DNA of 64,000 bases, from positions 5,104 to 69,103 of the forward strand of contig JALHTW010000126.1 of the NCBI GenBank assembly GCA_022866045.1, written 5' to 3'. The DNA comes from Candidatus Aminicenantes bacterium (GTDB taxonomy: Bacteria > Acidobacteriota > Aminicenantia > Aminicenantales > UBA4085). The notes below the pieces were generated by a model that did no database searches, was not told the DNA's origin, and saw only the letters and a program-made list of their open reading frames with translations. Both the position numbers and the translations under genes were made by a program. Positions within the stretch are counted from its first letter, which is position 1. Each line of letters begins with the position of its first letter. Positions 1 through 64,000 of this stretch are shown one piece after another.

Positions 1-138
1 CGTGTTCAGGATGATGATATCGGCATTTTTGGGATCCTCGACGAACTCGAACCCGGCCTGGCCAAGATAGCCGGCCATGACTTCGCTGTCGACGAGATTC
101 TTGGCGCAGCCGAACGTGATGAGGGAGACTTTTTTCAT
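1..138 (-). CDS. rimO: Ribosomal protein S12 methylthiotransferase RimO, N-terminal fragment (gene continues beyond window start)
   Basis: The reverse strand translates to MKKVSLITFGCAKNLVDSEVMAGYLGQAGFEFVEDPKNADIIILNT. This is the MTTase N-terminal domain, with GC(A/P)KNLVDSE typical of RimO rather than MiaB. ATG at 138..136. Confidence 0.6.
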   Translation of the reverse strand, partial: MKKVSLITFGCAKNLVDSEVMAGYLGQAGFEFVEDPKNADIIILNT

Positions 139-226
139 TTATTGCGGGCCCGCTTATCGAATTTCACATATTTCAAAGCCGTCAGGGGAGGTTGATATCA
201 TTCCCGTTCGGTATGGGGAACCCAAT

Positions 227-1519
227 CTAGGGATAAATTTTGTAAAGCAGGCGGGGGAAGGGGATGGTTTCCCGGATGTGCTTGATCCCGCACATCCAGG
301 ACACGGTCCGTTCCACACCCATGCCGAAGCCCGCGTGCGGGCAGGAGCCGTACTTGCGGAGGTCGAGATACCATTCGTAGGCTTCGCGCGGCAAGTTGTA
401 CTCCCGGATTCTCTGTTCAAGAAGTTCTAAATCATGGATGCGCTGTCCGCCGCCGATGATCTCGCCGTAACTTTCGGGCGCCATGAAATCAACGCCCAAG
501 GCTAGGTCTGGCCGCGTTGCATCAGGCTGCATATAAAAGGCTTTGATTTTAGCCGGAAAGTGGGTGATACAGACGGGATTCGGAGAGAGTTCGGAGATGA
601 GTGTCTCTTCGGGCGCGCCAAGATCATCGCCGTACTTCATCAGAGAACCCTTGGCCTGGAGCTGGGGCACCGCCTCGTCGTAGGTCATGCGGGGGAAGGG
701 TTTTGTGATCCGCTCCAACAGCTTGGGATCCCGCTCGAGCTCTTCAAGGTCGGCCCGGCAATCCGTCAGAACCCGCTCGATGATGAACAGGATGAGGTCC
801 GTGCCCAGATCAATGGCGTCGTCAAGTGTGGCGAAGGCAACTTCCGGTTCGACCATCCAAAACTCGATCAGGTGACGCCTTGTTTTGGATTTTTCGGCGC
901 GGAATGTCGGCCCGAAGCAATAAACTTTGCCGAATGCGGCGGCCGTGGCTTCGTTATAAAGCTGGCCGCTTTGGCTTAAATAGGCCATTTGATCGAAGTA
1001 TTTCGTCTCGAAAAGGGTCGTCGTCCCTTCGCAAGCGCTGGGCGTGAGGATGGGCGTGTCCATGAGGCGGAAACCGCGGCCGTCGAAGAAGTCGCGGATG
1101 GCCTTAATGACCTCAGCGCGCACCTGAAGGACAGCGTGCTGTTTTCGTGAACGGAGCCACAAGTGGCGGTGTTCCATAAGGAAGGGCGTCGTGTGCTCTT
1201 TGGGCGTGATCGGATAGTCCCTGGCGATTTGGAGAATGTCGATATCCTGAACGGTGAGCTCGAATCCACCGGGCGCCCTTTTATCTTCGCGGACCCGGCC
1301 TCGGACGACGAGCGACGATTCCTGGGTCAGTTCGTCGAATTTCCCGAAGAGGGGATGGCTCTCATCCGCGCTGAAGATCGTGGTCTGGAGAATGCCCGTG
1401 CCGTCGCGGACAAGGATAAAGCGGACCTTGCCGCTCGAGCGCTTGTTATAGACCCAGCCGCGGACCTCGACGTCTTTGTCCTTGTAAGCCGCGATGTCTT
1501 CAACATAAACCCATTTCAT
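227..1519 (-). CDS. asnS: Asparagine--tRNA ligase (class II aaRS)
   Basis: 431 aa from the ATG at 1519 (MKWVYVEDI...). Class II motifs [27 protein letters not shown] and [10 protein letters not shown] match my recollection of E. coli AsnRS. The 491-aa ORF-track version is a 5' over-extension. Confidence 0.9.
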
Positions 1520-1627
1520 GGCCTCAAAATTATAAGGGAGAACCGGGGGAAGGTCAATGAAGAAAAACGATCGGACCTTAGCTCTGGATGGGATACAGTT
1601 CCCCTTTTTATTATATAATACTGGGAA

Positions 1628-2164
1628 ATGGCTGAAATTAGGTCCTTTCATCCTGTCAAACTCATCTGCGGCGTCATCTCGTCCAAAGATGAATATTTCC
1701 AAAGGGCGGAGATGCGGCTTGCTGAGCTGTACGGGCCCCTGGACAGCCGCAGCCCCAGGTTCGCATTCGATTTAACGAACTATTATGAGGCCCAGATGGG
1801 TCAGGGATTGAAAAGGGCGTTTCTCAGCTTCGAGCGGCTTATCGACCCCGTCCTATTGAGCGAGATCAAGCACCGGACAAATGCGCTGGAGAAAGAGATT
1901 GTCCGAGAGTTCCAAGAGAATTATCGTATCGTGAACCTGGATCCCGGCTATATTACCCCGGCCGCACTGATCATGGCCACGGCCAAGGATTTTTCGCATC
2001 GCGTGCCGCTTCAAAACGGAATCTTTGCCCATCTCGAATTTTTATTCGGAAAGACAGAGATTCGCCGCCTTGATTGGACCTATCCAGATTTCGCCAAAGA
2101 AGGCTATCAGAAATATTTTTTGGAATTAAGGCAGGCCTACCTCAACCAGATAAAAAGTTATTGA
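1628..2164 (+). CDS. DUF4416-family protein (function unknown)
   Basis: 178 aa. The spacing pattern PVKLI.GVI...[20 protein letters not shown]...L.EIK..TN.LE...VN.DPGY...[10 protein letters not shown] matches DUF4416 members as I recall them. Divergent from asnS. Confidence 0.5.
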
Positions 2165-2182
2165 CGGCTTTTGGACCGCCCT

Positions 2183-3076
2183 TTAGGGCTTGATCTTTTT
2201 TAAGGTTTCTGAGGCGCGCCGGATGTATTCGGGGGTCGTCCCGCAGCATCCACCGATGACATTCGCCCCGCTTTCGATCATCTTCGGTATATCTCGGACA
2301 AACTCTTCGATCCCTTGGGAATAGACGACTTCCAGGGCACCCGTCAGCTCCGGCTTTCCGGCATTGGGCTGGGCGATGAGCGGCCGAGACGTATGTTTTC
2401 TCATTTCGCCTATGCAGTCAGCCAAGTCCGAGCTCGTCAGCGTGCAGTTGGCGCCGAACACGGGAATATCCAGTTTTTCGAAGGCCTCAACGCACTGCGC
2501 CACGCTGTTGCCCATGAGAGTGAAAAAGCCGCGGGGGGTTCGATTAAAGGTCATGGTCACAAAAATAGGGATGGACGCGGAGCTTCGGGCGCCTCGCACG
2601 GCGCAGAGAGCTTCCCGCAGGTCGAACATCGTTTCGATGAGCAGGAAATCCACTTGTCCCATGGCCAGGGCTTTGGCCTGAACGGCGAAAGCTTGTTCGA
2701 ACTGTTCCTCGGAATATTCGCCCTGGGGCTTCAGAAATTTCCCCGTTGGTCCTAAGCCTCCGCCGGCGAACTTCCCTTGGGGTTTGATCTCGGCCACTAA
2801 CTTGGCGGCCGCGGCGTTGAGCTCAGGGCATCGGTCTTCGAGACCGTAGGCGATGAGCTTGATCCTGTTCCCGCCAAAGGAATTGGTCACGACGGCGTCC
2901 GACCCGGCATCATAATAACTCCGGTGGATATCTTTGACCACCTCCGGATGGCTCACATTCCAGAGCTCGGGACACGTTCCTTGGGGCAGGCCGCGGTTCA
3001 TGAGCTCGGTACCCAGAGCACCGTCAAAAAGCACTGTTCGTTTAGCCAAAAGGTCTAAGATCATAAAAGCCGACAT
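2183..3076 (-). CDS. Homocysteine S-methyltransferase domain protein (MmuM/BHMT/MetH-N family, PF02574)
   Basis: 297 aa. Carries the Hcy-binding barrel and the C-terminal zinc motif GGCCGTTPEYI. ATG at 3076. Confidence 0.7.
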   Translation of the reverse strand: MSAFMILDLLAKRTVLFDGALGTELMNRGLPQGTCPELWNVSHPEVVKDIHRSYYDAGSDAVVTNSFGGNRIKLIAYGLEDRCPELNAAAAKLVAEIKPQGKFAGGGLGPTGKFLKPQGEYSEEQFEQAFAVQAKALAMGQVDFLLIETMFDLREALCAVRGARSSASIPIFVTMTFNRTPRGFFTLMGNSVAQCVEAFEKLDIPVFGANCTLTSSDLADCIGEMRKHTSRPLIAQPNAGKPELTGALEVVYSQGIEEFVRDIPKMIESGANVIGGCCGTTPEYIRRASETLKKIKP

Positions 3077-3088
3077 TGGAATTCCCCT

Positions 3089-4252
3089 TTAGACATCCTC
3101 GGGATTGAACGCCGAGATCTTCCGGAGTTTTTCGATAATATCGGGAAGTTCTCTGAGGACGATATCGATGTCGTCCTCGGTGTTGAAACGTCCGAGTGAG
3201 AGGCGGACCGTGGAGCGGGCGATCTCTGGCCGGAGGCCGATCGCGAGCAGCACGTGGGATACTTCTTCCAATTCTTCGCTGCAGGCCGATCCGGTTGAAA
3301 CGTAGATCTCCTTAGTAGCGAGGGCCAGAAGAACGGCCTCGGCTTCAAGCCCAAGGAAGGAGAAATTCAGCGTGCTTTTGATCCTCTGCTCAGGATGGCC
3401 GTTGAACCGGACCTTCGGGATCTTCTCTTCGATTCCCGCCTTCAATCGCGCGGCCAATCGTTCGATGCGGGCCCGATCGGATTCGAACTTCTCCGGAAGA
3501 ATCCGCGCCGCTTCGCCGAAGCCGATGATGCCGATGGTGTTTTCGGTCCCCGCCCGCAGGCCGCGCTCCTGGTGGCCGCCATGGAGAAAAGGCAGGATAG
3601 ATGTCCCTCTCCTGACGTAGAGAGCTCCGACGCCCTTAGGTCCGTAGATCTTGTGAGAGGACACGGAGAGGAGGTCAACGCCCAGCTTCTCCACCTGGAC
3701 ATCGATCTTGCCGAACGCCTGCACGGCGTCGGTGTGAACGAGAGCGCCGTTCTCTTTGGCGATGCGCACGACATCTTCGATCGGCTGGATCGTGCCGATC
3801 TCATTATTTCCATACATGATCGAGACGAGGGCGGTCCGGGGCGTCACAGCACTCCGCAGAAAATCCAGGTCGATGAGACCATAGCGGTCCACAGGAACAT
3901 ACGCGACCTTATACCCCTTTTTTTCGAGATAGATCGCCGTTTGCTGCACGGCCGGATGCTCGACCGCGGACGTGATGAACTCCTTCTTGTCGGGATACGC
4001 CTCGAGGACGCCCAAAATAGCATGGTTATCGGATTCGGTGCCCGATCCGGTGAAATAAACCTCGGACTTGAAAGCACCGAGCGCTTTGGCCACGTGTTCG
4101 CGGGCTTCGTTGATCATTTCCTGGACCTGGCGGCCAATAGGGTAGAGGGAAGAGGGGTTGCCGAAATGTTCTTTTAGAAACCAGGACATCTTTTCCGCGA
4201 CGGCAGGGTCGAGCGGGGTCGTGGCGTTGTTATCGAGATAAACCATATCCAT
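3089..4252 (-). CDS. Cysteine desulfurase (NifS/IscS class V aminotransferase family)
   Basis: SSHKIYGPKGVGALYV PLP-lysine motif. The ORF-track start at 4255 is GTG; in-frame ATGs lie at 4252 and 4246 (MDMVYLDNNATTP). Confidence 0.8.
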   Translation of the reverse strand: MDMVYLDNNATTPLDPAVAEKMSWFLKEHFGNPSSLYPIGRQVQEMINEAREHVAKALGAFKSEVYFTGSGTESDNHAILGVLEAYPDKKEFITSAVEHPAVQQTAIYLEKKGYKVAYVPVDRYGLIDLDFLRSAVTPRTALVSIMYGNNEIGTIQPIEDVVRIAKENGALVHTDAVQAFGKIDVQVEKLGVDLLSVSSHKIYGPKGVGALYVRRGTSILPFLHGGHQERGLRAGTENTIGIIGFGEAARILPEKFESDRARIERLAARLKAGIEEKIPKVRFNGHPEQRIKSTLNFSFLGLEAEAVLLALATKEIYVSTGSACSEELEEVSHVLLAIGLRPEIARSTVRLSLGRFNTEDDIDIVLRELPDIIEKLRKISAFNPEDV

Positions 4253-4370
4253 CACTGCTCCTTGATCTCCGGGCCTAAAGTCCGAGGAGTTATTGTATAA
4301 AAAAACGCAGAAAAATACTACTAAATCTATCGGCTTGTATGTTTTAAGGATGATATGAAAGGCAAAAATT

Positions 4371-4399
4371 CGGGGACACGGACCAAGGACGTGTCCCCG
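4371..4399 (-). terminator. Rho-independent terminator after the serC/serA-like operon
   Basis: Perfect 10-bp stem cggggacacg/cgtgtccccg with a 9-nt loop. On the minus strand it is followed by AATTTTT (plus strand aaaaatt at 4365-4371), immediately 3' of the dehydrogenase stop at 4406. Confidence 0.6.
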
Positions 4400-4405
4400 A
4401 ATTTA

Positions 4406-5305
4406 TCAGGCCAGCTTTTCTTTCAGGATCTTGACGACCTCGAGGCCGGCCCGTTTCTGGCCTTCCTCGGCTTGGGCGCCGATGTGGGGCGCGGCTAAAA
4501 CGTTCGGGTGGTCGACGAGCGTCCAGTCCTCCAGCGGTTCTTTGGCGAAGACATCGATGGCGGCCGCTTTGACCTTGCCGGAATTCAAAGCGTCCAAAAG
4601 CGCTTTTTCATCCACGACCCCGCCGCGCGCGGCATTGACAAGGATGACCCCGTTCTTCATCTTTTGGAATTCGGCCGCACCTAAGATCGGCCCCCCCGTC
4701 TTCGGAACGTGGAGCGAGATGATATCGGCCTTGGCCAAGAGCTCATCAAACGTGACCTGTTTTAGGGGAAGCGCGGTTCGGATAGGAATAACATCATAGC
4801 CGATGACATTCATCCCGAAGGCGATGGCCCGCTCGGCGACGGCCAGCCCGATCCGGCCGCAGCCGATGAGCCCGAGCGTCTTTTGATAGAGCTCCGTGCC
4901 GTGGAGGGCCTTCTTTTCCCATTTGTGCTGTTTCATGGTGGTGTTGGCCAGACCGTGCTGACGGACCGCGCCCAGCATGAGGCCGAACGCGTGTTCGGCC
5001 ACGGAGATTGTCGTCGCTGCCGGAGTATTGGCAACCGTGATGCCCTTGGCCTTGGCCGCCGCTGCGTCCACGTTATCCAGCCCGATGCCGGCGCGGACAA
5101 TGATCTCAAGGTTGGTCGAAGCGTTTACGACGGGCTTGGTTACCTTTGTCGCGCTGCGGACGACGATGGCCTTGAATCCGGGAATGGTCTTGACGAGCTC
5201 CGCTTCGTCCATACCGGTTTTCAGCGTTACCTCGAAGCCCGGAACAGCCTTGAGGAGTTCCATGGCCTCTTTATCCAAAGAATCCGCGACTAAGATCTTG
5301 TTCAT
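4406..5305 (-). CDS. D-isomer-specific 2-hydroxyacid dehydrogenase (likely short-form D-3-phosphoglycerate dehydrogenase)
   Basis: NAD-binding GLIGCGRIGLAVAERA Rossmann motif. ATGA overlap with the upstream aminotransferase, giving a serC/serA-like pair. Confidence 0.65.
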   Translation of the reverse strand: MNKILVADSLDKEAMELLKAVPGFEVTLKTGMDEAELVKTIPGFKAIVVRSATKVTKPVVNASTNLEIIVRAGIGLDNVDAAAAKAKGITVANTPAATTISVAEHAFGLMLGAVRQHGLANTTMKQHKWEKKALHGTELYQKTLGLIGCGRIGLAVAERAIAFGMNVIGYDVIPIRTALPLKQVTFDELLAKADIISLHVPKTGGPILGAAEFQKMKNGVILVNAARGGVVDEKALLDALNSGKVKAAAIDVFAKEPLEDWTLVDHPNVLAAPHIGAQAEEGQKRAGLEVVKILKEKLA

Positions 5306-6447
5306 AACCAGCCCTCCCTCAAAATAGGCTCGGCCGCTTTGACCGACGCGCCCAGCTCGAATTTATAACTCAGGTCGCTCAGAGTCATTTCGAGCGCGGT
5401 CAGAGCTGTGATGATATCGAACCCGCCCATGTAGCCCAAATGAGCGATCCGGAAGAATTTGCCCTTATGGGGGTCCTGGGCGCCCGCGATGTAGGCCATA
5501 TATTTGCCCTGCATCGTTTTCACGATCTTGGAGCCTTCAATGCCGGCCGGCGTTTTCACCGCGGTCAGGATGTTGCCCGGTTTTTTGGCCAGAAGCTCGA
5601 GCCCGAGGGCCTTCACGCCCGCTCTCGTCGCATCGCCCAGGATGCGATGATGGGCGAAAAGTTTCTCCAGTCCCATGGCCATGATGATATCCAGCGACTT
5701 TTTTTGCTGGATGACAAGAGAAATGCCTGGCGTCCAGGGCGTAGTCTTATCCGCCAGATTCTTTTTGGCTTTTTTGACGTCGAAATAGAATTTGGGGCAC
5801 TTGGCCGTCTCGACAAGCTTCCAGGCTTTCTGGCTGAAGGCGATGTAGGCCAGTCCGGGAGGAATCATGAAGGACTTCTGGGAGCCGGACAAGAAAATAT
5901 CAACTTTCCAGTCGTCCATGGGACAAGGCATGACGCCTGCACCCGAGATGCCGTCCACGACGAGAATGGCGTTCGTCTTGGATACGACTTCGCCATAGCC
6001 TTGGATGTCGAAAATGGCGCCTGTGGATGTCTCCGAAAGCTGGCAGAAAATGGCTTTGAGGTCGGGGTTGGCCTTGAGCTCAGCTTCAAGCTCGTCTTTC
6101 GTGTAATCCTGGCCCCATTCCAGGACAATCTCTTTATGCTGAATGCCGTAGGCCTTACAAATGTTGCCCCACCGCTCGCCGAATTTCCCGCCGTTGATCG
6201 TGAGTGCCTTGTCGCCTGGGGAAAGGATATTCACGACGGCGGCCTCCATCGCCCCCGTGCCGGATGAGGTGAGGATATACACATCCTCCTTCGTGCCGAA
6301 GACGTATTTCAAGCCTTCGGTCACCTCCATGAAGATCTTGGAAAACTCGGGCGTCCGGTGGTGGATGATCGGCTCGGCCGCCGCGGCCAGGACGTTCTCC
6401 GGAACGGGAGTGGGACCGGGAGAGAGAAGATAATATTTTTTAATCAT
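5302..6447 (-). CDS. Class V aminotransferase (serine-pyruvate/phosphoserine aminotransferase type)
   Basis: 381 aa with an AGT-family fold (SGSQKSFMIPPGLAY around the PLP lysine). Strong RBS ggagga 5' of the ATG at 6447. Confidence 0.65.
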   Translation of the reverse strand: MIKKYYLLSPGPTPVPENVLAAAAEPIIHHRTPEFSKIFMEVTEGLKYVFGTKEDVYILTSSGTGAMEAAVVNILSPGDKALTINGGKFGERWGNICKAYGIQHKEIVLEWGQDYTKDELEAELKANPDLKAIFCQLSETSTGAIFDIQGYGEVVSKTNAILVVDGISGAGVMPCPMDDWKVDIFLSGSQKSFMIPPGLAYIAFSQKAWKLVETAKCPKFYFDVKKAKKNLADKTTPWTPGISLVIQQKKSLDIIMAMGLEKLFAHHRILGDATRAGVKALGLELLAKKPGNILTAVKTPAGIEGSKIVKTMQGKYMAYIAGAQDPHKGKFFRIAHLGYMGGFDIITALTALEMTLSDLSYKFELGASVKAAEPILREGWL

Positions 6448-6548
6448 GAATCCTCCTTTGAGATATGAAATATTATCGGATTATGAATGGTCTCAACCTT
6501 TTTCCTATAAGAAAAAATAACTCAACAAAATGAATATTGTCAAGTCCG

Positions 6549-7679
6549 TCACAGCTGGCGGAGGAGCTCGACGAGGAGGGCCGCCCTTTGAATGAGCGAA
6601 GGCAAGATCAAATGCTCGTGGTTGGCGTGGATGCCATCGCCGTCCGGGCCGAGGCCGTCGAGCGTCGCGACGCCGACGCCGGCCGCTATGGAGGCATCGG
6701 ATCCGCCCCCGGTCTTTCCGCCTTCAAGAGCGATGCCCAGGTCCGCGGCAATCTTCTTGGCCTCGAGAAAGAGGTCGGTGGAAGCCCTGGTCTTTTCCAT
6801 GGGCGGCGTCAGGCTCTCCACAGAGAATTTGATCCTCGCTCCGCGGAGCCGCGGGACCAGCTTCTTGAAAAAGCCGATGATCTTATCTTTCTGGACCGTG
6901 TTCCAGAACCGGACGTCGCAGATAGCCCAGGCCTTATCGGGCACGACGTTGGCTTTTTCGCCGCCCCCAATGAGGCCGATATTGACCGAGATGTCCTTGG
7001 ACTTGAGCGTCTGAACGCGGCGGAGCTGGGCGATGAGCTCTTCGACAGCGTTCACGCCTTTTTCCGGCGTCCCGCCATGGGCGGATTTTCCGAAGGCATC
7101 CAAGCGAATGACAAGCCGTCCTTTTCTCTGGACCTTGAGTCCGCCACCGGGCAGGGCCGGCTCAAGGCAAAGGACGGAGTCGGCCTTCTTTGCCAGCTTT
7201 CTGATGATGTCATGGGCTTCATCGTTTCCTGTCTCTTCAGCGGAATTGATGAAAATGGCGATCTTCTTTTGCGGCCGGATGTTGAGTTCGTTCAGGGTCT
7301 TGAGGGCGAAATAGGATAGGACGAGGCCTGCCTTCATGTCCAGAACGCCCGGCCCTAAGACTTTCTCGCCGGAGACATAGAACGGCATCTTCTTGATCTT
7401 TCCCACAGGCCAGACCGTATCGATGTGGGTCAGGACGAGGATCTGTCCTTCGAGGCTCTTGTCTTCTTTAGCCGGATACTCGACAAGATGAAAATCGCCG
7501 ACCTCTTTCTGAGGAAACTTTCTGGTCTTGACCCCGATCTTCTTGAATTGCTCGATGAGATACAAAGAGCAGGCGTCGACGGCTTTTTTGTCCGAGGTCG
7601 GGGATTCACGCTGAACGAGATCTTTGAGCAGGTTGATCATCTCGCCCTGCCGCGATTTAAAATATTGGTTGAAGTTCAT
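6549..7679 (-). CDS. M20-family metallopeptidase (carboxypeptidase G2 / acetylornithine deacetylase-like)
   Basis: HIDTVWPVG and GPGVLDMKAG metal-binding motifs. RBS gaggaggtgg upstream of the ATG at 7679. Confidence 0.7.
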   Translation of the reverse strand: MNFNQYFKSRQGEMINLLKDLVQRESPTSDKKAVDACSLYLIEQFKKIGVKTRKFPQKEVGDFHLVEYPAKEDKSLEGQILVLTHIDTVWPVGKIKKMPFYVSGEKVLGPGVLDMKAGLVLSYFALKTLNELNIRPQKKIAIFINSAEETGNDEAHDIIRKLAKKADSVLCLEPALPGGGLKVQRKGRLVIRLDAFGKSAHGGTPEKGVNAVEELIAQLRRVQTLKSKDISVNIGLIGGGEKANVVPDKAWAICDVRFWNTVQKDKIIGFFKKLVPRLRGARIKFSVESLTPPMEKTRASTDLFLEAKKIAADLGIALEGGKTGGGSDASIAAGVGVATLDGLGPDGDGIHANHEHLILPSLIQRAALLVELLRQL

Positions 7680-7767
7680 GCCACCTCCTCTTCAGGATAA
7701 TCCAATTTATCACAGCTCGGGCCGAATTTCATCAAGAACATTGACATCACGATTCGATTCAAAGAAG

Positions 7768-8400
7768 ATGTTAGCCGCCATGCGCCGTTTCCGCTGGATG
7801 ACTTGGATCGCATTTATCGCCATCCTTTCTTCGCCGGCGGCGTTCGCCCAGTTCGGGCGACGGGCCATCCAGACCCACGGAGGGTATGCCTTCCATGAAG
7901 AAAACAATCTCCGCGGCGGGTTCGAATCAGGCTTCGGCTTTTCCTATCCCCTCGGAAAACGATTCTCCCTGTCCTTAGAGTTTTCCCATTGGCCGGCGAC
8001 GTCCAAGGAGTCTTTCCGCAAACTCCATAACGGGAGGATGACGGTCTCGCCGATCCTCATCTGTCTCCAATGTGAATTCCTTCAGAATAAATTCTTCTTC
8101 CCGTACGCCTTCGGCGGGGGCGCCTTTGTCTTCGCCAGGTTCAAGATAGGGTCGTACGCGTCCATTCCGGAGGTCAAGATCGAACAGAAGATCGAGGACG
8201 GGCCGGGCTTGTATTTCGGCCTCGGCGGGCGGATCGCATTCAGCGATGCCCTGAGCTTTTTCTGTGAGGTCTCCTATCTGCGGAGGATGGCCCCGGCTAA
8301 GACGATCATCCGGGACATGAACCTGGGGACCTCCACCGAGGAGATCGTCGCGAACCTCCGGACCGTATTTCTCAAATTCGGATTGAAACTTTTCTTTTAA
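7768..8400 (+). CDS. Outer-membrane beta-barrel protein (OmpW/PF13505-like)
   Basis: Signal peptide MLAAMRRFRWMTWIAFIAILSSPAAFAQ, alternating amphipathic beta-strands and a C-terminal ...LKFGLKLFF. Start taken at the ATG at 7768; the ORF-track N-terminus is an extension. Confidence 0.6.
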   Translation: MLAAMRRFRWMTWIAFIAILSSPAAFAQFGRRAIQTHGGYAFHEENNLRGGFESGFGFSYPLGKRFSLSLEFSHWPATSKESFRKLHNGRMTVSPILICLQCEFLQNKFFFPYAFGGGAFVFARFKIGSYASIPEVKIEQKIEDGPGLYFGLGGRIAFSDALSFFCEVSYLRRMAPAKTIIRDMNLGTSTEEIVANLRTVFLKFGLKLFF

Positions 8401-8442
8401 AAAGAGAAACAAGCAATGGTGGGCTAAAAAATATAGGCGTCA

Positions 8443-8470
8443 GCCCGCCTCGCGGGCGTTGTGGTTTTTG
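8443..8470 (+). terminator. Possible weak intrinsic terminator after the OMP gene
   Basis: 6-bp stem gcccgc/gcgggc with loop ctc, followed 6 nt later by a ttttt run. Confidence 0.3.
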
Positions 8471-8753
8471 GCCTTCTCCAATTGGGCTGTCGCCAAGCAG
8501 GCCGGCGGAGCAGGCCGATAAAACCAAGGTTTTCGTGACGCCACCCAGCTCCCCGACAGCGTCCGGGCGATCCGCGTGACGCCGAGCGTTTATACGACGC
8601 TCGAGAGCTTGATGTGTCCATCGAACGCGTCACCTATCTCGTGAAGAACGGCCTGCCGAAACAGAGAGGCGCAACCTGCCCGTTGATTTTGGGCCGGTTT
8701 TATCTTACAGTACCAAATGGGAAAAACGACCGGTTTCTAAAATGTTCGGGCCA

Positions 8754-11141
8754 ATGAAGAAAGTATGTCTCTTTTTGATTTCGGGCCTTGTCATCTGTGT
8801 TGCGCTTTTCTTTACTCTTCACGCCGAGATCTATTATCCCTGGAAGGATGTCTATATCGGGGCTTTGGATGGCATGGGCTGGTGCGGCCTCGTCCTGGCC
8901 CCCCAAAAGGACAGCGCCTTCGCCTTTCGGTTTAAAGTCGAGAAAGACGGGAAGATCGCCGACGGAAACGACCTTTTTTATATGGTCTCCGAAGTCGGGC
9001 CGAACCCTCCGGACGGCCATTATGCCCGGGTCAAGTTCGACCTGGGTCTTCCCATCCTTCCGGCCGCTGAAAAAGATGAAACGCCTATTTTGATTAAGCC
9101 TTCGGCCAAATCCGACACCCTGACGCTCGAATGGTCCCGGCAGGACGAACGCTCGGTGATCGGGCGCATTCGGGGGCCGAAAGATGTTAATATCCATCTG
9201 AGCCAATATTTTCCCTGGGACTTCAAAGGTCGTTATCGGCTTCTTCCGGACGGCCAGGTTCAGGGTGAATCTCAGGCCGCTAAACCTTTCTACAGCCTTT
9301 TGTGGACCCACCGAAAAGGAGAGGTCGCCTCGACGAGCGAAGGGGAAGAGATCACGCTTGTCTTCTCCCAGAACGACGAGCGGAGCATCTACTTCGTCGC
9401 CGGAGTCGGCGAAAATCCCGAAACGTTGAAAAAGCTCATCTATCGATACAAGAACACGAAGACCATCGATTCAATCCTCGAAGAGGAACAGGCTAGGTAT
9501 CTCAGAAAACGGGTAATAACGGACGGCCTGTATGAAGGGGTCCCTGAGGCCATCACCAATAATCTGTTCTGGATGGTCCTTTACCAGCCGGGCAGCCATC
9601 GCCTGTACACACCCGCCGGCCGACGCTGGATATTTAATCGGGCTGACGGTTCTCCCGATCACTGGCAGATCTTCGCCTGGGATTCATTCTTCAGCGCCCT
9701 CGAGCTTTCTCTGGAAAGCACGAAACTTGCCGCGGACACGGTGAAGGCCGTCCTCGAAACGCAATACCCGAACGGGAACATCCCGAATTGGCGGAGCCGC
9801 TTCGGCGGAACGGCGGACCGCTCCCAGCCGCCGGTCGGGGCTTATGTCGTGCTCAAACTCTTTCAAAAGACGGGCGACATGGAGCTGCTGAATTTTTCCT
9901 ATCCGTTCCTGAGGAAGTGGCATGGGTTTTGGAAGGCTAGAAAGACGAACGGACAGGCCCGCCGCGACGGCAACGGCGACGGGCTTCTCGAATGGGGCTC
10001 TGACAGGGAGCTTCTCGCTGATAAAGTTCCAGCCTGGGAGGTCAACGCCTCTGGCGAGCAGAGAGCGAAATGGGAATCCGGCCAGGACGACCTGCCCAAC
10101 TGGGACAACGTACCGTTTAATACCCAGACCGGCACGCTGACCATGAACTGCCTCGACCTCAGCTGCCTTTATGCGCTTGACGCCTACTGCCTCGCCGAAA
10201 TGGCCAATATTCTCAACAGGCCCGAGGAATACGAAAATTACCAAGACGAATACACAAAGATGAAAGAACTCATCAACACAAACCTCTGGAACCAACGCGA
10301 GGGATTCTACTTCGACCGCTATTGGGACGGCCGTTTCTCGACACGGAAAGCGGCCTCCAATTTCTATCCGCTCCTGGCCCGTATCCCCGACGAGCGCCAG
10401 GCCCGGCTCATGCTCAGACATCTTCGCAATCCAAAGGAATTCTGGGGGGATTATGTCATTCCGTCGATCTCGCGGGACGACCCGGCCTTCAACGATCCAA
10501 AGAATCCGAACCGTCAGTACTGGCGCGGAACGATCTGGCCGCCGACAAATTACCTGATCTACCAGGGGCTCAAAGCCTATGGATTCGACGCCATCGCTTC
10601 TGAGTTCGCCAAGAAAAGCTCGTCGCTCTTCATGCGGGCGTGGTCCAACTTCCAGCTCTGCCCGGAGAACTTTCATCCTCTGACCGGGGAAGCTGCCGGC
10701 CAGAGATACCAAAGCTGGGGTCCGCTGTTCGCCCTCATCGCGGTCGAGGAATATCTGGATTTTACGCCGTTCGAAGGATTCCGCTTCGGCATGATCCAGC
10801 CGGAAAGGAAAGGCAAGCTCTCCCGGGCGGCGATTCAGGGCCGGAGCTATGACGTCGAGGCGTCCAAGGGCGAGATCCTGCTCCGCGAGGAAGGGAAGGA
10901 GATCGTCACGGTCGACGGAAGCGCTGTAGTCCGTCGCTTCCTCTATTCGGAAAATGAGGTCTCGTTCGAGATCAAGACCATCGCCAAGCGAGAGGTGGAA
11001 ATCCGATTTTTAAAGAAAGGAAAATACCAGCTTCTGATCGATAACCAGCCCAAGCGGATCTTCAAGGGACGTTCGGTCAAGTTCGATGTAGCGGATGGGG
11101 ACCACGTCGTCGAGATCCAGCTTCTCGAAGCGCTGGATTGA
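8754..11141 (+). CDS. Large (alpha/alpha)6 glycoside hydrolase, GH63/MGH1/YgjK-like
   Basis: About 795 aa with an N-terminal membrane-anchor or signal segment. Motifs GDGLLEWGSD, GQDDLPNWDN and YWRGTIWPPTNYLIYQGL are typical of GH63/mannosylglycerate-hydrolase-type glucosidases. Confidence 0.55.
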   Translation: MKKVCLFLISGLVICVALFFTLHAEIYYPWKDVYIGALDGMGWCGLVLAPQKDSAFAFRFKVEKDGKIADGNDLFYMVSEVGPNPPDGHYARVKFDLGLPILPAAEKDETPILIKPSAKSDTLTLEWSRQDERSVIGRIRGPKDVNIHLSQYFPWDFKGRYRLLPDGQVQGESQAAKPFYSLLWTHRKGEVASTSEGEEITLVFSQNDERSIYFVAGVGENPETLKKLIYRYKNTKTIDSILEEEQARYLRKRVITDGLYEGVPEAITNNLFWMVLYQPGSHRLYTPAGRRWIFNRADGSPDHWQIFAWDSFFSALELSLESTKLAADTVKAVLETQYPNGNIPNWRSRFGGTADRSQPPVGAYVVLKLFQKTGDMELLNFSYPFLRKWHGFWKARKTNGQARRDGNGDGLLEWGSDRELLADKVPAWEVNASGEQRAKWESGQDDLPNWDNVPFNTQTGTLTMNCLDLSCLYALDAYCLAEMANILNRPEEYENYQDEYTKMKELINTNLWNQREGFYFDRYWDGRFSTRKAASNFYPLLARIPDERQARLMLRHLRNPKEFWGDYVIPSISRDDPAFNDPKNPNRQYWRGTIWPPTNYLIYQGLKAYGFDAIASEFAKKSSSLFMRAWSNFQLCPENFHPLTGEAAGQRYQSWGPLFALIAVEEYLDFTPFEGFRFGMIQPERKGKLSRAAIQGRSYDVEASKGEILLREEGKEIVTVDGSAVVRRFLYSENEVSFEIKTIAKREVEIRFLKKGKYQLLIDNQPKRIFKGRSVKFDVADGDHVVEIQLLEALD

Positions 11142-11150
11142 ATGCCGCTT

Positions 11151-11978
11151 TTATTTACCGCTGTCTAGATAAGCTTTTTTCAGCGTGTCGCCGCGGACGC
11201 CCTGCCGCAGGGCTTCCAGGGCCAAGATCTCCTCGGCGGCGATATTCCCAAGGTTGACGTTCAGTCCGAAGCGCATGATCAGGTCCTGCTGCTGGTTCTT
11301 GAGGGGAGCCTCCCAGATCAAGACATCCGGGTTCGCAACACCGGCGATGATGTTTTCTATCTCGTCTTTCCGGGTCCGGCCATCCTGGTCGAAGATGCCG
11401 ACGCCCCTGCCCGCCTCTCGCGCTTCAATGATGACCTTGAAAGCCCCGTGTTCGATGTCCTCGGCGATCAGTTGGTGGACGAGAGCGATGGGCACGATAT
11501 CCTTGGGGTCCTTTTTCCCGACCTCTGTGATCACCCGAAAGCCGCGGTCAAGGCATTTTTTGATGACATCGGCCCGGATCTTGGGGCCGATCTCGATCGT
11601 TCCGTCCGAGACTTCGATGGCGGAAAAGCCTAGGTCTTTGGCCCGGCCCAGGTACTCATCCACGACGCCCTGCCAGACCGCGACCTCGAGGAACGTTCCG
11701 CCGGGCATGATCTCGATCCCGCGGTCCGAGATCTCTTCGTTCTTTTCCTTGAGCAGTTTCCGGTCGTAGAAGGCCGACGTTCCGAATGTCAGCTTGATCA
11801 CGTCGATATAGTCGGCGGCGATGTCGAGCAGGTCGTCAAGCTGGTGCAGGCCGATCCCTTTGTCAATGACCATGGTCAGGCCGGTCGTCCGGGGCTTTTG
11901 GCTCCGTCCACCGAGAGGCATGAGGATGACTCCTTCCCAGGCTTTCGGATGGACATCCTTTTTATCTTTCTTGCTCAT
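11151..11978 (-). CDS. (2R)-phospho-3-sulfolactate synthase ComA family protein (PF02679)
   Basis: 275 aa. Blocks MPGGTFLEV, FSAIEVSDG, TEVGKK, VIIEAREAGRGVGIFD, WEAPLKNQQ and NVNLGNIAAEEILALEALRQGVRGDT line up with my recollection of archaeal ComA. RBS aaggag upstream. Confidence 0.75.
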   Translation of the reverse strand: MSKKDKKDVHPKAWEGVILMPLGGRSQKPRTTGLTMVIDKGIGLHQLDDLLDIAADYIDVIKLTFGTSAFYDRKLLKEKNEEISDRGIEIMPGGTFLEVAVWQGVVDEYLGRAKDLGFSAIEVSDGTIEIGPKIRADVIKKCLDRGFRVITEVGKKDPKDIVPIALVHQLIAEDIEHGAFKVIIEAREAGRGVGIFDQDGRTRKDEIENIIAGVANPDVLIWEAPLKNQQQDLIMRFGLNVNLGNIAAEEILALEALRQGVRGDTLKKAYLDSGK

Positions 11979-11994
11979 GAAGGGAACTCCTTTA

Positions 11995-12975
11995 TCAGCC
12001 TTCTAAAAGATCTCCCCAGCATCGGGCCGGATTGGACAGGACAGAGGCGACGAGGCCGATGGATCCGTGTTCAACAAGACGGAACGACGCTTTGAGACGT
12101 GCCTCGGCGAGAGCGGCGTTATCCAGACCGGGGAGCGGCAGATGATCATAAAGAACCACTGATTCGGCAATCTTTTGGGACAGGTTATCGAAGACGGCCT
12201 TGGCTGCTTTTCTTTTGTCTTTTATGCCCTGGGCGGCGAATTCCGCACGGCCTTCCTCGATACGGGGAAAGACCAGGATCAGGCGGGGTTGGATGATCCG
12301 GTCTTCGTCGCTTTGATGGACGGCTAAATCGAGGGCGATCTTCTTTTGCCACACTTCGCCTCCGGACATAGCAGCAATCTCGGGAGAACAGAATTGCGGA
12401 AAGTCATGGATCAAGGTGCCCAGCCGGATGTTGTCGACAAGTGATCCCTTGAACCAGGTCAGACCGTTCTGTTCAAAACGAAAATGAACGGTCTCAGTTG
12501 AAAAGAGCTTCAATCCCTTGGCGATGCCGCTCAGAAGATAGACGGTCTTGCCGCTTCCGGCCCCCCCGGCCACGACGAACAAGACGTGATTCCGCTTGTC
12601 ATAAAGGCCGGCCGCATGGAAGCTGAAGATGGCGTGGCGCCATTCCAGAAGATAGAGGATGAACCTGTAGAGAAAGCCCTGGTTTCCCCAAAGGCTGTAG
12701 CGGATGTCCGAGGCGTTCTTCTCGAGCTTGAGCAGGGGGCCGCGGAAAACGGCCTTCCTTCCTGAACAGGAATATTCCGTTTGCCTGGAACGGGTGTTTT
12801 CCAAAACAAGGCAGCCGTCCAACGCTCGGCCAAAGGGAATTTCGACCATGTCCCTGAAATCCGTGAGGAGCGATGGAACGTCGATTTTGAGAGGAAAACG
12901 GGGAAACAGAGCGCTTGTATTGGCCTCAACGCCGACCGTCGCTTCTAGGATCTGAACGCCCTTTTGATAGGACAT
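11995..12975 (-). CDS. HPr kinase/phosphorylase-like P-loop protein (HprK-related kinase), unknown substrate
   Basis: Central Walker A VVAGGAGSGKT in a context resembling the HprK C-terminal domain. No HPr or PTS genes nearby. The ORF-track start at 13011 is GTG; the ATG at 12975 (MSYQKG) is used here. Confidence 0.45.
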   Translation of the reverse strand: MSYQKGVQILEATVGVEANTSALFPRFPLKIDVPSLLTDFRDMVEIPFGRALDGCLVLENTRSRQTEYSCSGRKAVFRGPLLKLEKNASDIRYSLWGNQGFLYRFILYLLEWRHAIFSFHAAGLYDKRNHVLFVVAGGAGSGKTVYLLSGIAKGLKLFSTETVHFRFEQNGLTWFKGSLVDNIRLGTLIHDFPQFCSPEIAAMSGGEVWQKKIALDLAVHQSDEDRIIQPRLILVFPRIEEGRAEFAAQGIKDKRKAAKAVFDNLSQKIAESVVLYDHLPLPGLDNAALAEARLKASFRLVEHGSIGLVASVLSNPARCWGDLLEG

Positions 12976-13431
12976 AGCCCGATCTTCTTCCAATGAAGGG
13001 CTATGATACACAAATCATCCTTAGGGAACAATCGATGACTCATTTTTATAATGATACCGGGCCAGGCGGAGGGGGGGCGGAGCTGAATGACCCATCATCA
13101 AAAGGACCCCTGCCGAAATAAGAGATTTGGCTTCAGGGACGGGCATGTGCTTCTCTCTTCAAAAAAGATCGCCCTCAAAAAAATTGTTTATCTTCACGAA
13201 CAAACGTACAACGAGAAGCGATTTTCGCGAAGCCCCAAGATTTCTGTAACTTTTTTGGGTTGTCCGTCGTATTTACCAATGAGGATCTGATCTGGAGGTA
13301 ACAGGGAGAATTCTAGGCACAAAACTTGCAGCTAACTTTTTTGCCTGGCAAGCGATATACTTTATATGGGGAATGGGTTCTCGCTTGATAGATTTTTTTA
13401 CGCTCAACGTAAATTTTTCGAGGAGTCATGG

Positions 13432-14730
13432 ATGAAAAAGATGATGCGTCTGAGTCTTTTCGTGGTCCTTGCCGTCTTTCTGGTGTCCGGGCCGGCGGCT
13501 TTTGCCCAAACAGCCCAAACAGACATAGAAACCCTGAAAAAGAGCGCGCCCAAGGTCTATATCGACTGCGGCATATGCGACATCGAATACATCAAGACCG
13601 AGATCACGTTTGTGAACTATGTCCGCGACCGCAAGGAAGCCGAGGTCCACATCCTGATCACGACCCAAAGCACTGGAGGCGGAGGAAGGGAATATACGCT
13701 GTCCTTTTCCGGCCAGAATGAATTTTTAGGAGTGGATGATACGGTCAAGTATTTTTCCAATCAAACAGACACCGAAGATGAAGTCCGGAAAGGGCTTGTG
13801 AAAACTATCAAAATGGGACTGATGACCTATGTGGCCAAGAGGCCGATCTCGAGCCGGATCGCCGTGTCCTATGCCGAGGAGAAAAAAACTCAGGCTGTTG
13901 TCGACAAGTGGAAATCCTGGGTCTTCAGCCTCAGCGCCCACGGCTATTTCAACGGCGAGAAATCCTATGAATACCAATCGTTCGGCGGGAATTTCTCGGC
14001 CAACCGTGTCACTCCGGACATTAAAATCCGGCTGGGCCTATCGGCGAGCTACAATAACAATATCTATAGATATGGCGGAGATTCTATTAAAAGCAACCAG
14101 CAAAGCTATTATTTCGACGGCCTCGTAGTCAAAAGCATCAACGAACACTGGTCGGTCGGCGGATACCTGAATGCCTCTTCGTCGACTTACTCAAATATCC
14201 GGTTCGGTCTCAGCCCGGCGCCGGCCATCGAGTACAATTTTTTCCCCTATTCCCAGTCTACACGGAGACAGCTTCGCTTCCTTTATAAACTAGGATTCAA
14301 CATAGTCCGCTACAGGGATGAGACGATTTACCTCAAAACCAAAGAGAATCTATGGAAAGAATCCCTGTCGGTCTCCCTGGATGTCAGGGAGAAATGGGGA
14401 ACCATCTCGGCGTCGCTCTCCGGCTCGCATTATTTTCATGATTTCAGCAAGAACAACCTGAATGCCTTCGGCACCGTCCAACTCAATCTTTTCAAAGGGC
14501 TGAACGCCTTTGTCCTGGGCGGCGGTTCACGGATCCGTGACCAGCTGGCGCTTGTCAAGGGCGAAGCCTCTCTTGAAGAGATCATCCTTCAGAGGCGGCA
14601 GCTTGAAACCACCTACAGCTATTTCTTTATGTTCGGCCTGAGTTATACCTTCGGCTCGATCTACACCAACGTTGTGAATCCGCGCTTCGGCAGCACGGGC
14701 AGCGGCGGCATGTCGGTCATCATTAACTAA
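13432..14730 (+). CDS. Secreted beta-rich protein of unknown function, paralog 1 (putative outer-membrane protein)
   Basis: 432 aa. RBS aggag, signal peptide MKKMMRLSLFVVLAVFLVSGPAAFAQ, and repeated amphipathic strands. Clearly homologous to the next gene: FVNYV, SFSGQ.EF, KWxxWVFSLS, SPAPAIEY.FFPYSQST.KQLRFLY, LEEIxLQRRQL and NPRFGS are shared. Confidence 0.6.
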   Translation: MKKMMRLSLFVVLAVFLVSGPAAFAQTAQTDIETLKKSAPKVYIDCGICDIEYIKTEITFVNYVRDRKEAEVHILITTQSTGGGGREYTLSFSGQNEFLGVDDTVKYFSNQTDTEDEVRKGLVKTIKMGLMTYVAKRPISSRIAVSYAEEKKTQAVVDKWKSWVFSLSAHGYFNGEKSYEYQSFGGNFSANRVTPDIKIRLGLSASYNNNIYRYGGDSIKSNQQSYYFDGLVVKSINEHWSVGGYLNASSSTYSNIRFGLSPAPAIEYNFFPYSQSTRRQLRFLYKLGFNIVRYRDETIYLKTKENLWKESLSVSLDVREKWGTISASLSGSHYFHDFSKNNLNAFGTVQLNLFKGLNAFVLGGGSRIRDQLALVKGEASLEEIILQRRQLETTYSYFFMFGLSYTFGSIYTNVVNPRFGSTGSGGMSVIIN

Positions 14731-14847
14731 GGGAGCACTATCGTGCGAACGATATTCATGAATACCCAAATGGCACTCCGAAGTAACAAAGGCGCGTTCG
14801 TCATGAGCTCTCAAACGAGAATCCAGGGAAAACCTGAAGAGGCTAGC

Positions 14848-16143
14848 ATGAAATTCAAAAGAATAGTTATTCTCCTAATGCTTTTTGGCTTTTTATCAAC
14901 GGCCTTTATTCCCACGGGTTTGGCCCAAACCTCTGGACAGGCTGCGAGCGAAGATTTGAAGAAAAACGCCCCGAACGTCTTTCTGAAATCAAGCCTGGAT
15001 CCCGCATATTTTCAGAAAGAGATCGCCTTCGTCAACTACGTCCAGAGCGAAACCGAAGCGCAGGTCCTTGTCGAAATCACGTCTCAAAAGACAGAGCGCG
15101 GCGAAGAATTCACGGTCTCTTTTTCCGGCCAAAAGGAATTCGCCGGAGTCAACGATGTTCTGAAATATACGGCCGATATGTCGAAAAAACCGGAAGAAGC
15201 CAAGCAAGAGCTGGCCCGGATCCTGAAGCTCGGCCTCATGCGCTACGTATCCAAAACGCCGATCGCGAGCCGGGTCAGTGTCGCCTTTATGGACCAGGTC
15301 AAGCCGACGGCCGTCATCGACAAATGGAATTTCTGGGTGTTTAGCCTAAGCGTCAATACGTTCCTCAACGGCGAAAAATCCTATAAGATGGATGAGATAT
15401 TCGGCAGCCTTTCCGCGAGCCGCGTCACCGAGGAATGGAAGATCCGGCTCTCACTAAGTGGATCATACTATAAAAATACGTATTCGGTCGAGGACTATAA
15501 CTACGAAAGCTCCATGGACAGCCGGAGTTTCGGCGGACTGGTAGTCCGGAGCATTTCCGATCACTGGTCTGTCGGGGCGTATATGGGGGTCTCTTCCTCC
15601 ACATACAACAACGCCAAGTTGAGCATCAGCCCGGCGCCGGCCATCGAATATGACCTTTTTCCCTATTCCCAGTCGACAAAGAAGCAGCTGCGTTTCCTAT
15701 ATAGGCTGGGATTCATTAGCATCCGTTATCATGACGAAACGATTTACAATAAAACGAAAGAAAATCTATGGAACGAATCTCTCTCCGCGACCCTGGAGCT
15801 GAAGCAGCCGTGGGGCACGCTCAGCGCCTCGCTTCAAGGCTCCCATTATTTTCATAACATCAAATATTACCGCCTCACGCTCTACGGCGATCTTTCGCTC
15901 CGAATTTTCAAGGGATTGAATTTCAACTTCTACGGCAGCGGCTCCCGGATCCACGACCAGCTGGCGCTGGCAAAGGGAGAAGCAACGCTCGAAGAAGTCC
16001 TGTTGCAGAGGAGGCAGCTTTTGACCGACTATAATTTTTACTTCTCGATCGGCATCAGCTACACCTTCGGTTCGATCTTAAGCAGAGTCGTCAACCCGCG
16101 CTTCGGATCGGGCAGCGGGACATCAATCAGCATCAGCATGTAA
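14848..16143 (+). CDS. Secreted beta-rich protein of unknown function, paralog 2
   Basis: 431 aa from the ATG at 14848 (MKFKRIVILLMLFGFLSTAFIPTGLAQ signal peptide). Tandem paralog of the previous gene. Confidence 0.6.
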   Translation: MKFKRIVILLMLFGFLSTAFIPTGLAQTSGQAASEDLKKNAPNVFLKSSLDPAYFQKEIAFVNYVQSETEAQVLVEITSQKTERGEEFTVSFSGQKEFAGVNDVLKYTADMSKKPEEAKQELARILKLGLMRYVSKTPIASRVSVAFMDQVKPTAVIDKWNFWVFSLSVNTFLNGEKSYKMDEIFGSLSASRVTEEWKIRLSLSGSYYKNTYSVEDYNYESSMDSRSFGGLVVRSISDHWSVGAYMGVSSSTYNNAKLSISPAPAIEYDLFPYSQSTKKQLRFLYRLGFISIRYHDETIYNKTKENLWNESLSATLELKQPWGTLSASLQGSHYFHNIKYYRLTLYGDLSLRIFKGLNFNFYGSGSRIHDQLALAKGEATLEEVLLQRRQLLTDYNFYFSIGISYTFGSILSRVVNPRFGSGSGTSISISM

Positions 16144-16219
16144 GGGGCTCGGGAAGACTCGCTCATAGGCGCCCGCGACAGCGGAGAACAAACCCACGAG
16201 CGTCTGGCTCAATTTTCTT

Positions 16220-16245
16220 TTGACTTCTCCGGCATATTGTATAAT
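16220..16245 (+). promoter_or_regulatory. Sigma70-like promoter upstream of the amidohydrolase operon
   Basis: TTGACT at 16220-16225 and TATAAT at 16240-16245 with a TG immediately upstream. The 14-bp spacer is shorter than optimal. It lies ~120 bp upstream of the ATG at 16365. Confidence 0.35.
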
Positions 16246-16364
16246 ATAAATTTCTTATCCGCCCTCTAAGAGGAAAAACCGGTTTGATGCGTGGATGTCC
16301 TTCCTTCCGAGCTTTCAACAGGGAATCTTTCATTTTCATAATTCATCTTGGGGAAAGGAGGCGC

Positions 16365-17660
16365 ATGAACGTCCGCCAATATCTTCATCTTTTCATGGTG
16401 ATCCTATGTCTTTTCGCCTTCGCTTTAGGCGAGACGGCCGATGTCGGCCCGACCTACGCGATTCGCAAGGCGAAGATCGTTCCGGTCTCAGGCCCGGTGA
16501 TCGAGAAGGGGAGCCTTATCATTCGAGATGGCCTGATCGAGGCCGTTGGCCCGGTTGATAAAGTAGCGATCCCGGAAGACGCCGAAGTCATCGAGGCCGA
16601 AGGACTGATCGCCTATCCCGGGCTCATTTCGGCCCACACGAACCTCCTCCTGGAGGAACCGACGCCGGCCCGGACGGCCGAAACCCCGCCCGGCCCGGCC
16701 GAGCTCATCATGGGCGGCGCTGTCCAGGCCCAGGCGGCCCAAACCGCCGACCTCATGATCTTCAAACAGCTCAAGCCCAAGAAAACGACGCTCGACGGTT
16801 TTCTCAAGGTCGGTTTCACGACGGTGCTGGTCGCCCCGAACAGGGGGATTTTCCAGGGCCAGAGCGTTGTCGTGAACCTCAACGGCGAGAAGGCAGAGAC
16901 CATGGTCGTAAAAAATCCCCTGGCGCTCCACATCAATTTCACGACCATTCGCGGCGGGTATCCGTCAAGCCTCATGGGGACGATCGCGTATATCCGCCAG
17001 TCGTTCCTCGACGCCGATCACTATGCCAATGCCCAGACCCTTTACGCGAAGAACCCCAAAGGCATGAAGCGGCCCGAGTTCGATCCCTTTCTCGAAACGC
17101 TCCTGCCTTATCTCAGGGACAAAAAACCGGTCGTTTTCCAGTGCAATGATCTCGAGGACATCAAGCGCGCCCTGAAAATCATCGACGAGTTCAAGCTTAA
17201 GGCCATGCTCACCCACGCTAACGAGGCCTGGCGGGCCGCGGCGGTCTTGAAGAAGATGCCCATACCGCTTCTCGTGACTCTGGACTTCCGGCCGCCGAAC
17301 GGCAGCATGTACGTCAACCAGGGCGAGGATCTGAAGAAAAAAGCGGAGACTGAGATCTACCCGGCCAATGCGGCGAACCTCGTCAAGGAAGGCCTCAGGT
17401 TCGCTCTGACGACGTTCGGGCTGAACGACGGCTCCGCGGCCCTCAAGAACATCCAGTCGGCCATCAAGGCCGGCCTCCCCAAAGAGGAAGCGTTGAAAGC
17501 GCTGACGATCCAGCCGGCCCAGTATTTGGGCCTCGCCCAACAGCTCGGCAGCCTCGAACCCGGAAAGATCGCCAACGTCATCCTGACCAAAGGCGAGCTC
17601 TTCGACGAGAAGACCCAGGTCGAGAAGGTCTTCGTCGATGGAATCCTTTGGAAATTCTGA
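16365..17660 (+). CDS. Amidohydrolase-fold protein (COG1228-like), secreted, with degenerate metal site
   Basis: RBS aaggagg and signal peptide. Homologous to the next two genes (shared C-terminal ALKAxTIxPAxxLG...GSLExGKxAN...DG). It lacks the canonical HxH motif (PGLISAHTNLL); I found no HxH anywhere in the protein. Confidence 0.65.
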   Translation: MNVRQYLHLFMVILCLFAFALGETADVGPTYAIRKAKIVPVSGPVIEKGSLIIRDGLIEAVGPVDKVAIPEDAEVIEAEGLIAYPGLISAHTNLLLEEPTPARTAETPPGPAELIMGGAVQAQAAQTADLMIFKQLKPKKTTLDGFLKVGFTTVLVAPNRGIFQGQSVVVNLNGEKAETMVVKNPLALHINFTTIRGGYPSSLMGTIAYIRQSFLDADHYANAQTLYAKNPKGMKRPEFDPFLETLLPYLRDKKPVVFQCNDLEDIKRALKIIDEFKLKAMLTHANEAWRAAAVLKKMPIPLLVTLDFRPPNGSMYVNQGEDLKKKAETEIYPANAANLVKEGLRFALTTFGLNDGSAALKNIQSAIKAGLPKEEALKALTIQPAQYLGLAQQLGSLEPGKIANVILTKGELFDEKTQVEKVFVDGILWKF

Positions 17661-17666
17661 GGAGAA

Positions 17667-19001
17667 ATGCCGATGAACAAGACGATTAGAAATCTTCTGA
17701 CATCAGCCGTCGTCCTTGCTCTCGCCCCGCTCCCCGTTTTTTCCTCTGGAGGTAACCTTCTCATCAAGAACGGGACCATCCTGACCGTGACCAAGGGCGT
17801 AATCGCAAAAGGGGACATCCTTGTCCTCAACGGCATCATCAGGCAGGTCGGCCAGGACATCCAGGCCCCTGCGGGAGTTCAGGTCATTGATGCCACCGGT
17901 AAGTATGTCATACCTGGGATCATAGACTCTCATACCCACATCGCTCTGGACGGCACCAACGAAGGCTCGGAAGCCATCACGCCTGAAGCCGACGTCGGAG
18001 AAGTCGTCAACGCCGACGACACAGCCATCTTGACAGCCCTGAGCGGCGGCGTGACCATGGTCCATACCATGCACGGCAGCGCGAATCCGATCGGCGGCCC
18101 CAACGTCGTTTTGAAAATGAAATGGGGAAGGCCTTCGGAAGAGCTCATCGTCCACGAGGCCTTGCGGACGCTGAAGTTCGCCCTGGGCGAAAATGTCAAG
18201 CAGTCCAGCCGGACGATTACGGTTGGCGGCCCTCCTCCCCGGTATCCCCAGACGCGCATGGGCACAAACGCCATCATCCGGCGTGAACTGCTCAAAGCGA
18301 AGGTCTATATGGAGGAATGGGACCGCTACAACAAATTGAAAGCCTCCAAGACGCCGCCCAAGAACCTCCTTCCGCCGGGCAAAGACCTCCGGATGGAAGT
18401 TTTATCCGACCTGCTCCGGGGCAAAATGGTTGCCCGCTGCCACGATTACCAGGCCACGGAAGCGCTCGAGTTTATAGGCCTGGCCAAGGAATTCGGCTTC
18501 AAGGTCCAGGCGTTCGAGCACGCCTGGGAAGCTTATAAGATCGCCGCCGAGCTGGCCGCAGCGAAGATCGGAATCTCAGTTTTCGCCGACAGCTGGGCAT
18601 ATAAAATGGAAGCCGCGGAAGGCATCGCCTATGATGCCGGCTATTGCGCGAAAAAAGGGGTGCTTGTTTCGATCAACTCGGACAGCGGCGAGCGAATCCG
18701 GCGCCTGTTCAACGAGGCGAGCAAAACGATGAAATACGGCGGGCTCAATGAGACGGAGGCTCTGAGCCTTGTCACAATCAACCCGGCCATCCAGCTCGGA
18801 GTGGATCGGATCGTCGGGAGCCTCGAAGTCGGCAAACAGGCCGACATCGCCATCTTCAACGAGCATCCGATGAGTTCCTATACCCGGTGCGATATGACCA
18901 TTATTGACGGCGACGTGTATTTCGACCGGGGCCAGTATCTCAAGGAGAGGGAGGAAGCGGCAAAACAGGCCCAAGCTCCCAAAAAAGGAGGCCGGCCATG
19001 A
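17667..19001 (+). CDS. Amidohydrolase (metal-dependent hydrolase, intact HxH motif), secreted
   Basis: PGIIDSHTHIALDG HxH motif, signal peptide and RBS gaggag. ATGA overlap with the next gene. Confidence 0.75.
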   Translation: MPMNKTIRNLLTSAVVLALAPLPVFSSGGNLLIKNGTILTVTKGVIAKGDILVLNGIIRQVGQDIQAPAGVQVIDATGKYVIPGIIDSHTHIALDGTNEGSEAITPEADVGEVVNADDTAILTALSGGVTMVHTMHGSANPIGGPNVVLKMKWGRPSEELIVHEALRTLKFALGENVKQSSRTITVGGPPPRYPQTRMGTNAIIRRELLKAKVYMEEWDRYNKLKASKTPPKNLLPPGKDLRMEVLSDLLRGKMVARCHDYQATEALEFIGLAKEFGFKVQAFEHAWEAYKIAAELAAAKIGISVFADSWAYKMEAAEGIAYDAGYCAKKGVLVSINSDSGERIRRLFNEASKTMKYGGLNETEALSLVTINPAIQLGVDRIVGSLEVGKQADIAIFNEHPMSSYTRCDMTIIDGDVYFDRGQYLKEREEAAKQAQAPKKGGRP

Positions 19002-20293
19002 CGAAACGCATTTTCATTCTCTGTTTGATCGTGGGCTGGGCGGCGGGTCTTTTCTTCGCCCAGACTAAGCCGGCCAAGGTCATTGCCATCAAGGGCGCGA
19101 AGATCGTCCCGGTCGTCGGGGATGACATCGACAACGGCACGATCCTGATCAAGGACGGCAAGATCGAATCGATCGGCAAGGATGTCGCTATTCCGAACGG
19201 CGCCGAAGTCGTAGAGGCCAAAGGCCTCTCCGCCTATCCGGGGATGATCGACAGCTACTCAATCCTCGGCCTCCAGGAGATCAGCGGCGTTTCGGCTACG
19301 GTCGACACCCGGGAAACCGGACGACTGAATCCGCAGGTCTTTGCCATCGAAGCGTTGCGCTACGACTCGATGCACATCCCGATCGCGCGCTCGAACGGCA
19401 TCACGGCGGCCATTGTCGCGCCCTCGGGAGGCGTCATCGCCGGCCAGAGCGTCCTCATTAAGCTCGACGGCTGGACCAACCGCGAGATGGTCATCAAGAA
19501 TCCGGCCGCCATGCAGATTGAATTTCCGGCCATCCGCGGCGGGCGGGGTGGATTCGGCGGCGGCATGGGCAGAGGAGGCGTGGTTGCGGTCGACGCGACC
19601 CGCCTGATCGCTGAACTGAAAGAGGTGTTCAATAAGGCCCGCTATTACAATAAAAGAAAGAATTTTGCGTCGAAGAATCCTTCCCTTCCCATCCCCGAGC
19701 TCGACGAAACGCTGGAGTTCATCCTTCCTGTACTCAAAGGCGAGCTTCAAGTCATGATCTCGGTCCATTCGGACAGGGACATCAAGGCCGCCATCCAGTT
19801 TGTCAAGGACGAGAACCTCAAAGCCGTTTTCTTCGGCGTTGAGCAGGGATGGAAGGTCGCGGACGATATCAAAATAGCCAATATTCCGGTCATCATCGGC
19901 TCGCTTTACGACATGCCGCCGGTCTGGGACGATGGATATGATTCGCTCTTTAGGAATCCGGTCATCCTCAACAAGGCGGGTGTCAAGATCGCTTTCTCTT
20001 CTATGAGCGCGAGCATAGCCAAGGACCTTCCATATCACGCGGCCAAAGCCGCGGCATTCGGGCTGGATAAAAAAGAAGCGCTCAAGGCCGTGACGATCTA
20101 CCCGGCCGAGATCTTCGGCGTCGATAAGCTGATGGGCAGTCTGGAAAAGGGCAAAATAGCCAACGTCGTCCTCTCCGACGGCGACATCCTGGAAACGAAG
20201 ACGAACATCAAGAAGGTTTATATCGACGGGAAAGAATGCGACCTTTCGAACAAGTACACGGAGCTGCTCGAGAAATTCAAGAAGAGAGGATAG
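18998..20293 (+). CDS. Amidohydrolase-fold protein, secreted, HxH motif absent (PGMIDSYSILGL), Gly-rich insert
   Basis: Paralog of the gene at 16365. Very few His residues; Gly-rich GGRGGFGGGMGRGG insert. Confidence 0.65.
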   Translation: MTKRIFILCLIVGWAAGLFFAQTKPAKVIAIKGAKIVPVVGDDIDNGTILIKDGKIESIGKDVAIPNGAEVVEAKGLSAYPGMIDSYSILGLQEISGVSATVDTRETGRLNPQVFAIEALRYDSMHIPIARSNGITAAIVAPSGGVIAGQSVLIKLDGWTNREMVIKNPAAMQIEFPAIRGGRGGFGGGMGRGGVVAVDATRLIAELKEVFNKARYYNKRKNFASKNPSLPIPELDETLEFILPVLKGELQVMISVHSDRDIKAAIQFVKDENLKAVFFGVEQGWKVADDIKIANIPVIIGSLYDMPPVWDDGYDSLFRNPVILNKAGVKIAFSSMSASIAKDLPYHAAKAAAFGLDKKEALKAVTIYPAEIFGVDKLMGSLEKGKIANVVLSDGDILETKTNIKKVYIDGKECDLSNKYTELLEKFKKRG

Positions 20294-20378
20294 TGAGGAA
20301 TGAAAGGGAGACAGGATTTTCAGCGGACCTCTCGGGCAGGGAGAAGGCCTTTTCAATTTTTAGGATAGGAGGAAAAAG

Positions 20379-22199
20379 ATGCGAATAACTCGCCATATTT
20401 TATTCGGATTATTAGCCGTTTGCTGGATGGTCGCTGGGAATTCCGCATTTGCCCCGGCTCAAGGCGCTGTTGAATACGACATCCTCATCAAAAACGGACT
20501 TGTCTATGACGGGTCGCTGGCGCCGCCGGCGAGGGTCGATATCGCCATCAAGGGCGAGACCATCGTCAAGGTCGCGAAATCGATCGACGGGACTGCTGCG
20601 CGCATCATCAACGCCAAGGGGCTGATCGTGACACCCGGATTCATCGACCTCCATACCCATGTCGATGAGGGAATGTATTTCCCGGAAAACAGAGCCTGCC
20701 TGAACTACCTGACCCAGGGCGTGACCACGGTCGTTGTAGGCCAGTGCGGCTCGAGCGCCTGGCCGATCTTCGAGAAGGCCGAGGACCTGATCAAGATGTG
20801 GACGAAGGAAGGGCTCGGGCCGAACGCGGCGGTCTTCGTCGGGCATGGGACCGTCCGGAACATCGTCCTTGGCATGGAAAACCGTGAACCGACGCCGGAG
20901 GAGCTCGAAAAGATGAAAGCCCTGGTCAAGGAAGCCATGGACCAGGGCGCCTCCGGGCTCTCGACGGGGCTGATCTATCTCCCAGGCGCCTATGCCAAAA
21001 CGAACGAAATCATCGAGCTGGCCAAGGTCGTCGCGCCGTACGGCGGCATCTACCACACCCACATCCGGAACGAACGAAACTTGCTTCTGACCGCTGTCCG
21101 GGAAGCGATCGAAATCTCGGAAAAAGCCGGCTTGCCCGCCCATATCTCGCATTTCAAAGTCATGGGCCAGGCGAATTGGGGGTTGGTCAAGGAAGCCTGT
21201 GCCGTCATCGAAGACGCCCGGGCCAAAGGAACGAAGATCACAGCCGACCAATATCCTTATCCCTTTACGAACGGCTATCCCTATCGATCTTTGATACCGA
21301 GAGCGACATGGGTCGGACGGGAGAATGTCGACCGCCTGACGCCCGCCGACGTCACGAGGATCTTCGACCATCTCGGCGATACGGAGCTCCTTGAGCTCTA
21401 TAAGAAGGTGACCCCGTATTATCCGTTGTCCGAGCGGCAGCTTCAATTCCTCGGCGGCTTGCCCCGGAAAAGGCTGGTGGATTTCACCGCTTCGTATCTT
21501 TTCAATATCGATAATTTCCAGGGGCCGGAGAATATGCGCGAGCGGATGCTTTTCTTAAAGCGGATGGCTGACCCGGTAGAGGTCAAGAAGATTCGCCAGG
21601 AGGTCCGCGCCTATATCGAAAATTCTCTCGGTCCCGAGAACTACATCGTCGGCATTTGCGTCGAAAAGAACCTCGAAGGGAAGTCCCTCAAGGACGTTGC
21701 AGCCATCAAAGGGAAGACCATCGAGGACGCCGCCATTGAACTCGACTTGATGGGAGCCAAGTGCATTCCTTTCCAGATGAGCGAGCCCGACATCGAGTCC
21801 ATCATGAAAAAGGATTGGGTTGGAACGGGAAGCGATGGGACGGCTCCGTCTTACGGGATCGGGATGACCCACATCCGCTCCTACTCGACGTTTTTGCGCA
21901 AGATCAAAAATTATGCTCTCGAGAAGCCGGTCCTCTCTCTCTCTCAGGCGATCCGCGCCCAGACGACGCTTCCGGCCCAGATCATGAAATGGGACGATCG
22001 CGGCTGGATCAAAGAAGGATACAAAGCGGATATCGCCGTCATCGACCTCAGGAACCTCAAGACCCCGACGTCCATTTCAAACCCCCACCAGTACAGCCGG
22101 GGGGTCGATTATCTTCTGATTAACGGCAAATTGGTCCTCGATAAAGGAACATGGAGCGGGGCGCTTCCGGGCCAGGTGCTCAAACTTAAGAAATCATAG
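20379..22199 (+). CDS. N-acyl-D-amino-acid deacylase (D-aminoacylase) family amidohydrolase, secreted
   Basis: 606 aa. RBS aggagg, signal peptide, GFIDLHTHVDEG HxH motif and a D-aminoacylase-like architecture with an insert domain. Confidence 0.65.
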   Translation: MRITRHILFGLLAVCWMVAGNSAFAPAQGAVEYDILIKNGLVYDGSLAPPARVDIAIKGETIVKVAKSIDGTAARIINAKGLIVTPGFIDLHTHVDEGMYFPENRACLNYLTQGVTTVVVGQCGSSAWPIFEKAEDLIKMWTKEGLGPNAAVFVGHGTVRNIVLGMENREPTPEELEKMKALVKEAMDQGASGLSTGLIYLPGAYAKTNEIIELAKVVAPYGGIYHTHIRNERNLLLTAVREAIEISEKAGLPAHISHFKVMGQANWGLVKEACAVIEDARAKGTKITADQYPYPFTNGYPYRSLIPRATWVGRENVDRLTPADVTRIFDHLGDTELLELYKKVTPYYPLSERQLQFLGGLPRKRLVDFTASYLFNIDNFQGPENMRERMLFLKRMADPVEVKKIRQEVRAYIENSLGPENYIVGICVEKNLEGKSLKDVAAIKGKTIEDAAIELDLMGAKCIPFQMSEPDIESIMKKDWVGTGSDGTAPSYGIGMTHIRSYSTFLRKIKNYALEKPVLSLSQAIRAQTTLPAQIMKWDDRGWIKEGYKADIAVIDLRNLKTPTSISNPHQYSRGVDYLLINGKLVLDKGTWSGALPGQVLKLKKS

Positions 22200-22241
22200 A
22201 GATCGCAGAAGTTTGTCCTCATCGCCCGATTGCTAAATTTT

Positions 22242-22279
22242 CACGATTGGATTAAGGTTACACGATTGGATTAAGGTTA
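22242..22279. repeat. Perfect tandem direct repeat, 2 x 19 bp (cacgattggattaaggtta)
   Basis: The two copies occupy 22242-22260 and 22261-22279, 34 bp upstream of the asparaginase ATG. A related gattgctaa lies just 5'. Candidate operator or transcription-factor site. Confidence 0.8.
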
Positions 22280-22312
22280 AAGGGAAATTTGAGCGACTTC
22301 TGAGGAGGACCA

Positions 22313-23392
22313 ATGAGCCAAAAATATTCCCGCCGAGATTTCATTAAAACAGGCGCGGCCATGGGGACCGCATCGCTCATGGGGCAGGGAAGGGGCCTTC
22401 TGGCCGGCATCCCGCGGGCCGCGGCCGCGTCCATCGGCATAATGCGGGTCGTATCATCCGGTAACGGCATCCGGGCCGTGGACAAGGCGATGGAAATCCT
22501 CAAAAATAACGGCGACCCGCTTGACGCCGTGATCGCCGGCGTGAACATTGTCGAAGACGACCCCAACGACATGTCTGTCGGCTACGGCGGGCTTCCCAAC
22601 GAAGAAGGTGAGGTCGAGCTTGATGCCTCGGTCATGTATGGCCCGACCCATACGTCGGGCGCCGTCGCTGCGATCAAAAACATCAAAAATCCGTCCAAGG
22701 TGGCGAAGCTCGTAATGGACCGGACCAACCATTGTTTGCTCGTCGGCAAGGGCGCGCTCAAGTTCGCCCTTGCCCACGGCTTCAAAAAAGAGAACCTTCT
22801 GACGGACAAGGCCCGGGAAGCCTGGCTGCGCTGGAAAGAAACGTTGTCCGACAGAGATAACTGGCTTCCCGCGCAGATCAAAAAGCTGCCCGAGGAGCTG
22901 CAGCTTTTAATGATGACCCACGGCACAATCAACTGCATCGCCATCGACGCCCAAGGCCGTCTGGCCGGCGTCACAACGACGAGCGGCCTGTCATGGAAGC
23001 TTCCTGGCCGGGTCGGGGATTCGCCCATTATTGGCGCCGGACTCTATGTCGACAATAATATCGGCGCTGCGGGATCGACCGGCCTCGGAGAGGCCAACAT
23101 CCGGACCTGCGCCAGCTTCCAGGTCGTCAACTTCATGGGCCAGGGAATGTCGCCCGAACAGGCATGCCTAAAAACCTTGGAGAAAATTTCGGAGAAAGCG
23201 AAACTCAGCCCGCCCTCGTTGAAGCTGCTAAACGCCGTGGGACTGCCAAGCTTCGGCCTGAATTTCTATGCGCTCAATAAGAAAGGCGAATTCGGCGCAG
23301 CGTGCATGTGGAGCGGAAGCAAATATGCGGTCCACGACGGCCAGAAAAGCGAATTGAAGGAATGCGCGTTCCTCCATAAGAGCAAAGCTTGA
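22313..23392 (+). CDS. Ntn-hydrolase asparaginase_2 family (glycosylasparaginase / isoaspartyl peptidase), Tat-exported
   Basis: Tat signal RRDFIKTGAAMG. Autoproteolytic site context HGTINCIAIDAQG and GAGLYVDNNIGAAGSTG. RBS gaggagg. Confidence 0.75.
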   Translation: MSQKYSRRDFIKTGAAMGTASLMGQGRGLLAGIPRAAAASIGIMRVVSSGNGIRAVDKAMEILKNNGDPLDAVIAGVNIVEDDPNDMSVGYGGLPNEEGEVELDASVMYGPTHTSGAVAAIKNIKNPSKVAKLVMDRTNHCLLVGKGALKFALAHGFKKENLLTDKAREAWLRWKETLSDRDNWLPAQIKKLPEELQLLMMTHGTINCIAIDAQGRLAGVTTTSGLSWKLPGRVGDSPIIGAGLYVDNNIGAAGSTGLGEANIRTCASFQVVNFMGQGMSPEQACLKTLEKISEKAKLSPPSLKLLNAVGLPSFGLNFYALNKKGEFGAACMWSGSKYAVHDGQKSELKECAFLHKSKA

Positions 23393-24043
23393 TTATTCTT
23401 CCTCGAGGATGAGAACTTTGTAGCCGTCCTCGCAAAGCTTCTGGGCGATCATCTGGGCCGACTCCCTGTCCTTCGTCTTGATGCGGACGCGGTAATAGAC
23501 TTGGGAGGGCGTTTTATATTTGGTGACATAAACGTTCCTGAACTTGCCCCGCAGCCGCTTTTCCAGTTCCCTGGCGTTGTCTTCATTGATGAACGAGCCG
23601 ACTTGGACAGAATAAACGGGAACCGACCGGCCGGCAGAGGTTTGATTCGTGAGGACCTCGAGGCGCACGGGCGCCACTCCCGGGCCGACCATGTCGATGA
23701 GGCTGGCGGCTGCGTAAGAAAGGTCGATGATCCGCTCGCCGACGAACGGGCCGCGGTCATTGATCCGGACGACGACCGAATGCCCGTTGTCCAGGTTCGT
23801 CACCATGACCCGGGTCCCGAAGGGGAGAGTTTTGTGGGCGGCCGTCATGTCATACATGTTATAAATCTCTTTGTTGGATGTCTGTTTCCCATGGAAGTCC
23901 GGGCCATACCAGGAGGCGATCCCGGTCTGGATGTTGCTGCCTCTGGGGAAATACCTTATCCGGGAACAGGATGGGAGTAGCCCGAGAAGGAAGATTAAAA
24001 GGACGAGCGTCGTATTTGTTAAGGGGCGTCTCCGCGTGTTCAT
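23393..24043 (-). CDS. rlpA: Septal ring lytic transglycosylase RlpA (DPBB + SPOR domains), lipoprotein
   Basis: Lipobox LLPSC. DPBB block ASWYGPDFHGKQTSNKEIYNMYDMTAAHKTLPFGT. C-terminal SPOR-like domain (YSVQVGSF...YRVRI). Confidence 0.8.
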   Translation of the reverse strand: MNTRRRPLTNTTLVLLIFLLGLLPSCSRIRYFPRGSNIQTGIASWYGPDFHGKQTSNKEIYNMYDMTAAHKTLPFGTRVMVTNLDNGHSVVVRINDRGPFVGERIIDLSYAAASLIDMVGPGVAPVRLEVLTNQTSAGRSVPVYSVQVGSFINEDNARELEKRLRGKFRNVYVTKYKTPSQVYYRVRIKTKDRESAQMIAQKLCEDGYKVLILEEE

Positions 24044-24230
24044 GGCCTGCCTCTATCATACCAAGCTCCGATTCGGGAGGCAATCGCGGAGCGGGGTGAT
24101 TTTTCTTGGCAATTCTTCTTTTTTTTTCTCACTCCCGATGATGCGCCACGAGTCGTCTTCTTAGGCATCACGGAGAAGGACATAGATTCTCCTCCTTAAT
24201 TTTATTACAATATGATGCTCATTGAAACCG

Positions 24231-24656
24231 ATGAAAAAGCTTTTGTATTTTCTCCCGGCGCTGCTTTATTACGGCCTCATTTTCCTTTTGTCCTCCCGGT
24301 CGAGTTTTCCTGTCCAAGAACCGTTCTCCGGCTTCGATAAGATCGTCCACGGCGCCGAATTCGGCGGCCTCGGGTTTCTTTTGGCCTTCGGGTTTTTCAA
24401 GAGCTTAGAATTCTCTCTGCCGAGGAATATCCTCCTCATTTTCTCAAGCGGCGTCGGGCTTGGGGTCATGGATGAGATCCACCAGTCCTTTGTTCCTGGC
24501 CGGAACCCGGACCCCTGGGATGCGGCCGTGGACGCACTCGGCATAGCCCTGGGGATCCTTCTTTATTGGCTGATCTCAGGGATGACGAAACGGAGAAACC
24601 GACCCGGCCCTTCTGAGCGCCGCCGGGGGCGGGTTCTCCCGGACGATGGGGAATGA
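24231..24656 (+). CDS. VanZ-family membrane protein
   Basis: Small polytopic protein with the VanZ-like pattern (FDKIVHGAEFGGLGFLLAF...DEIHQSFVPGR). The ORF-track start at 24222 is TTG; the ATG at 24231 is used. Confidence 0.55.
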   Translation: MKKLLYFLPALLYYGLIFLLSSRSSFPVQEPFSGFDKIVHGAEFGGLGFLLAFGFFKSLEFSLPRNILLIFSSGVGLGVMDEIHQSFVPGRNPDPWDAAVDALGIALGILLYWLISGMTKRRNRPGPSERRRGRVLPDDGE

Positions 24657-24698
24657 GCTCTTCAAGCCGGGGCTCGAGTTGAGACTGATCGCCCGGCT

Positions 24699-25442
24699 TT
24701 AATCGGATCTCTTGCAGAACTTCAACAGTCTTTTTTTCAAGAAAGCGAACGCCTCTCCGACGTCCGAACAATAAGTGAACAGCTCCGCATCCTCGGGGGA
24801 TATCGTCCCATATTTCATGAGCGCTTCGAAATTCAAGACCTTGCGCCAATACTCTTCGCCGTAGAGCAGAACGACGACCTCGTCCCGGGCGATCTTTCCA
24901 GTCTGGATGAGGGTCATCGTTTCGAAGAATTCGTCCAGCGTGCCGTATCCGCCCGGAAAAGCGATGACGGCCCGGGCCCGGGAGATCAGCCAGAACTTGC
25001 GCATGAAGAAGTAGTGAAAAACGAAGGCCAGCTCATGTGAAATATATGGGTTCGGCCGCTGCTCGAGGGGAAGCGAGATGTTCATCCCGATTGTCTTTCC
25101 GCCGGCGCGGGCCGCGCCCCGGTTCGCGGCCTCCATGATGCCCGGCCCGGCCCCGGTGCAGATGACGAAATTCTTCCCTTTGGGCTTCAACGGAATGGCC
25201 CACTTGGCCAGCCGGCAGGCCAGCTCTTCGGCTTCCCAGTAATATTTATGAAGCGGAGACTTCGGATCTTCCGAGTCGGCCTTCGACGAGCCGAGGAAGA
25301 GGATGGTGTTGTTGACTTTAAGCCGATCGAGTCTCGTTTCCGGCTCGAGGTATTCGCTCAGGATGCGGATCGTCCGCGCCTCTGGCGATATCAGGAATTC
25401 CGCATTGTCATACGCCTTGTCCGGCAATCCTTTTTCGTTCAT
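24699..25442 (-). CDS. LOG-family protein (cytokinin riboside 5'-monophosphate phosphoribohydrolase / TIGR00730)
   Basis: PGGYGTLDEFFE motif and a Rossmann-like fold. 247 aa. Confidence 0.7.
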   Translation of the reverse strand: MNEKGLPDKAYDNAEFLISPEARTIRILSEYLEPETRLDRLKVNNTILFLGSSKADSEDPKSPLHKYYWEAEELACRLAKWAIPLKPKGKNFVICTGAGPGIMEAANRGAARAGGKTIGMNISLPLEQRPNPYISHELAFVFHYFFMRKFWLISRARAVIAFPGGYGTLDEFFETMTLIQTGKIARDEVVVLLYGEEYWRKVLNFEALMKYGTISPEDAELFTYCSDVGEAFAFLKKRLLKFCKRSD

Positions 25443-25542
25443 AAAGGCCTCGCTTATCTTAAGCCCATTCTAGCTGAAAGGCGTTTTGACTTCAATCCGG
25501 GGCTATGGTATCTATTAGCCTGCCCATGAAGAAGGAAACGGG

Positions 25543-26277
25543 ATGAGACGAGCGTTGGAACACCTCTCGCGGATGATCTATCCGGGGCGACTGATCGCCA
25601 TCGGCCGCGATGCATCCGGAGATTTCAACGTCGTTATTTATGCCCTCACCGGACGCTCGGCCTCGAGCCAGGCCCGGAAACTGGTCCTTGAACAGGGCGC
25701 GGTTTGGACGAAGCCGACCGATCCGGAAGCGCTCGCAAAGGGAAATCCTGACCTTCTCCTCTATCCGGCGCTCGTCCTTGGCCGAGGGATCGCCGTCAGC
25801 AACGGAAAACAGACCTCCGACATCGACGCCGGCTCGCCCGGAAGCCCCGTCCATGCTCTCGACCATGCTTTGAAGAACTGGACCTACGAGCCGGACGCTC
25901 CCATCTACACGCCCCGGATCAGCGGCTGCGTCCTGCCATCGAACCGGGCAGCCCTCAGCGTGATCAAGAGGGCGGACAATGGAGAAGCGCTGCGGTTCTT
26001 CTTCGAATTGCCTCTCATTGCCGGCAAGGGCAAAATGATCTCGACGTATTCCGGCGAGAATAAGGACCAGCTGCCGTCTTTTCATGGAGAACCGATCGAC
26101 CTTGAACTCGAAGAGAGCTCGGCCGCGGCTATGGCCGAAGCTGTGTATGCGGCGCTCGGTCCGCAGGAAGCGGAGAAGGACCTTCGGGTGGCCGTAGCTT
26201 GCCTGTTCGCAAAGGCCTCGGACATGACAGATCATCAATTCTATCTCATCAACCGCACAGAAAGGATGAGGACATGA
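25543..26277 (+). CDS. purO: Archaeal-type IMP cyclohydrolase PurO
   Basis: MIYPGRLIAIGRDASGDFNVVIYALTGRSASSQAR matches the PurO N-terminal signature (MYxGRxxAxGR...G.F..YRVSSRSFPNR). RBS aaggaa. ATGA-coupled to the next gene. Confidence 0.55.
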   Translation: MRRALEHLSRMIYPGRLIAIGRDASGDFNVVIYALTGRSASSQARKLVLEQGAVWTKPTDPEALAKGNPDLLLYPALVLGRGIAVSNGKQTSDIDAGSPGSPVHALDHALKNWTYEPDAPIYTPRISGCVLPSNRAALSVIKRADNGEALRFFFELPLIAGKGKMISTYSGENKDQLPSFHGEPIDLELEESSAAAMAEAVYAALGPQEAEKDLRVAVACLFAKASDMTDHQFYLINRTERMRT

Positions 26278-27359
26278 GCAAGGAAAAGTCCGACGCTTCG
26301 GCCAGAAAGCAATATTTCACGAGGATAAAGGAAGATTTCCCCGAATTGATGGAATTCAACAGGCAAAAGTTCCTGAAGCGCCTTTCGATGCGCTACGGCG
26401 AGAATCCCGGCTATCCAGCCGCGTTCTATATCGAAGAAAGGGCCTTGGGTCCGAACATGGCGACCATGCAAGTCCTCCAGGAGGGAAGCAAGGGGCTGAG
26501 CTACATTAATGTCGGCGACATGGACCTCGGTCAGCGGCTGGCCAAAAAGCTGACCGAGATCTACACTGATAAGCACGTCTGCGTTCTCATCAAACATGAG
26601 ATGCCAAGCGGGGTGGCCTTAGGCGATTCGCCCGAAGAGGCGTTCGAGAAAGCCTGGAATTGCGACTCGCTGTCGAATTTCGGCAGCGTCAATGTTTTCA
26701 ATTATGCGGTCAATGCCGGGCTGGCCCGCCTTCTTGTCGAAAGCCCGCGAAATGTCGAGGTCGTCTATGCGCCCGATTTTCCCCTGGAAGCGCTTGAAAT
26801 CCTGTCGACGAGGAAACCTCTTCGGGTTGTGAAAATGGGTGGACCCCTTGACGAGCCGGCCTTCGATAATGGTCTCGAATTCAAGCGCGTCGCGGGCGGA
26901 CTGCTCGTCCAGAAGCGCTTCGATTCCAGGATTGTCTCTCCGAGCTCCGTTGACATCGTTTCCGAGCGGAAGCCGACGGACGAAGAGATGTGGGCCGCCA
27001 TTTTCAACTGGACGGTCGTCTGCTATACCCGCTCCAACGCGATCGTCATCGGCAAATCCGACAAGGTCCACGGGATCGGGTCGGGGCAGAGGAGCCGGAT
27101 CGACTCGGCTGAGGACGCCATCCGCCTTTCGCGCCGGGGCTACGGGCCGGAAGGCTGCGTCCTTGCTTCGGACGCCTTCATGCCTTTTCCGGATGTCGTC
27201 GAGCTCGCTGCCCAGCACGGCATCACGGCCATGATCTATCCCCTTGGATCCGTGAGGGACGACGAGGTCATCGCCAAGGCTAACGACCATAAGATCGCGA
27301 TGATCGCCACCCGCAAGCCCGGCGAGGTGGACTGCGAACGCTCGTTCCTCCATAGATGA
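26274..27359 (+). CDS. purH: AICAR transformylase-only PurH (no MGS-like IMP cyclohydrolase domain)
   Basis: 361 aa with the MRYGENPGY (LRYGENPHQ-type) motif near the N-terminus, so only the AICARFT half of bacterial PurH is present. Confidence 0.7.
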   Translation: MSKEKSDASARKQYFTRIKEDFPELMEFNRQKFLKRLSMRYGENPGYPAAFYIEERALGPNMATMQVLQEGSKGLSYINVGDMDLGQRLAKKLTEIYTDKHVCVLIKHEMPSGVALGDSPEEAFEKAWNCDSLSNFGSVNVFNYAVNAGLARLLVESPRNVEVVYAPDFPLEALEILSTRKPLRVVKMGGPLDEPAFDNGLEFKRVAGGLLVQKRFDSRIVSPSSVDIVSERKPTDEEMWAAIFNWTVVCYTRSNAIVIGKSDKVHGIGSGQRSRIDSAEDAIRLSRRGYGPEGCVLASDAFMPFPDVVELAAQHGITAMIYPLGSVRDDEVIAKANDHKIAMIATRKPGEVDCERSFLHR

Positions 27360-27368
27360 GTATCGACG

Positions 27369-27848
27369 ATGAGTCTGAGAGAATATAGAACCAAAAGAAA
27401 TTTTCATGCGACTCCCGAGCCGAAACCGAAAACCCGGACGGCCAAAGATCGAAAAACGAGCGATCTGATCTATATCATCCAGCGCCATCAAGCCCGCCGT
27501 CTGCATTGGGACCTGAGGCTCGAAGAGAACGGTGTTCTGAAAAGCTGGGCCGTTCCCAAAGAGCCTCCGGCCGAGGAAGGCGTCCGCCGGCTTGCCGTGA
27601 ACGTCGAAGATCACGCCCTTGAATACGCCGATTTCGAAGGGACAATCCCGGACGGCGAATACGGCGCTGGAAAAGTGGAGATCTGGGATAAGGGATCATA
27701 TCAGCCTTTGGAAATGTCGTTTTCAAAGAAGGTGTTCGAGATCCACGGCAAAAAATTGAACGGGACATACTGCCTGATCAAGCTCAAAGTTCAGGACCCG
27801 AAGGATAAAAATTGGCTGTTCTTCAAGCTCAAAGACAAAACGAAATAG
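27369..27848 (+). CDS. Stand-alone LigD 3'-phosphoesterase (PE) domain protein
   Basis: 159 aa. LigD phosphoesterase-domain signatures RRLHWDLRLE and KSWAVPKEP. No ligase, polymerase or Ku gene adjacent. Confidence 0.7.
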   Translation: MSLREYRTKRNFHATPEPKPKTRTAKDRKTSDLIYIIQRHQARRLHWDLRLEENGVLKSWAVPKEPPAEEGVRRLAVNVEDHALEYADFEGTIPDGEYGAGKVEIWDKGSYQPLEMSFSKKVFEIHGKKLNGTYCLIKLKVQDPKDKNWLFFKLKDKTK

Positions 27849-27927
27849 GATTTTGTCGGTCATTTTAAGAAGGAATTCCATGCCATCCAAACATCATTGT
27901 CATCTCGCTCAGGAAGGAATCTGAAGG

Positions 27928-29247
27928 ATGTATCTGGCGATCCTCTGGCATTTCCACCAGCCTATCTACCGGAGGCCGCGCAGCCGCGATTATGTCCTTC
28001 CCTGTGTTAACTATCATGCCACCAAGAACTATTATCAAATGGCGCGCTTGGCTGAAGAGACGGGATTTCCGAGCACGTTCAATTTCGTCCCCTGCCTTCT
28101 AGAGCAGATCGGAGACTACGCGAAAGGCATCGCTAACGATCCCGTTCAATCGGCCCTTGAGCTCCCTCCGGACGGCCTCGGGCCTTACGAGATCGAGTGC
28201 CTCCGAAGGCTTGTGCCCGATGAGACCCGCGCCTCCCGGCTTCAGCAGCGAGCGCTCGAGTCTTTTTTTTCTCCCATCGATGAGGTCAAACACGACAAGC
28301 AGGAGCTTTTAAACAAGCAGAAAGACATCCAGCGAAATTTGATCCCTCTTTGGAAAAGGCTGTGGCAAGAGGGCATCGTCGAGCTGACGGTCTCACCGTA
28401 CTACCATCCTCTCCTCCCGATGATCTTCGATGCGGACTCGGCCGGCGGCGAAAAACCGGCCGTTTGGTTCCGCTATCCCGAGGACGGCCGGGAACAAATC
28501 AAACGGGGACGCGAATATTTCAGGGAAACATTCGGAGATTCTCCCCGCGGAATATGGCCGTCGGAAGGCGGGATCAGCCGGGATGTCGCGGCGGCCATCG
28601 CCGAAACTGGCTTTTCTTTCACCGTGACCGATGAAAACATTCTTTGGAAAAGCCTGCCCGGGCCTTATGATCGGAAGAACCTCTACCTGCCCTATCTTGC
28701 CGAAGGCCTCCCGGTTTTTTTCCGCGACCGGGAGCTGTCCGACCTGCTCGGTTTCGAATACCATCGCCGGAACGAAAAGGACGCCGTCAATGACTTCATC
28801 CGGAGGTTAGAAGAACGGAGGTCCCTCTGCGATGAACGGTCGATCGTTGTTTTAGCTCTTGACGGCGACAACCCCTGGGCTTCTTATCCTCGAAACGGCG
28901 TGCCATTCCTCCGCGAGTTTTTTAATCGGCTGAACGAACATGACGGCCTGACGCCGATCTTTTTCGAGGATTATCTCGCTCTTCACCAGCCGGCGCGGGA
29001 GATCCGGCTTGAGCCGGGGACCTGGCAGGGCAATTTTTCCAAATGGTCGGGCTCGCCGGCCAAGAATGCAACCTGGACCGTCTTAAGCCGCGCCCGGCAA
29101 GATTGCGGCCCCCTCGAGGAGATTATGATCGCCGAAGGCTCGGACTGGTTCTGGTGGTCCGGCGATGAGCATACTGAGGAATTCGCTTTTCTTTTTGACG
29201 GCTACATCCGGGAAGCTTATCATCAAGCGGGAATTCAGCATGAATAA
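27928..29247 (+). CDS. Glycoside hydrolase family 57 protein
   Basis: N-terminal LWHFHQP GH57 signature. 439 aa. Confidence 0.65.
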   Translation: MYLAILWHFHQPIYRRPRSRDYVLPCVNYHATKNYYQMARLAEETGFPSTFNFVPCLLEQIGDYAKGIANDPVQSALELPPDGLGPYEIECLRRLVPDETRASRLQQRALESFFSPIDEVKHDKQELLNKQKDIQRNLIPLWKRLWQEGIVELTVSPYYHPLLPMIFDADSAGGEKPAVWFRYPEDGREQIKRGREYFRETFGDSPRGIWPSEGGISRDVAAAIAETGFSFTVTDENILWKSLPGPYDRKNLYLPYLAEGLPVFFRDRELSDLLGFEYHRRNEKDAVNDFIRRLEERRSLCDERSIVVLALDGDNPWASYPRNGVPFLREFFNRLNEHDGLTPIFFEDYLALHQPAREIRLEPGTWQGNFSKWSGSPAKNATWTVLSRARQDCGPLEEIMIAEGSDWFWWSGDEHTEEFAFLFDGYIREAYHQAGIQHE

Positions 29248-31201
29248 TCCATCCGTTTTTCTGCTGGCGGTCCATAACCATCAGCCCGTCGGGAATTTCA
29301 GCTCCGTCTTTGAAAAGGCCTTCGAGGATTGTTACCGGCCTTTTCTCCGCGAGCTCCACAAGCACCCGGCGATCAAATTCGCGGCCCACTACTCCGGCCC
29401 GCTCCTGGAATACATGGGGGAGAAAGAACCGGAATGCTTGGACATTCTCAAGGACATGGTTGCGAGCGGACAGGTTGAACTCCTGGGCGGCGGCTTCTAC
29501 GAGCCCATCCTGACGATTTTGCCCGAAGAAGACAGGCAGGGACAGCTGCGGATGATGAATGAGTTTCTGGAAGATAATTTTCAAATACGCCCGCGTGGCA
29601 TCTGGCTCACGGAACGGGTCTGGGAACCGACCCTCCCGAAGACTCTGGCCCGGGCCGGAATAGAATACACGCTCCTGGACGAGGAACACTTCCATTATGC
29701 CGGCATCCAAAATCTCTACGCCTATTACATAACCGAGGACGAGGGCTATCCCCTAAAGATCTTTCCCATCGATAAAAAACTGCGGTATCTCATCCCGTTC
29801 CAAACGCTGCCGGACATCGAATCCTACCTTGAAGAGATCAAGGCGCAAAACGGGCTGGCGATTCTCGGCGACGACGGCGAGAAGTTCGGACTGTGGCCGG
29901 GAACGAAAAAATGGGTCTACGAGGAAGGCTGGCTGGCGAAATTCCTATCCTTTTTAGAAGAGAAAAACATTCAGACCCAGACATATTCCGAAGTTATAGA
30001 CCGCCGGCCGCCGGCCGGCCGAGTTTATCTCCCGCCCGCCTCGTATGAAGAGATGATGGAGTGGGTCCTCGAACCGGAGGATGCCGCGTTCTTCAAAAGG
30101 CTCAAAGATGAGAATCCAGCCGAAGCAAGGAGATACCTCCGGGGCGGTTTCTTCCGCGAATTCTTCCTGAAGTACCTCGAATCCAACCACCTTCACAAGC
30201 GAATGATCATGATTTCACGCAAAGTGAACCGGACATCGAACGAGGCCGCGAGAAAGGAGCTCTATAAAGGCCAGGGCAATGATCCCCTCTGGCACGGCGT
30301 CTTCGGCGGACTCTACCTCCCCCATCTGCGCGAAGCCGCCTACGACCATCTTTTGAAAGCCGACGCCTTGGTCCCATCCGAGAGCGGCTGGCATATAGGA
30401 GATTATGACCAGGACGCCCGCGCGGAAGCGATCTGGCAGGGCCGGACATTCGGCCTTCTCCTCAAGCCGGCCTTCGGTGGGAGCCTCGTCGAGATCGACC
30501 ATTTTCCCTTGTCCCGGAATCTGATGGATGTCCTCTCCCGGAGAAAGGAAGCCTATCACGTCCGACAGCTGTCCCAGCCGAACGGCAAAGGGAAGAGCAT
30601 CCATGAGCTCGCCAAAGAGCTTCCGGCCGGGTCTGAAAATTTTATCCGCTGCGACCGGCACCCGCGCTATTCCGCGCTCGACCATTTTCTCCATCCGGAA
30701 ACGACTCTTGAAAAATTTCAAACCGCGGCCTATGACGAACAGGGCGATTTTATCGATCAGCCGTATGATATCCGGGTCCATGAACCGATTCTTCGCCTTC
30801 ACCGGGAAGGGCACGTCTTGGTCGCTGGGGAGAAAATTCCGGTTTGCGTTCAAAAAGAGATCGAACCTCAAGGCCAGGAGATCATGATCCGTTATATGAT
30901 CAGGAATCTCGCCGATAAAACGACCCATTTAAAATTCGGAAGTGAGTGGAATTTCTATCAAATAGCGGAGGAGATCGCCGTCAGCCAAAACGAGGTCCGT
31001 CTCTGCGGAGGCCGCATCCGCTTCGAAGTTTTTCCACGGCCGGAGATCTGGCATTTTGCGCTCCAGACGCTCTCCCAATCCGAAAAGGGATATGATATAA
31101 TCCATCAAGGATTCTGCCTTCTTCCGTGGTGGAGCGTCACGCTCTCCGGAGGAGAGGAATTCAGGGCCCAATTTTCGCTGAGAGATCATCGTGGAACATA
31201 A
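29240..31201 (+). CDS. GH57 alpha-amylase/4-alpha-glucanotransferase (AmyC-like, with DUF1925/1926-type C-terminus)
   Basis: MNNPSVFLLAVHNHQPVGNF GH57 catalytic N-terminus. 653 aa. 8-nt overlap with the upstream GH57 gene. Confidence 0.7.
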   Translation: MNNPSVFLLAVHNHQPVGNFSSVFEKAFEDCYRPFLRELHKHPAIKFAAHYSGPLLEYMGEKEPECLDILKDMVASGQVELLGGGFYEPILTILPEEDRQGQLRMMNEFLEDNFQIRPRGIWLTERVWEPTLPKTLARAGIEYTLLDEEHFHYAGIQNLYAYYITEDEGYPLKIFPIDKKLRYLIPFQTLPDIESYLEEIKAQNGLAILGDDGEKFGLWPGTKKWVYEEGWLAKFLSFLEEKNIQTQTYSEVIDRRPPAGRVYLPPASYEEMMEWVLEPEDAAFFKRLKDENPAEARRYLRGGFFREFFLKYLESNHLHKRMIMISRKVNRTSNEAARKELYKGQGNDPLWHGVFGGLYLPHLREAAYDHLLKADALVPSESGWHIGDYDQDARAEAIWQGRTFGLLLKPAFGGSLVEIDHFPLSRNLMDVLSRRKEAYHVRQLSQPNGKGKSIHELAKELPAGSENFIRCDRHPRYSALDHFLHPETTLEKFQTAAYDEQGDFIDQPYDIRVHEPILRLHREGHVLVAGEKIPVCVQKEIEPQGQEIMIRYMIRNLADKTTHLKFGSEWNFYQIAEEIAVSQNEVRLCGGRIRFEVFPRPEIWHFALQTLSQSEKGYDIIHQGFCLLPWWSVTLSGGEEFRAQFSLRDHRGT

Positions 31202-31379
31202 ATATTTTTCCCTCACGCTCCACAGCCGTGTTCCCGATGATGTTTCTGGCGTTCAATTTTTGAGGCAGAAACTCTGACAAAATGAATCCCGGAGAACCGC
31301 GGTCTCATGCCGGAAGAGACGGCTCGCGTTGAGTCCTGGGAGTGCGAAAACCGCCTTTTTGAAGAGGTCATCACCGCCG

Positions 31380-32564
31380 ATGTCACAACTCTTTGAAAAA
31401 ACGCTTGTCATGATCCTCTGCGGAGGAAGAGGCGAACGCCTATATCCTCTCACTCGGGACCGGGCAAAGCCTGCTGTGCCTTTTCTCGGGACCTACCGGA
31501 TCATCGATTTCAGCCTCTCCAATTGCCTGAATTCAGGCCTTCGCAGGATCGCCCTTCTGATCCAATATAAATCCCTGTCGCTCGAACGCCATATTTTCTC
31601 GGGCTGGAACATCTTCCATCCGGAGAGTGACGGATTCGTCATCTCGCTCCCGGCGCAGGGGAGGGTCGGAGAGCGAAGGTATGAAGGGACGGCTGATGCC
31701 GTGTTCCAGAATATCTATTCGATCCAGCAGGAAAATCCCGAGGTGGTTCTCATCCTATCGGGGGACCACGTGTACAAGGCTGATTACGGTCAGATGATCC
31801 GTTTCTATCTCGAAAAAGAGGCGGACGCGGTTGTCCTGGCCAAGCCCGTGCCGCGCCAGGAAGGCCGGCGATTCGGCATCATTCGGATTGACGAGCACAA
31901 CCGGATGATGGAATTCCTGGAAAAGCCGAAGAGTCCTCCGTCCCTTCCTTCGGACAAAAACATTTCCTTCGCCTCCATGGGGATCTATCTTTTCAAAACG
32001 CCCAACTTGATCCGGGCTTTGATCCAGGACGCCAAGAATCCTAAGAGCAGCCACGATTTCGGAAAGGATATTCTCCCTCGTCTGATCCTCGAGCATAAGG
32101 TCTATGCCTATCCGTATGAGGGCTATTGGGAAGACATCGGGACGATCGATGCCTATTGGAATTCGAACATGGCTTTTCTCTCATCCGCCCCGCCGTTCGA
32201 CATTCATGACGCCGCCTGGCCCCTCCGGACATACCAACGCCAATATCCTCCGGCGTTCATGAATCGAAGCACGGTCCAAAACTCGATCATCAGCCCGGGC
32301 TGCTGCATCTCGAAATCGATGATCCGGAATTCCATCTTTTCTCCGGGAGTCAGGATCGGCGAAGACGCGCGCATCCGGGATTCGATCGTTTTCGAAGGCG
32401 TGCGGATCGGCCGGCGCGCCCGTCTCAAAAAGGTGATCGTTGACAAGAACTCGATCATCCCCGACGATTTTGTTATCGGTGAGGACGAAAAAGCGGACTC
32501 CCGATTTTTCAGGATCTACGGCGACGGGATCCGGATCGTGCCCAAGAATTGGAAGCCCGCTTGA
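31380..32564 (+). CDS. glgC: Glucose-1-phosphate adenylyltransferase
   Basis: LVMILCGGRGERLYPLTRDRAKPAVPFLGTYRIIDFSLSNCLNSGLRRIALLIQYKS matches the GlgC N-terminus. Confidence 0.85.
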   Translation: MSQLFEKTLVMILCGGRGERLYPLTRDRAKPAVPFLGTYRIIDFSLSNCLNSGLRRIALLIQYKSLSLERHIFSGWNIFHPESDGFVISLPAQGRVGERRYEGTADAVFQNIYSIQQENPEVVLILSGDHVYKADYGQMIRFYLEKEADAVVLAKPVPRQEGRRFGIIRIDEHNRMMEFLEKPKSPPSLPSDKNISFASMGIYLFKTPNLIRALIQDAKNPKSSHDFGKDILPRLILEHKVYAYPYEGYWEDIGTIDAYWNSNMAFLSSAPPFDIHDAAWPLRTYQRQYPPAFMNRSTVQNSIISPGCCISKSMIRNSIFSPGVRIGEDARIRDSIVFEGVRIGRRARLKKVIVDKNSIIPDDFVIGEDEKADSRFFRIYGDGIRIVPKNWKPA

Positions 32565-33913
32565 TCGACCGGTACCAGTTCCTTGTTCCGGACTTCCAGA
32601 GTAAGGAACCCAAAGAGCTGGCCCTTCTCTCGATTATTTCCCAGAGCTTTTTCCAGCCGTTTTCGATCGAGGATAATCTTCTGGTCATCCTGACCGCCTT
32701 GACCTCGGGATCGGGTGTGGGATTCAACCGGGCCATGCTCTTCCGGACGTCTGGTGACAAGCTCAAAGGCGAGGTCTGGCTCGGCCCGCGGTCGGCCGAA
32801 GAGGCCAAGACGATCTGGGAGGTCCTGTCCACGCCCGGCATCGGCTACGTCGAGATCATTGAGCATAACCGCGGGCTCCTTACGAGGGAGACCGACTCCC
32901 TCAGCCAGATCATCAAACCCCTCGTTTATTCGCTGAGCCAGGAGAACCTGATCATCCCCGCAATGTCCGCCGCACGAAAGGAGATGATCCTTGTCCGCAA
33001 CTCTCGACAAGAGCCCTTCGTGGACCCGAAGTTCCTCGAGATCATCGGGGTGGATGAGTTCCTCTGCGTTCCTCTCTTCGCCCTAGACGAGATTATGGGC
33101 GTTGTTATTCTCGACAATGCCTATACTCGACAGACCATCGAACCCAAGGACATCAAGCTGGCCAGCCTGTGTGGCCTGATGGCCGGGAACTACATGTACA
33201 CGACAATGCTCCATAATAAGATGATCGAAATGGAACGCCTGGCGGCGCTCGGAGAGATGGCGATATTCATCACCCACCAGCTCCGCAACCCGCTAACGAC
33301 GATCGGCGGATTCACCGATCAGCTCTTGAACTCCCCGAATGACGCGAGCAAAAAGCGGCGCAACCTCGAGATCATCCGCAAGGAGATCGGGAGGCTCGAA
33401 AACGTCCTCTACGAGCTGGTTCATTTTCTCAAAGTGGAGATGAAAAAGCCTGTCCCATTCGATTTGCGCCCCGAGATCCAGGCTGTTCTCCAGAGCTCGG
33501 ACATCAAGATAAAAAGCGAAGGCATAGAGGTCGTTGTGGACATCGAGGAGCGTCTTCCAAAGATCCTCGGAGATCCGACATATTTCGGAGAAGCCATCCG
33601 CAATCTTCTCGATAACGCCTTAGAAGCCACTCCCCAAGGCGGTCGCGTTACAGTCCAGAGCCGCTGGGAGGACCAGAACTGGGTCATTGTGCGCATCCAA
33701 GACACGGGCAAAGGCATGCCGCCCGCCGTCAAAGAGAAGCTTTTCTCGCCTTTTTTCTCGACCAAGGACAAGGGCCTGGGACTCGGACTCCTCTTCGTCA
33801 AACGGGTCATGGAATCCTGCGGCGGCAAGATCGAAGTGGACAGCGAAGCCGGACAGGGCACGCTTTTCCGACTCTATTTCAAAAGCGCCGAGGAGGGGAG
33901 ATCGGACGCGTGA
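32549..33913 (+). CDS. Sensor histidine kinase with GAF domain (HisKA + HATPase_c)
   Basis: GAF region followed by the H-box FITHQLRNPLTT and N/G-box DNALEAT...GKGMP...GLGLGL. The start is TTG (32549 or 32561) overlapping the glgC stop. No upstream in-frame ATG. Confidence 0.7.
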   Translation: MEARLIDRYQFLVPDFQSKEPKELALLSIISQSFFQPFSIEDNLLVILTALTSGSGVGFNRAMLFRTSGDKLKGEVWLGPRSAEEAKTIWEVLSTPGIGYVEIIEHNRGLLTRETDSLSQIIKPLVYSLSQENLIIPAMSAARKEMILVRNSRQEPFVDPKFLEIIGVDEFLCVPLFALDEIMGVVILDNAYTRQTIEPKDIKLASLCGLMAGNYMYTTMLHNKMIEMERLAALGEMAIFITHQLRNPLTTIGGFTDQLLNSPNDASKKRRNLEIIRKEIGRLENVLYELVHFLKVEMKKPVPFDLRPEIQAVLQSSDIKIKSEGIEVVVDIEERLPKILGDPTYFGEAIRNLLDNALEATPQGGRVTVQSRWEDQNWVIVRIQDTGKGMPPAVKEKLFSPFFSTKDKGLGLGLLFVKRVMESCGGKIEVDSEAGQGTLFRLYFKSAEEGRSDA

Positions 33914-34263
33914 AAAAGATCCTGATCGTCGAGGACGAGGAAGCCCTTTGCCTTCTCTACAAGGAAGAACTGAGTCAGGAAGGCTACGATGTGATGACGG
34001 TCTATGATGCCGAGCAAGCCCTCGAGGTTTTGAACCGCGAGCGGTTCGACCTCATTATCACCGACATCCGGATGCCCGGCCGGGACGGCGTGGAACTCAT
34101 TACTCAGATCTTGGGCTTGCGCAAGGGCATCCCGATCATCATCAATACGGCCTATCAAAGCTATAAGGAGGATTTTATGACCTGGGCCGCGGACGCCTAC
34201 GTCGTCAAATCCTCCTCCCTCCAGGAGCTCAAATCCAAGATCAAAGACCTGTTGAACCAATGA
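33910..34263 (+). CDS. Single-domain response regulator (CheY-like receiver)
   Basis: KKILIVEDEE...DLIITDIRMPGRDG receiver motifs. GTG start overlapping the kinase stop (GTGA). Confidence 0.75.
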   Translation: MKKILIVEDEEALCLLYKEELSQEGYDVMTVYDAEQALEVLNRERFDLIITDIRMPGRDGVELITQILGLRKGIPIIINTAYQSYKEDFMTWAADAYVVKSSSLQELKSKIKDLLNQ

Positions 34264-34382
34264 CGACCGAACGGCGAAAAAATCATATCCGGGGGGAGGA
34301 AATTATCATTGGCGAGCAGTTGATAGCCCCTGGCTTGCCACGGGGCATCATCGCCGATCGTGAACGGGAAAAGAGGAGGCCG

Positions 34383-35291
34383 ATGAAAAAATCGACCATA
34401 TTTCTCGTCCTCCTCATCGTCATGGCCGCTTCAGCTTCAGCCCAGTATTATTTTGATTACCCGACCTACAAGAAATTCGAGCTCGGCGTTTTCGGGGGAA
34501 TGGCCTTCTCGCCGATCAAAGGAGCGACGCAATATTCAGACCAATGGAATGACTTAAATTTGACCTACGTCTCAGAGAGGACAGATATCGAACTGAGATC
34601 CAAGGCCGGCTTCCATTTTGGCGGTTTTTTTGCCTATTTCTTCAATCCGGCTTTGGGACTCGAATTGGATGTCGAATATTTGACGACGAGCGTTCCCACG
34701 ACAGCCAAGGCCTTATTTCAATGGGGCTGGTCCGATGGACGACATCCCAGAGAAAACGCCGAATGGAAAGGGACGGGACGGCTGACGAGCCTTCCTCTCA
34801 GCTTGAATTTCGTGGTGAGAAGTGAAGCGGAACGTGTCAAGTGGTCCTTTTCCGGGGGAGTGGCTTATTTCCATAACGCCTTCCGGTCCGAATCTTTTTT
34901 CGGCTACGGGATCAGCACGCTGTCCGGAGACGGACAAGAGCAATATCTTGACTTCTTACGCGTTGGCCTGAGAATTCCTAAGACATCATGGGCGTCTTTC
35001 GGAGTCAATTTAGGACTCGGCCTAAATTTCAAAATCTCTGGCCGCATGAACATCAAGACCGAAGCGCGTTACTTTTCTTGTCGAGAAAAAAAGTTCGCCT
35101 GGGAATTCGTGAAAGGATACTACGACGGGATCTTTTTCCCTGACATCAAAAATATTGACTTTAACGACAAGGACATTGAATTGATAACAGAAGGGCCCGT
35201 CCCTAAAATGGAGACCTCTCTGAAGCTGAATCCCTCATTCTTCCGGCTTAGCATCGGCTTCGTTATTTTTCTGGGAGAGACAGAATATTGA
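34383..35291 (+). CDS. Outer-membrane beta-barrel protein (unknown function)
   Basis: RBS aagaggagg and signal peptide MKKSTIFLVLLIVMAASASAQ. Amphipathic strand pattern. Confidence 0.5.
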   Translation: MKKSTIFLVLLIVMAASASAQYYFDYPTYKKFELGVFGGMAFSPIKGATQYSDQWNDLNLTYVSERTDIELRSKAGFHFGGFFAYFFNPALGLELDVEYLTTSVPTTAKALFQWGWSDGRHPRENAEWKGTGRLTSLPLSLNFVVRSEAERVKWSFSGGVAYFHNAFRSESFFGYGISTLSGDGQEQYLDFLRVGLRIPKTSWASFGVNLGLGLNFKISGRMNIKTEARYFSCREKKFAWEFVKGYYDGIFFPDIKNIDFNDKDIELITEGPVPKMETSLKLNPSFFRLSIGFVIFLGETEY

Positions 35292-35337
35292 TTTTTCGGA
35301 GCACTGAGGTTACGATGCTCGACGAAAGAAGCCTGTG

Positions 35338-36198
35338 ATGAGGAAATTCTTCGCTCTGGCGGTCTCTTTGCTCGTGATCGCGGGGTTCGGTTTCTGTGGG
35401 ACGTTCGCGATAAAGCTCGGGAGCGGATTGGGCTATATCTCCGGGGGCGACTTCGCCAAAGGCATCCGCGGATGGTCGGACTATTACGCCGCTGAATATA
35501 ACAGCCTGCGCGGCGAATTCCTCGCCCCTCGTTCCGGGATGAATCTTGGCGGCGAAGTTATCTATTATTTCAAGCCCAACATGGGCCTCGGGCTCGGCGT
35601 CGGCTACGCTCGATATGCCAAAGACAGCGAGGCCTCCTACGACCTCGGATATGCCTCATCCACGGAGCAGTTCAAGGCGAAGATCAGTGTCATCCCGATC
35701 ACGGCCAACTTCCATTACCTCCTGCCGCTCTTGCCCAAGCTCACCCTGGACCTCACGGCCGGAGTCAGCTACAATATTGCCAAGCTGAGCTGGGATTACA
35801 TGAGGGATTTCACGCTCCTAGGGTATAGCGGCACCGATCAATTCACTTATAGCGCCACCAGAGGCGGGATCGGTCTTCAAGCTGGTGCCGGCGCTGAATA
35901 TGAACTGTCCTCCGCCATCTCCGTTGTTTTAAACGTCACGGCCCGGTATGCTTCGATCGCTAAATTTCAGGGAGACTGGACAGAACGAGGGAGCGGCAAT
36001 ATCTGGGATTTCTCCGACAGCGGAAGCGAAACCTATGCCTGGTATTTCGATTGGAAATTCAACGAGACGACCTATCCGCAGATCGTCTTCCAGAATGAGA
36101 AACCGACCGGAACGACGGTTTCGAACGCCCGCTATGCCCGGCTCGGACTGACGGGTTTGGTCGCCACCCTCGGGATCAAGATCGGACTTCCGTTATAA
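35338..36198 (+). CDS. Outer-membrane beta-barrel protein (porin-like, unknown function)
   Basis: Signal peptide MMRKFFALAVSLLVIAGFGFCG. Gly/Tyr-rich beta-strands. ATG at 35338 (the ORF-track start is GTG). Confidence 0.5.
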   Translation: MRKFFALAVSLLVIAGFGFCGTFAIKLGSGLGYISGGDFAKGIRGWSDYYAAEYNSLRGEFLAPRSGMNLGGEVIYYFKPNMGLGLGVGYARYAKDSEASYDLGYASSTEQFKAKISVIPITANFHYLLPLLPKLTLDLTAGVSYNIAKLSWDYMRDFTLLGYSGTDQFTYSATRGGIGLQAGAGAEYELSSAISVVLNVTARYASIAKFQGDWTERGSGNIWDFSDSGSETYAWYFDWKFNETTYPQIVFQNEKPTGTTVSNARYARLGLTGLVATLGIKIGLPL

Positions 36199-36208
36199 AA
36201 AAGCCCTC

Positions 36209-37651
36209 TCAAATGATATTTTGATAGAGCAGGATATATTCTTGCGCCGATCGTTCCCAGGAAAAATCGCAGGCCATGGCGTTTTGGACCAGAGCGTTCC
36301 ATGAACGCTTTTGAGCATAGACTTTGAGGGCCGTCTGGACGGCCTCTAACAGGGCCGGCGGCGAATAATCCTCGAATTTGAACCCGTTTCCCTGGCCTTC
36401 CGCAGGGCTGAACTCCTGGATACTATCATCCAGGCCTCCCGTCGCCCGGACAACGGGAATGGTCCCATATTTCAAGCTGTACATCTGGGTCAGTCCGCAG
36501 GGCTCGTAACGAGAAGGAATGAGGAATAGATCGCTCCCGGCATAGATCTTGTGAGCCAGGGGGTCATCGAAAGCCATCTTGAGGCTGAAAAACGACGGGT
36601 AGCGGCGCTTCGCGGTCTCGAGAGTCTGGCGGATCTTTTCTTCGCCGGTTCCAAGGATGACCAGCTTGACTCCCAGCGGAAAGAGGTTTCCCAGCGACTC
36701 ACATAAGATGGCGAGGCCTTTTTGTTCGGTGAGGCGAGAGACCATGCCGATAACCGGCATATCACTTCTGGAAGGGGGAAGTCCGAACGTCTCAAGAAGG
36801 TCCTTTTTGCAGGCCGCTTTTCCACTCAAGTCGGAGGGCGTGTAGTTAGCCGCGAGGAAGGCATCTGTGGCCGGATTCCAGGCCGAATAATCGACGCCGT
36901 TGAGGATGCCGGTCAAGACATCGCTTCTATTCCGGAGCAGGCCGTCGAGGCCGGAGCCGAACTCAGGCGTCTGGATCTCCTGGCTGTAGCGGTAGCTGAC
37001 CGTACTGACAGCCGAAGCGTAGAGAATGCCAGCCTTCAGGAAATTGACCTTGCCGTGAAATTCAAGGTCCTCGATGTTGAACAAGCGTTCAGGAAGGCCG
37101 ATGGCTTGAAGGACATTTTTATCGAAAAGCCCCTGAAAGGCCAGGTTATGGATCGTGCAAAGAGACTTGGTATCTTTGAAAAAAGGACTCCCGGCATAGA
37201 CATATTTAAGGTAGGCCAGAGCGATGGCCGCCTGCCAGTCATGGACATGGAGAACATCGGGCGCGAAATTCAGCGCTTTGAGGGCCTCGAGGGAAGCCTT
37301 CGAAAAAAAGGCAAACCGCAGCCCGTTGTCTGGATAATCGCCGGCCGGGGTCTCATAGAGATGCTCCCGGTCATAAAAGGCGGGTTTGTCGATAAAATAA
37401 GTCGAATCTCCGCCTTCGGCGGATTCCCAAACGGAAAAGGATTCCTCATGGCCGGTCCAGTCGAACGTCAGGCGATCGGCCGCCTTCAAGAGGGGAACGC
37501 CTTTTTGCCGGACCTCCCGATAGAAGGGCATGAAGACTTTGACCTCGTGGCCGAGCTTGGCAAGAAAACGGGGCAGCGCGCCGGCCACGTCGGCTAATCC
37601 GCCGGTCTTGGCGTAAGGAGTCACTTCAGAAGCAAAAAATGCTATTTTCAC
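36209..37651 (-). CDS. glgA: Glycogen synthase (ADP-glucose type)
   Basis: N-terminal KIAFFASEVTPYAKTGGLADV with KTGGL motif. 480 aa. GTG start at 37651 (no in-frame ATG nearby). Confidence 0.85.
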   Translation of the reverse strand: MKIAFFASEVTPYAKTGGLADVAGALPRFLAKLGHEVKVFMPFYREVRQKGVPLLKAADRLTFDWTGHEESFSVWESAEGGDSTYFIDKPAFYDREHLYETPAGDYPDNGLRFAFFSKASLEALKALNFAPDVLHVHDWQAAIALAYLKYVYAGSPFFKDTKSLCTIHNLAFQGLFDKNVLQAIGLPERLFNIEDLEFHGKVNFLKAGILYASAVSTVSYRYSQEIQTPEFGSGLDGLLRNRSDVLTGILNGVDYSAWNPATDAFLAANYTPSDLSGKAACKKDLLETFGLPPSRSDMPVIGMVSRLTEQKGLAILCESLGNLFPLGVKLVILGTGEEKIRQTLETAKRRYPSFFSLKMAFDDPLAHKIYAGSDLFLIPSRYEPCGLTQMYSLKYGTIPVVRATGGLDDSIQEFSPAEGQGNGFKFEDYSPPALLEAVQTALKVYAQKRSWNALVQNAMACDFSWERSAQEYILLYQNII

Positions 37652-37709
37652 GGGCCGCTATTTTAGCATAAAACCAAAGCCTTGCCAAAGCTTCGGGGAA
37701 TCGACTAAT

Positions 37710-38114
37710 ATGAGTAGCGCCATGCAAAAAGTGACCGCGGCCGTCATCTGGAGAAACGGGGCGGTGCTCATCGCCAAACGAAAAACAAGGGGCTCGTTAG
37801 GCCCCACCTGGGAATTTCCGGGCGGCAAGCTCGAGCCCGGTGAAAGTCCAGAAGAATGCCTGCGCCGGGAGCTGAAAGAAGAGCTGGGCCTCGATGCCCG
37901 CATCGGTCGGTTCATCGGCGGCTTTCCGTTTCATTCGGCATCCCTGTCGATCGAGCTTCTCGCTTATCAGGCTTCGATCCAGGAAGGAGATTTCGTCCTG
38001 ACCGACCATGACGAGGTCTGCTGGGTACGACCGGACGAACTCCCGAGTTTCAATTTCACCCGCCCGGATTTTCCGCTGGTCAGGGTTTTGATCGAAAACG
38101 CAGAAGACCTATGA
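37710..38114 (+). CDS. NUDIX hydrolase (MutT-like (d)NTP pyrophosphohydrolase)
   Basis: Nudix box GGKLEPGESPEECLRRELKEELGL. Confidence 0.75.
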   Translation: MSSAMQKVTAAVIWRNGAVLIAKRKTRGSLGPTWEFPGGKLEPGESPEECLRRELKEELGLDARIGRFIGGFPFHSASLSIELLAYQASIQEGDFVLTDHDEVCWVRPDELPSFNFTRPDFPLVRVLIENAEDL

Positions 38115-38117
38115 ACT

Positions 38118-39290
38118 ATGATGGATAATTCCGCCGTCATCCTTCATAAGGGCAAAGACAAGGCCATCAAAAACCGGCACCATTGGATCTTCTCCGGGGC
38201 GGTCAAAACACTTCCCGATTTTGAGAACGGGAGCATCCTTGCCGTTCGCAGCGCAGACGGCGAATTCCTGGGCTGCGCCTATTTCAACAAAGAGAGTTCG
38301 ATCATCGGACGAATGATCAGCTTTGATGACAGGCCGCCGCTCGAAACCCTGAAAACGAACGTCGAACAGGCTTTAATCCTGCGGAAATCCTTTTTTGACG
38401 ACGACACGAACGCCTACCGCCTTATCAATGGGGAAGGAGACCGGATTCCCGGGCTCATCGTCGACCGGTACAAGGACGTGCTCGTCGTTCAGGTCTCCAC
38501 GGTCGGCATGGAAAAGTTGAAACCGTTCCTTGTCGACCTCCTGGTCCAAAAACTGTCGCCCCGCTCGGTCTATGAGAAATCCAACCTGCCATCGCGCCGC
38601 GAGGAAGGACTTCCGATGTTCGAAGGCCTCCTTTACGGAGAACCCGTGAGGACCATCGAAGTCCTCGAGAACGGCCTGCGCTTTCTCATCGATATCATCG
38701 AATCCCAAAAGACGGGCTTTTACCTCGACCAGCGGGAGATGAGGAAGCTTGTCCGAACCCTGTCCGGCGGCCGACGGGTCCTCAACGCTTTTTCTTACAC
38801 AGGCAGCTTTTCGGTTTTTGCTTTGGCCGGCGGCGCTGTCTCGGTGGACAGCGTAGATACGTCCGAGCGGGCGATCGAGCTGGCCCAGGAGAACTGCCGG
38901 ATAAACGGCTTCGCCGGCGGAAATATCCGCTTCCATGTCGCCGATGTCTTCGATTTCATCCGGGACCACAGCCTCGAGAACGACCTAGTTATCCTCGACC
39001 CGCCGGCCTTCGCCAAAAAGAAAAGCGATGTGGTCCGGGCTTGCCGCGGCTACAAGGACATTCATCGGCTCGTCTTTCAGAAGATCCCGCCGCAGAGCCT
39101 CGTCCTAACATTCTCGTGCTCGTTCTTCGTCGACGAAACTCTATTCCGCCAAGTCGTCTTCCAAGCGGCCCGAGAGGCCTCGCGCCAAATCCGCCTCCTG
39201 CAAAGACATCACCAGGCTTATGATCATCCGGTCAACATCTACCATCCGGAAAGCGATTATCTGAAAGGCCTGTTGCTCCACGTCGAATGA
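38118..39290 (+). CDS. rlmI: Class I SAM-dependent rRNA methyltransferase, RlmI/RlmK-like (PUA + MTase)
   Basis: 390 aa with the RlmI-like architecture (GLIVDRYKDVLVVQ, SAM-binding LNAFSYTGSFSVFA, DPPAFAKKK). Confidence 0.6.
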   Translation: MMDNSAVILHKGKDKAIKNRHHWIFSGAVKTLPDFENGSILAVRSADGEFLGCAYFNKESSIIGRMISFDDRPPLETLKTNVEQALILRKSFFDDDTNAYRLINGEGDRIPGLIVDRYKDVLVVQVSTVGMEKLKPFLVDLLVQKLSPRSVYEKSNLPSRREEGLPMFEGLLYGEPVRTIEVLENGLRFLIDIIESQKTGFYLDQREMRKLVRTLSGGRRVLNAFSYTGSFSVFALAGGAVSVDSVDTSERAIELAQENCRINGFAGGNIRFHVADVFDFIRDHSLENDLVILDPPAFAKKKSDVVRACRGYKDIHRLVFQKIPPQSLVLTFSCSFFVDETLFRQVVFQAAREASRQIRLLQRHHQAYDHPVNIYHPESDYLKGLLLHVE

Positions 39291-39796
39291 GATCCGAGGA
39301 GGTCAGAAATAACATGGAATATCCCCCCGAATTCAATAAGACGCTCATGACCGGCCGCCTCATCGGCGCAGCTATGGTCTCCGGCCTCTTCCTTTATTTC
39401 CTCGTCGTGGTGTTCTTAAAAGCCCATTTTGAACCTTTTTTAGGAGTTTCTCGCGTTCAAGGAATCCAAACGCTTCGCTTCGGCTTTTTCGGGGCAGCCG
39501 CCGTCGTTTCCATCCTCAACCGACTTATCAACGGCCGGCTTTTGAAAAACCGAATCCAGGGCGATTTAGATAGAGGCCTTCGCAGCCTTTTTCGAGCCTC
39601 TGTAATCTCTCTCGCCCTGGCCGAGGTGCCGGCTCTCATAGGGCTGGTTCTCTTTCTTTTGAGAGGCCTCGAGATGGATTTTTACGTCCTCTTATTCGTT
39701 TCGCTCGTGCTCGTCTTCATGTATTTCCCCCGTCAGAAAAGCTGGGAGGCTTACCTCCAGGACCAGCCCCTTTCCTGCCGCCTTGAGGTTAAATGA
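39287..39796 (+). CDS. Small integral membrane protein, hypothetical
   Basis: 169 aa with about four predicted TM helices. ATGA overlaps on both sides indicate operon membership. Confidence 0.4.
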   Translation: MRSEEVRNNMEYPPEFNKTLMTGRLIGAAMVSGLFLYFLVVVFLKAHFEPFLGVSRVQGIQTLRFGFFGAAAVVSILNRLINGRLLKNRIQGDLDRGLRSLFRASVISLALAEVPALIGLVLFLLRGLEMDFYVLLFVSLVLVFMYFPRQKSWEAYLQDQPLSCRLEVK

Positions 39797-41193
39797 TGAG
39801 AATCCAATTCCTGGGCGCCAACCGCCAGGTCACCGGCTCCCGGTATTTGCTCGAGGCCTCCGGAATGAAAATTCTTGTGGACTGCGGCCTTTTTCAGGAG
39901 AGGCTCTATCTTGAACGGAACTGGGAGCCTTTTCTTGTCCCGCCCGAAGAGATCGACGTCATCCTTCTGACGCACGCGCACCTGGATCATTCGGGATTAA
40001 TCCCACGGCTGATCAAGGAAGGATTCTCCCGAAAAATCATGGCAACCGGAGCTTCCGTTGATCTTGCCAGAATCGTCCTCCTCGATTCCGCACATATCCA
40101 GGAAGAAGACGCGGCTTTTAAGAAAAAGCGCCATCAAAAAGAAGACCGCCACGGCCTTTATCCGGAGATCCCTCTTTATACCGTCGAGGACGCCCGAAAG
40201 TCATTCCCCCTGTTTGAGACCGTCCCTTACCTTCAACCCGTCCATTTGAACGATCATATCACCGTGCGCTACCATGACGCGGGTCACATCTTAGGGTCCT
40301 CGATGCTGGAGCTGGATGTCGGAGAAAACGGAAAAAGGCGGAAGATCATTTTTTCGGGGGACATCGGGCAGTGGGGCAAACCGCTCGTCCACGATCCGTC
40401 CGTTTTCGCCGCGGCCGATATCGTGGTCATGGAATCGACCTACGGCGACCGAAACCATGAAGACCCCGGTCCGATCGATGACCTGCTGGCAAGGATCATC
40501 TGTGACACCACTGCGCGCGGCGGCCATGTCGTCATTCCGGTCTTTGCCTTGGAACGGGCCCAGGAGCTTATGTTTTACCTCAGCAAGCTCAGGCGAGAGG
40601 GCCGGATCCCTCGTCTGCCTGTTTTCCTCGACAGCCCCATGGCTGTCGAGGTGACAAAAATCTTCGCCCGTTATCCAGCCCTCCTTGACCATGAAGCCGC
40701 GAACCTCTTGAAAGCAGGCCAGCCGCCGTTCGCTTTCCCGGGCCTTAAGCTCCTGACATCGATCGAGGAGTCAAAGAGTGTCAACCAGATCACGAGCCCG
40801 TGCATTATTATGGCCGGATCGGGCATGTGTACGGGTGGCAGGATCAAGCATCATCTCGCCCACAATATCGAACACCCCGAATCCACGGTCCTTTTCGTCG
40901 GATACCAGGCGAAGAACACGCTCGGACGACAGATCCTTGAAGGCCAATCCCAAGTTCGGATCAACGGCAAAATGTATCAAGTTAGAGCCCGAATCTCTAG
41001 AATTGAGGGAATTTCGGGACATGCCGGAAAAGACGACTTGCTGCGCTGGCTGAAGGCTTTCAAAACCGCGCCGGAGCATCTCTTTTTGACCCACGGCGAT
41101 GAAGAGACTTCCCTCAGCCTGGCCGCATTCCTCGAGCAGGAGAAACGCTGGCCGGTCGCCGTTCCGCTCTACAAAGAAATTATTGAGCTTTGA
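39793..41193 (+). CDS. MBL-fold metallo-hydrolase with beta-CASP/RNA-metabolising domain (RNase J/CPSF-like)
   Basis: HAHLDHSG motif followed by beta-CASP and a C-terminal RMMBL-like region. 466 aa. Confidence 0.7.
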   Translation: MMRIQFLGANRQVTGSRYLLEASGMKILVDCGLFQERLYLERNWEPFLVPPEEIDVILLTHAHLDHSGLIPRLIKEGFSRKIMATGASVDLARIVLLDSAHIQEEDAAFKKKRHQKEDRHGLYPEIPLYTVEDARKSFPLFETVPYLQPVHLNDHITVRYHDAGHILGSSMLELDVGENGKRRKIIFSGDIGQWGKPLVHDPSVFAAADIVVMESTYGDRNHEDPGPIDDLLARIICDTTARGGHVVIPVFALERAQELMFYLSKLRREGRIPRLPVFLDSPMAVEVTKIFARYPALLDHEAANLLKAGQPPFAFPGLKLLTSIEESKSVNQITSPCIIMAGSGMCTGGRIKHHLAHNIEHPESTVLFVGYQAKNTLGRQILEGQSQVRINGKMYQVRARISRIEGISGHAGKDDLLRWLKAFKTAPEHLFLTHGDEETSLSLAAFLEQEKRWPVAVPLYKEIIEL

Positions 41194-41313
41194 AAATAAC
41201 CGATCAAAAAAGCCTCTTTCTCGGTTCCTCTTGAAGGGATCTTTCTCGAAGAATTCTCCAAAAAATGGCGCTTGGGCAGCCTTAATTTGTCCTAAAAAAA
41301 TCTTTAAACCATC

Positions 41314-43029
41314 TCAGAAAGAAAGAATATGCGAAGCGACGGTGGCGCCGACCCCGATGCCGGGGGGAATGTTGGTCCATGGATGGTTGTTGCCGGATCG
41401 GACATAGTTCACCCGGACAATGTCCTTGTTCAGCGTCAATTTCGTATAGCCGGACGGACCCCAGAAATCCGTCTGGAGAGAGACGGGCTGCGGGTCCGCC
41501 TGATAATGGCCCCAGCTTCCATAATGTTTCTGCCAGAGAGGGCCTTTATACCAATAGTCCTCCCCGAACCATTTCGGTGACCCCAAACGAACGCCGTACA
41601 TTTTCCTCGCTGTGCCGCCGCAGGGCGCAGGAATCTCCCGGACGTGAAAAATATGATCATGGCCGTAAAAATGGACGCTTACCCCTCCGTCCCGCATGAT
41701 CTTTGTCAGTTCCACCTGTTCGACCAGATTAGGATCGGCCGCGTAGCCTTCGTAATCCGGAGCGACATAGAGAGGCCCGCGGCCGTATGCATATTCAACT
41801 TCCTCTTCGTTCGAGCCGCGCGGCCAGCCGCCGAGGACATGGTGAAAGAACACAAACTTCCAGTCGGTCTCATACCGGAGCGCATTTTTGAGCCAGTCCT
41901 TTTGCCCGGCGCCGATGGTCCAATCTTCCGCTTTCCCGGGAGAGACCGGATTATAGCTCTCGTTGTCGAGGACAAGAAAAAGAGGGACGCCTTTCCCGAC
42001 CGTTTCAGCCCCCCAGAAGAGCGGAAAATAATTTTCCTCTGCTGCGCCGCCCTGGCGAAGGCCGGGCTGCTTGAAATATTTTTTCCTGTATTTCCTGGCC
42101 TGATTCTTAGCCGGGTCGTATCCGGATTCGCCATCATGGTTCCCTTGGCAAAGATAGATGGGAATCGAGGGGGTCAGAGCCGAAAAGATCCTCCGCATCC
42201 GGAGCCAGAAGAGTTGGGCATAATTGTCAACCTCTTGCTCGGACAGCCCGGATGCCGGGCTTTTAAGGCCGAGACCCTCCCATTTATATGGGGCCCCAAT
42301 TCCCGTTGAATCGCCGCCGAGGATGATGAAATCCGGATGCTCATATTTCAAAATCGCAAGGAGTGTCGAGGCCATCATGAAAGCGTTCAACGTTTTGCGG
42401 AGGTCGGAATCCGGCGCCGGATAGTAATCCGGATTTTTGGCCAATTCCTTCAAGATGGAATTCACATATTCTCCGGACAACCGTTGCTGGCACAGCAGGG
42501 GATCATGGACGATGCGCGTTCCCTGGTCAGCATCATCAAACGTGTGGTCGTCGCTGATAAAGATGGCTTCCAGCCGGCCGGTCCGAAGATAAGAGGCCGG
42601 CGTCTTAACCCGTCGTTCGGGGGTCGATCTCCAGCTCCCCTTGCCGATCTCCCTGTACTCCAGCCGGTACCTGAATTCGGGTTCCAGGGACGGAACGAGG
42701 ATCGGAATATCGAAACTGTCTTTGAGGCCCGAATAGGCTTGAACAGACCCGCCCGCGATCGAATTTTCGCTCGGCGACCGATAGAGACGGATATCCAAGT
42801 TTTTGCCCTGCTTGGGGATGACGTTCAGGACCGCCTCGCTTTGGCCGAGAAAGACGAACCGCTCGGCAGCCTCAAAGAGTTCGGCGTCGTAAGGGAAGGT
42901 CTCGGGATCGGCATCGAGATTGGACGGCCAAAGGCTATCACGGCGCTGCCGGCGCACGGCGCAGGCCAAGTCCGGAAGGGCCGCCGTTAGGGCCCCGGCA
43001 GCCCGCCTGAAAAAATCCCGTCTATTCAT
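41314..43029 (-). CDS. Tat-exported metallophosphoesterase (PhoD-like / purple-acid-phosphatase-like)
   Basis: Tat signal MNRRDFFRRAAGAL. Calcineurin-like motifs CQGNHDGE and GHDHIFH. 571 aa from the ATG at 43029. Confidence 0.6.
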   Translation of the reverse strand: MNRRDFFRRAAGALTAALPDLACAVRRQRRDSLWPSNLDADPETFPYDAELFEAAERFVFLGQSEAVLNVIPKQGKNLDIRLYRSPSENSIAGGSVQAYSGLKDSFDIPILVPSLEPEFRYRLEYREIGKGSWRSTPERRVKTPASYLRTGRLEAIFISDDHTFDDADQGTRIVHDPLLCQQRLSGEYVNSILKELAKNPDYYPAPDSDLRKTLNAFMMASTLLAILKYEHPDFIILGGDSTGIGAPYKWEGLGLKSPASGLSEQEVDNYAQLFWLRMRRIFSALTPSIPIYLCQGNHDGESGYDPAKNQARKYRKKYFKQPGLRQGGAAEENYFPLFWGAETVGKGVPLFLVLDNESYNPVSPGKAEDWTIGAGQKDWLKNALRYETDWKFVFFHHVLGGWPRGSNEEEVEYAYGRGPLYVAPDYEGYAADPNLVEQVELTKIMRDGGVSVHFYGHDHIFHVREIPAPCGGTARKMYGVRLGSPKWFGEDYWYKGPLWQKHYGSWGHYQADPQPVSLQTDFWGPSGYTKLTLNKDIVRVNYVRSGNNHPWTNIPPGIGVGATVASHILSF

Positions 43030-43601
43030 TATTTTTCGGAAATTTTCCTTCGAGATAATATATCCTAAGCACAAGCGAGATTCAAACTAGAACGGCTGAG
43101 GGGCATCCGGATCCGCGAAGGCCTTCAAGGAGCTTTCGATAACGTGGGGATAGCGTTAGCTCCTTGGCTGCGCTTTTTCTGCCTGCGGCGTCGAGGAAAA
43201 TAGCTGTCCGACCGAAAGGAGAGCTGAGATCAGGATCCCGGGACGTTTTCTCAAAAATGGACCTGTGAGTAATTCTTTTTCCGGTGTCAGACCAATTTCG
43301 GGCGGGGTCCTGTCGCGGCTCTTCCCCGGCCGTGCTCGCGGCCAGGCCGCTGCGCGCGGGCGGGGAGCCCCTTCGCCGCGCCACCCCTGCTCGACGAGTG
43401 GCGCTCCGGAAAAAGAATTACTTCGAATGCACCTTGAATGCTATTTTTTTTCAAATAACTATTTTATAATTCAAAGCCTCTCGTTTGTAAGGAGAGAGCA
43501 AATCAATGATGGGTCCTGTCGCCGGCGACCCTCGTCGTCCTCGCCACCGATCACTATTTGATTTCTCAAAAAACGAAAGACTTTCAGGGATGGGAGGTCG
43601 A

Positions 43602-46600
43602 ATGATGAAAAAGAAAAAGCTCGTTGTCTTTGAATGGCTGTTGATTCTCCTTTTATGGGCATTGTTGCCGGCCAAGGGCTGGTCGCAGAGCGCAGAGCAA
43701 GCCGGAAAATTCTTCGAGAAGTTCTTGTGGCGGGCCATAGGCCCGGCATTGATGGGCGGCCGGACCGTGGATATCGAAGCCGTGGAAAAACAGCCGTGGA
43801 TCATCTATGCCGCCATCGGCCCGAGCGGCGTCTGGAAGTCGGAAAACGCGGGCACGACCTGGGACCCGGTTTTTTTCAAAGAGAATACGGTTTCCGTCGG
43901 CGACATCGCCATCGCCCAGTCCAGTCCGAACATCATCTGGGCCGGCACTGGAGAGGCCACCTGCCGGAACAGCGTCACCATCGGTGACGGCGTCTATAAA
44001 TCCACGGACAGCGGAAAGACCTGGACGAACATGGGGCTCAAAGACACGCGCCACATCAGCCGAATCCTCGTCAACCGCGGCGATCCGAACATCGTCTATG
44101 TCGCGGCCATGGGACATCTCTGGGGCCCGAACCAGGACCGCGGCGTCTATAAAACGATCGACGGCGGCAAGACCTGGAACAAGGTCCTCTATATCAATGA
44201 GAACACGGGGATTTCGGATCTGGCCATAGACTATGGCGACAGCCAGGTCCTCTATGCCGGCGCTTATGAACATCGCCGGCTGCCGTGGATCTACACGAGC
44301 GGAGGGCAGGGAAGCGGGCTCTATAAATCCACGGACGGCGGAGTGACCTGGAAAAAGCTGACCAAGGACCTCCCTGAAGGTGTCGTCGGACGGATCGGGC
44401 TCGACACGTCCCGGAGCAATCCGGGCATTGTCTATGCCCTGATCGAGCACAGAGAAGGGAGTGTCTTCCGGTCCGAGGACCGGGGAGAAAGCTGGAAAAG
44501 GATGTGCTCGACGGACCGGTTCAAGCAGGTGGCCAACCGCCCGTTCTATTACAGCCAGGTCCGCGTCGATCCGAACAATGACAAGACGATTTACATCCTG
44601 GCGATGGGGCTGACCGTTTCGCGCGACGGAGGACAAAATTTCTTTGGCATCGGAAGCGGCATCCATCCCGACCACCACGCGCTCTGGATCGATCCCGGAA
44701 ATTCCCTCCACCTCCTCGAGGGCAACGACGGAGGCATCGACATTTCTTGGGATGGCGGAAAGACCTGGATCGACATCCAGGCGATCGACGCCGCAGAAGT
44801 CTACCAGGTCGGCTATGACATGAGGGATCCTTATTACGTCTATTGCGGTCTGCAGGACAACAACACTTGGGGCGGACCGAGCAGCAGCCTCGACACAGCC
44901 GGCGTTTTGAACGCGGACTGGTTCGTGATCAACGGCGGCGATGGTTTTTTTGCCGTGCCCGATCCGACGGACCCGAACACCGTTTATTCCAACTACCAAA
45001 TGAACGGCATGTCGCGCTTCGACGGCCGGATCAACGGCGGCAAATCCGTGCGGCCGCAGGCCTCCCTGAGCGAGCCGCCGTACAGGTTCAACTGGAACTC
45101 TCCGATCCATATCTCGCCGCATGACTCGAACGTCGTCTATTGCGGCGCCCAATTCCTTTTAAGATCGGCCGACCGCGGACAGTCCTGGCAGGTGGCGAGT
45201 CCTGACCTCACGACGAACGACCCGTCCAAACAGAAGGATTCAGGAGGTTCGATCACGCCCGATAACTCGGGCGCGGAAAGCCACTCGACGATCACGACGA
45301 TCGCGGAATCCCCGGTCAGAAAGGGCGTGATCTGGTGCGGGTCAGACGATGGCTACGTCCAAGTCACTCAGGACGAAGGCAAGACATGGACGAATGTTGT
45401 CAAAAATATCAAGGGGCTGCCGCCCAATATCTGGTGCTCCCGGATCGAGGCGTCGCATTTCGATGCCGGGACCGCCTATGCCTCTTTTGACGGCCACCAG
45501 ACGGATGATTACGCCCCCTATATATTTAAGACCACGGACTTAGGCAAAACCTGGAAACCGATCAAGGCTAATCTTCCCTTCGGCTGGGTCCGCGTCGTGC
45601 GCGAGGACCTGAAGAATAAAAATTTATTGTTTGCCGGAACGGAGTTCGGCATTTTCGCCTCGCTCGACGGCGGGACAAGCTGGTTTTCGCTGAAAAACAA
45701 CCTTCCGACCGTGACCGTCTATGACATCGCCATCCATCCCCGGACAAACGACCTCATTATCGGGACGCACGGCCGGGGCATCTGGATCATGGATGACATT
45801 TCATTCCTCCAGGAAATGAGGCCCGAAGTGCTGGCCAAGGACAGCCACCTCTTCGGAGTTTCTCCGGCCACGGCGTTCTATATGTCCTCGATCCGGGATC
45901 CGTTCGGCAAACCCGGCTTCGCCGGGAAAAACAGGCCGTTCGGACTGACGATCACGATCTATACGAAAGCCGAACCCAAGGAACAACCCAAGGCGATGGC
46001 CACCAACGCCCAAGGACGAATGGTTTTCGAGACCAAATTCCCTAAAAAAGCAGGTCTGCAGCGGTTCACCTGGAACTTGATGTTTGGGCCCGAAAAGGAC
46101 GGAAAAAAAATCACGCCGTCGGCGGCAATAGGACTCCTTTCCCCCTTAACCCTGCCGGGCGAGTACACGATCACTCTCGATGTCGATGGCACGAAATCCC
46201 AAGCAAAGACGGCCATCGCCCCCGATCCTCGGCTGGCCATGAACGAGGACGATCGGGCCCTCCTGTACGAAACGGTGGCGCAAACAATGATCGTCACCCA
46301 AAGAATGGCCCTGGCCGTGACGGCCGCGCGGAATCTTCGTGACCAGATCCCCAAACTCGATGAGGGACTGAAGAAAGCGGCCCCGGCTTCCGACGCTCTG
46401 GCCCAGGCCGCAAAAGCCTTTACCGAAAAGGCCGGGGCCTTGGCTGATGAGATCATCCCCAAGGAATTGCTCTCTTTAAATTCGCGCGAACTATCGCTCC
46501 GCGGCGGTTCGATCAACCAGATCCTGATGTCTTTAGGGAACTCACTGGCGAGCTTTCCCGGCCCTCCGACCGCCACCGAGATCCGGCAGGTCGGAGAAAT

Positions 46601-46727
46601 CGAAGAGATCGTGGCTTCATGGGTTCGTCGGTTGAACGAATTGATCGCGACCGACCTGCCGAAGCTCAACGAGGTGCTGAAAGCGCATAACGTCCCGCTG
46701 TTGACGGTTCCCCAGGAGATCAAATAG
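43602..46727 (+). CDS. Large secreted BNR/Asp-box repeat protein (sortilin/VPS10- or GH74-like beta-propellers)
   Basis: RBS gggagg and signal peptide. At least nine S/TxDxGxTW BNR motifs (STDSGKTW, TIDGGKTW, STDGGVTW, SEDRGESW, ...). 1042 aa. Confidence 0.65.
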   Translation: MMKKKKLVVFEWLLILLLWALLPAKGWSQSAEQAGKFFEKFLWRAIGPALMGGRTVDIEAVEKQPWIIYAAIGPSGVWKSENAGTTWDPVFFKENTVSVGDIAIAQSSPNIIWAGTGEATCRNSVTIGDGVYKSTDSGKTWTNMGLKDTRHISRILVNRGDPNIVYVAAMGHLWGPNQDRGVYKTIDGGKTWNKVLYINENTGISDLAIDYGDSQVLYAGAYEHRRLPWIYTSGGQGSGLYKSTDGGVTWKKLTKDLPEGVVGRIGLDTSRSNPGIVYALIEHREGSVFRSEDRGESWKRMCSTDRFKQVANRPFYYSQVRVDPNNDKTIYILAMGLTVSRDGGQNFFGIGSGIHPDHHALWIDPGNSLHLLEGNDGGIDISWDGGKTWIDIQAIDAAEVYQVGYDMRDPYYVYCGLQDNNTWGGPSSSLDTAGVLNADWFVINGGDGFFAVPDPTDPNTVYSNYQMNGMSRFDGRINGGKSVRPQASLSEPPYRFNWNSPIHISPHDSNVVYCGAQFLLRSADRGQSWQVASPDLTTNDPSKQKDSGGSITPDNSGAESHSTITTIAESPVRKGVIWCGSDDGYVQVTQDEGKTWTNVVKNIKGLPPNIWCSRIEASHFDAGTAYASFDGHQTDDYAPYIFKTTDLGKTWKPIKANLPFGWVRVVREDLKNKNLLFAGTEFGIFASLDGGTSWFSLKNNLPTVTVYDIAIHPRTNDLIIGTHGRGIWIMDDISFLQEMRPEVLAKDSHLFGVSPATAFYMSSIRDPFGKPGFAGKNRPFGLTITIYTKAEPKEQPKAMATNAQGRMVFETKFPKKAGLQRFTWNLMFGPEKDGKKITPSAAIGLLSPLTLPGEYTITLDVDGTKSQAKTAIAPDPRLAMNEDDRALLYETVAQTMIVTQRMALAVTAARNLRDQIPKLDEGLKKAAPASDALAQAAKAFTEKAGALADEIIPKELLSLNSRELSLRGGSINQILMSLGNSLASFPGPPTATEIRQVGEIEEIVASWVRRLNELIATDLPKLNEVLKAHNVPLLTVPQEIK

Positions 46728-47340
46728 AAGGAGGAAGCCGGCGGGTGGTGAAGCTCCGATCCGCGTAGAAATTGATCCGGAAGGAATTCGATTTCCGCGG
46801 GATCATCATGCAGGAGTCGTTGAGCCTGACGCCTATGGACGCTGCATCGACCTTCTGGAAAAGAAACTTCTGCTCCTCGAGCGGCCAGCCCCGGTAGCCG
46901 GGCGAAAACCTTTTGCTCGGCCAAAGTCCTCGGCGCAACGCTTCTTCCACAATGCGGCGCTCGGCCTGCTTGAAGACCTGGACGATCGCGTCCGTCCCGA
47001 AGGCATCCAGGATGAGCCCTTTGAGCATGTCGCCCTCTTTGAACGCCGTTTCGATCTCGGCCTCAAGCGCCGGTCCGATGGTCACGACGCCGAGGGCGAC
47101 CATGACCGCTTTGTCGAAGATGCGGTTCCCGTTTGTTTCTTCGTGACGGATAATCGTATAAGCCGCCTTAGGCGCCAACAGAGCTGGAAGGCGGCTTTCG
47201 GTGTCCTTCAATAGAGCGAGCAGGGAAGGGGCCGCCGATCTCAATCCGTTCCTGCTGCCGAGGCGAACAAGGACTTTTCCTTCGTCCCAGCGAAAGTCAA
47301 AGTCAGCGAGGATGATCTGCTCGGCCATTTTGGGTAACAT
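46720..47340 (-). CDS. Stand-alone homologue of the methionine synthase B12 reactivation (AdoMet-binding) domain, PF02965-like
   Basis: C-terminal SKRFSPGYRGWPLEEQKFLFQKVDAASIGVRLNDSCMMIPRKSNSFRINFYAD aligns with my recollection of the MetH activation domain (R.APGYPACP...IG..LTESFAMWP.ASVSG.YF..PD). ATG at 47340; an alternative TTG at 47367 overlaps the MttB stop. Confidence 0.5.
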   Translation of the reverse strand: MLPKMAEQIILADFDFRWDEGKVLVRLGSRNGLRSAAPSLLALLKDTESRLPALLAPKAAYTIIRHEETNGNRIFDKAVMVALGVVTIGPALEAEIETAFKEGDMLKGLILDAFGTDAIVQVFKQAERRIVEEALRRGLWPSKRFSPGYRGWPLEEQKFLFQKVDAASIGVRLNDSCMMIPRKSNSFRINFYADRSFTTRRLPPSI

Positions 47341-47363
47341 CGTGACCGGCTCTTGGCTGCCTG

Positions 47364-48830
47364 TCAAAGGATATCCGGAAGCCTATCGAATCCATTGTTC
47401 TTCGCGTCCCTCCGCATGATCCTTTCGAGTTCTTTCCGGAGGGCTTCGTCGGCGAGATTCGGCGGTGTCTCGTCCAGGATCTGCTCGACCCGGTCATGGG
47501 CCCGGTCATCCATGGACTTCCGGCCTTGCGATACCCAGGCATCATACGTGTCCCTGTCCGCGAGCCGGGGGAACGTATGCTCGAGCCGATACCATTTCCG
47601 CGTATGGGGCATGGTCATGAACTGGGTCTCGGGTTTGAAACCCTCGAAAAGGCGCAAAGCCAGGGGGTCTTCTCTCTGGGCGATCCCTTCAATCAGTCTG
47701 TAGGCCATTCCGCAGATCTCATTGTCGACCAGAAGCTTTTCCAGGCTCTGCGTGCTTTCGAAATTCAGCATGCCCGCGCCCGAGATGACATTGATGCCGG
47801 CCAGCGCGGCGAGCGTCGCGCCCATGCCCGACTCCAGCCCGGCTTGCGCGTCGTCGATCTTCGCGTCGCTCAAACCCATATAGGCATGCGTCGGAAGCTT
47901 GAGGTATTTGCCGATCTGGGCATAAGCCATATCGATCATCATCGTCTCGATCGCGCCCATCGGCGTCGTGCCTTTCCGCATGTCGAAGCTCGCCGGGGAA
48001 CCTCCGAAGATCACCGGGGCGCCGTGTTGAGCGAGCTGGCAGATGACGAGCCCGGCCAGGTTCTCGGCCACATGCTGGACGAGGGTCCCGGCGATCGTTA
48101 CGGGCGAGGTCGCGCCGGTCAATCCCATGGAAATGAGCTCCGAGGGAATTCCGGCCCGGGCGCAGTCGATGAGGCTCTGCGTGGTCAGATTGCTCCATTT
48201 CAGGGGAGGTGAGGGGCAGGCGTCGAAAATGGCCAGAGGCTTGCGCCGGAGCTCTTCGTCCCCGCCGCGAACGGCAGCCAGCATTTCGAACATCGGCCGG
48301 AATCCTTCGGTCCGGAACGTTCCGGTCACGACCGGTTTGGACGAGAATTGAAGGCCGAGATAAAGCCGGTAGCTGTCGGCGATGATCTCGGGAACATCGC
48401 TGCTGACCAGGGCCGTACTCTGAAAATGGATGTGCTCGCAGCTTTCGGTCAGGCGGGCCAGCCGGACAAGGTCGGCCGTCTCGGGCTTCCGCTCCTGCTG
48501 CGTGGAGTGATCGAGGATCTTCACGGCCGCCGATCCCGGGTCAAAATGGACGTTGTCATGCCCGACGACGAATTCCTTCCTGCCGGTGCGGTCATAGAGC
48601 TTGACCGTTAAAGGGGTTGAGGCGAGAGAATCTTCGATGAGCTTCCGGTTGATAAGAACTCTGAGGTTCGTCTCGTCTACCGGCATGCCCGCTTCTTTGA
48701 AGAGCGAGCGGGCTTCCGCGTTCTCAACAAAAACCCCGTGCCGCCCCAAAAGGAGAAAAGCCTCGTCAACGATCTTTTCGATGAACGACCGGCTGAGAAG
48801 TTCGACTTTAGGTCGTGTGGTCCGGATCAT
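47364..48830 (-). CDS. MttB-superfamily methyltransferase, non-pyrrolysine (trimethylamine methyltransferase family; quaternary-amine type such as MtgB/MtpB/MtcB)
   Basis: 488 aa from the ATG at 48830 (MIRTTRPKVELLSRSFIEKIVDEA...). MttB TIM-barrel family. No in-frame TAG, so not a Pyl enzyme. The 654-aa ORF-track version is an Arg-rich 5' artefact over the corrinoid gene. ATGA overlap with the corrinoid protein. Confidence 0.8.
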   Translation of the reverse strand: MIRTTRPKVELLSRSFIEKIVDEAFLLLGRHGVFVENAEARSLFKEAGMPVDETNLRVLINRKLIEDSLASTPLTVKLYDRTGRKEFVVGHDNVHFDPGSAAVKILDHSTQQERKPETADLVRLARLTESCEHIHFQSTALVSSDVPEIIADSYRLYLGLQFSSKPVVTGTFRTEGFRPMFEMLAAVRGGDEELRRKPLAIFDACPSPPLKWSNLTTQSLIDCARAGIPSELISMGLTGATSPVTIAGTLVQHVAENLAGLVICQLAQHGAPVIFGGSPASFDMRKGTTPMGAIETMMIDMAYAQIGKYLKLPTHAYMGLSDAKIDDAQAGLESGMGATLAALAGINVISGAGMLNFESTQSLEKLLVDNEICGMAYRLIEGIAQREDPLALRLFEGFKPETQFMTMPHTRKWYRLEHTFPRLADRDTYDAWVSQGRKSMDDRAHDRVEQILDETPPNLADEALRKELERIMRRDAKNNGFDRLPDIL

Positions 48831-49492
48831 GCGAGCCCCCTCTTCGGCCCGATTTCCTTGGCCAGTCTGACGGCTTCGAGGGCGTTCTCTCCGTATCCGT
48901 CCGCGCCGATGTCCGAGGCCCATCTCTTGTTCACGGGCGCCCCGCCGACCAGAACTTTGAACTGCTGGCGAAGACCGCGCTCCTTGAGCATCTCGATCAG
49001 CCGGCGCTGGTTGAGCATCGTCGTGGTGAGCAGGGCGGAGAGGCAGATGAGATCTGCATCCATCTCCAGGGCCTTGTCGATGAACCTTTCCAGCTTGACA
49101 TCGGCCCCCAGATCCATGACATCGAAACCGTTGGCCGAGAGCATCGAGGCGACGAGGTTCTTGCCGATATCGTGGATATCGCCTTCGATCGTTCCGATGA
49201 CGACCTTTCCGCGGGAAAAATGTTCTGCCTGGGATGCTTTCAGGGCGGGCTTGAGGACGGCCATCACGGCCTTCATGCATTCGGCGCTGCTGATGAGCTC
49301 GGGCAGGAAATATTCGCCCTTCTCCCACAGAATCCCGGCCTTTTGAATGCCGGGGATGTAGCCTTTCTCGATGACCTCATGCGGGTCAAATTTTTCGGAG
49401 AGGGCTCTTTTGGCCAGAGTTTCAGCCGCCTCCTTATTTCCCGTGACGACGGCCTCTGCCATCGAATTGAAAAGACGATCTTTAGACTCCAT
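48827..49492 (-). CDS. Cognate corrinoid (B12-binding) protein, MtbC/MttC/MtgC-like
   Basis: 221 aa. Cap domain plus Rossmann B12 domain with the His-on motif DIHDIGKN. RBS aaggag. Confidence 0.85.
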   Translation of the reverse strand: MESKDRLFNSMAEAVVTGNKEAAETLAKRALSEKFDPHEVIEKGYIPGIQKAGILWEKGEYFLPELISSAECMKAVMAVLKPALKASQAEHFSRGKVVIGTIEGDIHDIGKNLVASMLSANGFDVMDLGADVKLERFIDKALEMDADLICLSALLTTTMLNQRRLIEMLKERGLRQQFKVLVGGAPVNKRWASDIGADGYGENALEAVRLAKEIGPKRGLA

Positions 49493-49532
49493 GGTTACTC
49501 CTTTGAAAATTATCCAAAATGCGCTTTCCAGG

Positions 49533-51302
49533 CTATGAGTTCCAAGCTTTAAACTCCAAGGCTTCGATGAACATCGTTTGGAATTCGGCGTCTTTCGCCA
49601 GGCTCAAATGGCGGACCCTGTTCGCAAGCCTCTCACAGCGAATGCGCTCGGGGCGGGACAAGAGCAAAGCCTTGGCGCCAGCGAGCGAGGAATTGCCCAC
49701 GAAAAAGATCTTTTTTCGGTCAATGCAGGGGAGCAGCCCCAGTTTCATGCTGTGGGGGATGTTGAGATAGTTGCCGAATGCGCCGGCGACGTATATGCCG
49801 TCCAGGTCTTTGACTGCCATTTTATTCTTCGCCAGCAATATCCGAATGCCCGTCTTTACGGCCGCAACGGCGAGCTGGACTTCACGAATATCTTGCTGGT
49901 TCAGGGAGAGATCGTTCGTCACCTCAATCTTCTTGGCTGGGCCCAGGATATGACCCTGGGCAGAAATAAAGCCCTTATCCAACGCGACGGCGATAATGTC
50001 GATCAGGCCCGTGCCGCACACGCCGCGGGCCGGCTCGCCGGCGATCGTTTCCACGACCAGCCTGTCTTTGAATCCGGCCTTATAAACGGCCCCGGGCAGG
50101 GCGAGCATCCCGCAACTGATCGTCATCCCTTCGAAGGCCGGGCCGGCCGCCGTCGAAGTCGCCGTGAAACGGGCCCTTCTTTTGAGGACGATCTCCCCAT
50201 TTGTGCCCAGATCGACGAATAGAAAATTCCCCTTTTGATGCTCCAGGTCGACCGCCGACAGGCCTGCGGAGATGTCGCCGCCGACGAAACTCTTGATGTT
50301 CGGGGCAATATAGACTCGACCCAAGGGAGAGATCGCAAGTCCCGACTCGACCGCCGGCAGCGCGGGAAGGACAGAAAAAACGGCCTGATAGGGCGACACG
50401 GCCAGGGTCGTGACAGGCAGGCCGAGGAGCAGATGATTCATGGCCGTATTCCCGGCCACGACAGCTTCATACACGGAATCCGACGAAACTTGATTCCTGC
50501 GGAGCAGGCCCCCGACCATCTCGTTAAGACCACCAACAATGGCCGTCCGGAGGTCCTCGAGCTTACGGGGATCGGCATACGCCGCCGTGATCCTGGAGAC
50601 CACATCCGCTCCGTATTTTACTTGGGCGTTCAGTCCGGCGGTCGAATCGAGAGACTTCCCTGTGTTGAGATCGAGGAGCTCGACGATCACCGTCGTCGTT
50701 CCGAGATCGACGGCGATCCCGAAGTCCCGGCCTGTCGTGTCTCCCGGCTCGATCGCGAGCAACTCCTTGTCGGCATAAAGGACGGCGGTCCATTCGGCGG
50801 CAGCAGGGGCGAGTTGATGATTTTGAGCAAAGCGCCGGAGAGTTTCCAAGGACAGGTGAAGCTCGACGTTTGGAAACCGGCGCTGGATAAAATCCAAAAG
50901 GGAATCCGGAGAAGCCAAATCGGGCTTTTGAGCCGACAGGCTGATCTTCTTAACAGCTGGGTCAAGGGTTAGAGAACGGCCGACTCCATGGCTGAGCACG
51001 GGCATGTGGAGAAGCAAGGATTCGAGGGGAATACGGATGGCCATGTCCCCCTCGACCCTGGCCCGGCAGGCGAGCCGGAAGTTCGCCGGAAGTTTCCTCC
51101 GGGCTAATAAAGAACGCTCTTCATCGCTGGCCGAAGGAAGGGCGCCGCGGACGATCTCCACAATACATTTGCCGCACAACCCGCGCCGGCCGCAGTAAAG
51201 GCTGAGGCGAAGGCCGGCGTCTTCGAGGACGTCAGACAAAATCTTGCCGGATGCGACTTTCAAAACCCGGCCTTCAGGCAGGATCTTCAGAGCGTGGCTC
51301 AT
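49533..51302 (-). CDS. ramA: Corrinoid reductive activase RamA (2Fe-2S ferredoxin domain + ASKHA ATPase)
   Basis: N-terminal CGRRGLCGKCIV ferredoxin-like cysteine motif followed by a large ASKHA-fold domain. 589 aa. ATGA overlap with the upstream permease. Confidence 0.75.
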   Translation of the reverse strand: MSHALKILPEGRVLKVASGKILSDVLEDAGLRLSLYCGRRGLCGKCIVEIVRGALPSASDEERSLLARRKLPANFRLACRARVEGDMAIRIPLESLLLHMPVLSHGVGRSLTLDPAVKKISLSAQKPDLASPDSLLDFIQRRFPNVELHLSLETLRRFAQNHQLAPAAAEWTAVLYADKELLAIEPGDTTGRDFGIAVDLGTTTVIVELLDLNTGKSLDSTAGLNAQVKYGADVVSRITAAYADPRKLEDLRTAIVGGLNEMVGGLLRRNQVSSDSVYEAVVAGNTAMNHLLLGLPVTTLAVSPYQAVFSVLPALPAVESGLAISPLGRVYIAPNIKSFVGGDISAGLSAVDLEHQKGNFLFVDLGTNGEIVLKRRARFTATSTAAGPAFEGMTISCGMLALPGAVYKAGFKDRLVVETIAGEPARGVCGTGLIDIIAVALDKGFISAQGHILGPAKKIEVTNDLSLNQQDIREVQLAVAAVKTGIRILLAKNKMAVKDLDGIYVAGAFGNYLNIPHSMKLGLLPCIDRKKIFFVGNSSLAGAKALLLSRPERIRCERLANRVRHLSLAKDAEFQTMFIEALEFKAWNS

Positions 51303-52687
51303 ATCCGGCCTCTATTCGCGGCGACACGATTTTTTCCCGCCGTCCAAAAGAAATAGGCGGGCAGTCCGGCCAGAATGAGGCCTGCCCCGGCCAGGGCTTG
51401 AACCGGCCGGGAAAATATCACGGCGATAAAAATGACAAGATTGAAAACGACGTAAAGGATCGGCAGGACGGGATATCCCCAGGCCCGGAACGGCCGTTCG
51501 CGGTCAGGCACTTTCCGCCGGAGGACGAGCACGGAGAAGCCCGTGGCGGCGAAAAAGAGGACCAGGGCGAACGCCACATATTCGATCAGGCTCTGATAGG
51601 TTCCGGAGAGACAGAGGAGGCTGGACCAGATCATCTGAGCCAGGATGGCCTTTGTCGGGACCCGAAAACGGGGATGGACGAAGGAGAGGTTTTTGAAGAA
51701 AAGCCCGTCCCTGGCCATGGCGAAGGAAACGCGCGGAGAATAAAGGATGTTCGCGCTCAGGCAGCCCAGCACGGCGACGGCGACGACGGCCGAAAAAAGC
51801 CGGGCGATCCCGGGCCCGAAGAGGCGGACCGCGGCCAATTCACCGATTCGAAGAACTCCGTCCATCTCGTTCACCGGAAGAGCCATACTATAAACGATAT
51901 TCGCCAGCAAATAAAGCGCGGCCACGGCCGCTGTGCCCAGGACGAGCGAGCGGGGGATCGTCTTGCGCGGATTCCGGATTTCCTCAGCCGTGCAGCTCAC
52001 GGAATACCAGCCGTCATAAGTCCAGATGACGGCCAGGAGAGCGGCCCCAAAATATGTCCATGAAGGGATGCGGCCTACCGGAAAAAACGGGACCAGATTT
52101 TGAAAGCCCGGTTTCTTGCCGATCATGAGACCGAGAGCTGCGAACGCTAGGAGGGCTGCGATCCGGAGGCCTGTCATCAAGTTCTGGAAACGAGCTCCGC
52201 CCTGGATGCCGAAATAATTGAGCCCGGAAAGGATCATGATCGACAGAATGGCCGTGACATGCCCTGCGCTCAGGCTAAGATGGATCGGGCCCAGGTTAAA
52301 CGCGCACAGCATATGCCCGGAAGAGAGAGCTGGAACCAAAGACCCAAAATATTCCGCGAAACCTATAGCCAAGGCGGCAATCCCGCCGCCCCCGATGATC
52401 CAAAAAAAAGTCCAGCCATAGAGAAAAGAAACGGATGACCCATAGGCTTCTTTGAGATATACATAGGGCCCACCCGAGCCTGGATAGAGCGTTCCAAGCT
52501 CGGCGTATGTCAATGCGCCGAGGGTCGTTATAATCCCGCCCATGATCCAAACCAGCCAGATCAGGCTAGGGGAGGGGAGGCCTGAGGCAATGATCCCAGT
52601 GGTAAGGAAGATCCCGGAACCGAACACGGACCCTATGACTAGAAACAGGGAATCTGCGAGGCCCAATTTTCGGGCAAGCTCAGTCAA
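51299..52687 (-). CDS. APC-superfamily amino acid / organocation permease
   Basis: 12-TM APC transporter with the TM1 GSGIF motif. TTG start at 52687 preceded by AAGGAA. First gene of the five-gene operon. Confidence 0.75.
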   Translation of the reverse strand: MTELARKLGLADSLFLVIGSVFGSGIFLTTGIIASGLPSPSLIWLVWIMGGIITTLGALTYAELGTLYPGSGGPYVYLKEAYGSSVSFLYGWTFFWIIGGGGIAALAIGFAEYFGSLVPALSSGHMLCAFNLGPIHLSLSAGHVTAILSIMILSGLNYFGIQGGARFQNLMTGLRIAALLAFAALGLMIGKKPGFQNLVPFFPVGRIPSWTYFGAALLAVIWTYDGWYSVSCTAEEIRNPRKTIPRSLVLGTAAVAALYLLANIVYSMALPVNEMDGVLRIGELAAVRLFGPGIARLFSAVVAVAVLGCLSANILYSPRVSFAMARDGLFFKNLSFVHPRFRVPTKAILAQMIWSSLLCLSGTYQSLIEYVAFALVLFFAATGFSVLVLRRKVPDRERPFRAWGYPVLPILYVVFNLVIFIAVIFSRPVQALAGAGLILAGLPAYFFWTAGKNRVAANRGRI

Positions 52688-53165
52688 TTTATTTCCTTTT
52701 AAATAATCTTATCTTGTTGATTTTAATGCGATTATAAGCTTTTTATTTATAATTCAGCCTCATTATATGAAAAGCCTGCTAAAACATCAATGAAATGAGT
52801 TTTCCTATTCTTTGCCACTTTTCTTATATTCCTTAATTATCCCAGATTTATTTTGTTTAACCCAAGTTATTGACAGTTTCTTTTTCATCGAATATCAGGT
52901 TTTTGACTTCTTAAAACCAATGAAATAACATTTTATATATTACTTATCCCATATATTATATCGGTATTATGTAATATAATGACAATGATAATTTTTTTAA
53001 CGTCCTTAAGAAGCCTTAAAAAAGATAATGGATCATCAAGAAGTTCTTCGTCTTTTTATTTATTTTTCATCTATTTTTTTGGCTTCGTTTTTATTGGCCG
53101 TGTATAAAAATCTTTTTTTTAGATTATTTTTCTTGTAACCCGTGGTATTTAAATAAATTCTATTT

Positions 53166-53183
53166 ATGTCGGCCGGCCGACAT
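53166..53183. repeat. Perfect 18-bp palindrome atgtcggccggccgacat
   Basis: Self-complementary 18-mer embedded in AT-rich DNA, ~95 bp upstream of parA. Candidate operator or centromere-like site. Confidence 0.8.
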
Positions 53184-53277
53184 TTCTCTTTTAAAACGCT
53201 TGAAATTTCAGCGTATTTTAAGTATCTTATTCTTGCCTTTCAGTTTTATGACCGCTATTTGAACCAAGGAGAAGGGC

Positions 53278-54042
53278 TTGATTATCGCTGTCACGAATCA
53301 AAAAGGCGGAGTAGGGAAGACCACCACGGCCGTGAATGTCTCCGCTGCGCTCGCGTTGAGCGGATGCCGGGTATTGCTTGTTGACGCCGATTCCCAAGCT
53401 CATAGCACAAAGTCGTGCGTTAAGGACCCAAACAGCAACGAGAAATCTCTCTATGATGTTCTGATGCACCCGGAACAAAAGATCCAAGCTGCGATCATGA
53501 AGTCCACGATTCCGGGTTTGGATGTCGTTATTTCGCGAGTATCCATGGCTAAGCTTGAATCGTCGCTCCTCGGCCAGATCGATGGGCATTTTAGGTTAAA
53601 AGACGTCTTGGAACCTGTCCGCGAACGGTATGAATTCATCTTGATCGATACGCCGCCAACCTTGGCCTTGATTACCCTGAACGCCCTCGTCGCTGCCTCT
53701 CATCTTTTGATTCCTATTCAAGCTTCGTACTTGTCTCTCGAGGGCACAGACGATCTGCTTGAAACAATCGAGAAGGTAAGGCGTGTCGCAAATCCAAAGC
53801 TGCAGATCCTAGGCATCCTGATCACACTCCATGACAGCCGGACAAATATTGCCCGGGACGTCGTCGAACGCATCCAGCGTGTTTTCGGCGAAAAGGTTTT
53901 TCATACGTATATATCTAAAAGCGTCAAGATCGAAGAATGCCCGGCCTACAAGGAATCGATTTTTACGTATGCGGGCAACTCGGTTGGCGCGCTGCAATAT
54001 AAAAAAGTCGCCGAGGAGATATTGAAACGTGCAAAAAACTAA
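53278..54042 (+). CDS. parA: ParA/Soj-family partition ATPase
   Basis: IIAVTNQKGGVGKTTTAVNVSAALA deviant Walker A. TTG start with RBS aaggag. Lower GC than flanking core genes. Confidence 0.85.
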   Translation: MIIAVTNQKGGVGKTTTAVNVSAALALSGCRVLLVDADSQAHSTKSCVKDPNSNEKSLYDVLMHPEQKIQAAIMKSTIPGLDVVISRVSMAKLESSLLGQIDGHFRLKDVLEPVRERYEFILIDTPPTLALITLNALVAASHLLIPIQASYLSLEGTDDLLETIEKVRRVANPKLQILGILITLHDSRTNIARDVVERIQRVFGEKVFHTYISKSVKIEECPAYKESIFTYAGNSVGALQYKKVAEEILKRAKN

Positions 54043-54877
54043 GCGCTCAGGACTTCCAGACAATATAGGTATGCGACATGATACGCATTTCGTCGAATTC
54101 ATTTCGAGAACAGTCGCGGCGCCTCTAGTCCGATTGATCTCCCTTGACCGTATCGATCCGAATCCCCATCAGGCCCGAAGTGAATTGGGGAATATCGAAG
54201 AGCTGATGTCCTCGATCAAATCTAAGGGTGTTTTAGAGCCTATCCTTGTCCGTCCCCGCAGAGACCGATATGAGATCATTGCTGGCGAGCGCCGGTTCGT
54301 GGCCTCGAAGAACGTCGGTCTTAAAGAAATTCCGTGCATTGAAATGAACGTCACGGATAATGAGGCCATGGAGATCTCGCTCATTGAGAATCTCCAGCGC
54401 AAAGACCTTGATGTTTTTGAGGAGGCAGACGGACTCGGAACTCTGATCGATATCTATGGCTACAGCCACGCCCAAATCTCGGAAAAAATTGGAAAGGCCC
54501 GCTCTACGATCACGGAGATCATCAATATCAGCAAGATCCCGGCGCCGATCCGTAAACTGTGCCAGGCGAGTTCTATCGATAAAAACCGCAGCCTTCTCAT
54601 CGAGATCTCTAAACTAAAAAATGTGGAGGAAATGAAGACAGTTATAGATAATATTAGAGAGCGGGGTCTCAAAAGAGAGGATACGCGCGACCTGACAAAG
54701 CTTCTTAAGGGCAAAGAGACAGATAAGAAAAAACCGAAATATTATGTCTTCAATTATAGTCCCAAGGAAGACCGTTCCTGCCGGATCCATATCGAATTCA
54801 AAAAAGAATCCGTCAGCCGCCAGGAAATTATTCGCATTCTTGAAGATCTTCTTGCTAAGTTGAAGACAAATCAATAA
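54029..54877 (+). CDS. parB: ParB/Spo0J-family partition protein
   Basis: ParB box EIIAGERRFVASKNVG plus an HTH region. GTG start overlapping the parA end. Low GC. Confidence 0.8.
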   Translation: MQKTKRSGLPDNIGMRHDTHFVEFISRTVAAPLVRLISLDRIDPNPHQARSELGNIEELMSSIKSKGVLEPILVRPRRDRYEIIAGERRFVASKNVGLKEIPCIEMNVTDNEAMEISLIENLQRKDLDVFEEADGLGTLIDIYGYSHAQISEKIGKARSTITEIINISKIPAPIRKLCQASSIDKNRSLLIEISKLKNVEEMKTVIDNIRERGLKREDTRDLTKLLKGKETDKKKPKYYVFNYSPKEDRSCRIHIEFKKESVSRQEIIRILEDLLAKLKTNQ

Positions 54878-55327
54878 TATTTTTACGCTTCAATTAGAAT
54901 CTCTTTCTTGAACTTAAAGAAATCCAAATGAACAAAAATTCATTGACCTATTTGCCTTTAGGAAGAATCAGGCCTCTTATGCATAGCTTAAATATGTAAA
55001 GAAGAACAGTGAGCTTTCGAAAGCGTCTTATGGCCTAATGGCCAAATCGCATTAGTTTACATAATAACTCTTATGCGACTCATAATTCATATACTTTTCA
55101 ACCTATTTATTTTCAACTAGATATGATAATTACGAAGTTTTTTGTCAATTTCAAGACAATATATTGCGCGTTTGTCCAAGCTAATCGGCTTATATTGATG
55201 TTGATAATATCAGGCTTGTCTTAATTTTGCCTTAGCTCTATCATAAATTAATGCCCCCTTTATAAATTCCGTTTCTTTTATTAAGCTAATTCTTGACCCA
55301 AATTTTCTAATGATTTTTGCGTTTAGG

Positions 55328-55855
55328 CTAATAAGAGCTCGGTTCGGGACCAGAGGCATGGAGTTGAACGATCACCCAACGTCCGTCTCGTCTCTCCAAA
55401 ACGCCGCTGATTCTCAGGCCTTCTATGACAAACGTTTTGCCCTTTTCAACTTCTTTCCAAGACAGTACTTCAGAGAACCAGGCGGCCTCTCCGGACCTGT
55501 GGACTTTGATCCTTTGGTCCTTAAGCCCAATCTCTATCCGGTCAACGGACGTAAAATATTTATCTATATATGCCTGGGTCATCTTCCAGCCCACGCGCCG
55601 GTCTAAAGGATTGCTGCCAAAGACGACGAGATCCTCATCGTGGGCATAGACTTCGGCCACTCCTTCCCTATTTCTTGTTTGAAAAGCTTTTATATATCGC
55701 TCAAGTACGGCCTTGACGGCCGCTTTTTCAGTGTCAATATCTATGGCCGGCTGGGCTTTCTGATGAAGATCCTCGTTCAAAGATGCGTTCATAGAAACGG
55801 TGCAAGCGGCCAACAGAACCGCCAAAATAGCTTTGGTCGCTAATTTTCTCATCAT
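55328..55855 (-). CDS. Secreted NTF2-like/SnoaL-like (DUF4440-type) protein
   Basis: Signal peptide MMRKLATKAILAVLLAACTVSMNA. NTF2-fold pattern (VLERYIKAF...WKMTQ...RDGRWVIVQLHAS). ATG at 55855; the ORF-track start at 55876 is TTG. Confidence 0.5.
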   Translation of the reverse strand: MMRKLATKAILAVLLAACTVSMNASLNEDLHQKAQPAIDIDTEKAAVKAVLERYIKAFQTRNREGVAEVYAHDEDLVVFGSNPLDRRVGWKMTQAYIDKYFTSVDRIEIGLKDQRIKVHRSGEAAWFSEVLSWKEVEKGKTFVIEGLRISGVLERRDGRWVIVQLHASGPEPSSY

Positions 55856-56455
55856 CCTCTCCCTCTTTAAACTCAATTTTATTTTAATGTTCTATTTCGG
55901 GATCGAAATGCTAGACCTAATGTTGGCCAAAGGATAACAATTGCGGAGCAAGGTGTCAAATTCCGATAGAAGCTATAAAAAAATAGCTGCGGGGAAGAAT
56001 AACCTGAATCCTGCATCAAATATAGTGGATGAACTTGATAAATGAAAAATATTGAGCGATTCATATGATATTTAGGGCTCATTCTTAACCTAACTAAAAG
56101 GTAAGTTAAGAAAAAAGTTCTTTGATCAGCTCAATATGAATATAACTTGCTGATATCATTATGGTTATGTGATATTTTAGCAATCATTTATTAAAAAATT
56201 CAGGCAGGATTCAGGTTTAATTCTCCCCGGCCTAATTTTCGGCAAAAATTAGGCAAAATTCCCTGCCTGATTTTTCATGTTATCCCCGATTATTTGTCCC
56301 CGAAAGGAGATTATCGGAGGAAAAAAAAGGGCCTGTCTTTCCCCTTTTCTAAAGGGGAATACCCGGGAATTCGGGATTGTTCCTAAAAATAGGGATTTGT
56401 CTTTAAAGAAAAGACGACACGTTATATCGCGTGTAAGATAGACAAAACAGGCGAG

Positions 56456-57286
56456 TTATGACAATCCTTGCCCCCCGGCTTTGGCCAGTCGTACGGTACT
56501 CCAGAAGGAATGTTTCGGCGGCAGTCGGTCTATGCCTCTGGCCCCAGCGGTGATGTCCGTGGATCGACCGAGGTCTGTTTCGTTGGAGATATTCGACTGT
56601 TCTCCCCGGGCTTTAGCGATCGCCTTTCTCTGCTCCTCGGTCGGCCCGCCCCATTCAAAGCCGATCGTCACCGCCGCTCCGGGCTGAGCGCCGATGCCCG
56701 CGGCATTGTCTTGGACGCGATTCAAGGGGACGGCGAATTCATAGACGAGCGATTTTTGCGGGGAGGCATATTTGAACATGGCCGGCAGGACGCCAGGAGG
56801 GACGGGAGATAATCCGGTTTTTTTGGTCACGACTTCGGATGCGTAATAACTATAAAAGGGCTTGGAGCGTATCTGGGCCTTCTGGTCCTCGGAGACGGCG
56901 CTATCCTTTTCCAGCAGGGCGATGAATTCTTCGGCCGTGATCCGTTTCCTCAGGAAATGAATACCATAATTTTTATTTCTGTTCCCTTCGGTGTCGACAT
57001 AAAGCGTGATCCCCACGTCTTCGATCGTGCTCCGGAGTTTCGAGTCTTTGATGATGAACAGGACATACAGCTTTTGGGCGTCATTGCGGAAGGCATATTG
57101 GATTCCTCCTTTTTCCCATTCGGCGAGCGCCGCCCCTTCCCATTCATTCGCCGCTCCGTCGAGCTTGGGGGGTTGGTTCGTCCAGACGCTTTCTGTCGTC
57201 TTGTCCTCCGCGGCCCGACCGGAGATTGCCGGCAGAATCGCCAGGGCCAAAACCATGCTCAGAATTAAAAAAGACATCTTTTTCAT
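56456..57286 (-). CDS. Secreted hypothetical protein
   Basis: Signal peptide MKKMSFLILSMVLALAILPAISGRAAED. No recognisable domain. ATG at 57286. Confidence 0.45.
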   Translation of the reverse strand: MKKMSFLILSMVLALAILPAISGRAAEDKTTESVWTNQPPKLDGAANEWEGAALAEWEKGGIQYAFRNDAQKLYVLFIIKDSKLRSTIEDVGITLYVDTEGNRNKNYGIHFLRKRITAEEFIALLEKDSAVSEDQKAQIRSKPFYSYYASEVVTKKTGLSPVPPGVLPAMFKYASPQKSLVYEFAVPLNRVQDNAAGIGAQPGAAVTIGFEWGGPTEEQRKAIAKARGEQSNISNETDLGRSTDITAGARGIDRLPPKHSFWSTVRLAKAGGQGLS

Positions 57287-57411
57287 TCTCATTAAACTTC
57301 TCCTCGCGCCTCTTAAAAACCTCATTGTTTAAGTATGAAGAATCCCATCCCAAAAATCAACTCCCCTCACGTCATGACGCGGTTTCTCAGATAAAATGAT
57401 TGCCACCCCCC

Positions 57412-57439
57412 AAAAAATCCCCGGCTGTGATTGCAGCCG
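57412..57439 (-). terminator. Possible intrinsic terminator downstream of rho
   Basis: 6-bp stem cggctg/cagccg with a 6-nt loop. On the minus strand it is followed by GGGATTTTTT (plus strand aaaaaa at 57412-57417). Confidence 0.3.
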
Positions 57440-57504
57440 ATCTTAGAAAAAAAAGCCGTTCGGACCTACCTTGGTGCGAGCCCAAGCAGCCTTCGAACCG
57501 GGGA

Positions 57505-58806
57505 TTACAGTCCTTTACTCATCGCGTTGAGGAAGTCAGAGTTCGTCTTCGTCCTTCCCAGTTTATCGATCAGCAGCTCCATGGCCTCGACTTCCGAAAG
57601 CTGGCTGAGGACCTTCCGCAGGATCCAGATCCGGTTGAGGTCGTTCTCCTCGATCAGCAGTTCCTCTTTTCTCGTCGCGGACCGGTTGATATCCATGGCC
57701 GGGAAGGTGCGCTTATCCACGAGCCGGCGGTCAAGGTTGATCTCCATGTTGCCCGTTCCCTTGAACTCTTCGAAAATGACTTCATCCATCCGGCTCCCGG
57801 TGTCGATCAGGGCCGTGGCGATGATGGTCAAGCTTCCGCCTTCCTCAATTTTCCGTGCTGAGCCGAAGAACTTCTTGGGCTTGTTCAAGGCGTTGGCATC
57901 GATACCGCCCGAAAGGACTTTACCCGACGGAGGAATGATGGCGTTGTGCGCCCGGGCGAGGCGGGTGATGCTGTCGAGCAGGATGACGACGTCTCGCTTG
58001 CTCTCGACGAGACGCTTGGCCTTTTCAAGAGCGATGTTGGCGACCTGCGCATTTCGCCCCGGCGGCTCGTCGAAGGTCGACGCGACAACTTCGCCGCTGA
58101 CGCTGCGCTGGAAGTCCGTCACCTCTTCGGGCCGTTCGGCGACGAGAAGGACGATCAGGAAGATCTCAGGGTGGTTCTTCTCGATGGATTTGGCGATGGT
58201 CTTGAGGAGGGTCGTTTTTCCGGCGCGCGGAGGCGAAACAATCAGCCCTCTCTGGCCTTTGCCGATCGGAGTCATCAGCTCCATGATCCGGGCGTTGAGG
58301 TTCTTGGGATTGCCGTCCTGGAGCTTGATCATCTCGTTAGGGTAAATAGGCGTCAACTTCTCGAAATGGATGTTCCGGCGTTGGTCGATGCAGATGTCCG
58401 GTTCCATGAAATTGATGGCTTCGATCTTGATCAGGGCGAAATATTTTTCGCCGTTCTTGGGCGGCCGGACGATGCCCGAGATCGTGTCGCCCGTCCGGAG
58501 CTGGAACTTCCGGATCTGGGACGGGGACACATAGATATCATCCTGGCTGGGCAGATAGCTGAATTCCGGCGCGCGGAGAAAGCCGAAGCCGTCCTCCAGG
58601 CACTCGAGGACGCCCTCCGAGAATAGCAGTCCTTGTTTTTTTGCCTGGGCTTCCAGGATTTTAAAAGTCAGGTTGTGTTTATTGTCTTTTTCTAGCTCTT
58701 CGTCAGGAATGCCGATCTGTTCGGAGATCTTGAGCAGCTCCTTCGTCTCCTTGCCTTCAAGGTCGATCAGGCTGAACTCTTTCAATTCTTTCGTTTCTCT
58801 CGTCAT
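57505..58806 (-). CDS. rho: Transcription termination factor Rho
   Basis: Near full-length match to Rho as I recall it: GFGFLR, YVSPSQIRKFQLRTGD, Walker A PPRAGKTTLL, and C-terminal TGSRMDEVIFEEFKGTGNME. Confidence 0.95.
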   Translation of the reverse strand: MTRETKELKEFSLIDLEGKETKELLKISEQIGIPDEELEKDNKHNLTFKILEAQAKKQGLLFSEGVLECLEDGFGFLRAPEFSYLPSQDDIYVSPSQIRKFQLRTGDTISGIVRPPKNGEKYFALIKIEAINFMEPDICIDQRRNIHFEKLTPIYPNEMIKLQDGNPKNLNARIMELMTPIGKGQRGLIVSPPRAGKTTLLKTIAKSIEKNHPEIFLIVLLVAERPEEVTDFQRSVSGEVVASTFDEPPGRNAQVANIALEKAKRLVESKRDVVILLDSITRLARAHNAIIPPSGKVLSGGIDANALNKPKKFFGSARKIEEGGSLTIIATALIDTGSRMDEVIFEEFKGTGNMEINLDRRLVDKRTFPAMDINRSATRKEELLIEENDLNRIWILRKVLSQLSEVEAMELLIDKLGRTKTNSDFLNAMSKGL

Positions 58807-58819
58807 GGTTTACCTCTCA

Positions 58820-61267
58820 TTAGTGCGTTAAAGGGGGTTCTTTTGGGGTTTCGCTCCCCTCCCCTTCCCGGGTCGGGATTTCTTCAAGGACCTCTTCCTT
58901 GGCCTTCTTTCTTCGTCCGATTTTTAGGGGAAGTTCCTTGGTCAAGACGATCTTCAGGACTTCCTCCATATTTTCCACCAAATGGATCTTCATGTCGTGT
59001 AGGACGTTCTTCGGAAGGTCTTTAAGGTCAGGCCTGTTATCGAGGGGCAGGATCGCTTCCCGGATGCCTTCGCGATGGGCGGCGATCAATTTCTCTTTAA
59101 TACCGCCGACCGGAAGCACCTTGCCTCGGAGCGTGATCTCGCCGCTCATGGCCACCTTCTTGCTCACCGGGATCTCCGTGAGCAGCGACAGGATGGCGAT
59201 GGCGAACGGGATCCCGGCCGAAGGTCCTTCCTTGGGCGTCGAGCCCTCAGGCACATGGACGTGGATGTCGAAATTCTTCGTGACATCCTTGGCGACATTA
59301 AGCTCGAAGATCTTGGCCCGAACGTAGCTGAACGCCGCCTGGGCCGATTCCTGCATGACTTCTCCGAGCTGTCCGGTCAGGGTGAAATTACCCTTGCCGT
59401 GGACCTTGTTAGCCTCAAACGTCAGCAGCTCGCCGCCGAATTCCGTCCAGGCCATGCCGATGGCCACGCCGATTTCGTCCTCTTTATCGATCTCTGAGCG
59501 CCGGAATTTGGGAACGCCGAGGTGCGCTTCAAGGTTCTTGAGCGTCACTTTCTCTTTGTAGTCCCTGCCCTTCATGACGACCTTTTTAACGACCTTACGG
59601 CAGATCGAAGTGATCTCGCGCTCCAGGCTCCGTACGCCGGCCTCCCGCGTGTACTCGTTGATGAGCTTCACAATAGCCTTGTCCGAGATCTCCAGGTTCT
59701 TGTTCAAAAGCCCGTGGATTTTCAGCTGTTTCAGCCATAGGAACCGCTTGGCGATCTGGAGTTTCTCATCCTCGGTGTAGCCGGGGAGTCGGATGATCTC
59801 CATGCGGTCCACGAGCGGCCGCGGGATGGGCTCGAGCAGGTTGGCCGTCACGATGAACATGACCTGGGATAGGTCGAAGTCCGTGTCGATATAATGGTCG
59901 AGGAACGTGCTGTTCTGCTCGGGATCGAGAACTTCCATGAGCGCCGAGGCTGGGTCGCCCCGGAAATCCATGCTCATCTTGTCCACTTCATCCAAAAGGA
60001 AGACAGGATTCTTTGTCCCCGCCCGTTTGATCATTTGAATGATCCGGCCCGGGTAGGAGCCGATGTACGTCCGGCGGTGGCCCCGGATCTCGGCCTCATC
60101 GCGAACGCCGCCCAACGACAGGCGGACGAATTTCCGGCCCGTGGCCCGCGCAATCGACCGCCCCAGGGAGCTTTTCCCCACGCCGGGCGGGCCGATCAGG
60201 CCCAGGATGACGCCTTTGGGATTTTTAACGAGCTGCCGGATGGACAGGAATTCAAGGATACGCTCCTTGACCTTTTCCAATCCATAGTGGTCTTCATTGA
60301 GGATCTTTTCAGCTTCCTTGAGGTTGCGTTTTTCGCGGGATTTTTTGTTCCAGGGCAACGACAGCAGCCAGTCCAGGTAGTTCCGGCAGACCGTGGCTTC
60401 AGCCGACATGGGCGGCATGGTCTCGAGCCGCTCAATCTCCTTCCGGGATTTCTCGTCCGCGTCAGGCGGCATCTTGGCCGCGGCCACTTTTTTCTTAAGC
60501 TCTTCGAGCTCGCCGGCCTGGTCGTCTTTTCGCTGGCCGGGTGTTCCCGCCGGGGTGAATATATTCGGCCCGCCTTCCCGGGCAAACGGGACCTTGCGCC
60601 GGTTCAGAGCCTTTCCATCTTTACGGAGGTTCGTCTGGATTTTATAAAGCTCATTTTCAAGGAGGAAATTGAGGCGGCGGATCCGTTCTCGGCTGTTGAC
60701 CGTCTCGAGCAGATTCTGTTTCTCTTCGAGCGGGAGATAGAGGTGAGACGAGATGATGTCCGCAATGCGGTCGGGCGTGTGATCGCGGAGCGCCGGGATG
60801 ATAGATTGAAAATTCGTGTTCTGGCTGAGCTTGAGATAGTCCTCGAAAAGGACGAGCACATGCTTCAGCTCTTCCTGGGTCTCCTTCGCCGGCTCCTCCA
60901 AGATCTTGATCTCCTTGGCCAGGACCTGATAGAAAGGATAAGAGCTGACGAATTCCAGGATCCGGGCCCGCCTCTTCCCCTCGACGATGACTTTGACGTT
61001 TTTCTCGTCCATCTGGACGGTCCGGATGACCTTGGCCGTGATGCCCATGGAATAGATGTCTTTGGGGCTCGGGTTATCGAGCGAAGCGTCCATCTGGGCC
61101 GAGAGCATGATGAGGTTGTTGGCCCCGGCCGCTTTTTCAAGCGCCTGGATCGACGACGCCCGGCCGATAATGAAGGGCACCAGGGTCGAAGGAAAAACGA
61201 CGAGGTCTCTGAGCGGGATAAGGGGGACGTTCTTCAGAATCTCATAATGTTCGCCTGAATTTTCCAT
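58820..61267 (-). CDS. lon: ATP-dependent Lon protease
   Basis: LON N-domain, AAA+ GPPGVGKSS, and S16 protease domain PKEGPSAGIPFAIAILS. ATG at 61267 two nt after the clpX stop; the ORF-track start at 61273 is GTG. Confidence 0.95.
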   Translation of the reverse strand: MENSGEHYEILKNVPLIPLRDLVVFPSTLVPFIIGRASSIQALEKAAGANNLIMLSAQMDASLDNPSPKDIYSMGITAKVIRTVQMDEKNVKVIVEGKRRARILEFVSSYPFYQVLAKEIKILEEPAKETQEELKHVLVLFEDYLKLSQNTNFQSIIPALRDHTPDRIADIISSHLYLPLEEKQNLLETVNSRERIRRLNFLLENELYKIQTNLRKDGKALNRRKVPFAREGGPNIFTPAGTPGQRKDDQAGELEELKKKVAAAKMPPDADEKSRKEIERLETMPPMSAEATVCRNYLDWLLSLPWNKKSREKRNLKEAEKILNEDHYGLEKVKERILEFLSIRQLVKNPKGVILGLIGPPGVGKSSLGRSIARATGRKFVRLSLGGVRDEAEIRGHRRTYIGSYPGRIIQMIKRAGTKNPVFLLDEVDKMSMDFRGDPASALMEVLDPEQNSTFLDHYIDTDFDLSQVMFIVTANLLEPIPRPLVDRMEIIRLPGYTEDEKLQIAKRFLWLKQLKIHGLLNKNLEISDKAIVKLINEYTREAGVRSLEREITSICRKVVKKVVMKGRDYKEKVTLKNLEAHLGVPKFRRSEIDKEDEIGVAIGMAWTEFGGELLTFEANKVHGKGNFTLTGQLGEVMQESAQAAFSYVRAKIFELNVAKDVTKNFDIHVHVPEGSTPKEGPSAGIPFAIAILSLLTEIPVSKKVAMSGEITLRGKVLPVGGIKEKLIAAHREGIREAILPLDNRPDLKDLPKNVLHDMKIHLVENMEEVLKIVLTKELPLKIGRRKKAKEEVLEEIPTREGEGSETPKEPPLTH

Positions 61268-61269
61268 GG

Positions 61270-62526
61270 TCACACTCCGATGGCTTGCTTGATCCGGTCG
61301 AAGCTCAGCTCCTTCTCTTCTACCATCCGCTTCGTAATCCGAATCTTGGCTGTTTTCTTGGAAGATGGCAGATAGAACATGATGTCGAGCATGAGGTCCT
61401 CGATGATCGTCCGGAGCCCGCGGGCGCCGAGCTTGCGCTCGAGCGACTTCTGAGCGATGGCCCGTAGGGCTTCTTCCGAGAACTCCAGCCCGACGCCTTC
61501 CATTTCGAAGAGCTTTTGATATTGCTTGATAATGGCGTTCTTGGGTTTCTTCAGGATGTCCACGAGGTCGTTGACGCCGAGCTCGGTGAACGTTGCCACA
61601 ATCGGGATCCGGCCGATGAGCTCGGGGATGAGGCCGTATTTGATCAAGTCCTGCGGGATGAGCTCGCTTAAGAGTTCGGCCGTCACATCCGGCTTTTTCA
61701 GTTTCATCTCAGATTTAAAGCCGACGACCGATTTTCCCATTCTCTGGGCGATGATCCGGTCGAGCCCGACGAAGGCTCCCCCGCAGATGAAGAGGATGTC
61801 CGTCGTGTCGACGGGGATGAACTCCTGATAGGGATGTTTGCGACCGCCCTGGGGCGGGATGTTGGCCACAGTCCCCTCGATGATCTTGAGGAGCGCCTGC
61901 TGGACGCCCTCACCCGAAACGTCTCGGGTGAGGGAGGGGCTGTCGCCCTTTCGACTGATCTTGTCAATCTCATCGATGTAGACGATGCCTTTCTGCGCCT
62001 TGGAAATGTTTCCCTTGGCCGCCTGGAAGAGCTTCAGGACGACATTCTCGACGTCCTCCCCGACATAGCCAGCTTCGGTCAGCGTCGTGGCGTCGGCGAT
62101 GGAGAACGGCACGGACAGGATCTTGGCCAGGATTTGGGCCATGAGCGTCTTCCCCGTCCCGGTCGGCCCGATGAGCAAGATGTTGCTCTTAGCGATCTCG
62201 ACATCCGAGCTCACCCGGGGCATGGTGATCCTTTTGTAATGGTTGTAAACGGCCACGGAGATCTTTTTCTTTGCTATCTCCTGGCCGACGATATATTCGT
62301 CCAAGGCGTCTTTGATCTCGCTCGGCGTCGGAAAGCCGCCCACCGTCTTCGTTTCGTCCTCTTTCACCCTGTCCGAAAGGACCATGGAATGGGCGACCTC
62401 GATGCAATTGTCGCAGATGAAGATGCCGCCCGGACCGGCGATCAATTTCTTGACCTGGGTCTGGTTGCGGTTGCAGAAGTTGCACTTGACCAGCGTGTTC
62501 ATCTTATGTTGGGTACCGTCATCCAT
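61270..62526 (-). CDS. clpX: ATP-dependent Clp protease ATP-binding subunit ClpX
   Basis: C4 zinc finger CNFCNRNQ...CDNC. AAA+ Walker A GPTGTGKT. Confidence 0.95.
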
Positions 62527-62581
62527 GTTATTTCTGTTCTTTTCAGCCCGGCCTTAAAGGCGCGGAACTACGCCCCGGATC

Positions 62582-63178
62582 TTATTTCTTGGCCTGGGTC
62601 CTCGCCGTAATGATCTGGTCGATCAGACCGTAGTCCTTCGCCTGGATTGCGGTCATGATGAAATCCCGCTCGATGTCAGCCTGGATTTTGGTCCTTGGCT
62701 GGCGCGTGTGTTTGACCAGGATGTGATAAATATTTTCCCTGATCCGGAGGATCTCTTTGGCCTGGATGGCGATGTCCGACGCCTGGCCCTGGTATCCCCC
62801 GGAGGGCTGATGGAGAATGATCCGGGAATTGGGCAGAGATATCCGTTTTCCTGGGGTGCCTGCGGCCAGCAGCACGGCGGCCATGCTGGCGGCCTGGCCC
62901 ACGCAGATGGTAGATATATCATTGTTTATGAATTGCATGGTGTCGTAGATTGCGAGACCTGCGGTAATGCTTCCGCCGGGCGAATTGATATAGAGCGAGA
63001 CCTCTTTTTCCGGGTTCTCGGCCTCCAGGTAAAGAAGCTGGGCCGTGACCAGATTGGCCAAATCATCGTTAATCTCCGTCCCGAGGAAAATGATATTGTC
63101 CTTAAGCAGCCTCGAATAAATGTCATAGGCGCGTTCTGTTCTTCCGTCCTGTTCGACAACGAAGGGGATTAAAGTCAT
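62582..63178 (-). CDS. clpP: ATP-dependent Clp protease proteolytic subunit ClpP
   Basis: 198 aa. Active-site context [14 protein letters not shown] with catalytic Ser, plus the His-containing block. Confidence 0.95.
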
Positions 63179-63197
63179 GGGAATAATAACGGTCAGG

Positions 63198-64000
63198 TTA
63201 TTCTATTATAGCCTCTTCGACCAAAAAGTCAATGGTCTTCCTCATAAGAAGGTTCGTTTTCAGGTTCTCTCGGCGGTCCTCCTGGTTGAAAGTCTCGATT
63301 GCCCGGCCCAGAGGGATGTTGTTCTTCCGGGCCAAAGCTTTAATCTCCTGATCCACTTCGGCGTCAGCGACCTTGAGGCCTTCGGCTTCGGCGATCTTTC
63401 GGAGGATCAAGTGACGCTTGAGGTTGGCCTCGGCCTGTATCCTGGCGCTTCCCTGGAGCGCCTCCACCATCTCCTTGGTCAGATTCTGCTGGGGAGGAGC
63501 GGACGACAGCATGTTTTTCAATACGGCCTCGGCTTCGTCCTCGACAACGCTGGCTGGAAGCTCGATCGAGGAGCGGTCCAAGATCTGTTTGAGGATCTCT
63601 TCGGCCGTCTCGTGCCGTCCGGCCAGCTCCCGCGCGGTCTGGATCTCCTGCCGGATCTTATCTCGGAGCCCGGCCAGGTTCTCGAATTCGCCGTGCGTTT
63701 TGGCGAAATCGTCATCGAGCTCGGGCAGGCGCTTTTCCTTAATCGAATTCACTTTAAGCCGGTATTCGATATTTTTACCGGCCAGCTTCTTGTTCTTGTG
63801 ATCGGCGGGATAGGAATAAGCGAAGGTCTTTTCTTCTCCGGGCTTGAGACCGGCCAGATTCTCGTTGATGGCAGAGTCGTTACCTTCATGGCCGGCGAGA
63901 ACGACGACTTTTTCGGCGGGCATGAGGCGCTTCGTCTTCTGATCTTTGCCTTGAAGCTCGATAACGACATAATCGCCGTTAGCCACTCCCCTGTTTTCGA
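63198..64000 (-). CDS. tig: Trigger factor, C-terminal part (gene continues past window end)
   Basis: Stop at 63198. The C-terminal chaperone domain sits upstream of clpP-clpX-lon, the classic tig-clpP-clpX-lon order. The reading frame is open to position 64000. Confidence 0.8.

Follow-up and report, generated by a model that had tools for sequence, protein, structure and literature searches.

The amidohydrolase superfamily serves as a model system for the assignment of enzyme function, and the usual view of its members is that they are homo-oligomers in which every subunit is active. For each of the three proteins described here (A, B, and C), the closest relative of solved structure is 3OOQ, a structural-genomics entry for an amidohydrolase of Thermotoga maritima, on whose function we found no paper. 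The segments with HxH, Lys, His, His, and Asp are present in 3OOQ as they are in B, but unlike A-B-C it is a single gene product, crystallized as a chain lacking a signal peptide in 10 identical copies, with no dead partners reported. Next come the cog1228 peptidases, namely the Lys/Arg carboxypeptidase Cc2672 (3MTW), Sgx9359b (3BE7), the prolidases Sgx9260b/c (3MKV, 3N2C/3FEQ), and an Alteromonas Xaa-Pro dipeptidase (2QS8). These share the fold and ligand set of B and remove the C-terminal residue from dipeptides or N-acyl amino acids, a chemistry that the peptidase-rich neighborhood of A-B-C fits; however, their similarity to A-B-C is partial and weak (E values of 1e-4 to 1e-10), and they are homo-oligomers of active subunits, unlike the assembly proposed below.

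Duplication of a homo-oligomeric enzyme, followed by loss of the active site in some of the copies, usually results in pseudo-subunits. PyrC' of Pseudomonas, an inactive dihydroorotase-like protein bound to ATCase, and the CRMP/DPYSL proteins, which are dead paralogs of dihydropyrimidinase, have lost their metal ligands and are retained as structural or regulatory partners, and by analogy A and C may likewise be pseudoenzymes of the amidohydrolase fold retained for assembly. In contrast to A and C, PyrC' is a scaffold for an unrelated enzyme and not for an active paralog of its own, and the complexes of CRMPs contain no active partner; neither protein is exported, forms a set of one active and two dead paralogs or has fused counterparts, and we saw no sequence relationship to A-B-C closer than the superfamily. 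The comparison with ATCase-bound dihydroorotase-like subunits, drawn in a preliminary description of the locus, thus holds as an analogy of principle and as nothing closer. In trypanosomatids, a dead paralog duplicated from AdoMetDC, the prozyme, forms a heteromer with the active enzyme; fold, cell compartment, and stoichiometry all differ from A-B-C, but the logic of a dead-paralog heteromer appears alike. We found no paper that describes the A-B-C module itself.

Layout of the locus and family membership

The window, the whole stretch of 64,000 nucleotides analyzed here, derives from a Candidatus Aminicenantes bacterium; the five open reading frames considered here (A to E) lie on the + strand at the positions where the preliminary description had placed them. 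A (16365..17660) and C (18998..20293), of 431 amino acids each, are predicted to be exported, non-catalytic paralogs of amidohydrolase fold, and correspond to the N-terminal and C-terminal domains, respectively, of the fused forms considered below. Between them lies B (17667..19001), a 444-amino-acid protein with the full binuclear-metal ligand set, predicted to be an exported catalytic amidohydrolase. The linkage is as tight as first reported, with a gap of 6 nt between A and B and an ATGA overlap at 18998-19001 joining B and C. The ATG of A at 16365 is preceded by a Shine-Dalgarno sequence, GGAAAGGAGG, and agrees with the N-termini of orthologs; a longer reading frame from a TTG at 16284 lacks support. 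The 221-bp gap upstream of A holds a promoter-like site on the + strand (TTGACT, 16 nt, TAATAT; 16220..16247) with 9 of 12 consensus matches, which is likely the start of the transcription unit, though the evidence is weak because the promoter scan as a whole was not significantly enriched (11 sites versus 6.1 +/- 2.4).

Export signals had been described for all five proteins. Each of A, B, C, and D starts with a hydrophobic segment of the kind found in Sec signals. In E, the motif SRRDFIK is present (Tat consensus S/T-R-R-x-F-L-K), but the Pfam TAT_signal score of 21.4 bits falls just under the cut-off of 22.7.

That A, B, and C are adjoining paralogous amidohydrolases, as originally described, was borne out by profile searches. 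All three belong to the superfamily at the level of fold, passing the gathering score of Pfam Amidohydro_1 (25 bits) with 48.5, 68.1, and 41.7 bits, respectively, and aligning over their full length with 3OOQ (E values of 2e-31 for A, 7e-56 for B, and 2e-33 for C). Scores from hhalign were 611 for A-C, 506 for B-C, and 423 for B-A, and by sequence comparison A and C are sister paralogs. The NCBIfam model NF051886 (XaaProDiPepCaul; equivalog cut-off 500) gave 49.0, 53.0, and 46.1 bits for A, B, and C, with terminal segments alone aligning. As B falls far below every NCBIfam equivalog cut-off, its activity is not transferable from any characterized enzyme.

Metal ligands and selection in the flanking paralogs

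Profile-profile alignment places all six canonical ligands in B (H89, H91, K170, H259, H285, and D339), the combination of HxH after strand 1, Lys after strand 4, His after strands 5 and 6, and Asp after strand 8 that defines the binuclear-metal site; in the AlphaFold2 models described below, the invariant residues of B fall in, or no more than 2 residues after, predicted beta-strands that were assigned to barrel strands 1, 4, 5, 6, and 8. At the HxH position B reads DSHTH and D reads DLHTH, whereas A reads SAHTN, with the first His retained and the second replaced by Asn, and C reads DSYSI, so that among the four amidohydrolases the motif is confined to B and D, as had been noticed from the sequence at the outset. 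Across the six ligand positions A has H, N, H, Q, H, and F, retaining two of six, and C has Y, I, Q, S, G, and M, retaining none; neither possesses the six-ligand site. Both are also His-poor, again as first described, with 5 His in A (1.2%) and 3 in C (0.7%) against 8 in B (1.8%).

The same division runs through the families. Among representatives at 50% identity, all six ligands are present in 75 of 76 B-type proteins, and A-type (n = 45) and C-type (n = 138) proteins retain a maximum of two. In larger sets, each B ligand is invariant in 109 to 110 of 110 B-type sequences, and no ligand is consistently retained among 82 A-type or 167 C-type sequences. At the strand-6 position, 40 of the 45 A-type representatives and 116 of the 138 C-type ones have Gly in place of His. 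The ligands of A and C have therefore been lost, not displaced, throughout both families.

Loss of catalytic residues is what would be expected if A and C were decaying, functionless duplicates of B, an explanation to which we give next to no credence. Both have intact reading frames with signal peptides, their orthologous domains are recognizable across several phyla and are kept in fusions, and the C family is strongly conserved (64 to 97% identity among the 120 best homologs of C). Approximate dN/dS values, with dS near saturation at about 1 to 2, were 0.14 to 0.22 for A, 0.065 to 0.115 for B, and 0.11 to 0.24 for C; A and C are thus under purifying selection and are not decaying copies.

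Alternatively, A and C could still be enzymes, acting through a non-canonical or metal-independent site, in which case the locus would encode three or four hydrolases in series. Some superfamily members, such as LigI, do act without metal, and a few acidic, basic, or aromatic residues are nearly invariant: in C these are D103, D315, E94, E106, R131, and Y314, and in the A domain of fusions R207, Q208, D212, and E271. However, all six catalytic-site positions vary, and a search for a replacement site revealed no invariant His, Cys, or Lys in the A and C halves of the fusion alignments or in 46 stand-alone C proteins. Moreover, a segment common to B and 3OOQ contains several of these acidic residues, which therefore look structural. 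Given also that 75 of 76 fusions contain one active domain, we regard additional active sites in A and C as very unlikely.

Gene order, natural fusions, and structural models

A genome-wide scan was confined to Aminicenantes because one protein served as query. The order A-B-C was found in about 40 of the 46 Aminicenantes loci reached, usually with 4-nt overlaps, and nearly all of the remaining loci are interrupted by contig ends or frameshifts; a distant locus (L046; 56% identity) gave weak, fragmented matches alone. Three distant loci (L050, L052, and L054) also carry the triplet, as does an Aminicenantes relative (L055), and a further locus (L049) pairs A with a B-C fusion; the order was the same at each distant locus examined. 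For distant stand-alone C genes, a B-type gene lies directly upstream in four of four cases, and the full triplet is present in all three with enough flanking sequence. Neither A nor C was found apart from an active partner in the samples taken, comprising the roughly 40 of 46 Aminicenantes loci, the four distant C genes, and the one additional Aminicenantes relative.

A search with C returned 1,531 representative clusters at E <= 1e-30, among which other members of the wider amidohydrolase family are to be expected; among the best 150 representatives, 48 are single chains of A-B-C, 41 of B-C, and 2 of A-B. These fusions lay beyond the view of the preliminary description, and no other evidence speaks as strongly for physical association. 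Their domains always follow the order of the separate genes, linker lengths run from tens of residues to about 165, and every full-length fusion inspected begins with a predicted signal peptide. Hosts of the fusions include the isolate Armatimonas rosea, Planctomycetota, Phycisphaerae, and Vicinamibacterales, and module members checked overall come from Acidobacteriota, Armatimonadota, and Planctomycetota. AlphaFold2 (AF2) models showed confident domain packing, with disorder in the linker alone, for both a B-C fusion (pLDDT 85.5, pTM 0.85) and an A-B fusion (pLDDT 81.5, pTM 0.83), the pTM values being read without a PAE map or control. Among solved structures, 3OOQ again matched the modeled fusion far better than any other (TM score 0.91, rmsd 2.4 A, 34% identity).

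A and C might instead be co-expressed without forming a stable complex with B, as independent, non-enzymatic proteins such as periplasmic binding or holding proteins that capture substrate and pass it to B or to a transporter. Both keep their fold under purifying selection, each has its own signal peptide, and family-specific motifs are conserved away from the ligand positions, for example RNLPY and DDPYD in C. However, a defined ligand pocket would be conserved, and the former metal-site positions are variable; repeated fusion in a fixed order and the high pTM of both two-domain models also argue for fixed packing, and we consider independent action of A and C unlikely. Fusion is compatible with substrate hand-over within one assembly, and to that extent independent binding proteins and a three-part enzyme overlap as explanations.

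We propose, with a probability of roughly 75%, that A, B, and C together make up a single exported amidohydrolase, with a probable ratio of 1:1:1, B being catalytic and A and C structural. On the present sequence and model data, a heteromer of one live and two dead subunits is well supported, though indirectly, by the loss of ligands, the purifying selection on A and C, the constant gene order, the fusions, and the AF2 models; the earlier suggestion that the flanking paralogs are inactive members of a heteromeric, exported amidase/peptidase complex was contradicted neither by the ligand alignment nor by the context survey, and the fusions add to it. B would be the sole catalytic subunit, with a binuclear metal center formed by HxH, a presumably carboxylated Lys, His, His, and Asp, while A and C, having kept the fold and lost the metal site, would most likely be structural partners that pack against it. 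Each subunit would be exported by its own Sec signal, with assembly following outside the cytoplasm in the source organism; in other phyla the three parts are made as a single polypeptide in the order A-B-C. The likely substrates are small peptides or N-acyl amino acids, cleaved at an amide or peptide bond.

Neighboring genes and implications

Downstream of C, a D-aminoacylase-type amidohydrolase and an Ntn-hydrolase asparaginase had been described, and searches against proteins of solved structure agree with both assignments. D (20379..22199, + strand) is a predicted exported amidohydrolase of the N-acyl-D-amino-acid deacylase (D-aminoacylase) type. It scores 102 bits against Pfam Amidohydro_3 (cut-off 29.7) and matches D-aminoacylase 1RJP/1M7J (E value of 7e-66) with the DLHTH, GQCG, HTHIRNE, ISHFKV, and GSDG segments aligned and an insertion of approximately 135 residues between the two aligned blocks. 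Full-length similarity together with these ligand segments supports a D-aminoacylase at the level of type; the score against NCBIfam PRK09061 was 174.6 bits, under the cut-off of 340, and the carbohydrate de-N-acetylases 9KB1/9KB3 were also matched in the search that found 1RJP/1M7J. E (22313..23392, + strand), a putatively Tat-exported Ntn-hydrolase, scores 231 bits against Pfam Asparaginase_2, and its best solved relative is the Flavobacterium glycosylasparaginase 1P4K (E value of 1e-74, versus 7e-39 for the best isoaspartyl peptidase). The nucleophile Thr appears to be retained, as the alignment with the mature glycosylasparaginase beta chain starts at residue 205 and pairs the HGT segment of E with HNT in 1P4K, and by these similarities the label glycosylasparaginase is justified.

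The five-gene array originally outlined is conserved as far as A-B-C; D and E are lineage-specific neighbors outside the conserved module. Among the 46 Aminicenantes loci, D is limited to the closest relatives (L001 and L002) and E to four loci (L001, L002, L005, and L037). In place of D and E, an M20 peptidase lies directly downstream of the triplet in 19 Aminicenantes loci, and an S9 peptidase is near it in 22; other loci have M28 (with a 4-nt overlap with C), M14, M24, or S9/esterase neighbors. The M20 peptidase at the D/E position in most relatives points to extracytoplasmic breakdown of peptides or amides. The fused proteins have no conserved neighbor genes, and the peptidase context is therefore not universal.

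For annotation, this widespread module is called "amidohydrolase family protein" three times over, and two of the three copies are predicted to lack metal-binding capacity; genes of the A and C types would thereby inflate the hydrolase repertoires predicted in metagenome studies. For enzyme evolution, it offers a clean natural case of a duplicated enzyme turning into a heteromer with pseudoenzyme partners, in which split, partly fused, and fully fused forms can be compared directly. Because the fused form occurs in the cultured Armatimonas rosea, the proposal is open to experiment. In Aminicenantes, the association with M20 and S9 peptidases, a D-aminoacylase-type enzyme, and a glycosylasparaginase suggests that the module takes part in the extracellular breakdown of peptides and modified amino acids in sediments. 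Tentatively, A-B-C may represent an undescribed, widespread class of extracytoplasmic amidohydrolases in which the dead paralogs, instead of being inert scaffold, form a closed or gated chamber around the single active site of B, or extended surfaces for substrate recognition, a possibility that we regard as somewhat doubtful. If true, a dipeptidase-type core would gain access to substrates that are larger or unusual, for example necromass peptides that are modified, contain D-amino acids, or are glycosylated, and the module would be the first obligate heterotrimeric enzyme of the amidohydrolase superfamily with subunits that are paralogs of one another.

Layout of the locus and metal ligands of the paralogs

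The interval 16365-23392 on the forward strand is occupied by five co-directional ORFs: the three neighbouring amidohydrolase-fold paralogs A (16365-17660 (+), 431 aa), B (17667-19001 (+), 444 aa) and C (18998-20293 (+), 431 aa), followed by D (20379-22199 (+), 606 aa), of the D-aminoacylase type, and E (22313-23392 (+), 359 aa), of the glycosylasparaginase type. A starts at an ATG after a GGAAAGGAGG ribosome-binding site, with a resulting N-terminus that agrees with those of its orthologs, and is preceded by a 221-bp gap containing a promoter-like site (16220-16247); B and C meet in an ATGA overlap, and the gene after E is convergent. A, B, C, and D have Sec-typical hydrophobic N-termini predicted to be signal peptides, and E carries a putative twin-arginine motif, SRRDFIK. 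In Pfam searches, A, B, and C passed the Amidohydro_1 threshold, D was assigned to Amidohydro_3 and E to Asparaginase_2, and none of the five reached a curated NCBIfam equivalog cut-off. Both the protein homologs and the genome matches assign the window to Candidatus Aminicenantes (Acidobacteriota).

The closest solved relative of A, B, and C, aligning with each along its full length, is PDB 3OOQ, a structural-genomics entry for an uncharacterized amidohydrolase of Thermotoga maritima; E values are 2e-31 (A), 7e-56 (B), and 2e-33 (C). We assembled family alignments of 82 A-type, 110 B-type, and 167 C-type sequences and used profile-profile alignment to find the residues of A and C that correspond to the ligands of B. 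The two histidines of the HxH motif, H89 and H91 in B, correspond to His and Asn in A and to Tyr and Ile in C; K170 is His in A and Gln in C; H259 (strand 5) is Gln in A and Ser in C; H285 (strand 6) is His in A and Gly in C; and D339 (strand 8) is Phe in A and Met in C. Depending on the position, 109 or all 110 of the B-type sequences carry the same residue as B. In the amidohydrolase superfamily the ligands belong at the ends of barrel strands 1, 4, 5, 6, and 8, and AlphaFold2 models of natural fusions place the invariant residues of B in, or at most 2 residues after, predicted strands assigned to these same five. Among the 50%-identity representatives from outside Aminicenantes, 75/76 B-type domains kept all six ligands, and no more than two of the six were kept in any A-type (n = 45) or C-type (n = 138) domain, the strand-6 His being replaced by Gly in 40/45 and 116/138, respectively. 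A retained strand-5 His in C was considered and rejected: alignment by hand and by MAFFT (three sequences) gave conflicting answers, profile-profile alignment puts Ser at the position, and the adjacent His is unconserved in the family.

The preliminary description took A and C for dead subunits of a heteromeric exported amidase or peptidase. Metal ligands that are displaced but still present were looked for by profile-profile alignment and are absent family-wide; given that no A-type or C-type representative has more than two ligands, and that neither family contains an invariant His, Cys, or Lys anywhere, ligand displacement does not refute that view. Residues that are conserved within one type include RNLPY and DDPYD in C and an RQ pair in A. 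That A and C act as enzymes through a noncanonical site is quite improbable. Both are under constraint, as identity of C to its 120 best homologs is 64-97%, and dN/dS against five Aminicenantes orthologs is 0.14-0.22 for A and 0.11-0.24 for C, with 0.065-0.115 for B, values that are approximate because dS is about 1-2. Conservation and dN/dS thus contradict the explanation that A and C are decaying duplicates, to which we assign a negligible likelihood. A and C are nearest each other by hhalign score (A-C 611, B-C 506, B-A 423), which suggests descent of both from a single partner that had already diverged.

Gene order and single-chain forms

A scan of a genome collection with the C protein of the window alone as query found loci exclusively in Aminicenantes, and A, B, and C stand in fixed order in about 40 of 46 of these, wherever the contig is long enough, usually with 4-nt overlaps. 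Nearly all of the remainder are cut by contig ends or frameshifted in long-read assemblies, and one distant locus among them (L046) yielded weak fragments only. Distant stand-alone C genes were examined in four contexts, by individual contig, and each (4/4) has a B-type gene directly upstream: the full A-B-C row is present in loci L050, L052, and L054, and the short contig of L053 shows just the C-terminus of a B-type gene. Elsewhere, an A gene abuts a B-C fusion (L049), and an Aminicenantes relative has the full row (L055). The DxHxH motif was confined to the B-type member in every distant or relative locus checked. Independent occurrence of A or C apart from the active partner, which would speak against the preliminary description, was therefore not seen in this sample (about 40/46 loci in Aminicenantes and the four distant C genes).

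An exhaustive search with C returned 13,461 representative clusters at E <= 1e-3, of which 1,531 reached E <= 1e-30. Of the best 150, 48 were A-B-C fusions, 41 joined B to C, 2 joined A to B, and 56 were C proteins standing alone. Most A-B-C single chains are 1,266-1,589 aa long. Domain order within fusions always equals gene order in the window, and each domain scores highest to its own type, making its orthology clear. A signal peptide is predicted at the start of every full-length fusion inspected. Fusions occur in the isolate Armatimonas rosea (P0339), other Armatimonadota, Planctomycetota, Phycisphaerae, and Vicinamibacterales, and since some lie on multi-megabase contigs, they are not assembly artefacts. 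AlphaFold2 gave a mean pLDDT of 85.5 and a pTM of 0.85 for the B-C fusion P0151 (19-sequence alignment), and 81.5 and 0.83 for the A-B fusion P0269 (25 sequences); confidence was low only in the signal peptide and linker regions and in some loops. Given such high pTM despite a disordered linker of 45-70 residues, the relative placement of the two equal-sized domains appears to be confidently predicted, as judged from pTM alone. We consider it unlikely that A and C work apart from B, as binding or holding proteins outside any stable complex.

Variant architectures were also observed. In the 1,079-aa P0252, A and B are fused and an unrelated C-terminal extension stands where C would be expected; the 1,658-aa P0381 is a long form with a Porphobil_deam Pfam match, and in Armatimonas rosea the fused gene overlaps at its end with a Porphobil_deam gene (L056:10206-10991).

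Neighbouring genes and likely chemistry

After 3OOQ, the nearest characterized proteins are the cog1228 dipeptidases and carboxypeptidases 3MTW, 3BE7, 3MKV, 3N2C, and 2QS8, with partial matches at E values of 1e-4 to 1e-10, and the NCBIfam Xaa-Pro dipeptidase model, whose cut-off is 500 bits, gave scores of 46-53; with matches this weak and partial, the activity of B is not assignable by homology. In 19 Aminicenantes loci (range L004-L045; e.g., L016:11220-12830 and L055:9314-10855) a Peptidase_M20 gene lies directly downstream of the C ortholog, and in 22 an S9 prolyl-oligopeptidase gene comes next on the opposite strand. M20 takes, in most Aminicenantes, the position held in the window by D and E, so the downstream partner of the triplet is interchangeable among exopeptidase- and aminoacylase-type enzymes. 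Elsewhere the nearby genes encode M28 (overlapping C by 4 nt), M14, M24, an S9/esterase, or a trypsin-like protease. This context hints at extracytoplasmic breakdown of peptides or amides, and the link to peptidases is suggestive only, because fused genes had no conserved neighbours in Armatimonadota or in one 9.2-Mb genome.

D belongs to the D-aminoacylase type of amidohydrolase, matching 1RJP at E 7e-66 with its ligand-bearing segments aligned. E belongs to the glycosylasparaginase type of Ntn hydrolase, matching 1P4K at E 1e-74, and its nucleophile Thr appears to be present. Among the Aminicenantes loci, D is confined to L001 and L002 and E to L001, L002, L005, and L037; both are lineage-specific companions outside the A-B-C module. 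Relative to the Alcaligenes D-aminoacylase, D has about 135 additional residues (query 295-431) separating the two aligned blocks, and in the PDB it also matches the carbohydrate de-N-acetylases 9KB1/9KB3 (E about 1e-47). D could therefore act on a glycopeptide or an N-acetylated sugar instead of an N-acyl-D-amino acid, which would suit the adjoining glycosylasparaginase-type protein.

Just upstream of A lie the tandem paralogs U1 (13366-14730 (+)) and U2 (14743-16143 (+)), which share 53% identity, have predicted signal peptides, and gave no Pfam, NCBIfam, or PDB match. Among Aminicenantes, the closest relatives (L001-L003, L005, L037) are the only ones with the pair at this position, and the two may form an uncharacterized pair of envelope or outer-membrane proteins. 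Proteins of 843-845 aa upstream of fused genes in L047 and L049 were tested as relatives of U1/U2 and are unrelated. Nothing in this analysis ties the triplet functionally to its other neighbours, the GH63/MGH1-like glycoside hydrolase (8742-11141 (+)), the ComA phosphosulfolactate synthase homolog (11151-11978 (-)), the RlpA-like DPBB+SPOR lipoprotein (23393-24043 (-)), or the two GH57 genes further downstream (27928-31201). Between 52000 and 56000, GC falls to 0.43-0.45 against about 0.55 elsewhere in the window, and parA/parB-like genes lie within (53278-54042 and 54029-54877); the region could be origin-proximal or an acquired element.

A putative pseudoenzyme complex

Literature searches found no description of the A-B-C module or of the function of 3OOQ, and homologs bear generic database names ("amidohydrolase family protein" or "imidazolonepropionase-like amidohydrolase"). 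For preprints of 2026 about bile salt hydrolases that are metal-dependent, the only connection is a citation of the cog1228 prolidase paper.

Pseudoenzyme partners are a known theme, and the same superfamily holds the inactive DHOase-like PyrC', which scaffolds ATCase, and the CRMPs, dead dihydropyrimidinase paralogs. In contrast to both, A and C are dead paralogs beside their own active paralog, and the A-B-C proteins are exported and have fused counterparts, whereas PyrC' and the CRMPs are not known to be exported or to have such counterparts. We infer that A and C serve as scaffold, because the positions that once formed their active sites now vary instead of being conserved and the wider family is oligomeric, crystals having shown 10 chains for 3OOQ and at least 8 for cog1228 enzymes. 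With a probability of roughly three in four, we propose that A, B, and C together make up a heteromeric amidohydrolase that is exported, with B as its single active subunit and the noncatalytic A and C beside it at the 1:1:1 stoichiometry that the fusions imply; outside the cytoplasm it would hydrolyze N-acyl amino acids or small peptides.

Follow-up and report, generated by a model that had tools for sequence, protein, structure and literature searches.

Introduction

The closest described relative of the locus analyzed here is a four-gene cluster of Ca. Electryoneota, which was proposed bioinformatically by Williams et al. 2022 (Environ Microbiol, PMC9324843) and for which, in the accessible part of that paper, the hypothesis was corrinoid-dependent methionine synthesis. 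In the same part of the text, no discussion of Aminicenantes was found, and our literature search found no biochemical or genetic work on any member of the cluster. The present locus comes from a Candidatus Aminicenantes bacterium (GCA_022866045.1 JALHTW010000126.1:5104-69103); the whole stretch of DNA that was analyzed, hereafter the window, is 64,000 nt long. An earlier sequence-only reading had presented its five-gene operon as an undescribed system, a label that does not stand, since the gene set already appears in the accessible part of Williams et al. 2022 (PMC9324843). As far as that description goes, the two arrangements share the MetH-type reactivation protein, the corrinoid protein, and the methionine-synthase logic, at which Williams et al. 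arrived independently, and both proposals are bioinformatic only. They differ in that the Aminicenantes operon holds three of the four genes, the homocysteine (Hcy) module being encoded 44 kb away, and in that it has an added, dedicated RACo-type activase and an APC permease. Because of the added activase and permease and the detached Hcy module, we regard the Aminicenantes layout as a new variant of the published cluster.

Several better-characterized systems bear a partial likeness to the locus. When compared to MetH (E. coli, T. thermophilus, human), the locus has counterparts of the Hcy Zn module, the B12 cap/Rossmann unit, and the AdoMet reactivation module, and the motifs GGCCG, DxHxxG, and RxxxGY are kept. 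However, these parts are separate polypeptides here, and the CH3-THF (pterin) module is missing; an MttB-family enzyme would replace it functionally. With the MtgB/MtgC/MtgA system of Desulfitobacterium hafniense and with MtpB, MtcB, MtyB, and MthB of Eubacterium limosum, the locus has in common a non-pyrrolysine (non-Pyl) MttB enzyme whose Pyl position is taken by Leu, together with a corrinoid partner protein and an activase that depends on ATP. Unlike those systems, it has no MtgA/MtqA, and all four betaine-binding residues, R312 included, are replaced.

Genetic work in Ruegeria pomeroyi has shown that betaine demethylation through MtgB and methionine synthesis by a split MetH both depend on a single corrinoid protein (PMC12478193), which sets an experimental precedent for the logic considered below. 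The Rhodobacterales split MetH/MtgBCDE system (Ruegeria pomeroyi, Phaeobacter inhibens) resembles the Aminicenantes one in that an MttB enzyme and a stand-alone PF02574 protein work on one corrinoid protein, and in its RamA-like repair. It differs in keeping a bidirectional pterin module (MtgD), in having DUF1638 instead of a MetH reactivation domain, in its CmuA-like corrinoid protein, and in its dispersed genes. The folate-independent core enzymes MesA-MesD (Price et al. 2021, PMC7857596) share the concept of methyl transfer from a methyl-corrinoid, not methyl-folate, to homocysteine. They consist of MetE-type catalytic domains, whereas here the acceptor is a PF02574 module of the MetH type and the methyl source belongs to the MttB family.

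Results

Organization of the Operon

The operon on the Candidatus Aminicenantes contig is confirmed: all five minus-strand genes that had been read between positions 46720 and 52687 were found as open reading frames (ORFs) at those positions. The features of the locus are as follows.

52762..52790, minus strand: promoter-like site, TTGATG - 17 nt - TATAAT (consensus pattern match only)
51299..52687, minus strand: APC-superfamily permease (462 aa, TTG start)
49533..51302, minus strand: RACo-type reductive activase (589 aa)
48827..49492, minus strand: methylamine-type cognate corrinoid protein (221 aa)
47364..48830, minus strand: non-pyrrolysine MttB-superfamily methyltransferase (488 aa)
46720..47340, minus strand: gene 5, stand-alone MetH reactivation-domain protein of the TM0269 type (206 aa)
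2183..3076, minus strand: MetH-type homocysteine-binding Zn-dependent S-methyltransferase (297 aa, PF02574)

The sequence-only reading had all genes chained by ATGA/TGA overlaps, which is the case at two of the four junctions. ATGA overlaps join the permease stop to the activase start (51299-51302) and the corrinoid protein gene to the MttB gene (48827-48830). The activase and corrinoid protein genes do not overlap; they lie 40 nt apart, and the spacer carries a ribosome-binding site, AAAGGAG. A TTGA overlap between the MttB gene and gene 5 exists only if the latter starts at TTG 47367, which would give a protein of 215 aa rather than the 206 aa obtained from ATG 47340. We favor ATG 47340 as the probable start, based on public annotation and the family alignment.

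The promoter-like site matches 10 of 12 consensus positions and lies ~75 nt upstream of the permease start, within a 590-nt AT-rich intergenic region (52688-53277) that the permease gene shares with a divergent parA. Neither a riboswitch nor any other Rfam family was found in this region or elsewhere in the 64-kb window.

Permease and Activase

The first gene, with its TTG start, encodes an APC permease as originally read (PF13520, E 2e-57; PF00324, E 7e-36). Every NCBIfam equivalog model scored below its cutoff on this protein, which we presume to import the methyl donor.

The second gene encodes a reductive activase, but not RamA in the strict sense, the name it had been given (RamA model TIGR04270, 155 bits against a cutoff of 500). 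Its architecture is that of RACo: an N-terminal [2Fe-2S] ferredoxin domain (PF00111) is followed by the RACo linker (PF17650), the middle domain (PF17651), and the C-terminal ASKHA domain (PF14574), so that the linker, middle, ASKHA, and Fe-S domains expected of the RACo/RamA group are all present. The AcsV model scored 361 bits (cutoff 800). The activase is 49-60% identical to its MttB-linked orthologues in two related loci (L003 and L008), and only 31% identical to the RACo encoded in the acs clusters of the Aminicenantes loci L094 and L095.

Corrinoid Protein

The corrinoid protein carries the B12 cap (PF02607, E 9e-23), the Rossmann B12-binding domain (PF02310, E 1.5e-29), and the DIHDIG sequence that had been recognized as its His-on (DxHxxG) motif. 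It passed TIGR02370 (229.2 bits, cutoff 215.3), and MtgC models remained below cutoff. The E. coli MetH B12 module matched at 109 bits. The protein is nearer to the methylamine type, with TIGR02370 passed, than to MetH, for which it scored 143 bits against a cutoff of 1011.

MttB Homologue and Substrate Pocket

The fourth protein is a full-length match to PF06253 (E 6e-91, 305.4 bits, cutoff 25), with residues 2-475 aligned to profile positions 24-496. Its 488-aa ORF has no internal stop, and a Leu aligns to the Pyl ('X') of M. barkeri MttB (7xcl), in keeping with its original description as a non-Pyl homologue. Its identity amounts to 31% with D. hafniense MtgB and 32% with M. barkeri MttB, and the protein is predicted from its sequence to be a substrate:Co(I)-corrinoid methyltransferase.

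A comparison with the substrate-defined clades, suggested as a check in the sequence-only reading, placed the homologue outside every one of them. MttB in the strict sense was rejected because TIGR02369 scored 402 bits (cutoff 525) and Leu occupies the Pyl position. The betaine-binding residues of MtgB are Y97, R312, H348, and F356; R312, the Arg that binds the acidic group, is reported to be conserved in all characterized members (PMC13080624). Here the Y97/R312/H348/F356 motif reads S/H/S/E, on which ground, with 31% identity, MtgB was rejected as well. All 65 unique members of the clade have the same S, S, and E, and either H or Q in place of R312. Our guess is that the methyl donor is a cationic N-methyl compound recognized without the Arg that binds an acidic group.

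Gene 5

Gene 5 had been described as PF02965-like. In Pfam, the protein does not reach the gathering score (21.4 against 25 bits, E 1.9e-4), and the aligned part is limited to residues 138-195, but the assignment is borne out by other evidence. Many homologues carry a precomputed PF02965 match. A single-sequence phmmer search matched PDB 1j6r, the MetH activation domain TM0269 of T. maritima (E 1.7e-5), and a profile of 24 gene-5 sequences matched the same entry at E 6.6e-11. In a Foldseek search with the AlphaFold model (pLDDT 91.6), 1j6r ranked at the top (E 7e-12, TM 0.73/0.76), and ranks 2-19 were MetH reactivation domains without exception. The sequence KRFSPGY aligns to R1134-PAPGY1139 of E. 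coli, the AdoMet-binding RxxxGY motif; in the 24 homologues, P, G, and F of this sequence are invariant, and conservation at K, R, S, and Y is 90% or higher. By profile, motif, and modeled fold, we consider the assignment of gene 5 as a stand-alone MetH reactivation domain of the TM0269 type to be secured, with AdoMet binding predicted. Gene 5 and TM0269 are of the same size and fold and both stand alone, but their sequence identity is only ~16%, and their partners differ: TM0269 works with the three-module MetH TM0268, which has a folate domain, whereas gene 5 accompanies an MttB/corrinoid pair.

Homocysteine Module

The sequence-only reading expected a non-standard methyl acceptor or reactivation route. 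The direction was right, but the probable acceptor module at 2183-3076 had been missed. This protein matches PF02574 (E 2e-66, 225 bits), and its best PDB match is the N-terminal module of T. maritima MetH (1q7m, 169 bits). Against MmuM and BHMT it scored 60 and 62 bits, respectively, and MmuM- or BHMT-like identity was rejected on this comparison. Its GANC and GGCCG segments align to C247, C310, and C311 of E. coli, so that the three Zn-ligand cysteines are kept.

The gene is part of a housekeeping block (aminotransferase, PGDH-like, NifS-like, Hcy), and the closest relatives have kept this block as well. As it lies in this block, outside the operon, its link to the operon rests on orthology with clustered versions elsewhere. 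Identity is 39-50% to the modules that other phyla carry inside corrinoid–Hcy–gene5–MttB clusters, and 54-65% to the copies found near such clusters in Aminicenantes. This similarity suggests that the protein is the trans-encoded methyl-acceptor module of the system.

A separate observation concerns a stand-alone PF02574 protein of Phaeobacter, which is reported to make methionine directly from betaine or DMSP, with no B12, in vitro (PMC12366255); this B12-independent activity counts against reading such modules as parts of a split methionine synthase.

Absence of a Pterin Methyltransferase

Pfam scans of ~45 ORFs covering the whole 64-kb window yielded neither PF00809 nor PF01208, nor any CODH/ACS gene. 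The claim that the operon lacks an MtxA-type pterin methyltransferase thus holds, and PF00809 is absent from the window as well. The two families were also missing from every Pfam-annotated neighborhood of the related loci, and the pterin domain of E. coli MetH had no match among the ORFs of the window and of the first 92 related loci. In total, no pterin methyltransferase was found in the window or in the neighborhoods of 96 related loci, and the PF00809 partner that belongs to three-component systems of the MtgB/MtpB/MtcB/MtyB type was found in neither. A pterin methyltransferase, MetH, or MetE may be encoded elsewhere in the genome, outside the window.

Conservation of the Gene Neighborhood

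We assessed conservation of the neighborhood, as had been proposed, with a genome scan seeded with gene 5, which yielded 218 relatives, of which 80 species-level loci were kept. The scan relied on two clade-specific peptide patterns, and its association statistics are therefore valid for the gene-5 clade only. Within this clade, gene 5 was adjoined by MttB in 64 of the 80 loci and by the corrinoid protein in 61, and both gene orders, corrinoid–gene5–MttB and corrinoid–MttB–gene5, were seen. The MttB homologues of the Hcy-bearing clusters described below show 53% or higher identity with the one in the window and have the same pocket signature, in which H or Q takes the R312 position and S, L, S, and E never vary. 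RACo was detected in seven loci, and APC homologues in 10, with three distinct placements around the cluster. In L010, L011, and L019, gene 5 occurs as an orphan.

The Hcy module was located immediately upstream of gene 5 in 14 loci, comprising 10 complete corrinoid–Hcy–gene5–MttB clusters and four truncated ones. One of the complete clusters has an added APC permease, and gaps between genes can be as small as a few bases (e.g., in L085). The Hcy-bearing clusters came from at least five other phyla (Krumholzibacteriota, Zixibacteria, Gemmatimonadota, Ignavibacteria, Terriglobales/Acidobacteriota, as well as unclassified MAGs), and their sources include a 4.1-Mb chromosome (CP070727). Gene-5 proteins of the complete clusters are 33-40% identical to gene 5 of the window. 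In seven Aminicenantes loci (L023, L046, L064, L068, L069, L094, and L095), the Hcy module lies 0.1-9 kb from the cluster. In L094, a 4.07-Mb Aminicenantes genome, and in L095, a CODH/ACS-CFeSP-AcsV cluster ends with the Hcy orthologue.

Discussion

The operon and the trans-encoded Hcy protein probably constitute a split, cobalamin-dependent, folate-independent methionine synthase of Aminicenantes that is fed by the MttB homologue. Because other phyla have the Hcy module inside a corrinoid–Hcy–gene5–MttB cluster, we read the system as a split MetH with an MttB enzyme in place of the folate module, and we hence propose homocysteine rather than THF as the methyl acceptor. The donor half, an MttB-family TIM-barrel enzyme with its cognate MtxC-type corrinoid protein, would derive from methylamine/quaternary-amine systems; the acceptor and repair half, a stand-alone Zn-dependent Hcy module with an AdoMet-binding reactivation domain, would derive from MetH. 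This reading combines observed features (the domain identities, the conservation of catalytic motifs, the lack of a pterin module, and the clustering of the four core parts across phyla) with methyl transfers whose direction and chemistry we infer.

In the proposed cycle, a methylated amine would be taken up by the APC permease, and one of its methyl groups would be moved by the MttB homologue onto Co(I) of the corrinoid protein. The resulting methyl-Co(III) protein would dock on the Hcy module, which the Aminicenantes organism would supply in trans, and the Zn-activated homocysteine thiolate would be methylated to methionine with regeneration of Co(I). Corrinoid oxidized from Co(I) to Co(II) could be rescued by one of two routes: reductive methylation with AdoMet in the manner of MetH, assigned here to the gene-5 protein, or ATP-driven reduction through the [2Fe-2S] domain of the RACo-type activase. 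Such a division of labor between the two proteins is putative.

The sequence-only reading had framed the operon catabolically, as a system for uptake and demethylation, which we consider less likely than an anabolic role in methionine synthesis. In its most conventional form, an MtgBCA-type pathway would strip methyls from an imported quaternary amine. A methylcobamide:THF (or other) methyltransferase, with its gene at another site of the genome, would feed these methyls to C1 metabolism as a source of energy or carbon, and gene 5 would be no more than an extra repair factor. A permease and a dedicated RACo-type activase in one operon are typical of catabolic corrinoid systems, the MtgD gene of Ruegeria is distant from mtgB and mtgC (PMC12478193), and our view covers 64 kb of the genome. 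We nevertheless judge this explanation unlikely. Pterin-binding or URO-D-type methyltransferases are absent not only from the window but also from the 96 related-locus neighborhoods, which span several phyla, and the sole recurrent second methyltransferase of the clusters is the MetH-type Hcy module. Their regular companion, the MetH reactivation domain, is foreign to characterized catabolic systems, whereas the activase and the permease that lend the operon its catabolic appearance recur in just 7/80 and 10/80 loci.

It is still less probable that the Aminicenantes Hcy module is a Wood-Ljungdahl part that receives its methyls from CFeSP, with something else as the acceptor for the MttB/corrinoid pair. 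The orthologue in L094 and L095 (64-65% identical) directly follows CODH-ACS-CooC-AcsD-AcsC-AcsV, in the usual position of AcsE, and these CODH/ACS clusters have no pterin methyltransferase. Core methionine synthases using a corrinoid protein are moreover an established idea, and CFeSP has been proposed as the methyl source for those of Dehalococcoides (PMC7857596). From the place of the Hcy gene in L094 and L095, it follows that CFeSP may donate methyls there, either instead of or besides the MttB-cognate corrinoid protein. However, a corrinoid–(gene5)–MttB cluster lies 5-8 kb downstream in both loci. Outside Aminicenantes, the Hcy gene is found between the MttB-type corrinoid protein gene and gene 5 with no CODH/ACS nearby, and the window itself has no CODH/ACS gene. 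The two roles are not exclusive, since a single Hcy module could accept methyls from two different methyl-corrinoid proteins. We regard as very improbable the explanation that gene 5 merely reactivates, in trans, a truncated housekeeping MetH whose gene lies elsewhere, and that it stands next to MttB through accidental synteny. TM0269, the closest solved relative of gene 5, does serve TM0268 and is required for reactivation of the T. maritima MetH (Huang et al. 2007, as cited in PMC7857596), and the orphan gene-5 copies would fit such a role. Yet linkage to MttB/corrinoid genes in 64/80 loci, in two gene orders and several phyla, is unlike chance synteny, and no locus has an adjacent MetH-like multidomain gene.

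A broader reading, which joins the folate-independent B12-dependent methionine synthase with a donor class new to the MttB superfamily, an Hcy hub with two donors, and dual repair, is rather doubtful as a whole. If it were true, the Hcy hub of Aminicenantes would be served by both the MttB-cognate protein and the CFeSP of a CODH/ACS that lacks AcsE, and the corrinoid would be guarded by two chemically different repair systems, an ATP-driven RACo and an AdoMet-driven one of the MetH type. The donor would then fall outside the acidic quaternary amines, given that His/Gln stands in for the universally conserved Arg and Glu for an aromatic cage residue.

Operon layout and flanking region

The MttB-family operon comprises five co-directional genes, which we identified with Pfam and NCBIfam; the ORFs and domains named in the sequence-only reading were all present. 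The products of the MttB gene and of the terminal gene (gene 5) were 100% identical to NCBI proteins from metagenome-assembled genomes (MAGs).

Genes of the operon at 46720-52687 (minus strand), permease first
within 46720-52687, (-): APC permease; PF13520, E 2e-57
within 46720-52687, (-): RACo-type reductive activase; N-terminal [2Fe-2S] domain, then RACo linker, middle and ASKHA domains
within 46720-52687, (-): methylamine-type corrinoid protein; TIGR02370 above cutoff; DIHDIG motif
within 46720-52687, (-): MttB-family protein, 488 aa; PF06253, E 6e-91; internal stop absent
within 46720-52687, (-), start most likely the ATG at 47340: gene 5, small protein; PF02965 at 21.4 bits, below the threshold of 25

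The genes had been described as chained by overlaps throughout. ATGA overlaps were found only at the APC/RACo and corrinoid/MttB junctions, and a 40-nt spacer separates RACo from the corrinoid gene. The operon RACo was 49-60% identical to MttB-linked copies versus 31% to AcsV, the RACo of the acs clusters of related genomes. It is thus not the Wood-Ljungdahl AcsV and, judging from these identities, is a paralogue specific to the MttB-linked system.

About 75 nt upstream of the permease gene is a match to a sigma-70-like promoter. An upstream cobalamin, SAM or SAH riboswitch was rejected, as no Rfam match reached the gathering score across the whole window; the sole match in the 750-nt leader region was a chance-level MicC. 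The permease gene is separated from the divergent parA/parB by a very AT-rich intergenic region of 590 nt (52688-53277). GC content was 0.43-0.45 across about 4 kb (52000-56000) versus 0.55-0.60 elsewhere. The parAB–rho–lon neighbours recur in one related locus (L008). On the other side, a gene for a Sortilin/Vps10-BNR repeat protein (1073 aa, 43506-46727, plus strand) converges with gene 5, overlapping it by 8 nt.

The terminal gene and MetH reactivation domains

Gene 5 matched PDB 1j6r, the Thermotoga maritima protein TM0269 annotated as 'activation (AdoMet binding) domain of methionine synthase', both as a single sequence (E 1.7e-5) and as a 24-sequence profile (E 6.6e-11). The same structure ranked first when the AlphaFold model of gene 5 (pLDDT 91.6) was searched with Foldseek (E 7e-12, TM 0.73/0.76), and ranks 2-19 were all MetH reactivation domains (T. 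thermophilus, human, E. coli). The gene 5 motif K-R-F-S-P-G-Y, invariant or almost so within the family, aligned to R1134-PAPGY1139 of E. coli, and ESCMMIPRKSxS aligned to ESFAMWPGASVS. On the strength of sequence and predicted fold, we assign gene 5 as a MetH reactivation domain. Its earlier description as PF02965-like holds despite the low Pfam score, because the 1j6r matches, the Foldseek ranking and the motif alignments support it. At E values of 1e-10 or lower, 667 cluster representatives belonged to the stand-alone reactivation-domain family.

The MttB homologue and its substrate class

The MttB homologue scored almost equally against Desulfitobacterium hafniense MtgB (2qne/9yce, 221 bits) and Methanosarcina barkeri MttB (7xcl, 214 bits), with 31-32% identity. 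Glycine betaine is bound by Y97, R312, H348 and F356 of MtgB, as established by mutagenesis and a ligand-bound structure, and R312 is kept in all characterised members, all of which act on acidic quaternary amines (PMC13080624). The corresponding residues here are S, H, S and E, and Leu stands in place of pyrrolysine. The pattern extends to 65 unique relatives spread over several phyla: S, Leu, S and E never varied, and the R312 position held H or Q. With equal scores, low identity and the betaine residues replaced, the protein falls in no substrate-defined clade. Assigning glycine betaine as substrate through MtgB homology therefore fails as a claim of membership (none of the four binding residues kept, 31% identity). 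A true trimethylamine (TMA) methyltransferase is likewise out, given the lack of a pyrrolysine codon, the Leu at that site and a score below the TIGR02369 cutoff. Methyl donor recognition, to go by these residues, probably differs from that of known substrates. Two Aminicenantes genomes encode a further, divergent MttB paralogue close to the main cluster (L068:1327-2787 and L075:3636-5066); its identity is 27% to the window MttB and 31-35% to MtgB and MttB.

Folate and homocysteine modules

The absence of an MtxA-type methyltransferase, noted in the sequence-only reading, holds for the window and for the first 92 related loci. Neither PF00809 nor PF01208 turned up when about 45 ORFs of the window were scanned with Pfam, and a phmmer search with the pterin domain of E. 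coli MetH gave no match in the window or in those loci. A pterin or coenzyme M methyltransferase elsewhere in the window was rejected on these results. A homocysteine (Hcy) module was detected:

2183-3076, (-): stand-alone PF02574 protein, 297 aa, E 2e-66

Its best solved relatives were MetH N-terminal modules (T. maritima 1q7m, 169 bits; T. thermophilus, 165 bits), with far weaker matches to MmuM (60 bits) and BHMT (62 bits). The three Zn-ligand cysteines are kept, and the best 120 homologues were all stand-alone proteins of about 295 aa. The Hcy gene is the last of a minus-strand block (2183-6447), after genes for a BhcA-like class-V aminotransferase, a PGDH-like 2-hydroxyacid dehydrogenase and a NifS-like cysteine desulfurase. 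The same block occurs in two related loci (L096, L097), with an AdoHcy hydrolase about 8 kb away in L097. Since the Hcy module sits in a conserved housekeeping block, its use by the operon is something we infer.

Distribution and organization of related clusters

Scanning a single genome for each GTDB species with the gene 5 profile yielded 218 relatives, from which 80 loci were kept; their six-frame ORFs were searched with the window proteins and the four E. coli MetH modules. Of the 80 loci, 64 contained MttB and 61 the corrinoid protein. Two gene orders were found, corrinoid–gene5–MttB (19 loci) and corrinoid–MttB–gene5 (13 loci). The window's own order, APC–RACo–corrinoid–MttB–gene5, occurred in five of the 80. 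RACo (7/80) and the permease (10/80) are a lineage-specific addition to the core system.

An Hcy module lay immediately upstream of gene 5 in 14 of the 80 loci. In ten the full corrinoid–Hcy–gene5–MttB cluster is present, in one case joined by an extra APC permease, and in four it is truncated to Hcy–gene5–MttB, Hcy–gene5, or corrinoid–Hcy–gene5. Hcy-containing clusters came from Krumholzibacteriota, Zixibacteria, Gemmatimonadota, Ignavibacteria, Terriglobales/Acidobacteriota and unclassified MAGs, and included a complete chromosome (CP070727). Their intergenic gaps were a few bases where checked (e.g., L085), and their MttBs were 53-57% identical to the window MttB. The clustered Hcy modules were 39-50% identical to the 2183-3076 product versus 27-32% to E. 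coli MetH. In seven Aminicenantes loci (L023, L046, L064, L068, L069, L094, L095), the Hcy gene lay about 0.1-9 kb from the cluster. Members of the clade occur widely among uncultured phyla of sediments and soils (Aminicenantes, Krumholzibacteriota, Zixibacteria, Gemmatimonadota, Ignavibacteria, Acidobacteriota).

The Sortilin gene flanked the MttB cluster in 44 of the 80 loci, irrespective of internal gene order. Many MAGs labelled 'uncultured Eubacteriales bacterium' (L018, L020, L021, L029 and others) shared this Sortilin–MttB synteny, with at least 70% protein identity to Aminicenantes loci; these labels are probably wrong. Certain neighbours recur beside the four-gene clusters of other phyla. 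A Pyr_redox_2 (FNR/TrxB-like) flavoprotein, which may donate electrons for reactivation, directly follows MttB in two loci (L077:12794-13858, L085:12767-13678). Upstream of the four-gene cluster in two others (L081:7139-8065, L086:7261-8145) is a gene for a divergent AdoMet-dependent methyltransferase (Methyltransf_11, Trm112p-like N-terminus). A PEMT-family methyltransferase is encoded upstream in Aminicenantes type-B loci (L001:7952-8482).

Proposed function and alternatives

We lean, with some reserve, towards reading the operon as an MttB-fed, folate-independent, B12-dependent split methionine synthase. It would amount to MetH minus the folate module, plus an MttB-family enzyme: the methyl-donor half (MttB and an MtxC-type corrinoid protein) would be coupled to the acceptor and repair modules of MetH, with corrinoid repair by two coexisting routes, AdoMet-dependent and ATP-dependent. 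Homocysteine as methyl acceptor would account for the missing MtxA. In Ruegeria pomeroyi, a single corrinoid protein is needed for both MtgB-dependent betaine demethylation and split-MetH methionine synthesis (PMC12478193), a functional precedent for such methyl routing.

This kind of system is already predicted in silico. Williams et al. 2022 (PMC9324843) report the gene set from Ca. Electryoneota and from 'diverse bacteria', with the MttB homologue in an uncharacterised clade apart from MtgB and MttB, so the earlier label of an undescribed system falls. The broader proposal, demethylation of a methylated compound with a non-standard acceptor or reactivation route, is partly supported. Within the literature accessible to our search, neither experimental follow-up of the gene set nor mention of it for Aminicenantes was found.

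The operon may instead be catabolic, its methyl groups passing to a THF methyltransferase encoded far away in the genome; the pterin searches cover the window and the first 92 related loci. The Hcy module itself may have direct, MmuM- or BHMT-type activity, and B12-free activity in vitro is reported for a Phaeobacter PF02574 protein (PMC12366255); its much closer relation to MetH N-terminal modules disfavours this. In Aminicenantes the module may also, additionally or instead, take methyl groups from the corrinoid iron–sulfur protein (CFeSP). An Hcy orthologue, 64-65% identical to that of the window, closes a CODH (Prismane)–ACS (CdhC)–CooC–AcsD–AcsC–AcsV(RACo) cluster in two Aminicenantes genomes (L094:809-10879, L095:434-8725), occupying the usual site of the absent AcsE (methyl-THF:CFeSP methyltransferase). 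This position, with no pterin methyltransferase near either cluster, suggests that methionine is made directly from methyl-CFeSP there. In both, corrinoid–(gene5)–MttB lies 5-8 kb downstream.

If the split methionine synthase reading holds, the modularity of MetH is evolutionary as well as structural: an MttB-family enzyme can take the place of the folate-binding module. Methylated amines, abundant in the environment, could then supply the methionine/AdoMet cycle without passing through methylene-THF reductase or folate C1 units. In metagenomic surveys, 'mttB' or 'mtgB' hits are routinely taken to indicate catabolism of TMA or glycine betaine, or even a source of methyl groups for mercury methylation; genes of this clade would be assigned wrongly there, and the reading of such genes would be corrected. 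The system, compact at four to six proteins, is tractable in vitro.

Other genes of the window

Nothing in Pfam matched several sizeable ORFs of 454, 466, 248 and 289 aa (13366-16143, plus; 25492-26238, minus; 56456-57325, minus) at an E value of 1e-3 or below. A ComA gene, normally associated with coenzyme M or sulfolactate biosynthesis, was identified:

within 11151-13011, (-): phosphosulfolactate synthase ComA; TIGR03849 at 337 bits, cutoff 280

It adjoins a 338-aa ORF (11151-13011, minus) matching neither Pfam nor NCBIfam, and the pair is kept in L096 and L097. The plus-strand stretch 16284-23392 carries a tandem array of four genes of the amidohydrolase family (458, 444, 431 and 606 aa) and, behind them, one for a TAT-signal asparaginase_2 (isoaspartyl peptidase-like). 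In another related locus (L003), an amidohydrolase gene lies directly after MttB.

Follow-up and report, generated by a model that had tools for sequence, protein, structure and literature searches.

The closest solved relative of the protein described here is TM0269 of Thermotoga maritima (PDB 1J6R), a free-standing protein of 214 aa that adjoins and serves a three-module, folate-dependent MetH (TM0268) and that, together with AdoMet, is reportedly needed for the in trans reactivation of this enzyme. [quoted passage not shown] 2007. A related arrangement has been predicted bioinformatically by Williams et al. 2022 (Environ Microbiol 24:2576, PMC9324843), who, in the passages on this gene set, propose corrinoid-dependent methionine synthesis with an unknown methyl donor from four families: an MttB homologue, a homocysteine S-methyltransferase, a corrinoid protein and an activation protein. 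Genetically proven systems with disaggregated MetH modules are MtgBCDE with RamA and DUF1638 in Ruegeria pomeroyi (PMC12478193) and the split MetH of Phaeobacter inhibens (PMC5764234), in which a PF06253 methyl-donor enzyme and a stand-alone homocysteine module can both act on one CmuA-like corrinoid protein, alongside the pterin-binding MtgD. Their RamA-family activase is accompanied by a second small accessory protein, DUF1638, and the Phaeobacter split MetH requires both (PMC5764234). The glycine betaine system of Desulfitobacterium hafniense, MtgB-MtgC-MtgA with RamA (Ticak et al. 2014, cited in PMC12478193 and PMC6081815), has a non-pyrrolysine MttB-family MT1, a cognate corrinoid protein and an ATP-dependent activase; its MT2 is a pterin-binding methyl-corrinoid:tetrahydrofolate methyltransferase, and it has no known MetH-type activation protein. 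RACo of Carboxydothermus hydrogenoformans (3ZYY, 4C1N), composed of 2Fe-2S, linker, middle and ASKHA domains, serves CoFeSP of the Wood-Ljungdahl pathway.

In the window analysed here, a stretch of 64,000 nucleotides from a Candidatus Aminicenantes bacterium, a TM0269-type protein (ACT) lies not next to a MetH but beside a methylamine-type corrinoid protein of the TIGR02370 family, an MttB-family enzyme and a RACo-type activase. The features are as follows.

46720..47367, minus strand: ACT, TM0269-type stand-alone homologue of the MetH reactivation domain, by ORF, homology, fold and motif
47364..48830, minus strand: non-pyrrolysine MttB-superfamily methyltransferase, 488 aa (PF06253, E 6e-91)
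48827..49492, minus strand: corrinoid protein, 221 aa, combining a B12-binding_2 cap with a Rossmann-type B12-binding domain (PF02607 and PF02310)
49533..51302, minus strand: RACo-type ATP-dependent reductive activase of corrinoid proteins, 589 aa (Pfam Fer2, RACo_linker, Raco_middle and RACo_C_ter)
51299..52687, minus strand: amino-acid permease of the APC family, 462 aa, at the head of the operon (PF13520, E 2e-57)
52762..52790, minus strand: sigma-70-like promoter match TTGATG-17-TATAAT, 10 of 12 positions, by consensus match only
2183..3076, minus strand: stand-alone MetH-type homocysteine S-methyltransferase (HcyMT), 297 aa (PF02574, E 2e-66)

The operon runs from the permease, about 75 nt downstream of the promoter match, through the activase, the corrinoid protein and MttB to ACT as its last gene, with ATGA overlaps at two junctions, where the permease stop overlaps the activase start and where the corrinoid protein gene meets MttB. 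The 488-aa MttB ORF is uninterrupted, with no in-frame stop; a 654-aa ORF (47364-49328) was also considered as MttB and rejected as an upstream in-frame extension, the real start being the ATG at 48830 within the overlap with the corrinoid-protein stop. For ACT, the maximal ORF of 215 aa begins at a TTG (47367) overlapping the MttB stop codon (cTTTGA) and spans exactly 46720-47367. The NCBI-annotated product of 206 aa begins at ATG 47340, the region where most ACT homologues start and the likely start of this gene, and the MttB-ACT gap is 23 nt. The contrast in size that the preliminary description had drawn is correct, with ~206 aa for ACT against 331 aa for the E. coli MetH module (residues 897-1227).

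Fold, motif and homology to TM0269 agree that ACT is a stand-alone homologue of the AdoMet-binding reactivation domain of MetH, as had been proposed for it, and that it is of TM0269 type. The PF02965 similarity behind that proposal is present (21.4 bits, E 1.9e-4), but it falls below the gathering score of 25, which homologues of 40-47% identity pass (e.g., 42.7 bits in locus L081); precomputed PF02965 matches are found on many ACT homologues. The match covers ACT residues 138-195 and profile positions 184-243 of 273 and is the only Pfam match of ACT at E <= 0.01, with no DUF1638 at that cut-off; the TIGR02082 metH profile matches at positions 1113-1168 (E 4.6e-4). Searches of the PDB with phmmer lead to 1J6R (E 1.7e-5), as does a family profile of 22 sequences (E 4.9e-11). 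The AlphaFold2 model (pLDDT 91.7, pTM 0.87) likewise has 1J6R as its top Foldseek match (E 3e-12, TM 0.74/0.78), ranks 2-19 are all taken by activation domains of MetH from T. thermophilus, E. coli and human, and no significant match to any other structure was obtained beyond 1J6R and these 18. The sub-threshold Pfam score would suit a chance ORF or a chance similarity to PF02965, yet this reading is refuted, its probability being negligible, by 148 homologues at E <= 1e-3 in a word-indexed search, 6,444 representative clusters at the same threshold in an exhaustive search, the pLDDT of the model and a Foldseek probability of 1.00 for 19 MetH structures.

The N-terminal half of ACT has no sequence match to MetH, and the segment alignable to the E. 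coli enzyme is confined to residues 1130-1178, which include R1134-x3-G-Y1139 and which we take to include the cobalamin-contacting hairpin. The ACT block DSCMMIPRKSNS, a putative counterpart of that hairpin, aligns with E. coli ESFAMWPGASVS and TM0269 DSYVLVPRKTIT, and no other block is as strongly conserved in the family. The RFSPGY of ACT (RxxxGY, residues 144-149 in the 206-aa numbering) aligns with E. coli R1134-PAP-G-Y1139 and, along with MMIPRKS (residues 178-184), provides the most conserved positions among the 22 family sequences, invariant or nearly so; within RFSPGY the R, P and G are invariant, the F, S and Y are conserved in 90% or more, and RxxxGY recurs in 122 of 149 distant ACT representatives. 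Class II methyltransferases bind SAM through RxxxGY (PMC7982431), and we infer from sequence that ACT binds AdoMet. With TM0269 it shares a length of ~200-215 aa, the free-standing state, the fold, an R-x-S-P-G-Y motif, a putative hairpin segment of the form (M/L)-x-P-R-K-(S/T), and a presumed in trans action on a B12-binding domain, whereas the identity between the two is 16% in the Foldseek alignment.

Among the partners in the operon, MttB scores 402 bits against TIGR02369 (cut-off 525) and is equidistant from MtgB (2QNE and 9YCE, E 3e-64) and Pyl-MttB (7XCL, E 3e-62); since it is no nearer to the one than to the other, its substrate cannot be read from similarity, and we presume only that it is the methyl-donor (MT1) enzyme. 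The corrinoid protein, of MttC/MtgC type, exceeds the TIGR02370 cut-off of 215 with 229 bits, and its motifs DIHDIG (DxHxxG, residue 105) and SxL...GG (residue 152) predict base-off/His-on binding. The activase joins an ASKHA ATPase domain to a plant-type 2Fe-2S domain at its N-terminus (Cys37/43/46/79); it matches C. hydrogenoformans RACo over its full length (3ZYY, E 2.8e-92) and TIGR04270 RamA in part (155 bits, cut-off 500). The match to 3ZYY makes it a RACo-type relative of RamA. The co-transcription of ACT with an ATP-dependent corrinoid activase stands, but this activase, with its N-terminal 2Fe-2S domain, is not archaeal RamA proper, as it had been named. Because it shares only ~31% identity with the RACo encoded in the acs cluster of other Aminicenantes (L167, L170), we regard it as a paralogue dedicated to the MttB operon. 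The permease is presumed to import the methyl donor.

HcyMT, whose presence at 2183-3076 had been noted in the preliminary description, proved to be of MetH-module type (1Q7M, E 9e-49) rather than of the BHMT (~1e-16) or MmuM (2e-15) type assigned to it there. Its Cys triad C211, C277 and C278 aligns with the Zn-binding C247/C310/C311 of E. coli MetH, as expected of the stand-alone homocysteine module in the Ruegeria and Phaeobacter systems. The gene is located 44 kb from the ACT operon, 12 nt downstream of a class-V aminotransferase gene, and shares its operon with aminotransferases. We consider it the putative methyl-acceptor (MT2) enzyme of the MttB/ACT system; no PF00809 or URO-D-type MT2 gene was detected with Pfam among the operon genes and 40 window ORFs. 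The window thus has three of the four families in the operon, with HcyMT apart, and no single full cluster. This differs from the clusters of Williams et al. 2022 (PMC9324843), to which the window operon adds a permease and a RACo-type activase, the latter unmentioned in the passages on those clusters. It also differs from the Ruegeria and Phaeobacter systems, since the window accessory is of PF02965 type and theirs is a DUF1638 and no PF02965 protein (no DUF1638, PF07796, match was found among 45 window ORFs), and in being a prediction.

Gene neighbourhoods in other genomes strongly back the prediction that ACT, the corrinoid protein, HcyMT and MttB form a MetH-like set, as the split-MetH module set of the preliminary description implied. 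Among genome loci whose flanks extend 2.5 kb or more to either side of ACT, MttB lies within 2.5 kb in 39/49 and the corrinoid protein in 37/49; among metagenome loci each of them does so in 26/31. ACT has a PF02965 match, if a sub-threshold one, and keeps company with MttB, so that neither of the refuting outcomes named in the preliminary description applies. The order in other phyla is corrinoid protein, HcyMT, ACT, MttB. A HcyMT homologue is directly upstream of ACT in L070, L075, L076, L078, L080, L081, L083 and L084, which holds for 8/8 loci labelled outside Aminicenantes, and L075 and L078 are isolated HcyMT-ACT pairs. Full clusters of the four families occur in L070, L076, L080, L081 (confirmed with Pfam), L083, L088 and L089, and further in L094, L099, L101, L103 and L120; the compact clusters of L070, L076, L080, L081 and L083 are labelled Krumholzibacteriota, Terriglobales, Acidobacteriota and unclassified MAGs, and L084, labelled Gemmatimonadota, gave no corrinoid-protein match. 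L098 has a five-gene cluster of RACo, HcyMT, corrinoid protein, ACT and MttB. The three distinct gene orders among ACT loci favour selection rather than inherited synteny. RACo is within 5 kb of ACT in 10/80 loci and directly adjoins it in L015 and L016; with this pairing, and with RamA and DUF1638 both needed in Phaeobacter (PMC5764234), two reactivation devices in one operon are less unexpected than first described.

The best explanation, to which we give a probability of about 60%, is a cycle of MttB, corrinoid protein and HcyMT with ACT as its AdoMet-dependent repair factor. The imported substrate would be a methylated or quaternary amine, from which the MttB-family enzyme would methylate cob(I) on the corrinoid protein, and HcyMT would move the methyl group to homocysteine, the predicted acceptor in this genome, to give methionine. 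Accidental oxidation of cob(I) to cob(II) would trigger repair by ACT, which as a minimal free-standing module 4 of cobalamin-dependent methionine synthase, of the TM0269 kind, would service, in trans, the corrinoid protein whose gene lies two positions upstream. In this reductive methylation, ACT would dock on the uncapped cobalamin face with RxxxGY holding AdoMet beside the cobalt, the most plausible source of the single electron would be the operon's RACo-type ATPase, which carries a 2Fe-2S domain and would stand in for flavodoxin, and the transient cob(I) would be trapped by ACT as methyl-cob(III).

A possible, though clearly less probable, alternative is that nothing has been replaced: ACT would reactivate a folate-dependent, fully disaggregated MetH consisting of homocysteine module, pterin module, corrinoid protein and ACT, with MttB as an extra donor on the same corrinoid protein and methyl groups passing also to tetrahydrofolate. 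Its model is Ruegeria, where glycine betaine demethylation and methionine synthesis share MtgC (PMC12478193). In two sister Aminicenantes loci, L171 and L172, with synteny otherwise identical to the window, stand-alone Pterin_bind genes (262-268 aa) directly follow HcyMT, such that the folate-binding module which the preliminary description has as "replaced" may in this lineage be "supplemented" instead. Pterin_bind proteins are also widespread in Aminicenantes, and several of them have longest contigs matching those of HcyMT homologues (51,201, 84,361, 12,710 and 7,976 bp), a hint at a shared contig but no proof. However, no such module follows HcyMT in the window or at the syntenic position in L168/169, L173/174 and L175, and tblastn with a query sensitive enough to pick up Aminicenantes pterin proteins found none in the 64-kb window, nor in the 8-10 kb around ACT at any of 166 loci, while the compact clusters hold all MetH modules bar the pterin one. 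The same lack of a pterin-binding MT2 in the operon, the window or related loci (in the latter, for the pterin-binding type only) makes it unlikely that the operon is purely catabolic, drawing energy or carbon from the methyl groups of an imported quaternary amine by way of tetrahydrofolate or some other acceptor, with ACT keeping the corrinoid protein active and HcyMT unrelated. Such a role would fit the permease and activase, as in the catabolic MtgB/MtcB/MtpB systems, the distant HcyMT in its separate operon and the Wood-Ljungdahl genes of some Aminicenantes, but not the tight pairing of ACT with HcyMT in other phyla, including the isolated pairs.

ACT might also donate no methyl group from AdoMet and instead, by analogy with DUF1638, whose part beside RamA in split MetH systems is unexplained, be a non-catalytic adaptor that displaces the cap or stabilises the His-off state and so offers the corrinoid protein, in its cob(II) form, to RACo. 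No function has been assigned to DUF1638, whose occurrence tracks that of RamA-like proteins (PMC5764234), RACo alone should chemically suffice, ACT and RACo adjoin without other partners in L015 and L016, and the PF02965 match is sub-threshold. This role is nevertheless improbable, given that RxxxGY would be superfluous for a purely structural protein and that 41/49 ACT loci have no RACo within 5 kb. TM0269, moreover, is said to need AdoMet.

Several observations run against the repair-factor reading. In characterised MttB/MtgB systems RamA suffices for activation, which means that ACT may be dispensable or otherwise employed; HcyMT is distant and in an aminotransferase operon; since related genomes have a folate-binding module beside HcyMT, the chief client of ACT could be a split, folate-dependent MetH; the Pfam score of ACT is below the gathering score and its N-terminal half is without a MetH match; and L167 has corrinoid protein and MttB with no ACT nearby, while six Aminicenantes loci have ACT without either of them nearby.

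The split-MetH hypothesis was already put forward by Williams et al. 2022 (PMC9324843), so that the gene set itself was predicted before, and our proposal resembles the Ruegeria MtgBCDE system described in 2025. Judged by its sequence, ACT would be a new member of this predicted, uncharacterised kind. The operon as a whole probably strips a methyl group from a methylated amine and so lets the bacterium make methionine from the amine.

We found that the minus-strand ORF spanning exactly window positions 46720-47367 encodes a small protein (ACT) that is almost certainly a homologue of the stand-alone MetH reactivation protein TM0269 of Thermotoga maritima. The ORF has 215 aa when counted from a TTG, which shares bases with the stop codon of the gene upstream (cTTTGA). 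The GenBank product of this Candidatus Aminicenantes MAG (P0001, 100% identical) starts at ATG 47340 and has 206 aa; homologue starts cluster near this position in the family alignment, and a weak AAGAG is found 9 nt before it. A Pfam scan gave PF02965 (Met_synt_B12) as the sole match, at 21.4 bits (E 1.9e-4) against a gathering score of 25, covering ACT residues 138-195 and profile positions 184-243 of 273, and the NCBIfam scan matched the equivalent stretch of the metH model. Marginal by itself, this score is settled by phmmer, profile, fold and above-threshold homologues: phmmer against the PDB retrieved TM0269 (1J6R, 214 aa) at E 1.7e-5, a profile from 22 family members matches 1J6R at E 4.9e-11, and homologues at 40-47% identity pass the Pfam threshold (e.g., 42.7 bits in locus L081). 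The AlphaFold2 model built on the family alignment is confident (pLDDT 91.7, pTM 0.87), and Foldseek ranks 1J6R at its top (E 3e-12, TM 0.74/0.78 over 197 columns), followed by 18 structures of MetH activation domains (Thermus, E. coli and human), with nothing significant beyond. Profile-profile alignment (hhalign) with E. coli MetH 897-1227 covers just 47 columns (E 0.0025), so the assignment rests on TM0269 and the fold and not on that short alignment. Thus, the gene and the homology proposed in the preliminary description are confirmed, as is the contrast in size between the E. coli module (331 aa) and the minimal ~200-215 aa of ACT and TM0269, and a chance ORF or chance PF02965 match is excluded.

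ACT belongs to a tight unit of five minus-strand genes, listed here with the homocysteine methyltransferase (HcyMT) encoded 44 kb away.

52687-51299, minus strand: APC-family permease (PF13520)
51302-49533, minus strand: RACo-type activase, an ATP-dependent corrinoid activase of 589 aa, with Fer2 and RACo linker/middle/C-terminal domains and Cys37/43/46/79
49492-48827, minus strand: corrinoid protein with B12-binding_2 and B12-binding domains, TIGR02370 above cut-off, DIHDIG at 105
48830-47364, minus strand: non-pyrrolysine MttB-family enzyme, 488 aa (PF06253, E 6e-91)
47340-46720, minus strand: ACT (PF02965/TM0269 homology)
2183-3076, minus strand: HcyMT, 297 aa (PF02574, E 2e-66)

ATGA overlaps join permease to RACo and corrinoid protein to MttB, 23 nt separate MttB from ACT, and the permease is preceded by a sigma-70-like hexamer pair. 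As for riboswitches, the window gave no Rfam match above threshold, and none was credible at 52500-53400 upstream of the operon. The activase, previously called RamA, does belong to that superfamily, but its architecture is that of a bacterial RACo with an N-terminal 2Fe-2S domain, and it matches Carboxydothermus hydrogenoformans RACo (3ZYY) over its full length (E 3e-92). MttB is equally far from the glycine betaine enzyme MtgB (2QNE/9YCE, E 3e-64) and pyrrolysine MttB (7XCL, E 3e-62), so that its substrate cannot be read from homology. A 654-aa ORF at 47364-49328 (minus strand) was rejected as an artefact: the true MttB start is ATG 48830, overlapping the upstream stop, and the first 166 codons of the longer frame are in-frame, Arg/Gly/Pro-rich and represent the corrinoid-protein gene in another frame.

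A plus-strand 1073-aa ORF (43506-46727) converges on ACT with an overlap of 8 nt at its 3' end, and in related loci the homologues of this ORF have Sortilin-Vps10/BNR domains. No other neighbour of ACT is as conserved (47/84 loci), and the arrangement resembles synteny inherited within Aminicenantes more than a functional partnership. The upstream region of the operon lies in a stretch of low G+C (52001-56000, 0.43-0.45 versus about 0.55 elsewhere), which contains parA/parB-like genes (53278-54877), with Rho, Lon and ClpX further on. The cumulative GC skew has its minimum near 57 kb; a replication origin there was dismissed, as DnaA-box matches did not exceed those in shuffled sequence. Elsewhere, four consecutive amidohydrolase-family paralogues (16284-22199, plus strand; 458, 444, 431 and 606 aa) are followed by an Asparaginase_2 gene (22313-23392), and five ORFs of 248-466 aa (11995-13011, 13366-14730, 14743-16143, 25492-26238 and 56456-57325) have no Pfam match at E <= 1e-5.

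Mapping the window proteins by tblastn onto ACT loci from a scan of one genome per species (301 loci, best 80 kept), we found that MttB and the corrinoid protein are the regular neighbours of ACT. Ranked by similarity to the query, this sample represents the Aminicenantes-centred part of the family.

Genes near ACT in the 49 genome loci that extend at least 2.5 kb to either side
MttB within 2.5 kb: 39/49
Corrinoid protein within 2.5 kb: 37/49
HcyMT within 2.5 kb: 8/49
HcyMT within 10 kb: 12/49
RACo within 5 kb: 8/49
Permease within 6 kb: 9/49

An independent metagenome scan gave MttB in 26/31 ACT loci and the corrinoid protein likewise in 26/31; run with alignment A3 to reach distant family members, it recovered chiefly the same MttB-linked clade. 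Three gene orders recur. In the order corrinoid protein, MttB, ACT, the clade of the window has RACo upstream, and the permease too where recovered, in all loci whose flanks are long enough (L001, L002, L005-L008, L068). The second order is corrinoid protein, ACT, MttB. The third, corrinoid protein, HcyMT, ACT, MttB, occurs mainly outside Aminicenantes, in genome loci labelled Krumholzibacteriota, Terriglobales or unclassified MAGs (L070, L076, L080, L081, L083; the L081 cluster was verified gene by gene with Pfam) and in metagenome loci L088, L089, L094, L099, L101, L103 and L120. Moreover, L098 reads RACo, HcyMT, corrinoid protein, ACT, MttB; L075 and L078 hold HcyMT-ACT pairs alone with unrelated genes on their flanks; and L015 and L016 hold RACo-ACT pairs, a linkage present in 10/80 loci. 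Such varied orders across phyla favour functional coupling over inherited synteny, and ACT very likely works with the corrinoid protein/MttB system. The co-occurrence check suggested in the preliminary description finds ACT with MttB and, in clusters of other phyla, with HcyMT. Clustering of the unlabelled genes in 84 loci yielded, as judged by eye, only unrelated syntenic genes (Sortilin/BNR, galactokinase-like, sulfatase-like, peptidases and others) and no recurrent new partner. Six Aminicenantes loci (L012, L022, L024, L028, L037, L048) have ACT with neither corrinoid-protein nor MttB gene in the available 2.8-10 kb, and the large Sortilin/BNR gene still adjoins ACT in five of them; evidently ACT can persist apart from its usual partners.

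HcyMT had been described as MmuM/BHMT-type, an assignment we revise, since it is far nearer the Hcy modules of MetH (T. maritima 1Q7M, E 9e-49; Thermus 8SSC, E 2e-47) than BHMT (about 1e-16) or the MmuM-type enzyme 5DML (2e-15). Its zinc Cys triad is kept (C211, C277 and C278 versus C247, C310 and C311 in E. coli). The methyl donor of a MetH-type Hcy module is methyl-cobalamin, which fits the role proposed for HcyMT. All 120 of its nearest relatives are free-standing PF02574 proteins of ~295 aa, found in three contexts. The synteny of the window (M20 peptidase, aminotransferase, 2-hydroxyacid dehydrogenase, aminotransferase, HcyMT, convergent DUF4416, AsnRS) is shared by L168/169, L173/174 and L175, and L174 is probably on the same 320,747-bp contig as P0049, an ACT homologue in an L001-type operon. 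In the second context, the same synteny includes a stand-alone Pterin_bind gene (PF00809, 262-268 aa) directly after HcyMT and before DUF4416 (L171, 10933-11739; L172, 10889-11677), whose products detect the E. coli MetH folate module at E 3e-15. This gene is absent from L168/169, L173/174, L175 and the window, where 18 nt (2165-2182) separate HcyMT from DUF4416. When the E. coli MetH pterin module and the two Aminicenantes pterin proteins served as tblastn queries, no match appeared in the window or in 166 ACT loci; the window is thus without a folate module, the syntenic site after HcyMT included. A homologue search for pterin-binding proteins likewise gave no entry recognisable as belonging to the MAG of the window.

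In the third context, an HcyMT 64-65% identical to that of the window ends a cluster of CODH, ACS, CooC, CdhD, AcsC and RACo (L167:809-10879; L170:1-10885, with a slight difference in gene order). Neither of these two Wood-Ljungdahl clusters contains AcsE or a pterin methyltransferase, and the position of HcyMT suggests that methyl groups may pass from methyl-CoFeSP to homocysteine. Beyond the cluster of L167, at a distance of 4.7 kb, lies a pair of corrinoid protein and MttB genes without ACT. Near the HcyMT block, a ComA-family (2R)-phospho-3-sulfolactate synthase gene (window 11151-11978, minus strand; PF02679, E 2e-89) is conserved in synteny in L168 and L171. An S-adenosylhomocysteine hydrolase gene follows ~8-9 kb beyond HcyMT (L168:18857-20116; L171:19636-20892), corresponding to a site just past the left edge of the window, which fits an activated-methyl-cycle neighbourhood.

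The ACT family alignment has a mean column identity of 58%, with invariant or near-invariant positions gathered in LWPSKRFSPGY..W..EEQ and SCMMIPRKS.SFRINFY. The part of E. coli MetH aligned by profile-profile comparison (residues 1130-1178) matches this conserved region alone, pairing RFSPGY with R1134-P-A-P-G-Y1139 and MMIPRKS with AMWPGAS. Class II methyltransferases bind SAM through the motif RxxxGY (PMC7982431). TM0269 has RISPGY and LVPRKT as counterparts, and RxxxGY is kept in 122/149 distant ACT representatives (26-68% identity). The MMIPRKS/hairpin region is presumably the cobalamin-facing part, as in MetH. Selection thus appears to have preserved exactly the parts of ACT predicted to bind AdoMet and, putatively, to face cobalamin. 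A word-indexed search found 148 homologues, nearly all of ~200 aa and for the most part from Aminicenantes, and 6,444 representative clusters came from an exhaustive HMM search at E <= 1e-3 (3,076 at E <= 1e-10), a family of about 6,400 clusters at 50% identity. The best 150 of the 6,444 representatives include no fusions, all being stand-alone (68-307 aa), and hence provide no Rosetta-stone evidence. Among the distant representatives P0122-P0269, many members at 26-36% identity carry CxxCxxxxCx[YF]R at the C-terminus, which may be a site for a metal or an Fe-S cluster and is absent from the window ACT and its Aminicenantes clade.

MetH is activated by its AdoMet domain together with flavodoxin, and TM0269 is said to perform this reactivation in trans, in work of Huang et al. 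from 2007. In the mechanism we propose, the permease would import a methylated amine as donor, MttB would methylate cob(I) on the corrinoid protein, and HcyMT would pass the methyl group to homocysteine, the likely acceptor in this genome. After adventitious oxidation to cob(II), ACT would bind the uncapped cofactor and position AdoMet, RACo (2Fe-2S, ATP-driven) would supply the electron in place of flavodoxin, and the resulting cob(I) would be trapped as methyl-cob(III). [quoted passage not shown] Of this picture, homology, fold, motifs, operon structure and linkage are shown by the analysis, and AdoMet binding, methyl transfer, cooperation with RACo, the acceptor in this genome and the identity of the donor are inferred. 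We give the mechanism as a whole a probability of about 0.6.

Two reactivation devices in one operon had been called unexpected, and they are somewhat surprising; to our knowledge, RamA is the sole activator in characterised MttB/MtgB systems. However, RACo-ACT linkage recurs, and there are precedents: besides a RamA-like protein, the split MetH of Phaeobacter depends on a further small protein, DUF1638, certain bacteria combine a RamA-like protein with a PF02965-carrying MetH (PMC5764234), and both RamA and DUF1638 are induced in Ruegeria (PMC12478193). Taken with the Phaeobacter and Ruegeria precedents, this recurrence would fit redundancy less well than complementary roles, RACo as putative electron injector and ACT as putative methyl trap.

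Ruegeria also provides the closest experimentally grounded analogue: genetic work of 2025 showed that a single corrinoid protein, MtgC, is used in glycine betaine demethylation by the MttB-family MtgB as well as in methionine synthesis by MtgD and MtgE (PMC12478193), and this system keeps its folate module. The main rival of the proposed mechanism is a corrinoid protein shared in this way, the folate module being encoded elsewhere in the genome; we regard it as possible, if on the unlikely side, and it would turn the "replaced" of the preliminary description into "supplemented" while leaving the role of ACT unchanged. The invariant SAM motif speaks against ACT being a non-catalytic adaptor, which is improbable. 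An operon with a purely catabolic function seems just as doubtful, given that no pterin-binding MT2 was found in the window or the related loci and that the pairing of HcyMT with ACT is tight elsewhere. The proposed mechanism can also be put in a stricter form, which we hold as tentative and, taken as a whole, rather unlikely: in this Aminicenantes subclade, a split MetH would have lost its folate-binding module, and permease, RACo, corrinoid protein, MttB, ACT and the unlinked HcyMT would act together as a B12-dependent methionine synthase that needs no folate and draws on an imported methylated amine. An undescribed two-part device would repair its corrinoid, combining ATP-driven electron injection by RACo with a MetH-type activation protein that traps the AdoMet methyl group on a corrinoid protein foreign to MetH.

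The idea of a split MetH with MttB as methyl donor is sound in view of the neighbourhoods but not new: a 2022 study describes a four-gene set with the same hypothesis (methionine synthesis, unknown methyl donor) in MAGs that also had full-length MetH (PMC9324843). Compared with that set, as described there, the window adds permease and RACo in the ACT operon. Judged by its components, the system is chimeric rather than literally a split MetH, since HcyMT and ACT are MetH-like, whereas corrinoid protein, MttB and RACo come from the methylamine and acetogen toolkits. Possibly new details are the RACo paralogue and permease sharing an operon with ACT, the pterin gene next to HcyMT being present in some relatives and absent in others, and the HcyMT closing Wood-Ljungdahl clusters.

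For annotation, the ~200-aa ACT proteins, mostly "hypothetical", can now receive a name, and the labels "trimethylamine methyltransferase" and "5-methyltetrahydrofolate--homocysteine methyltransferase" on nearby genes call for caution. If the proposed mechanism is true, many uncultured anaerobes among Aminicenantes, other Acidobacteriota, Krumholzibacteriota and Gemmatimonadota would form or recycle methionine straight from quaternary or methylated amines of their environment, with no need of methyl-tetrahydrofolate, linking osmolyte turnover in sediments to the activated-methyl cycle and adding a B12-dependent equivalent of betaine-homocysteine methyltransferase. The MetH reactivation module would then be a portable repair part for corrinoid proteins outside MetH, alongside RACo/RamA.
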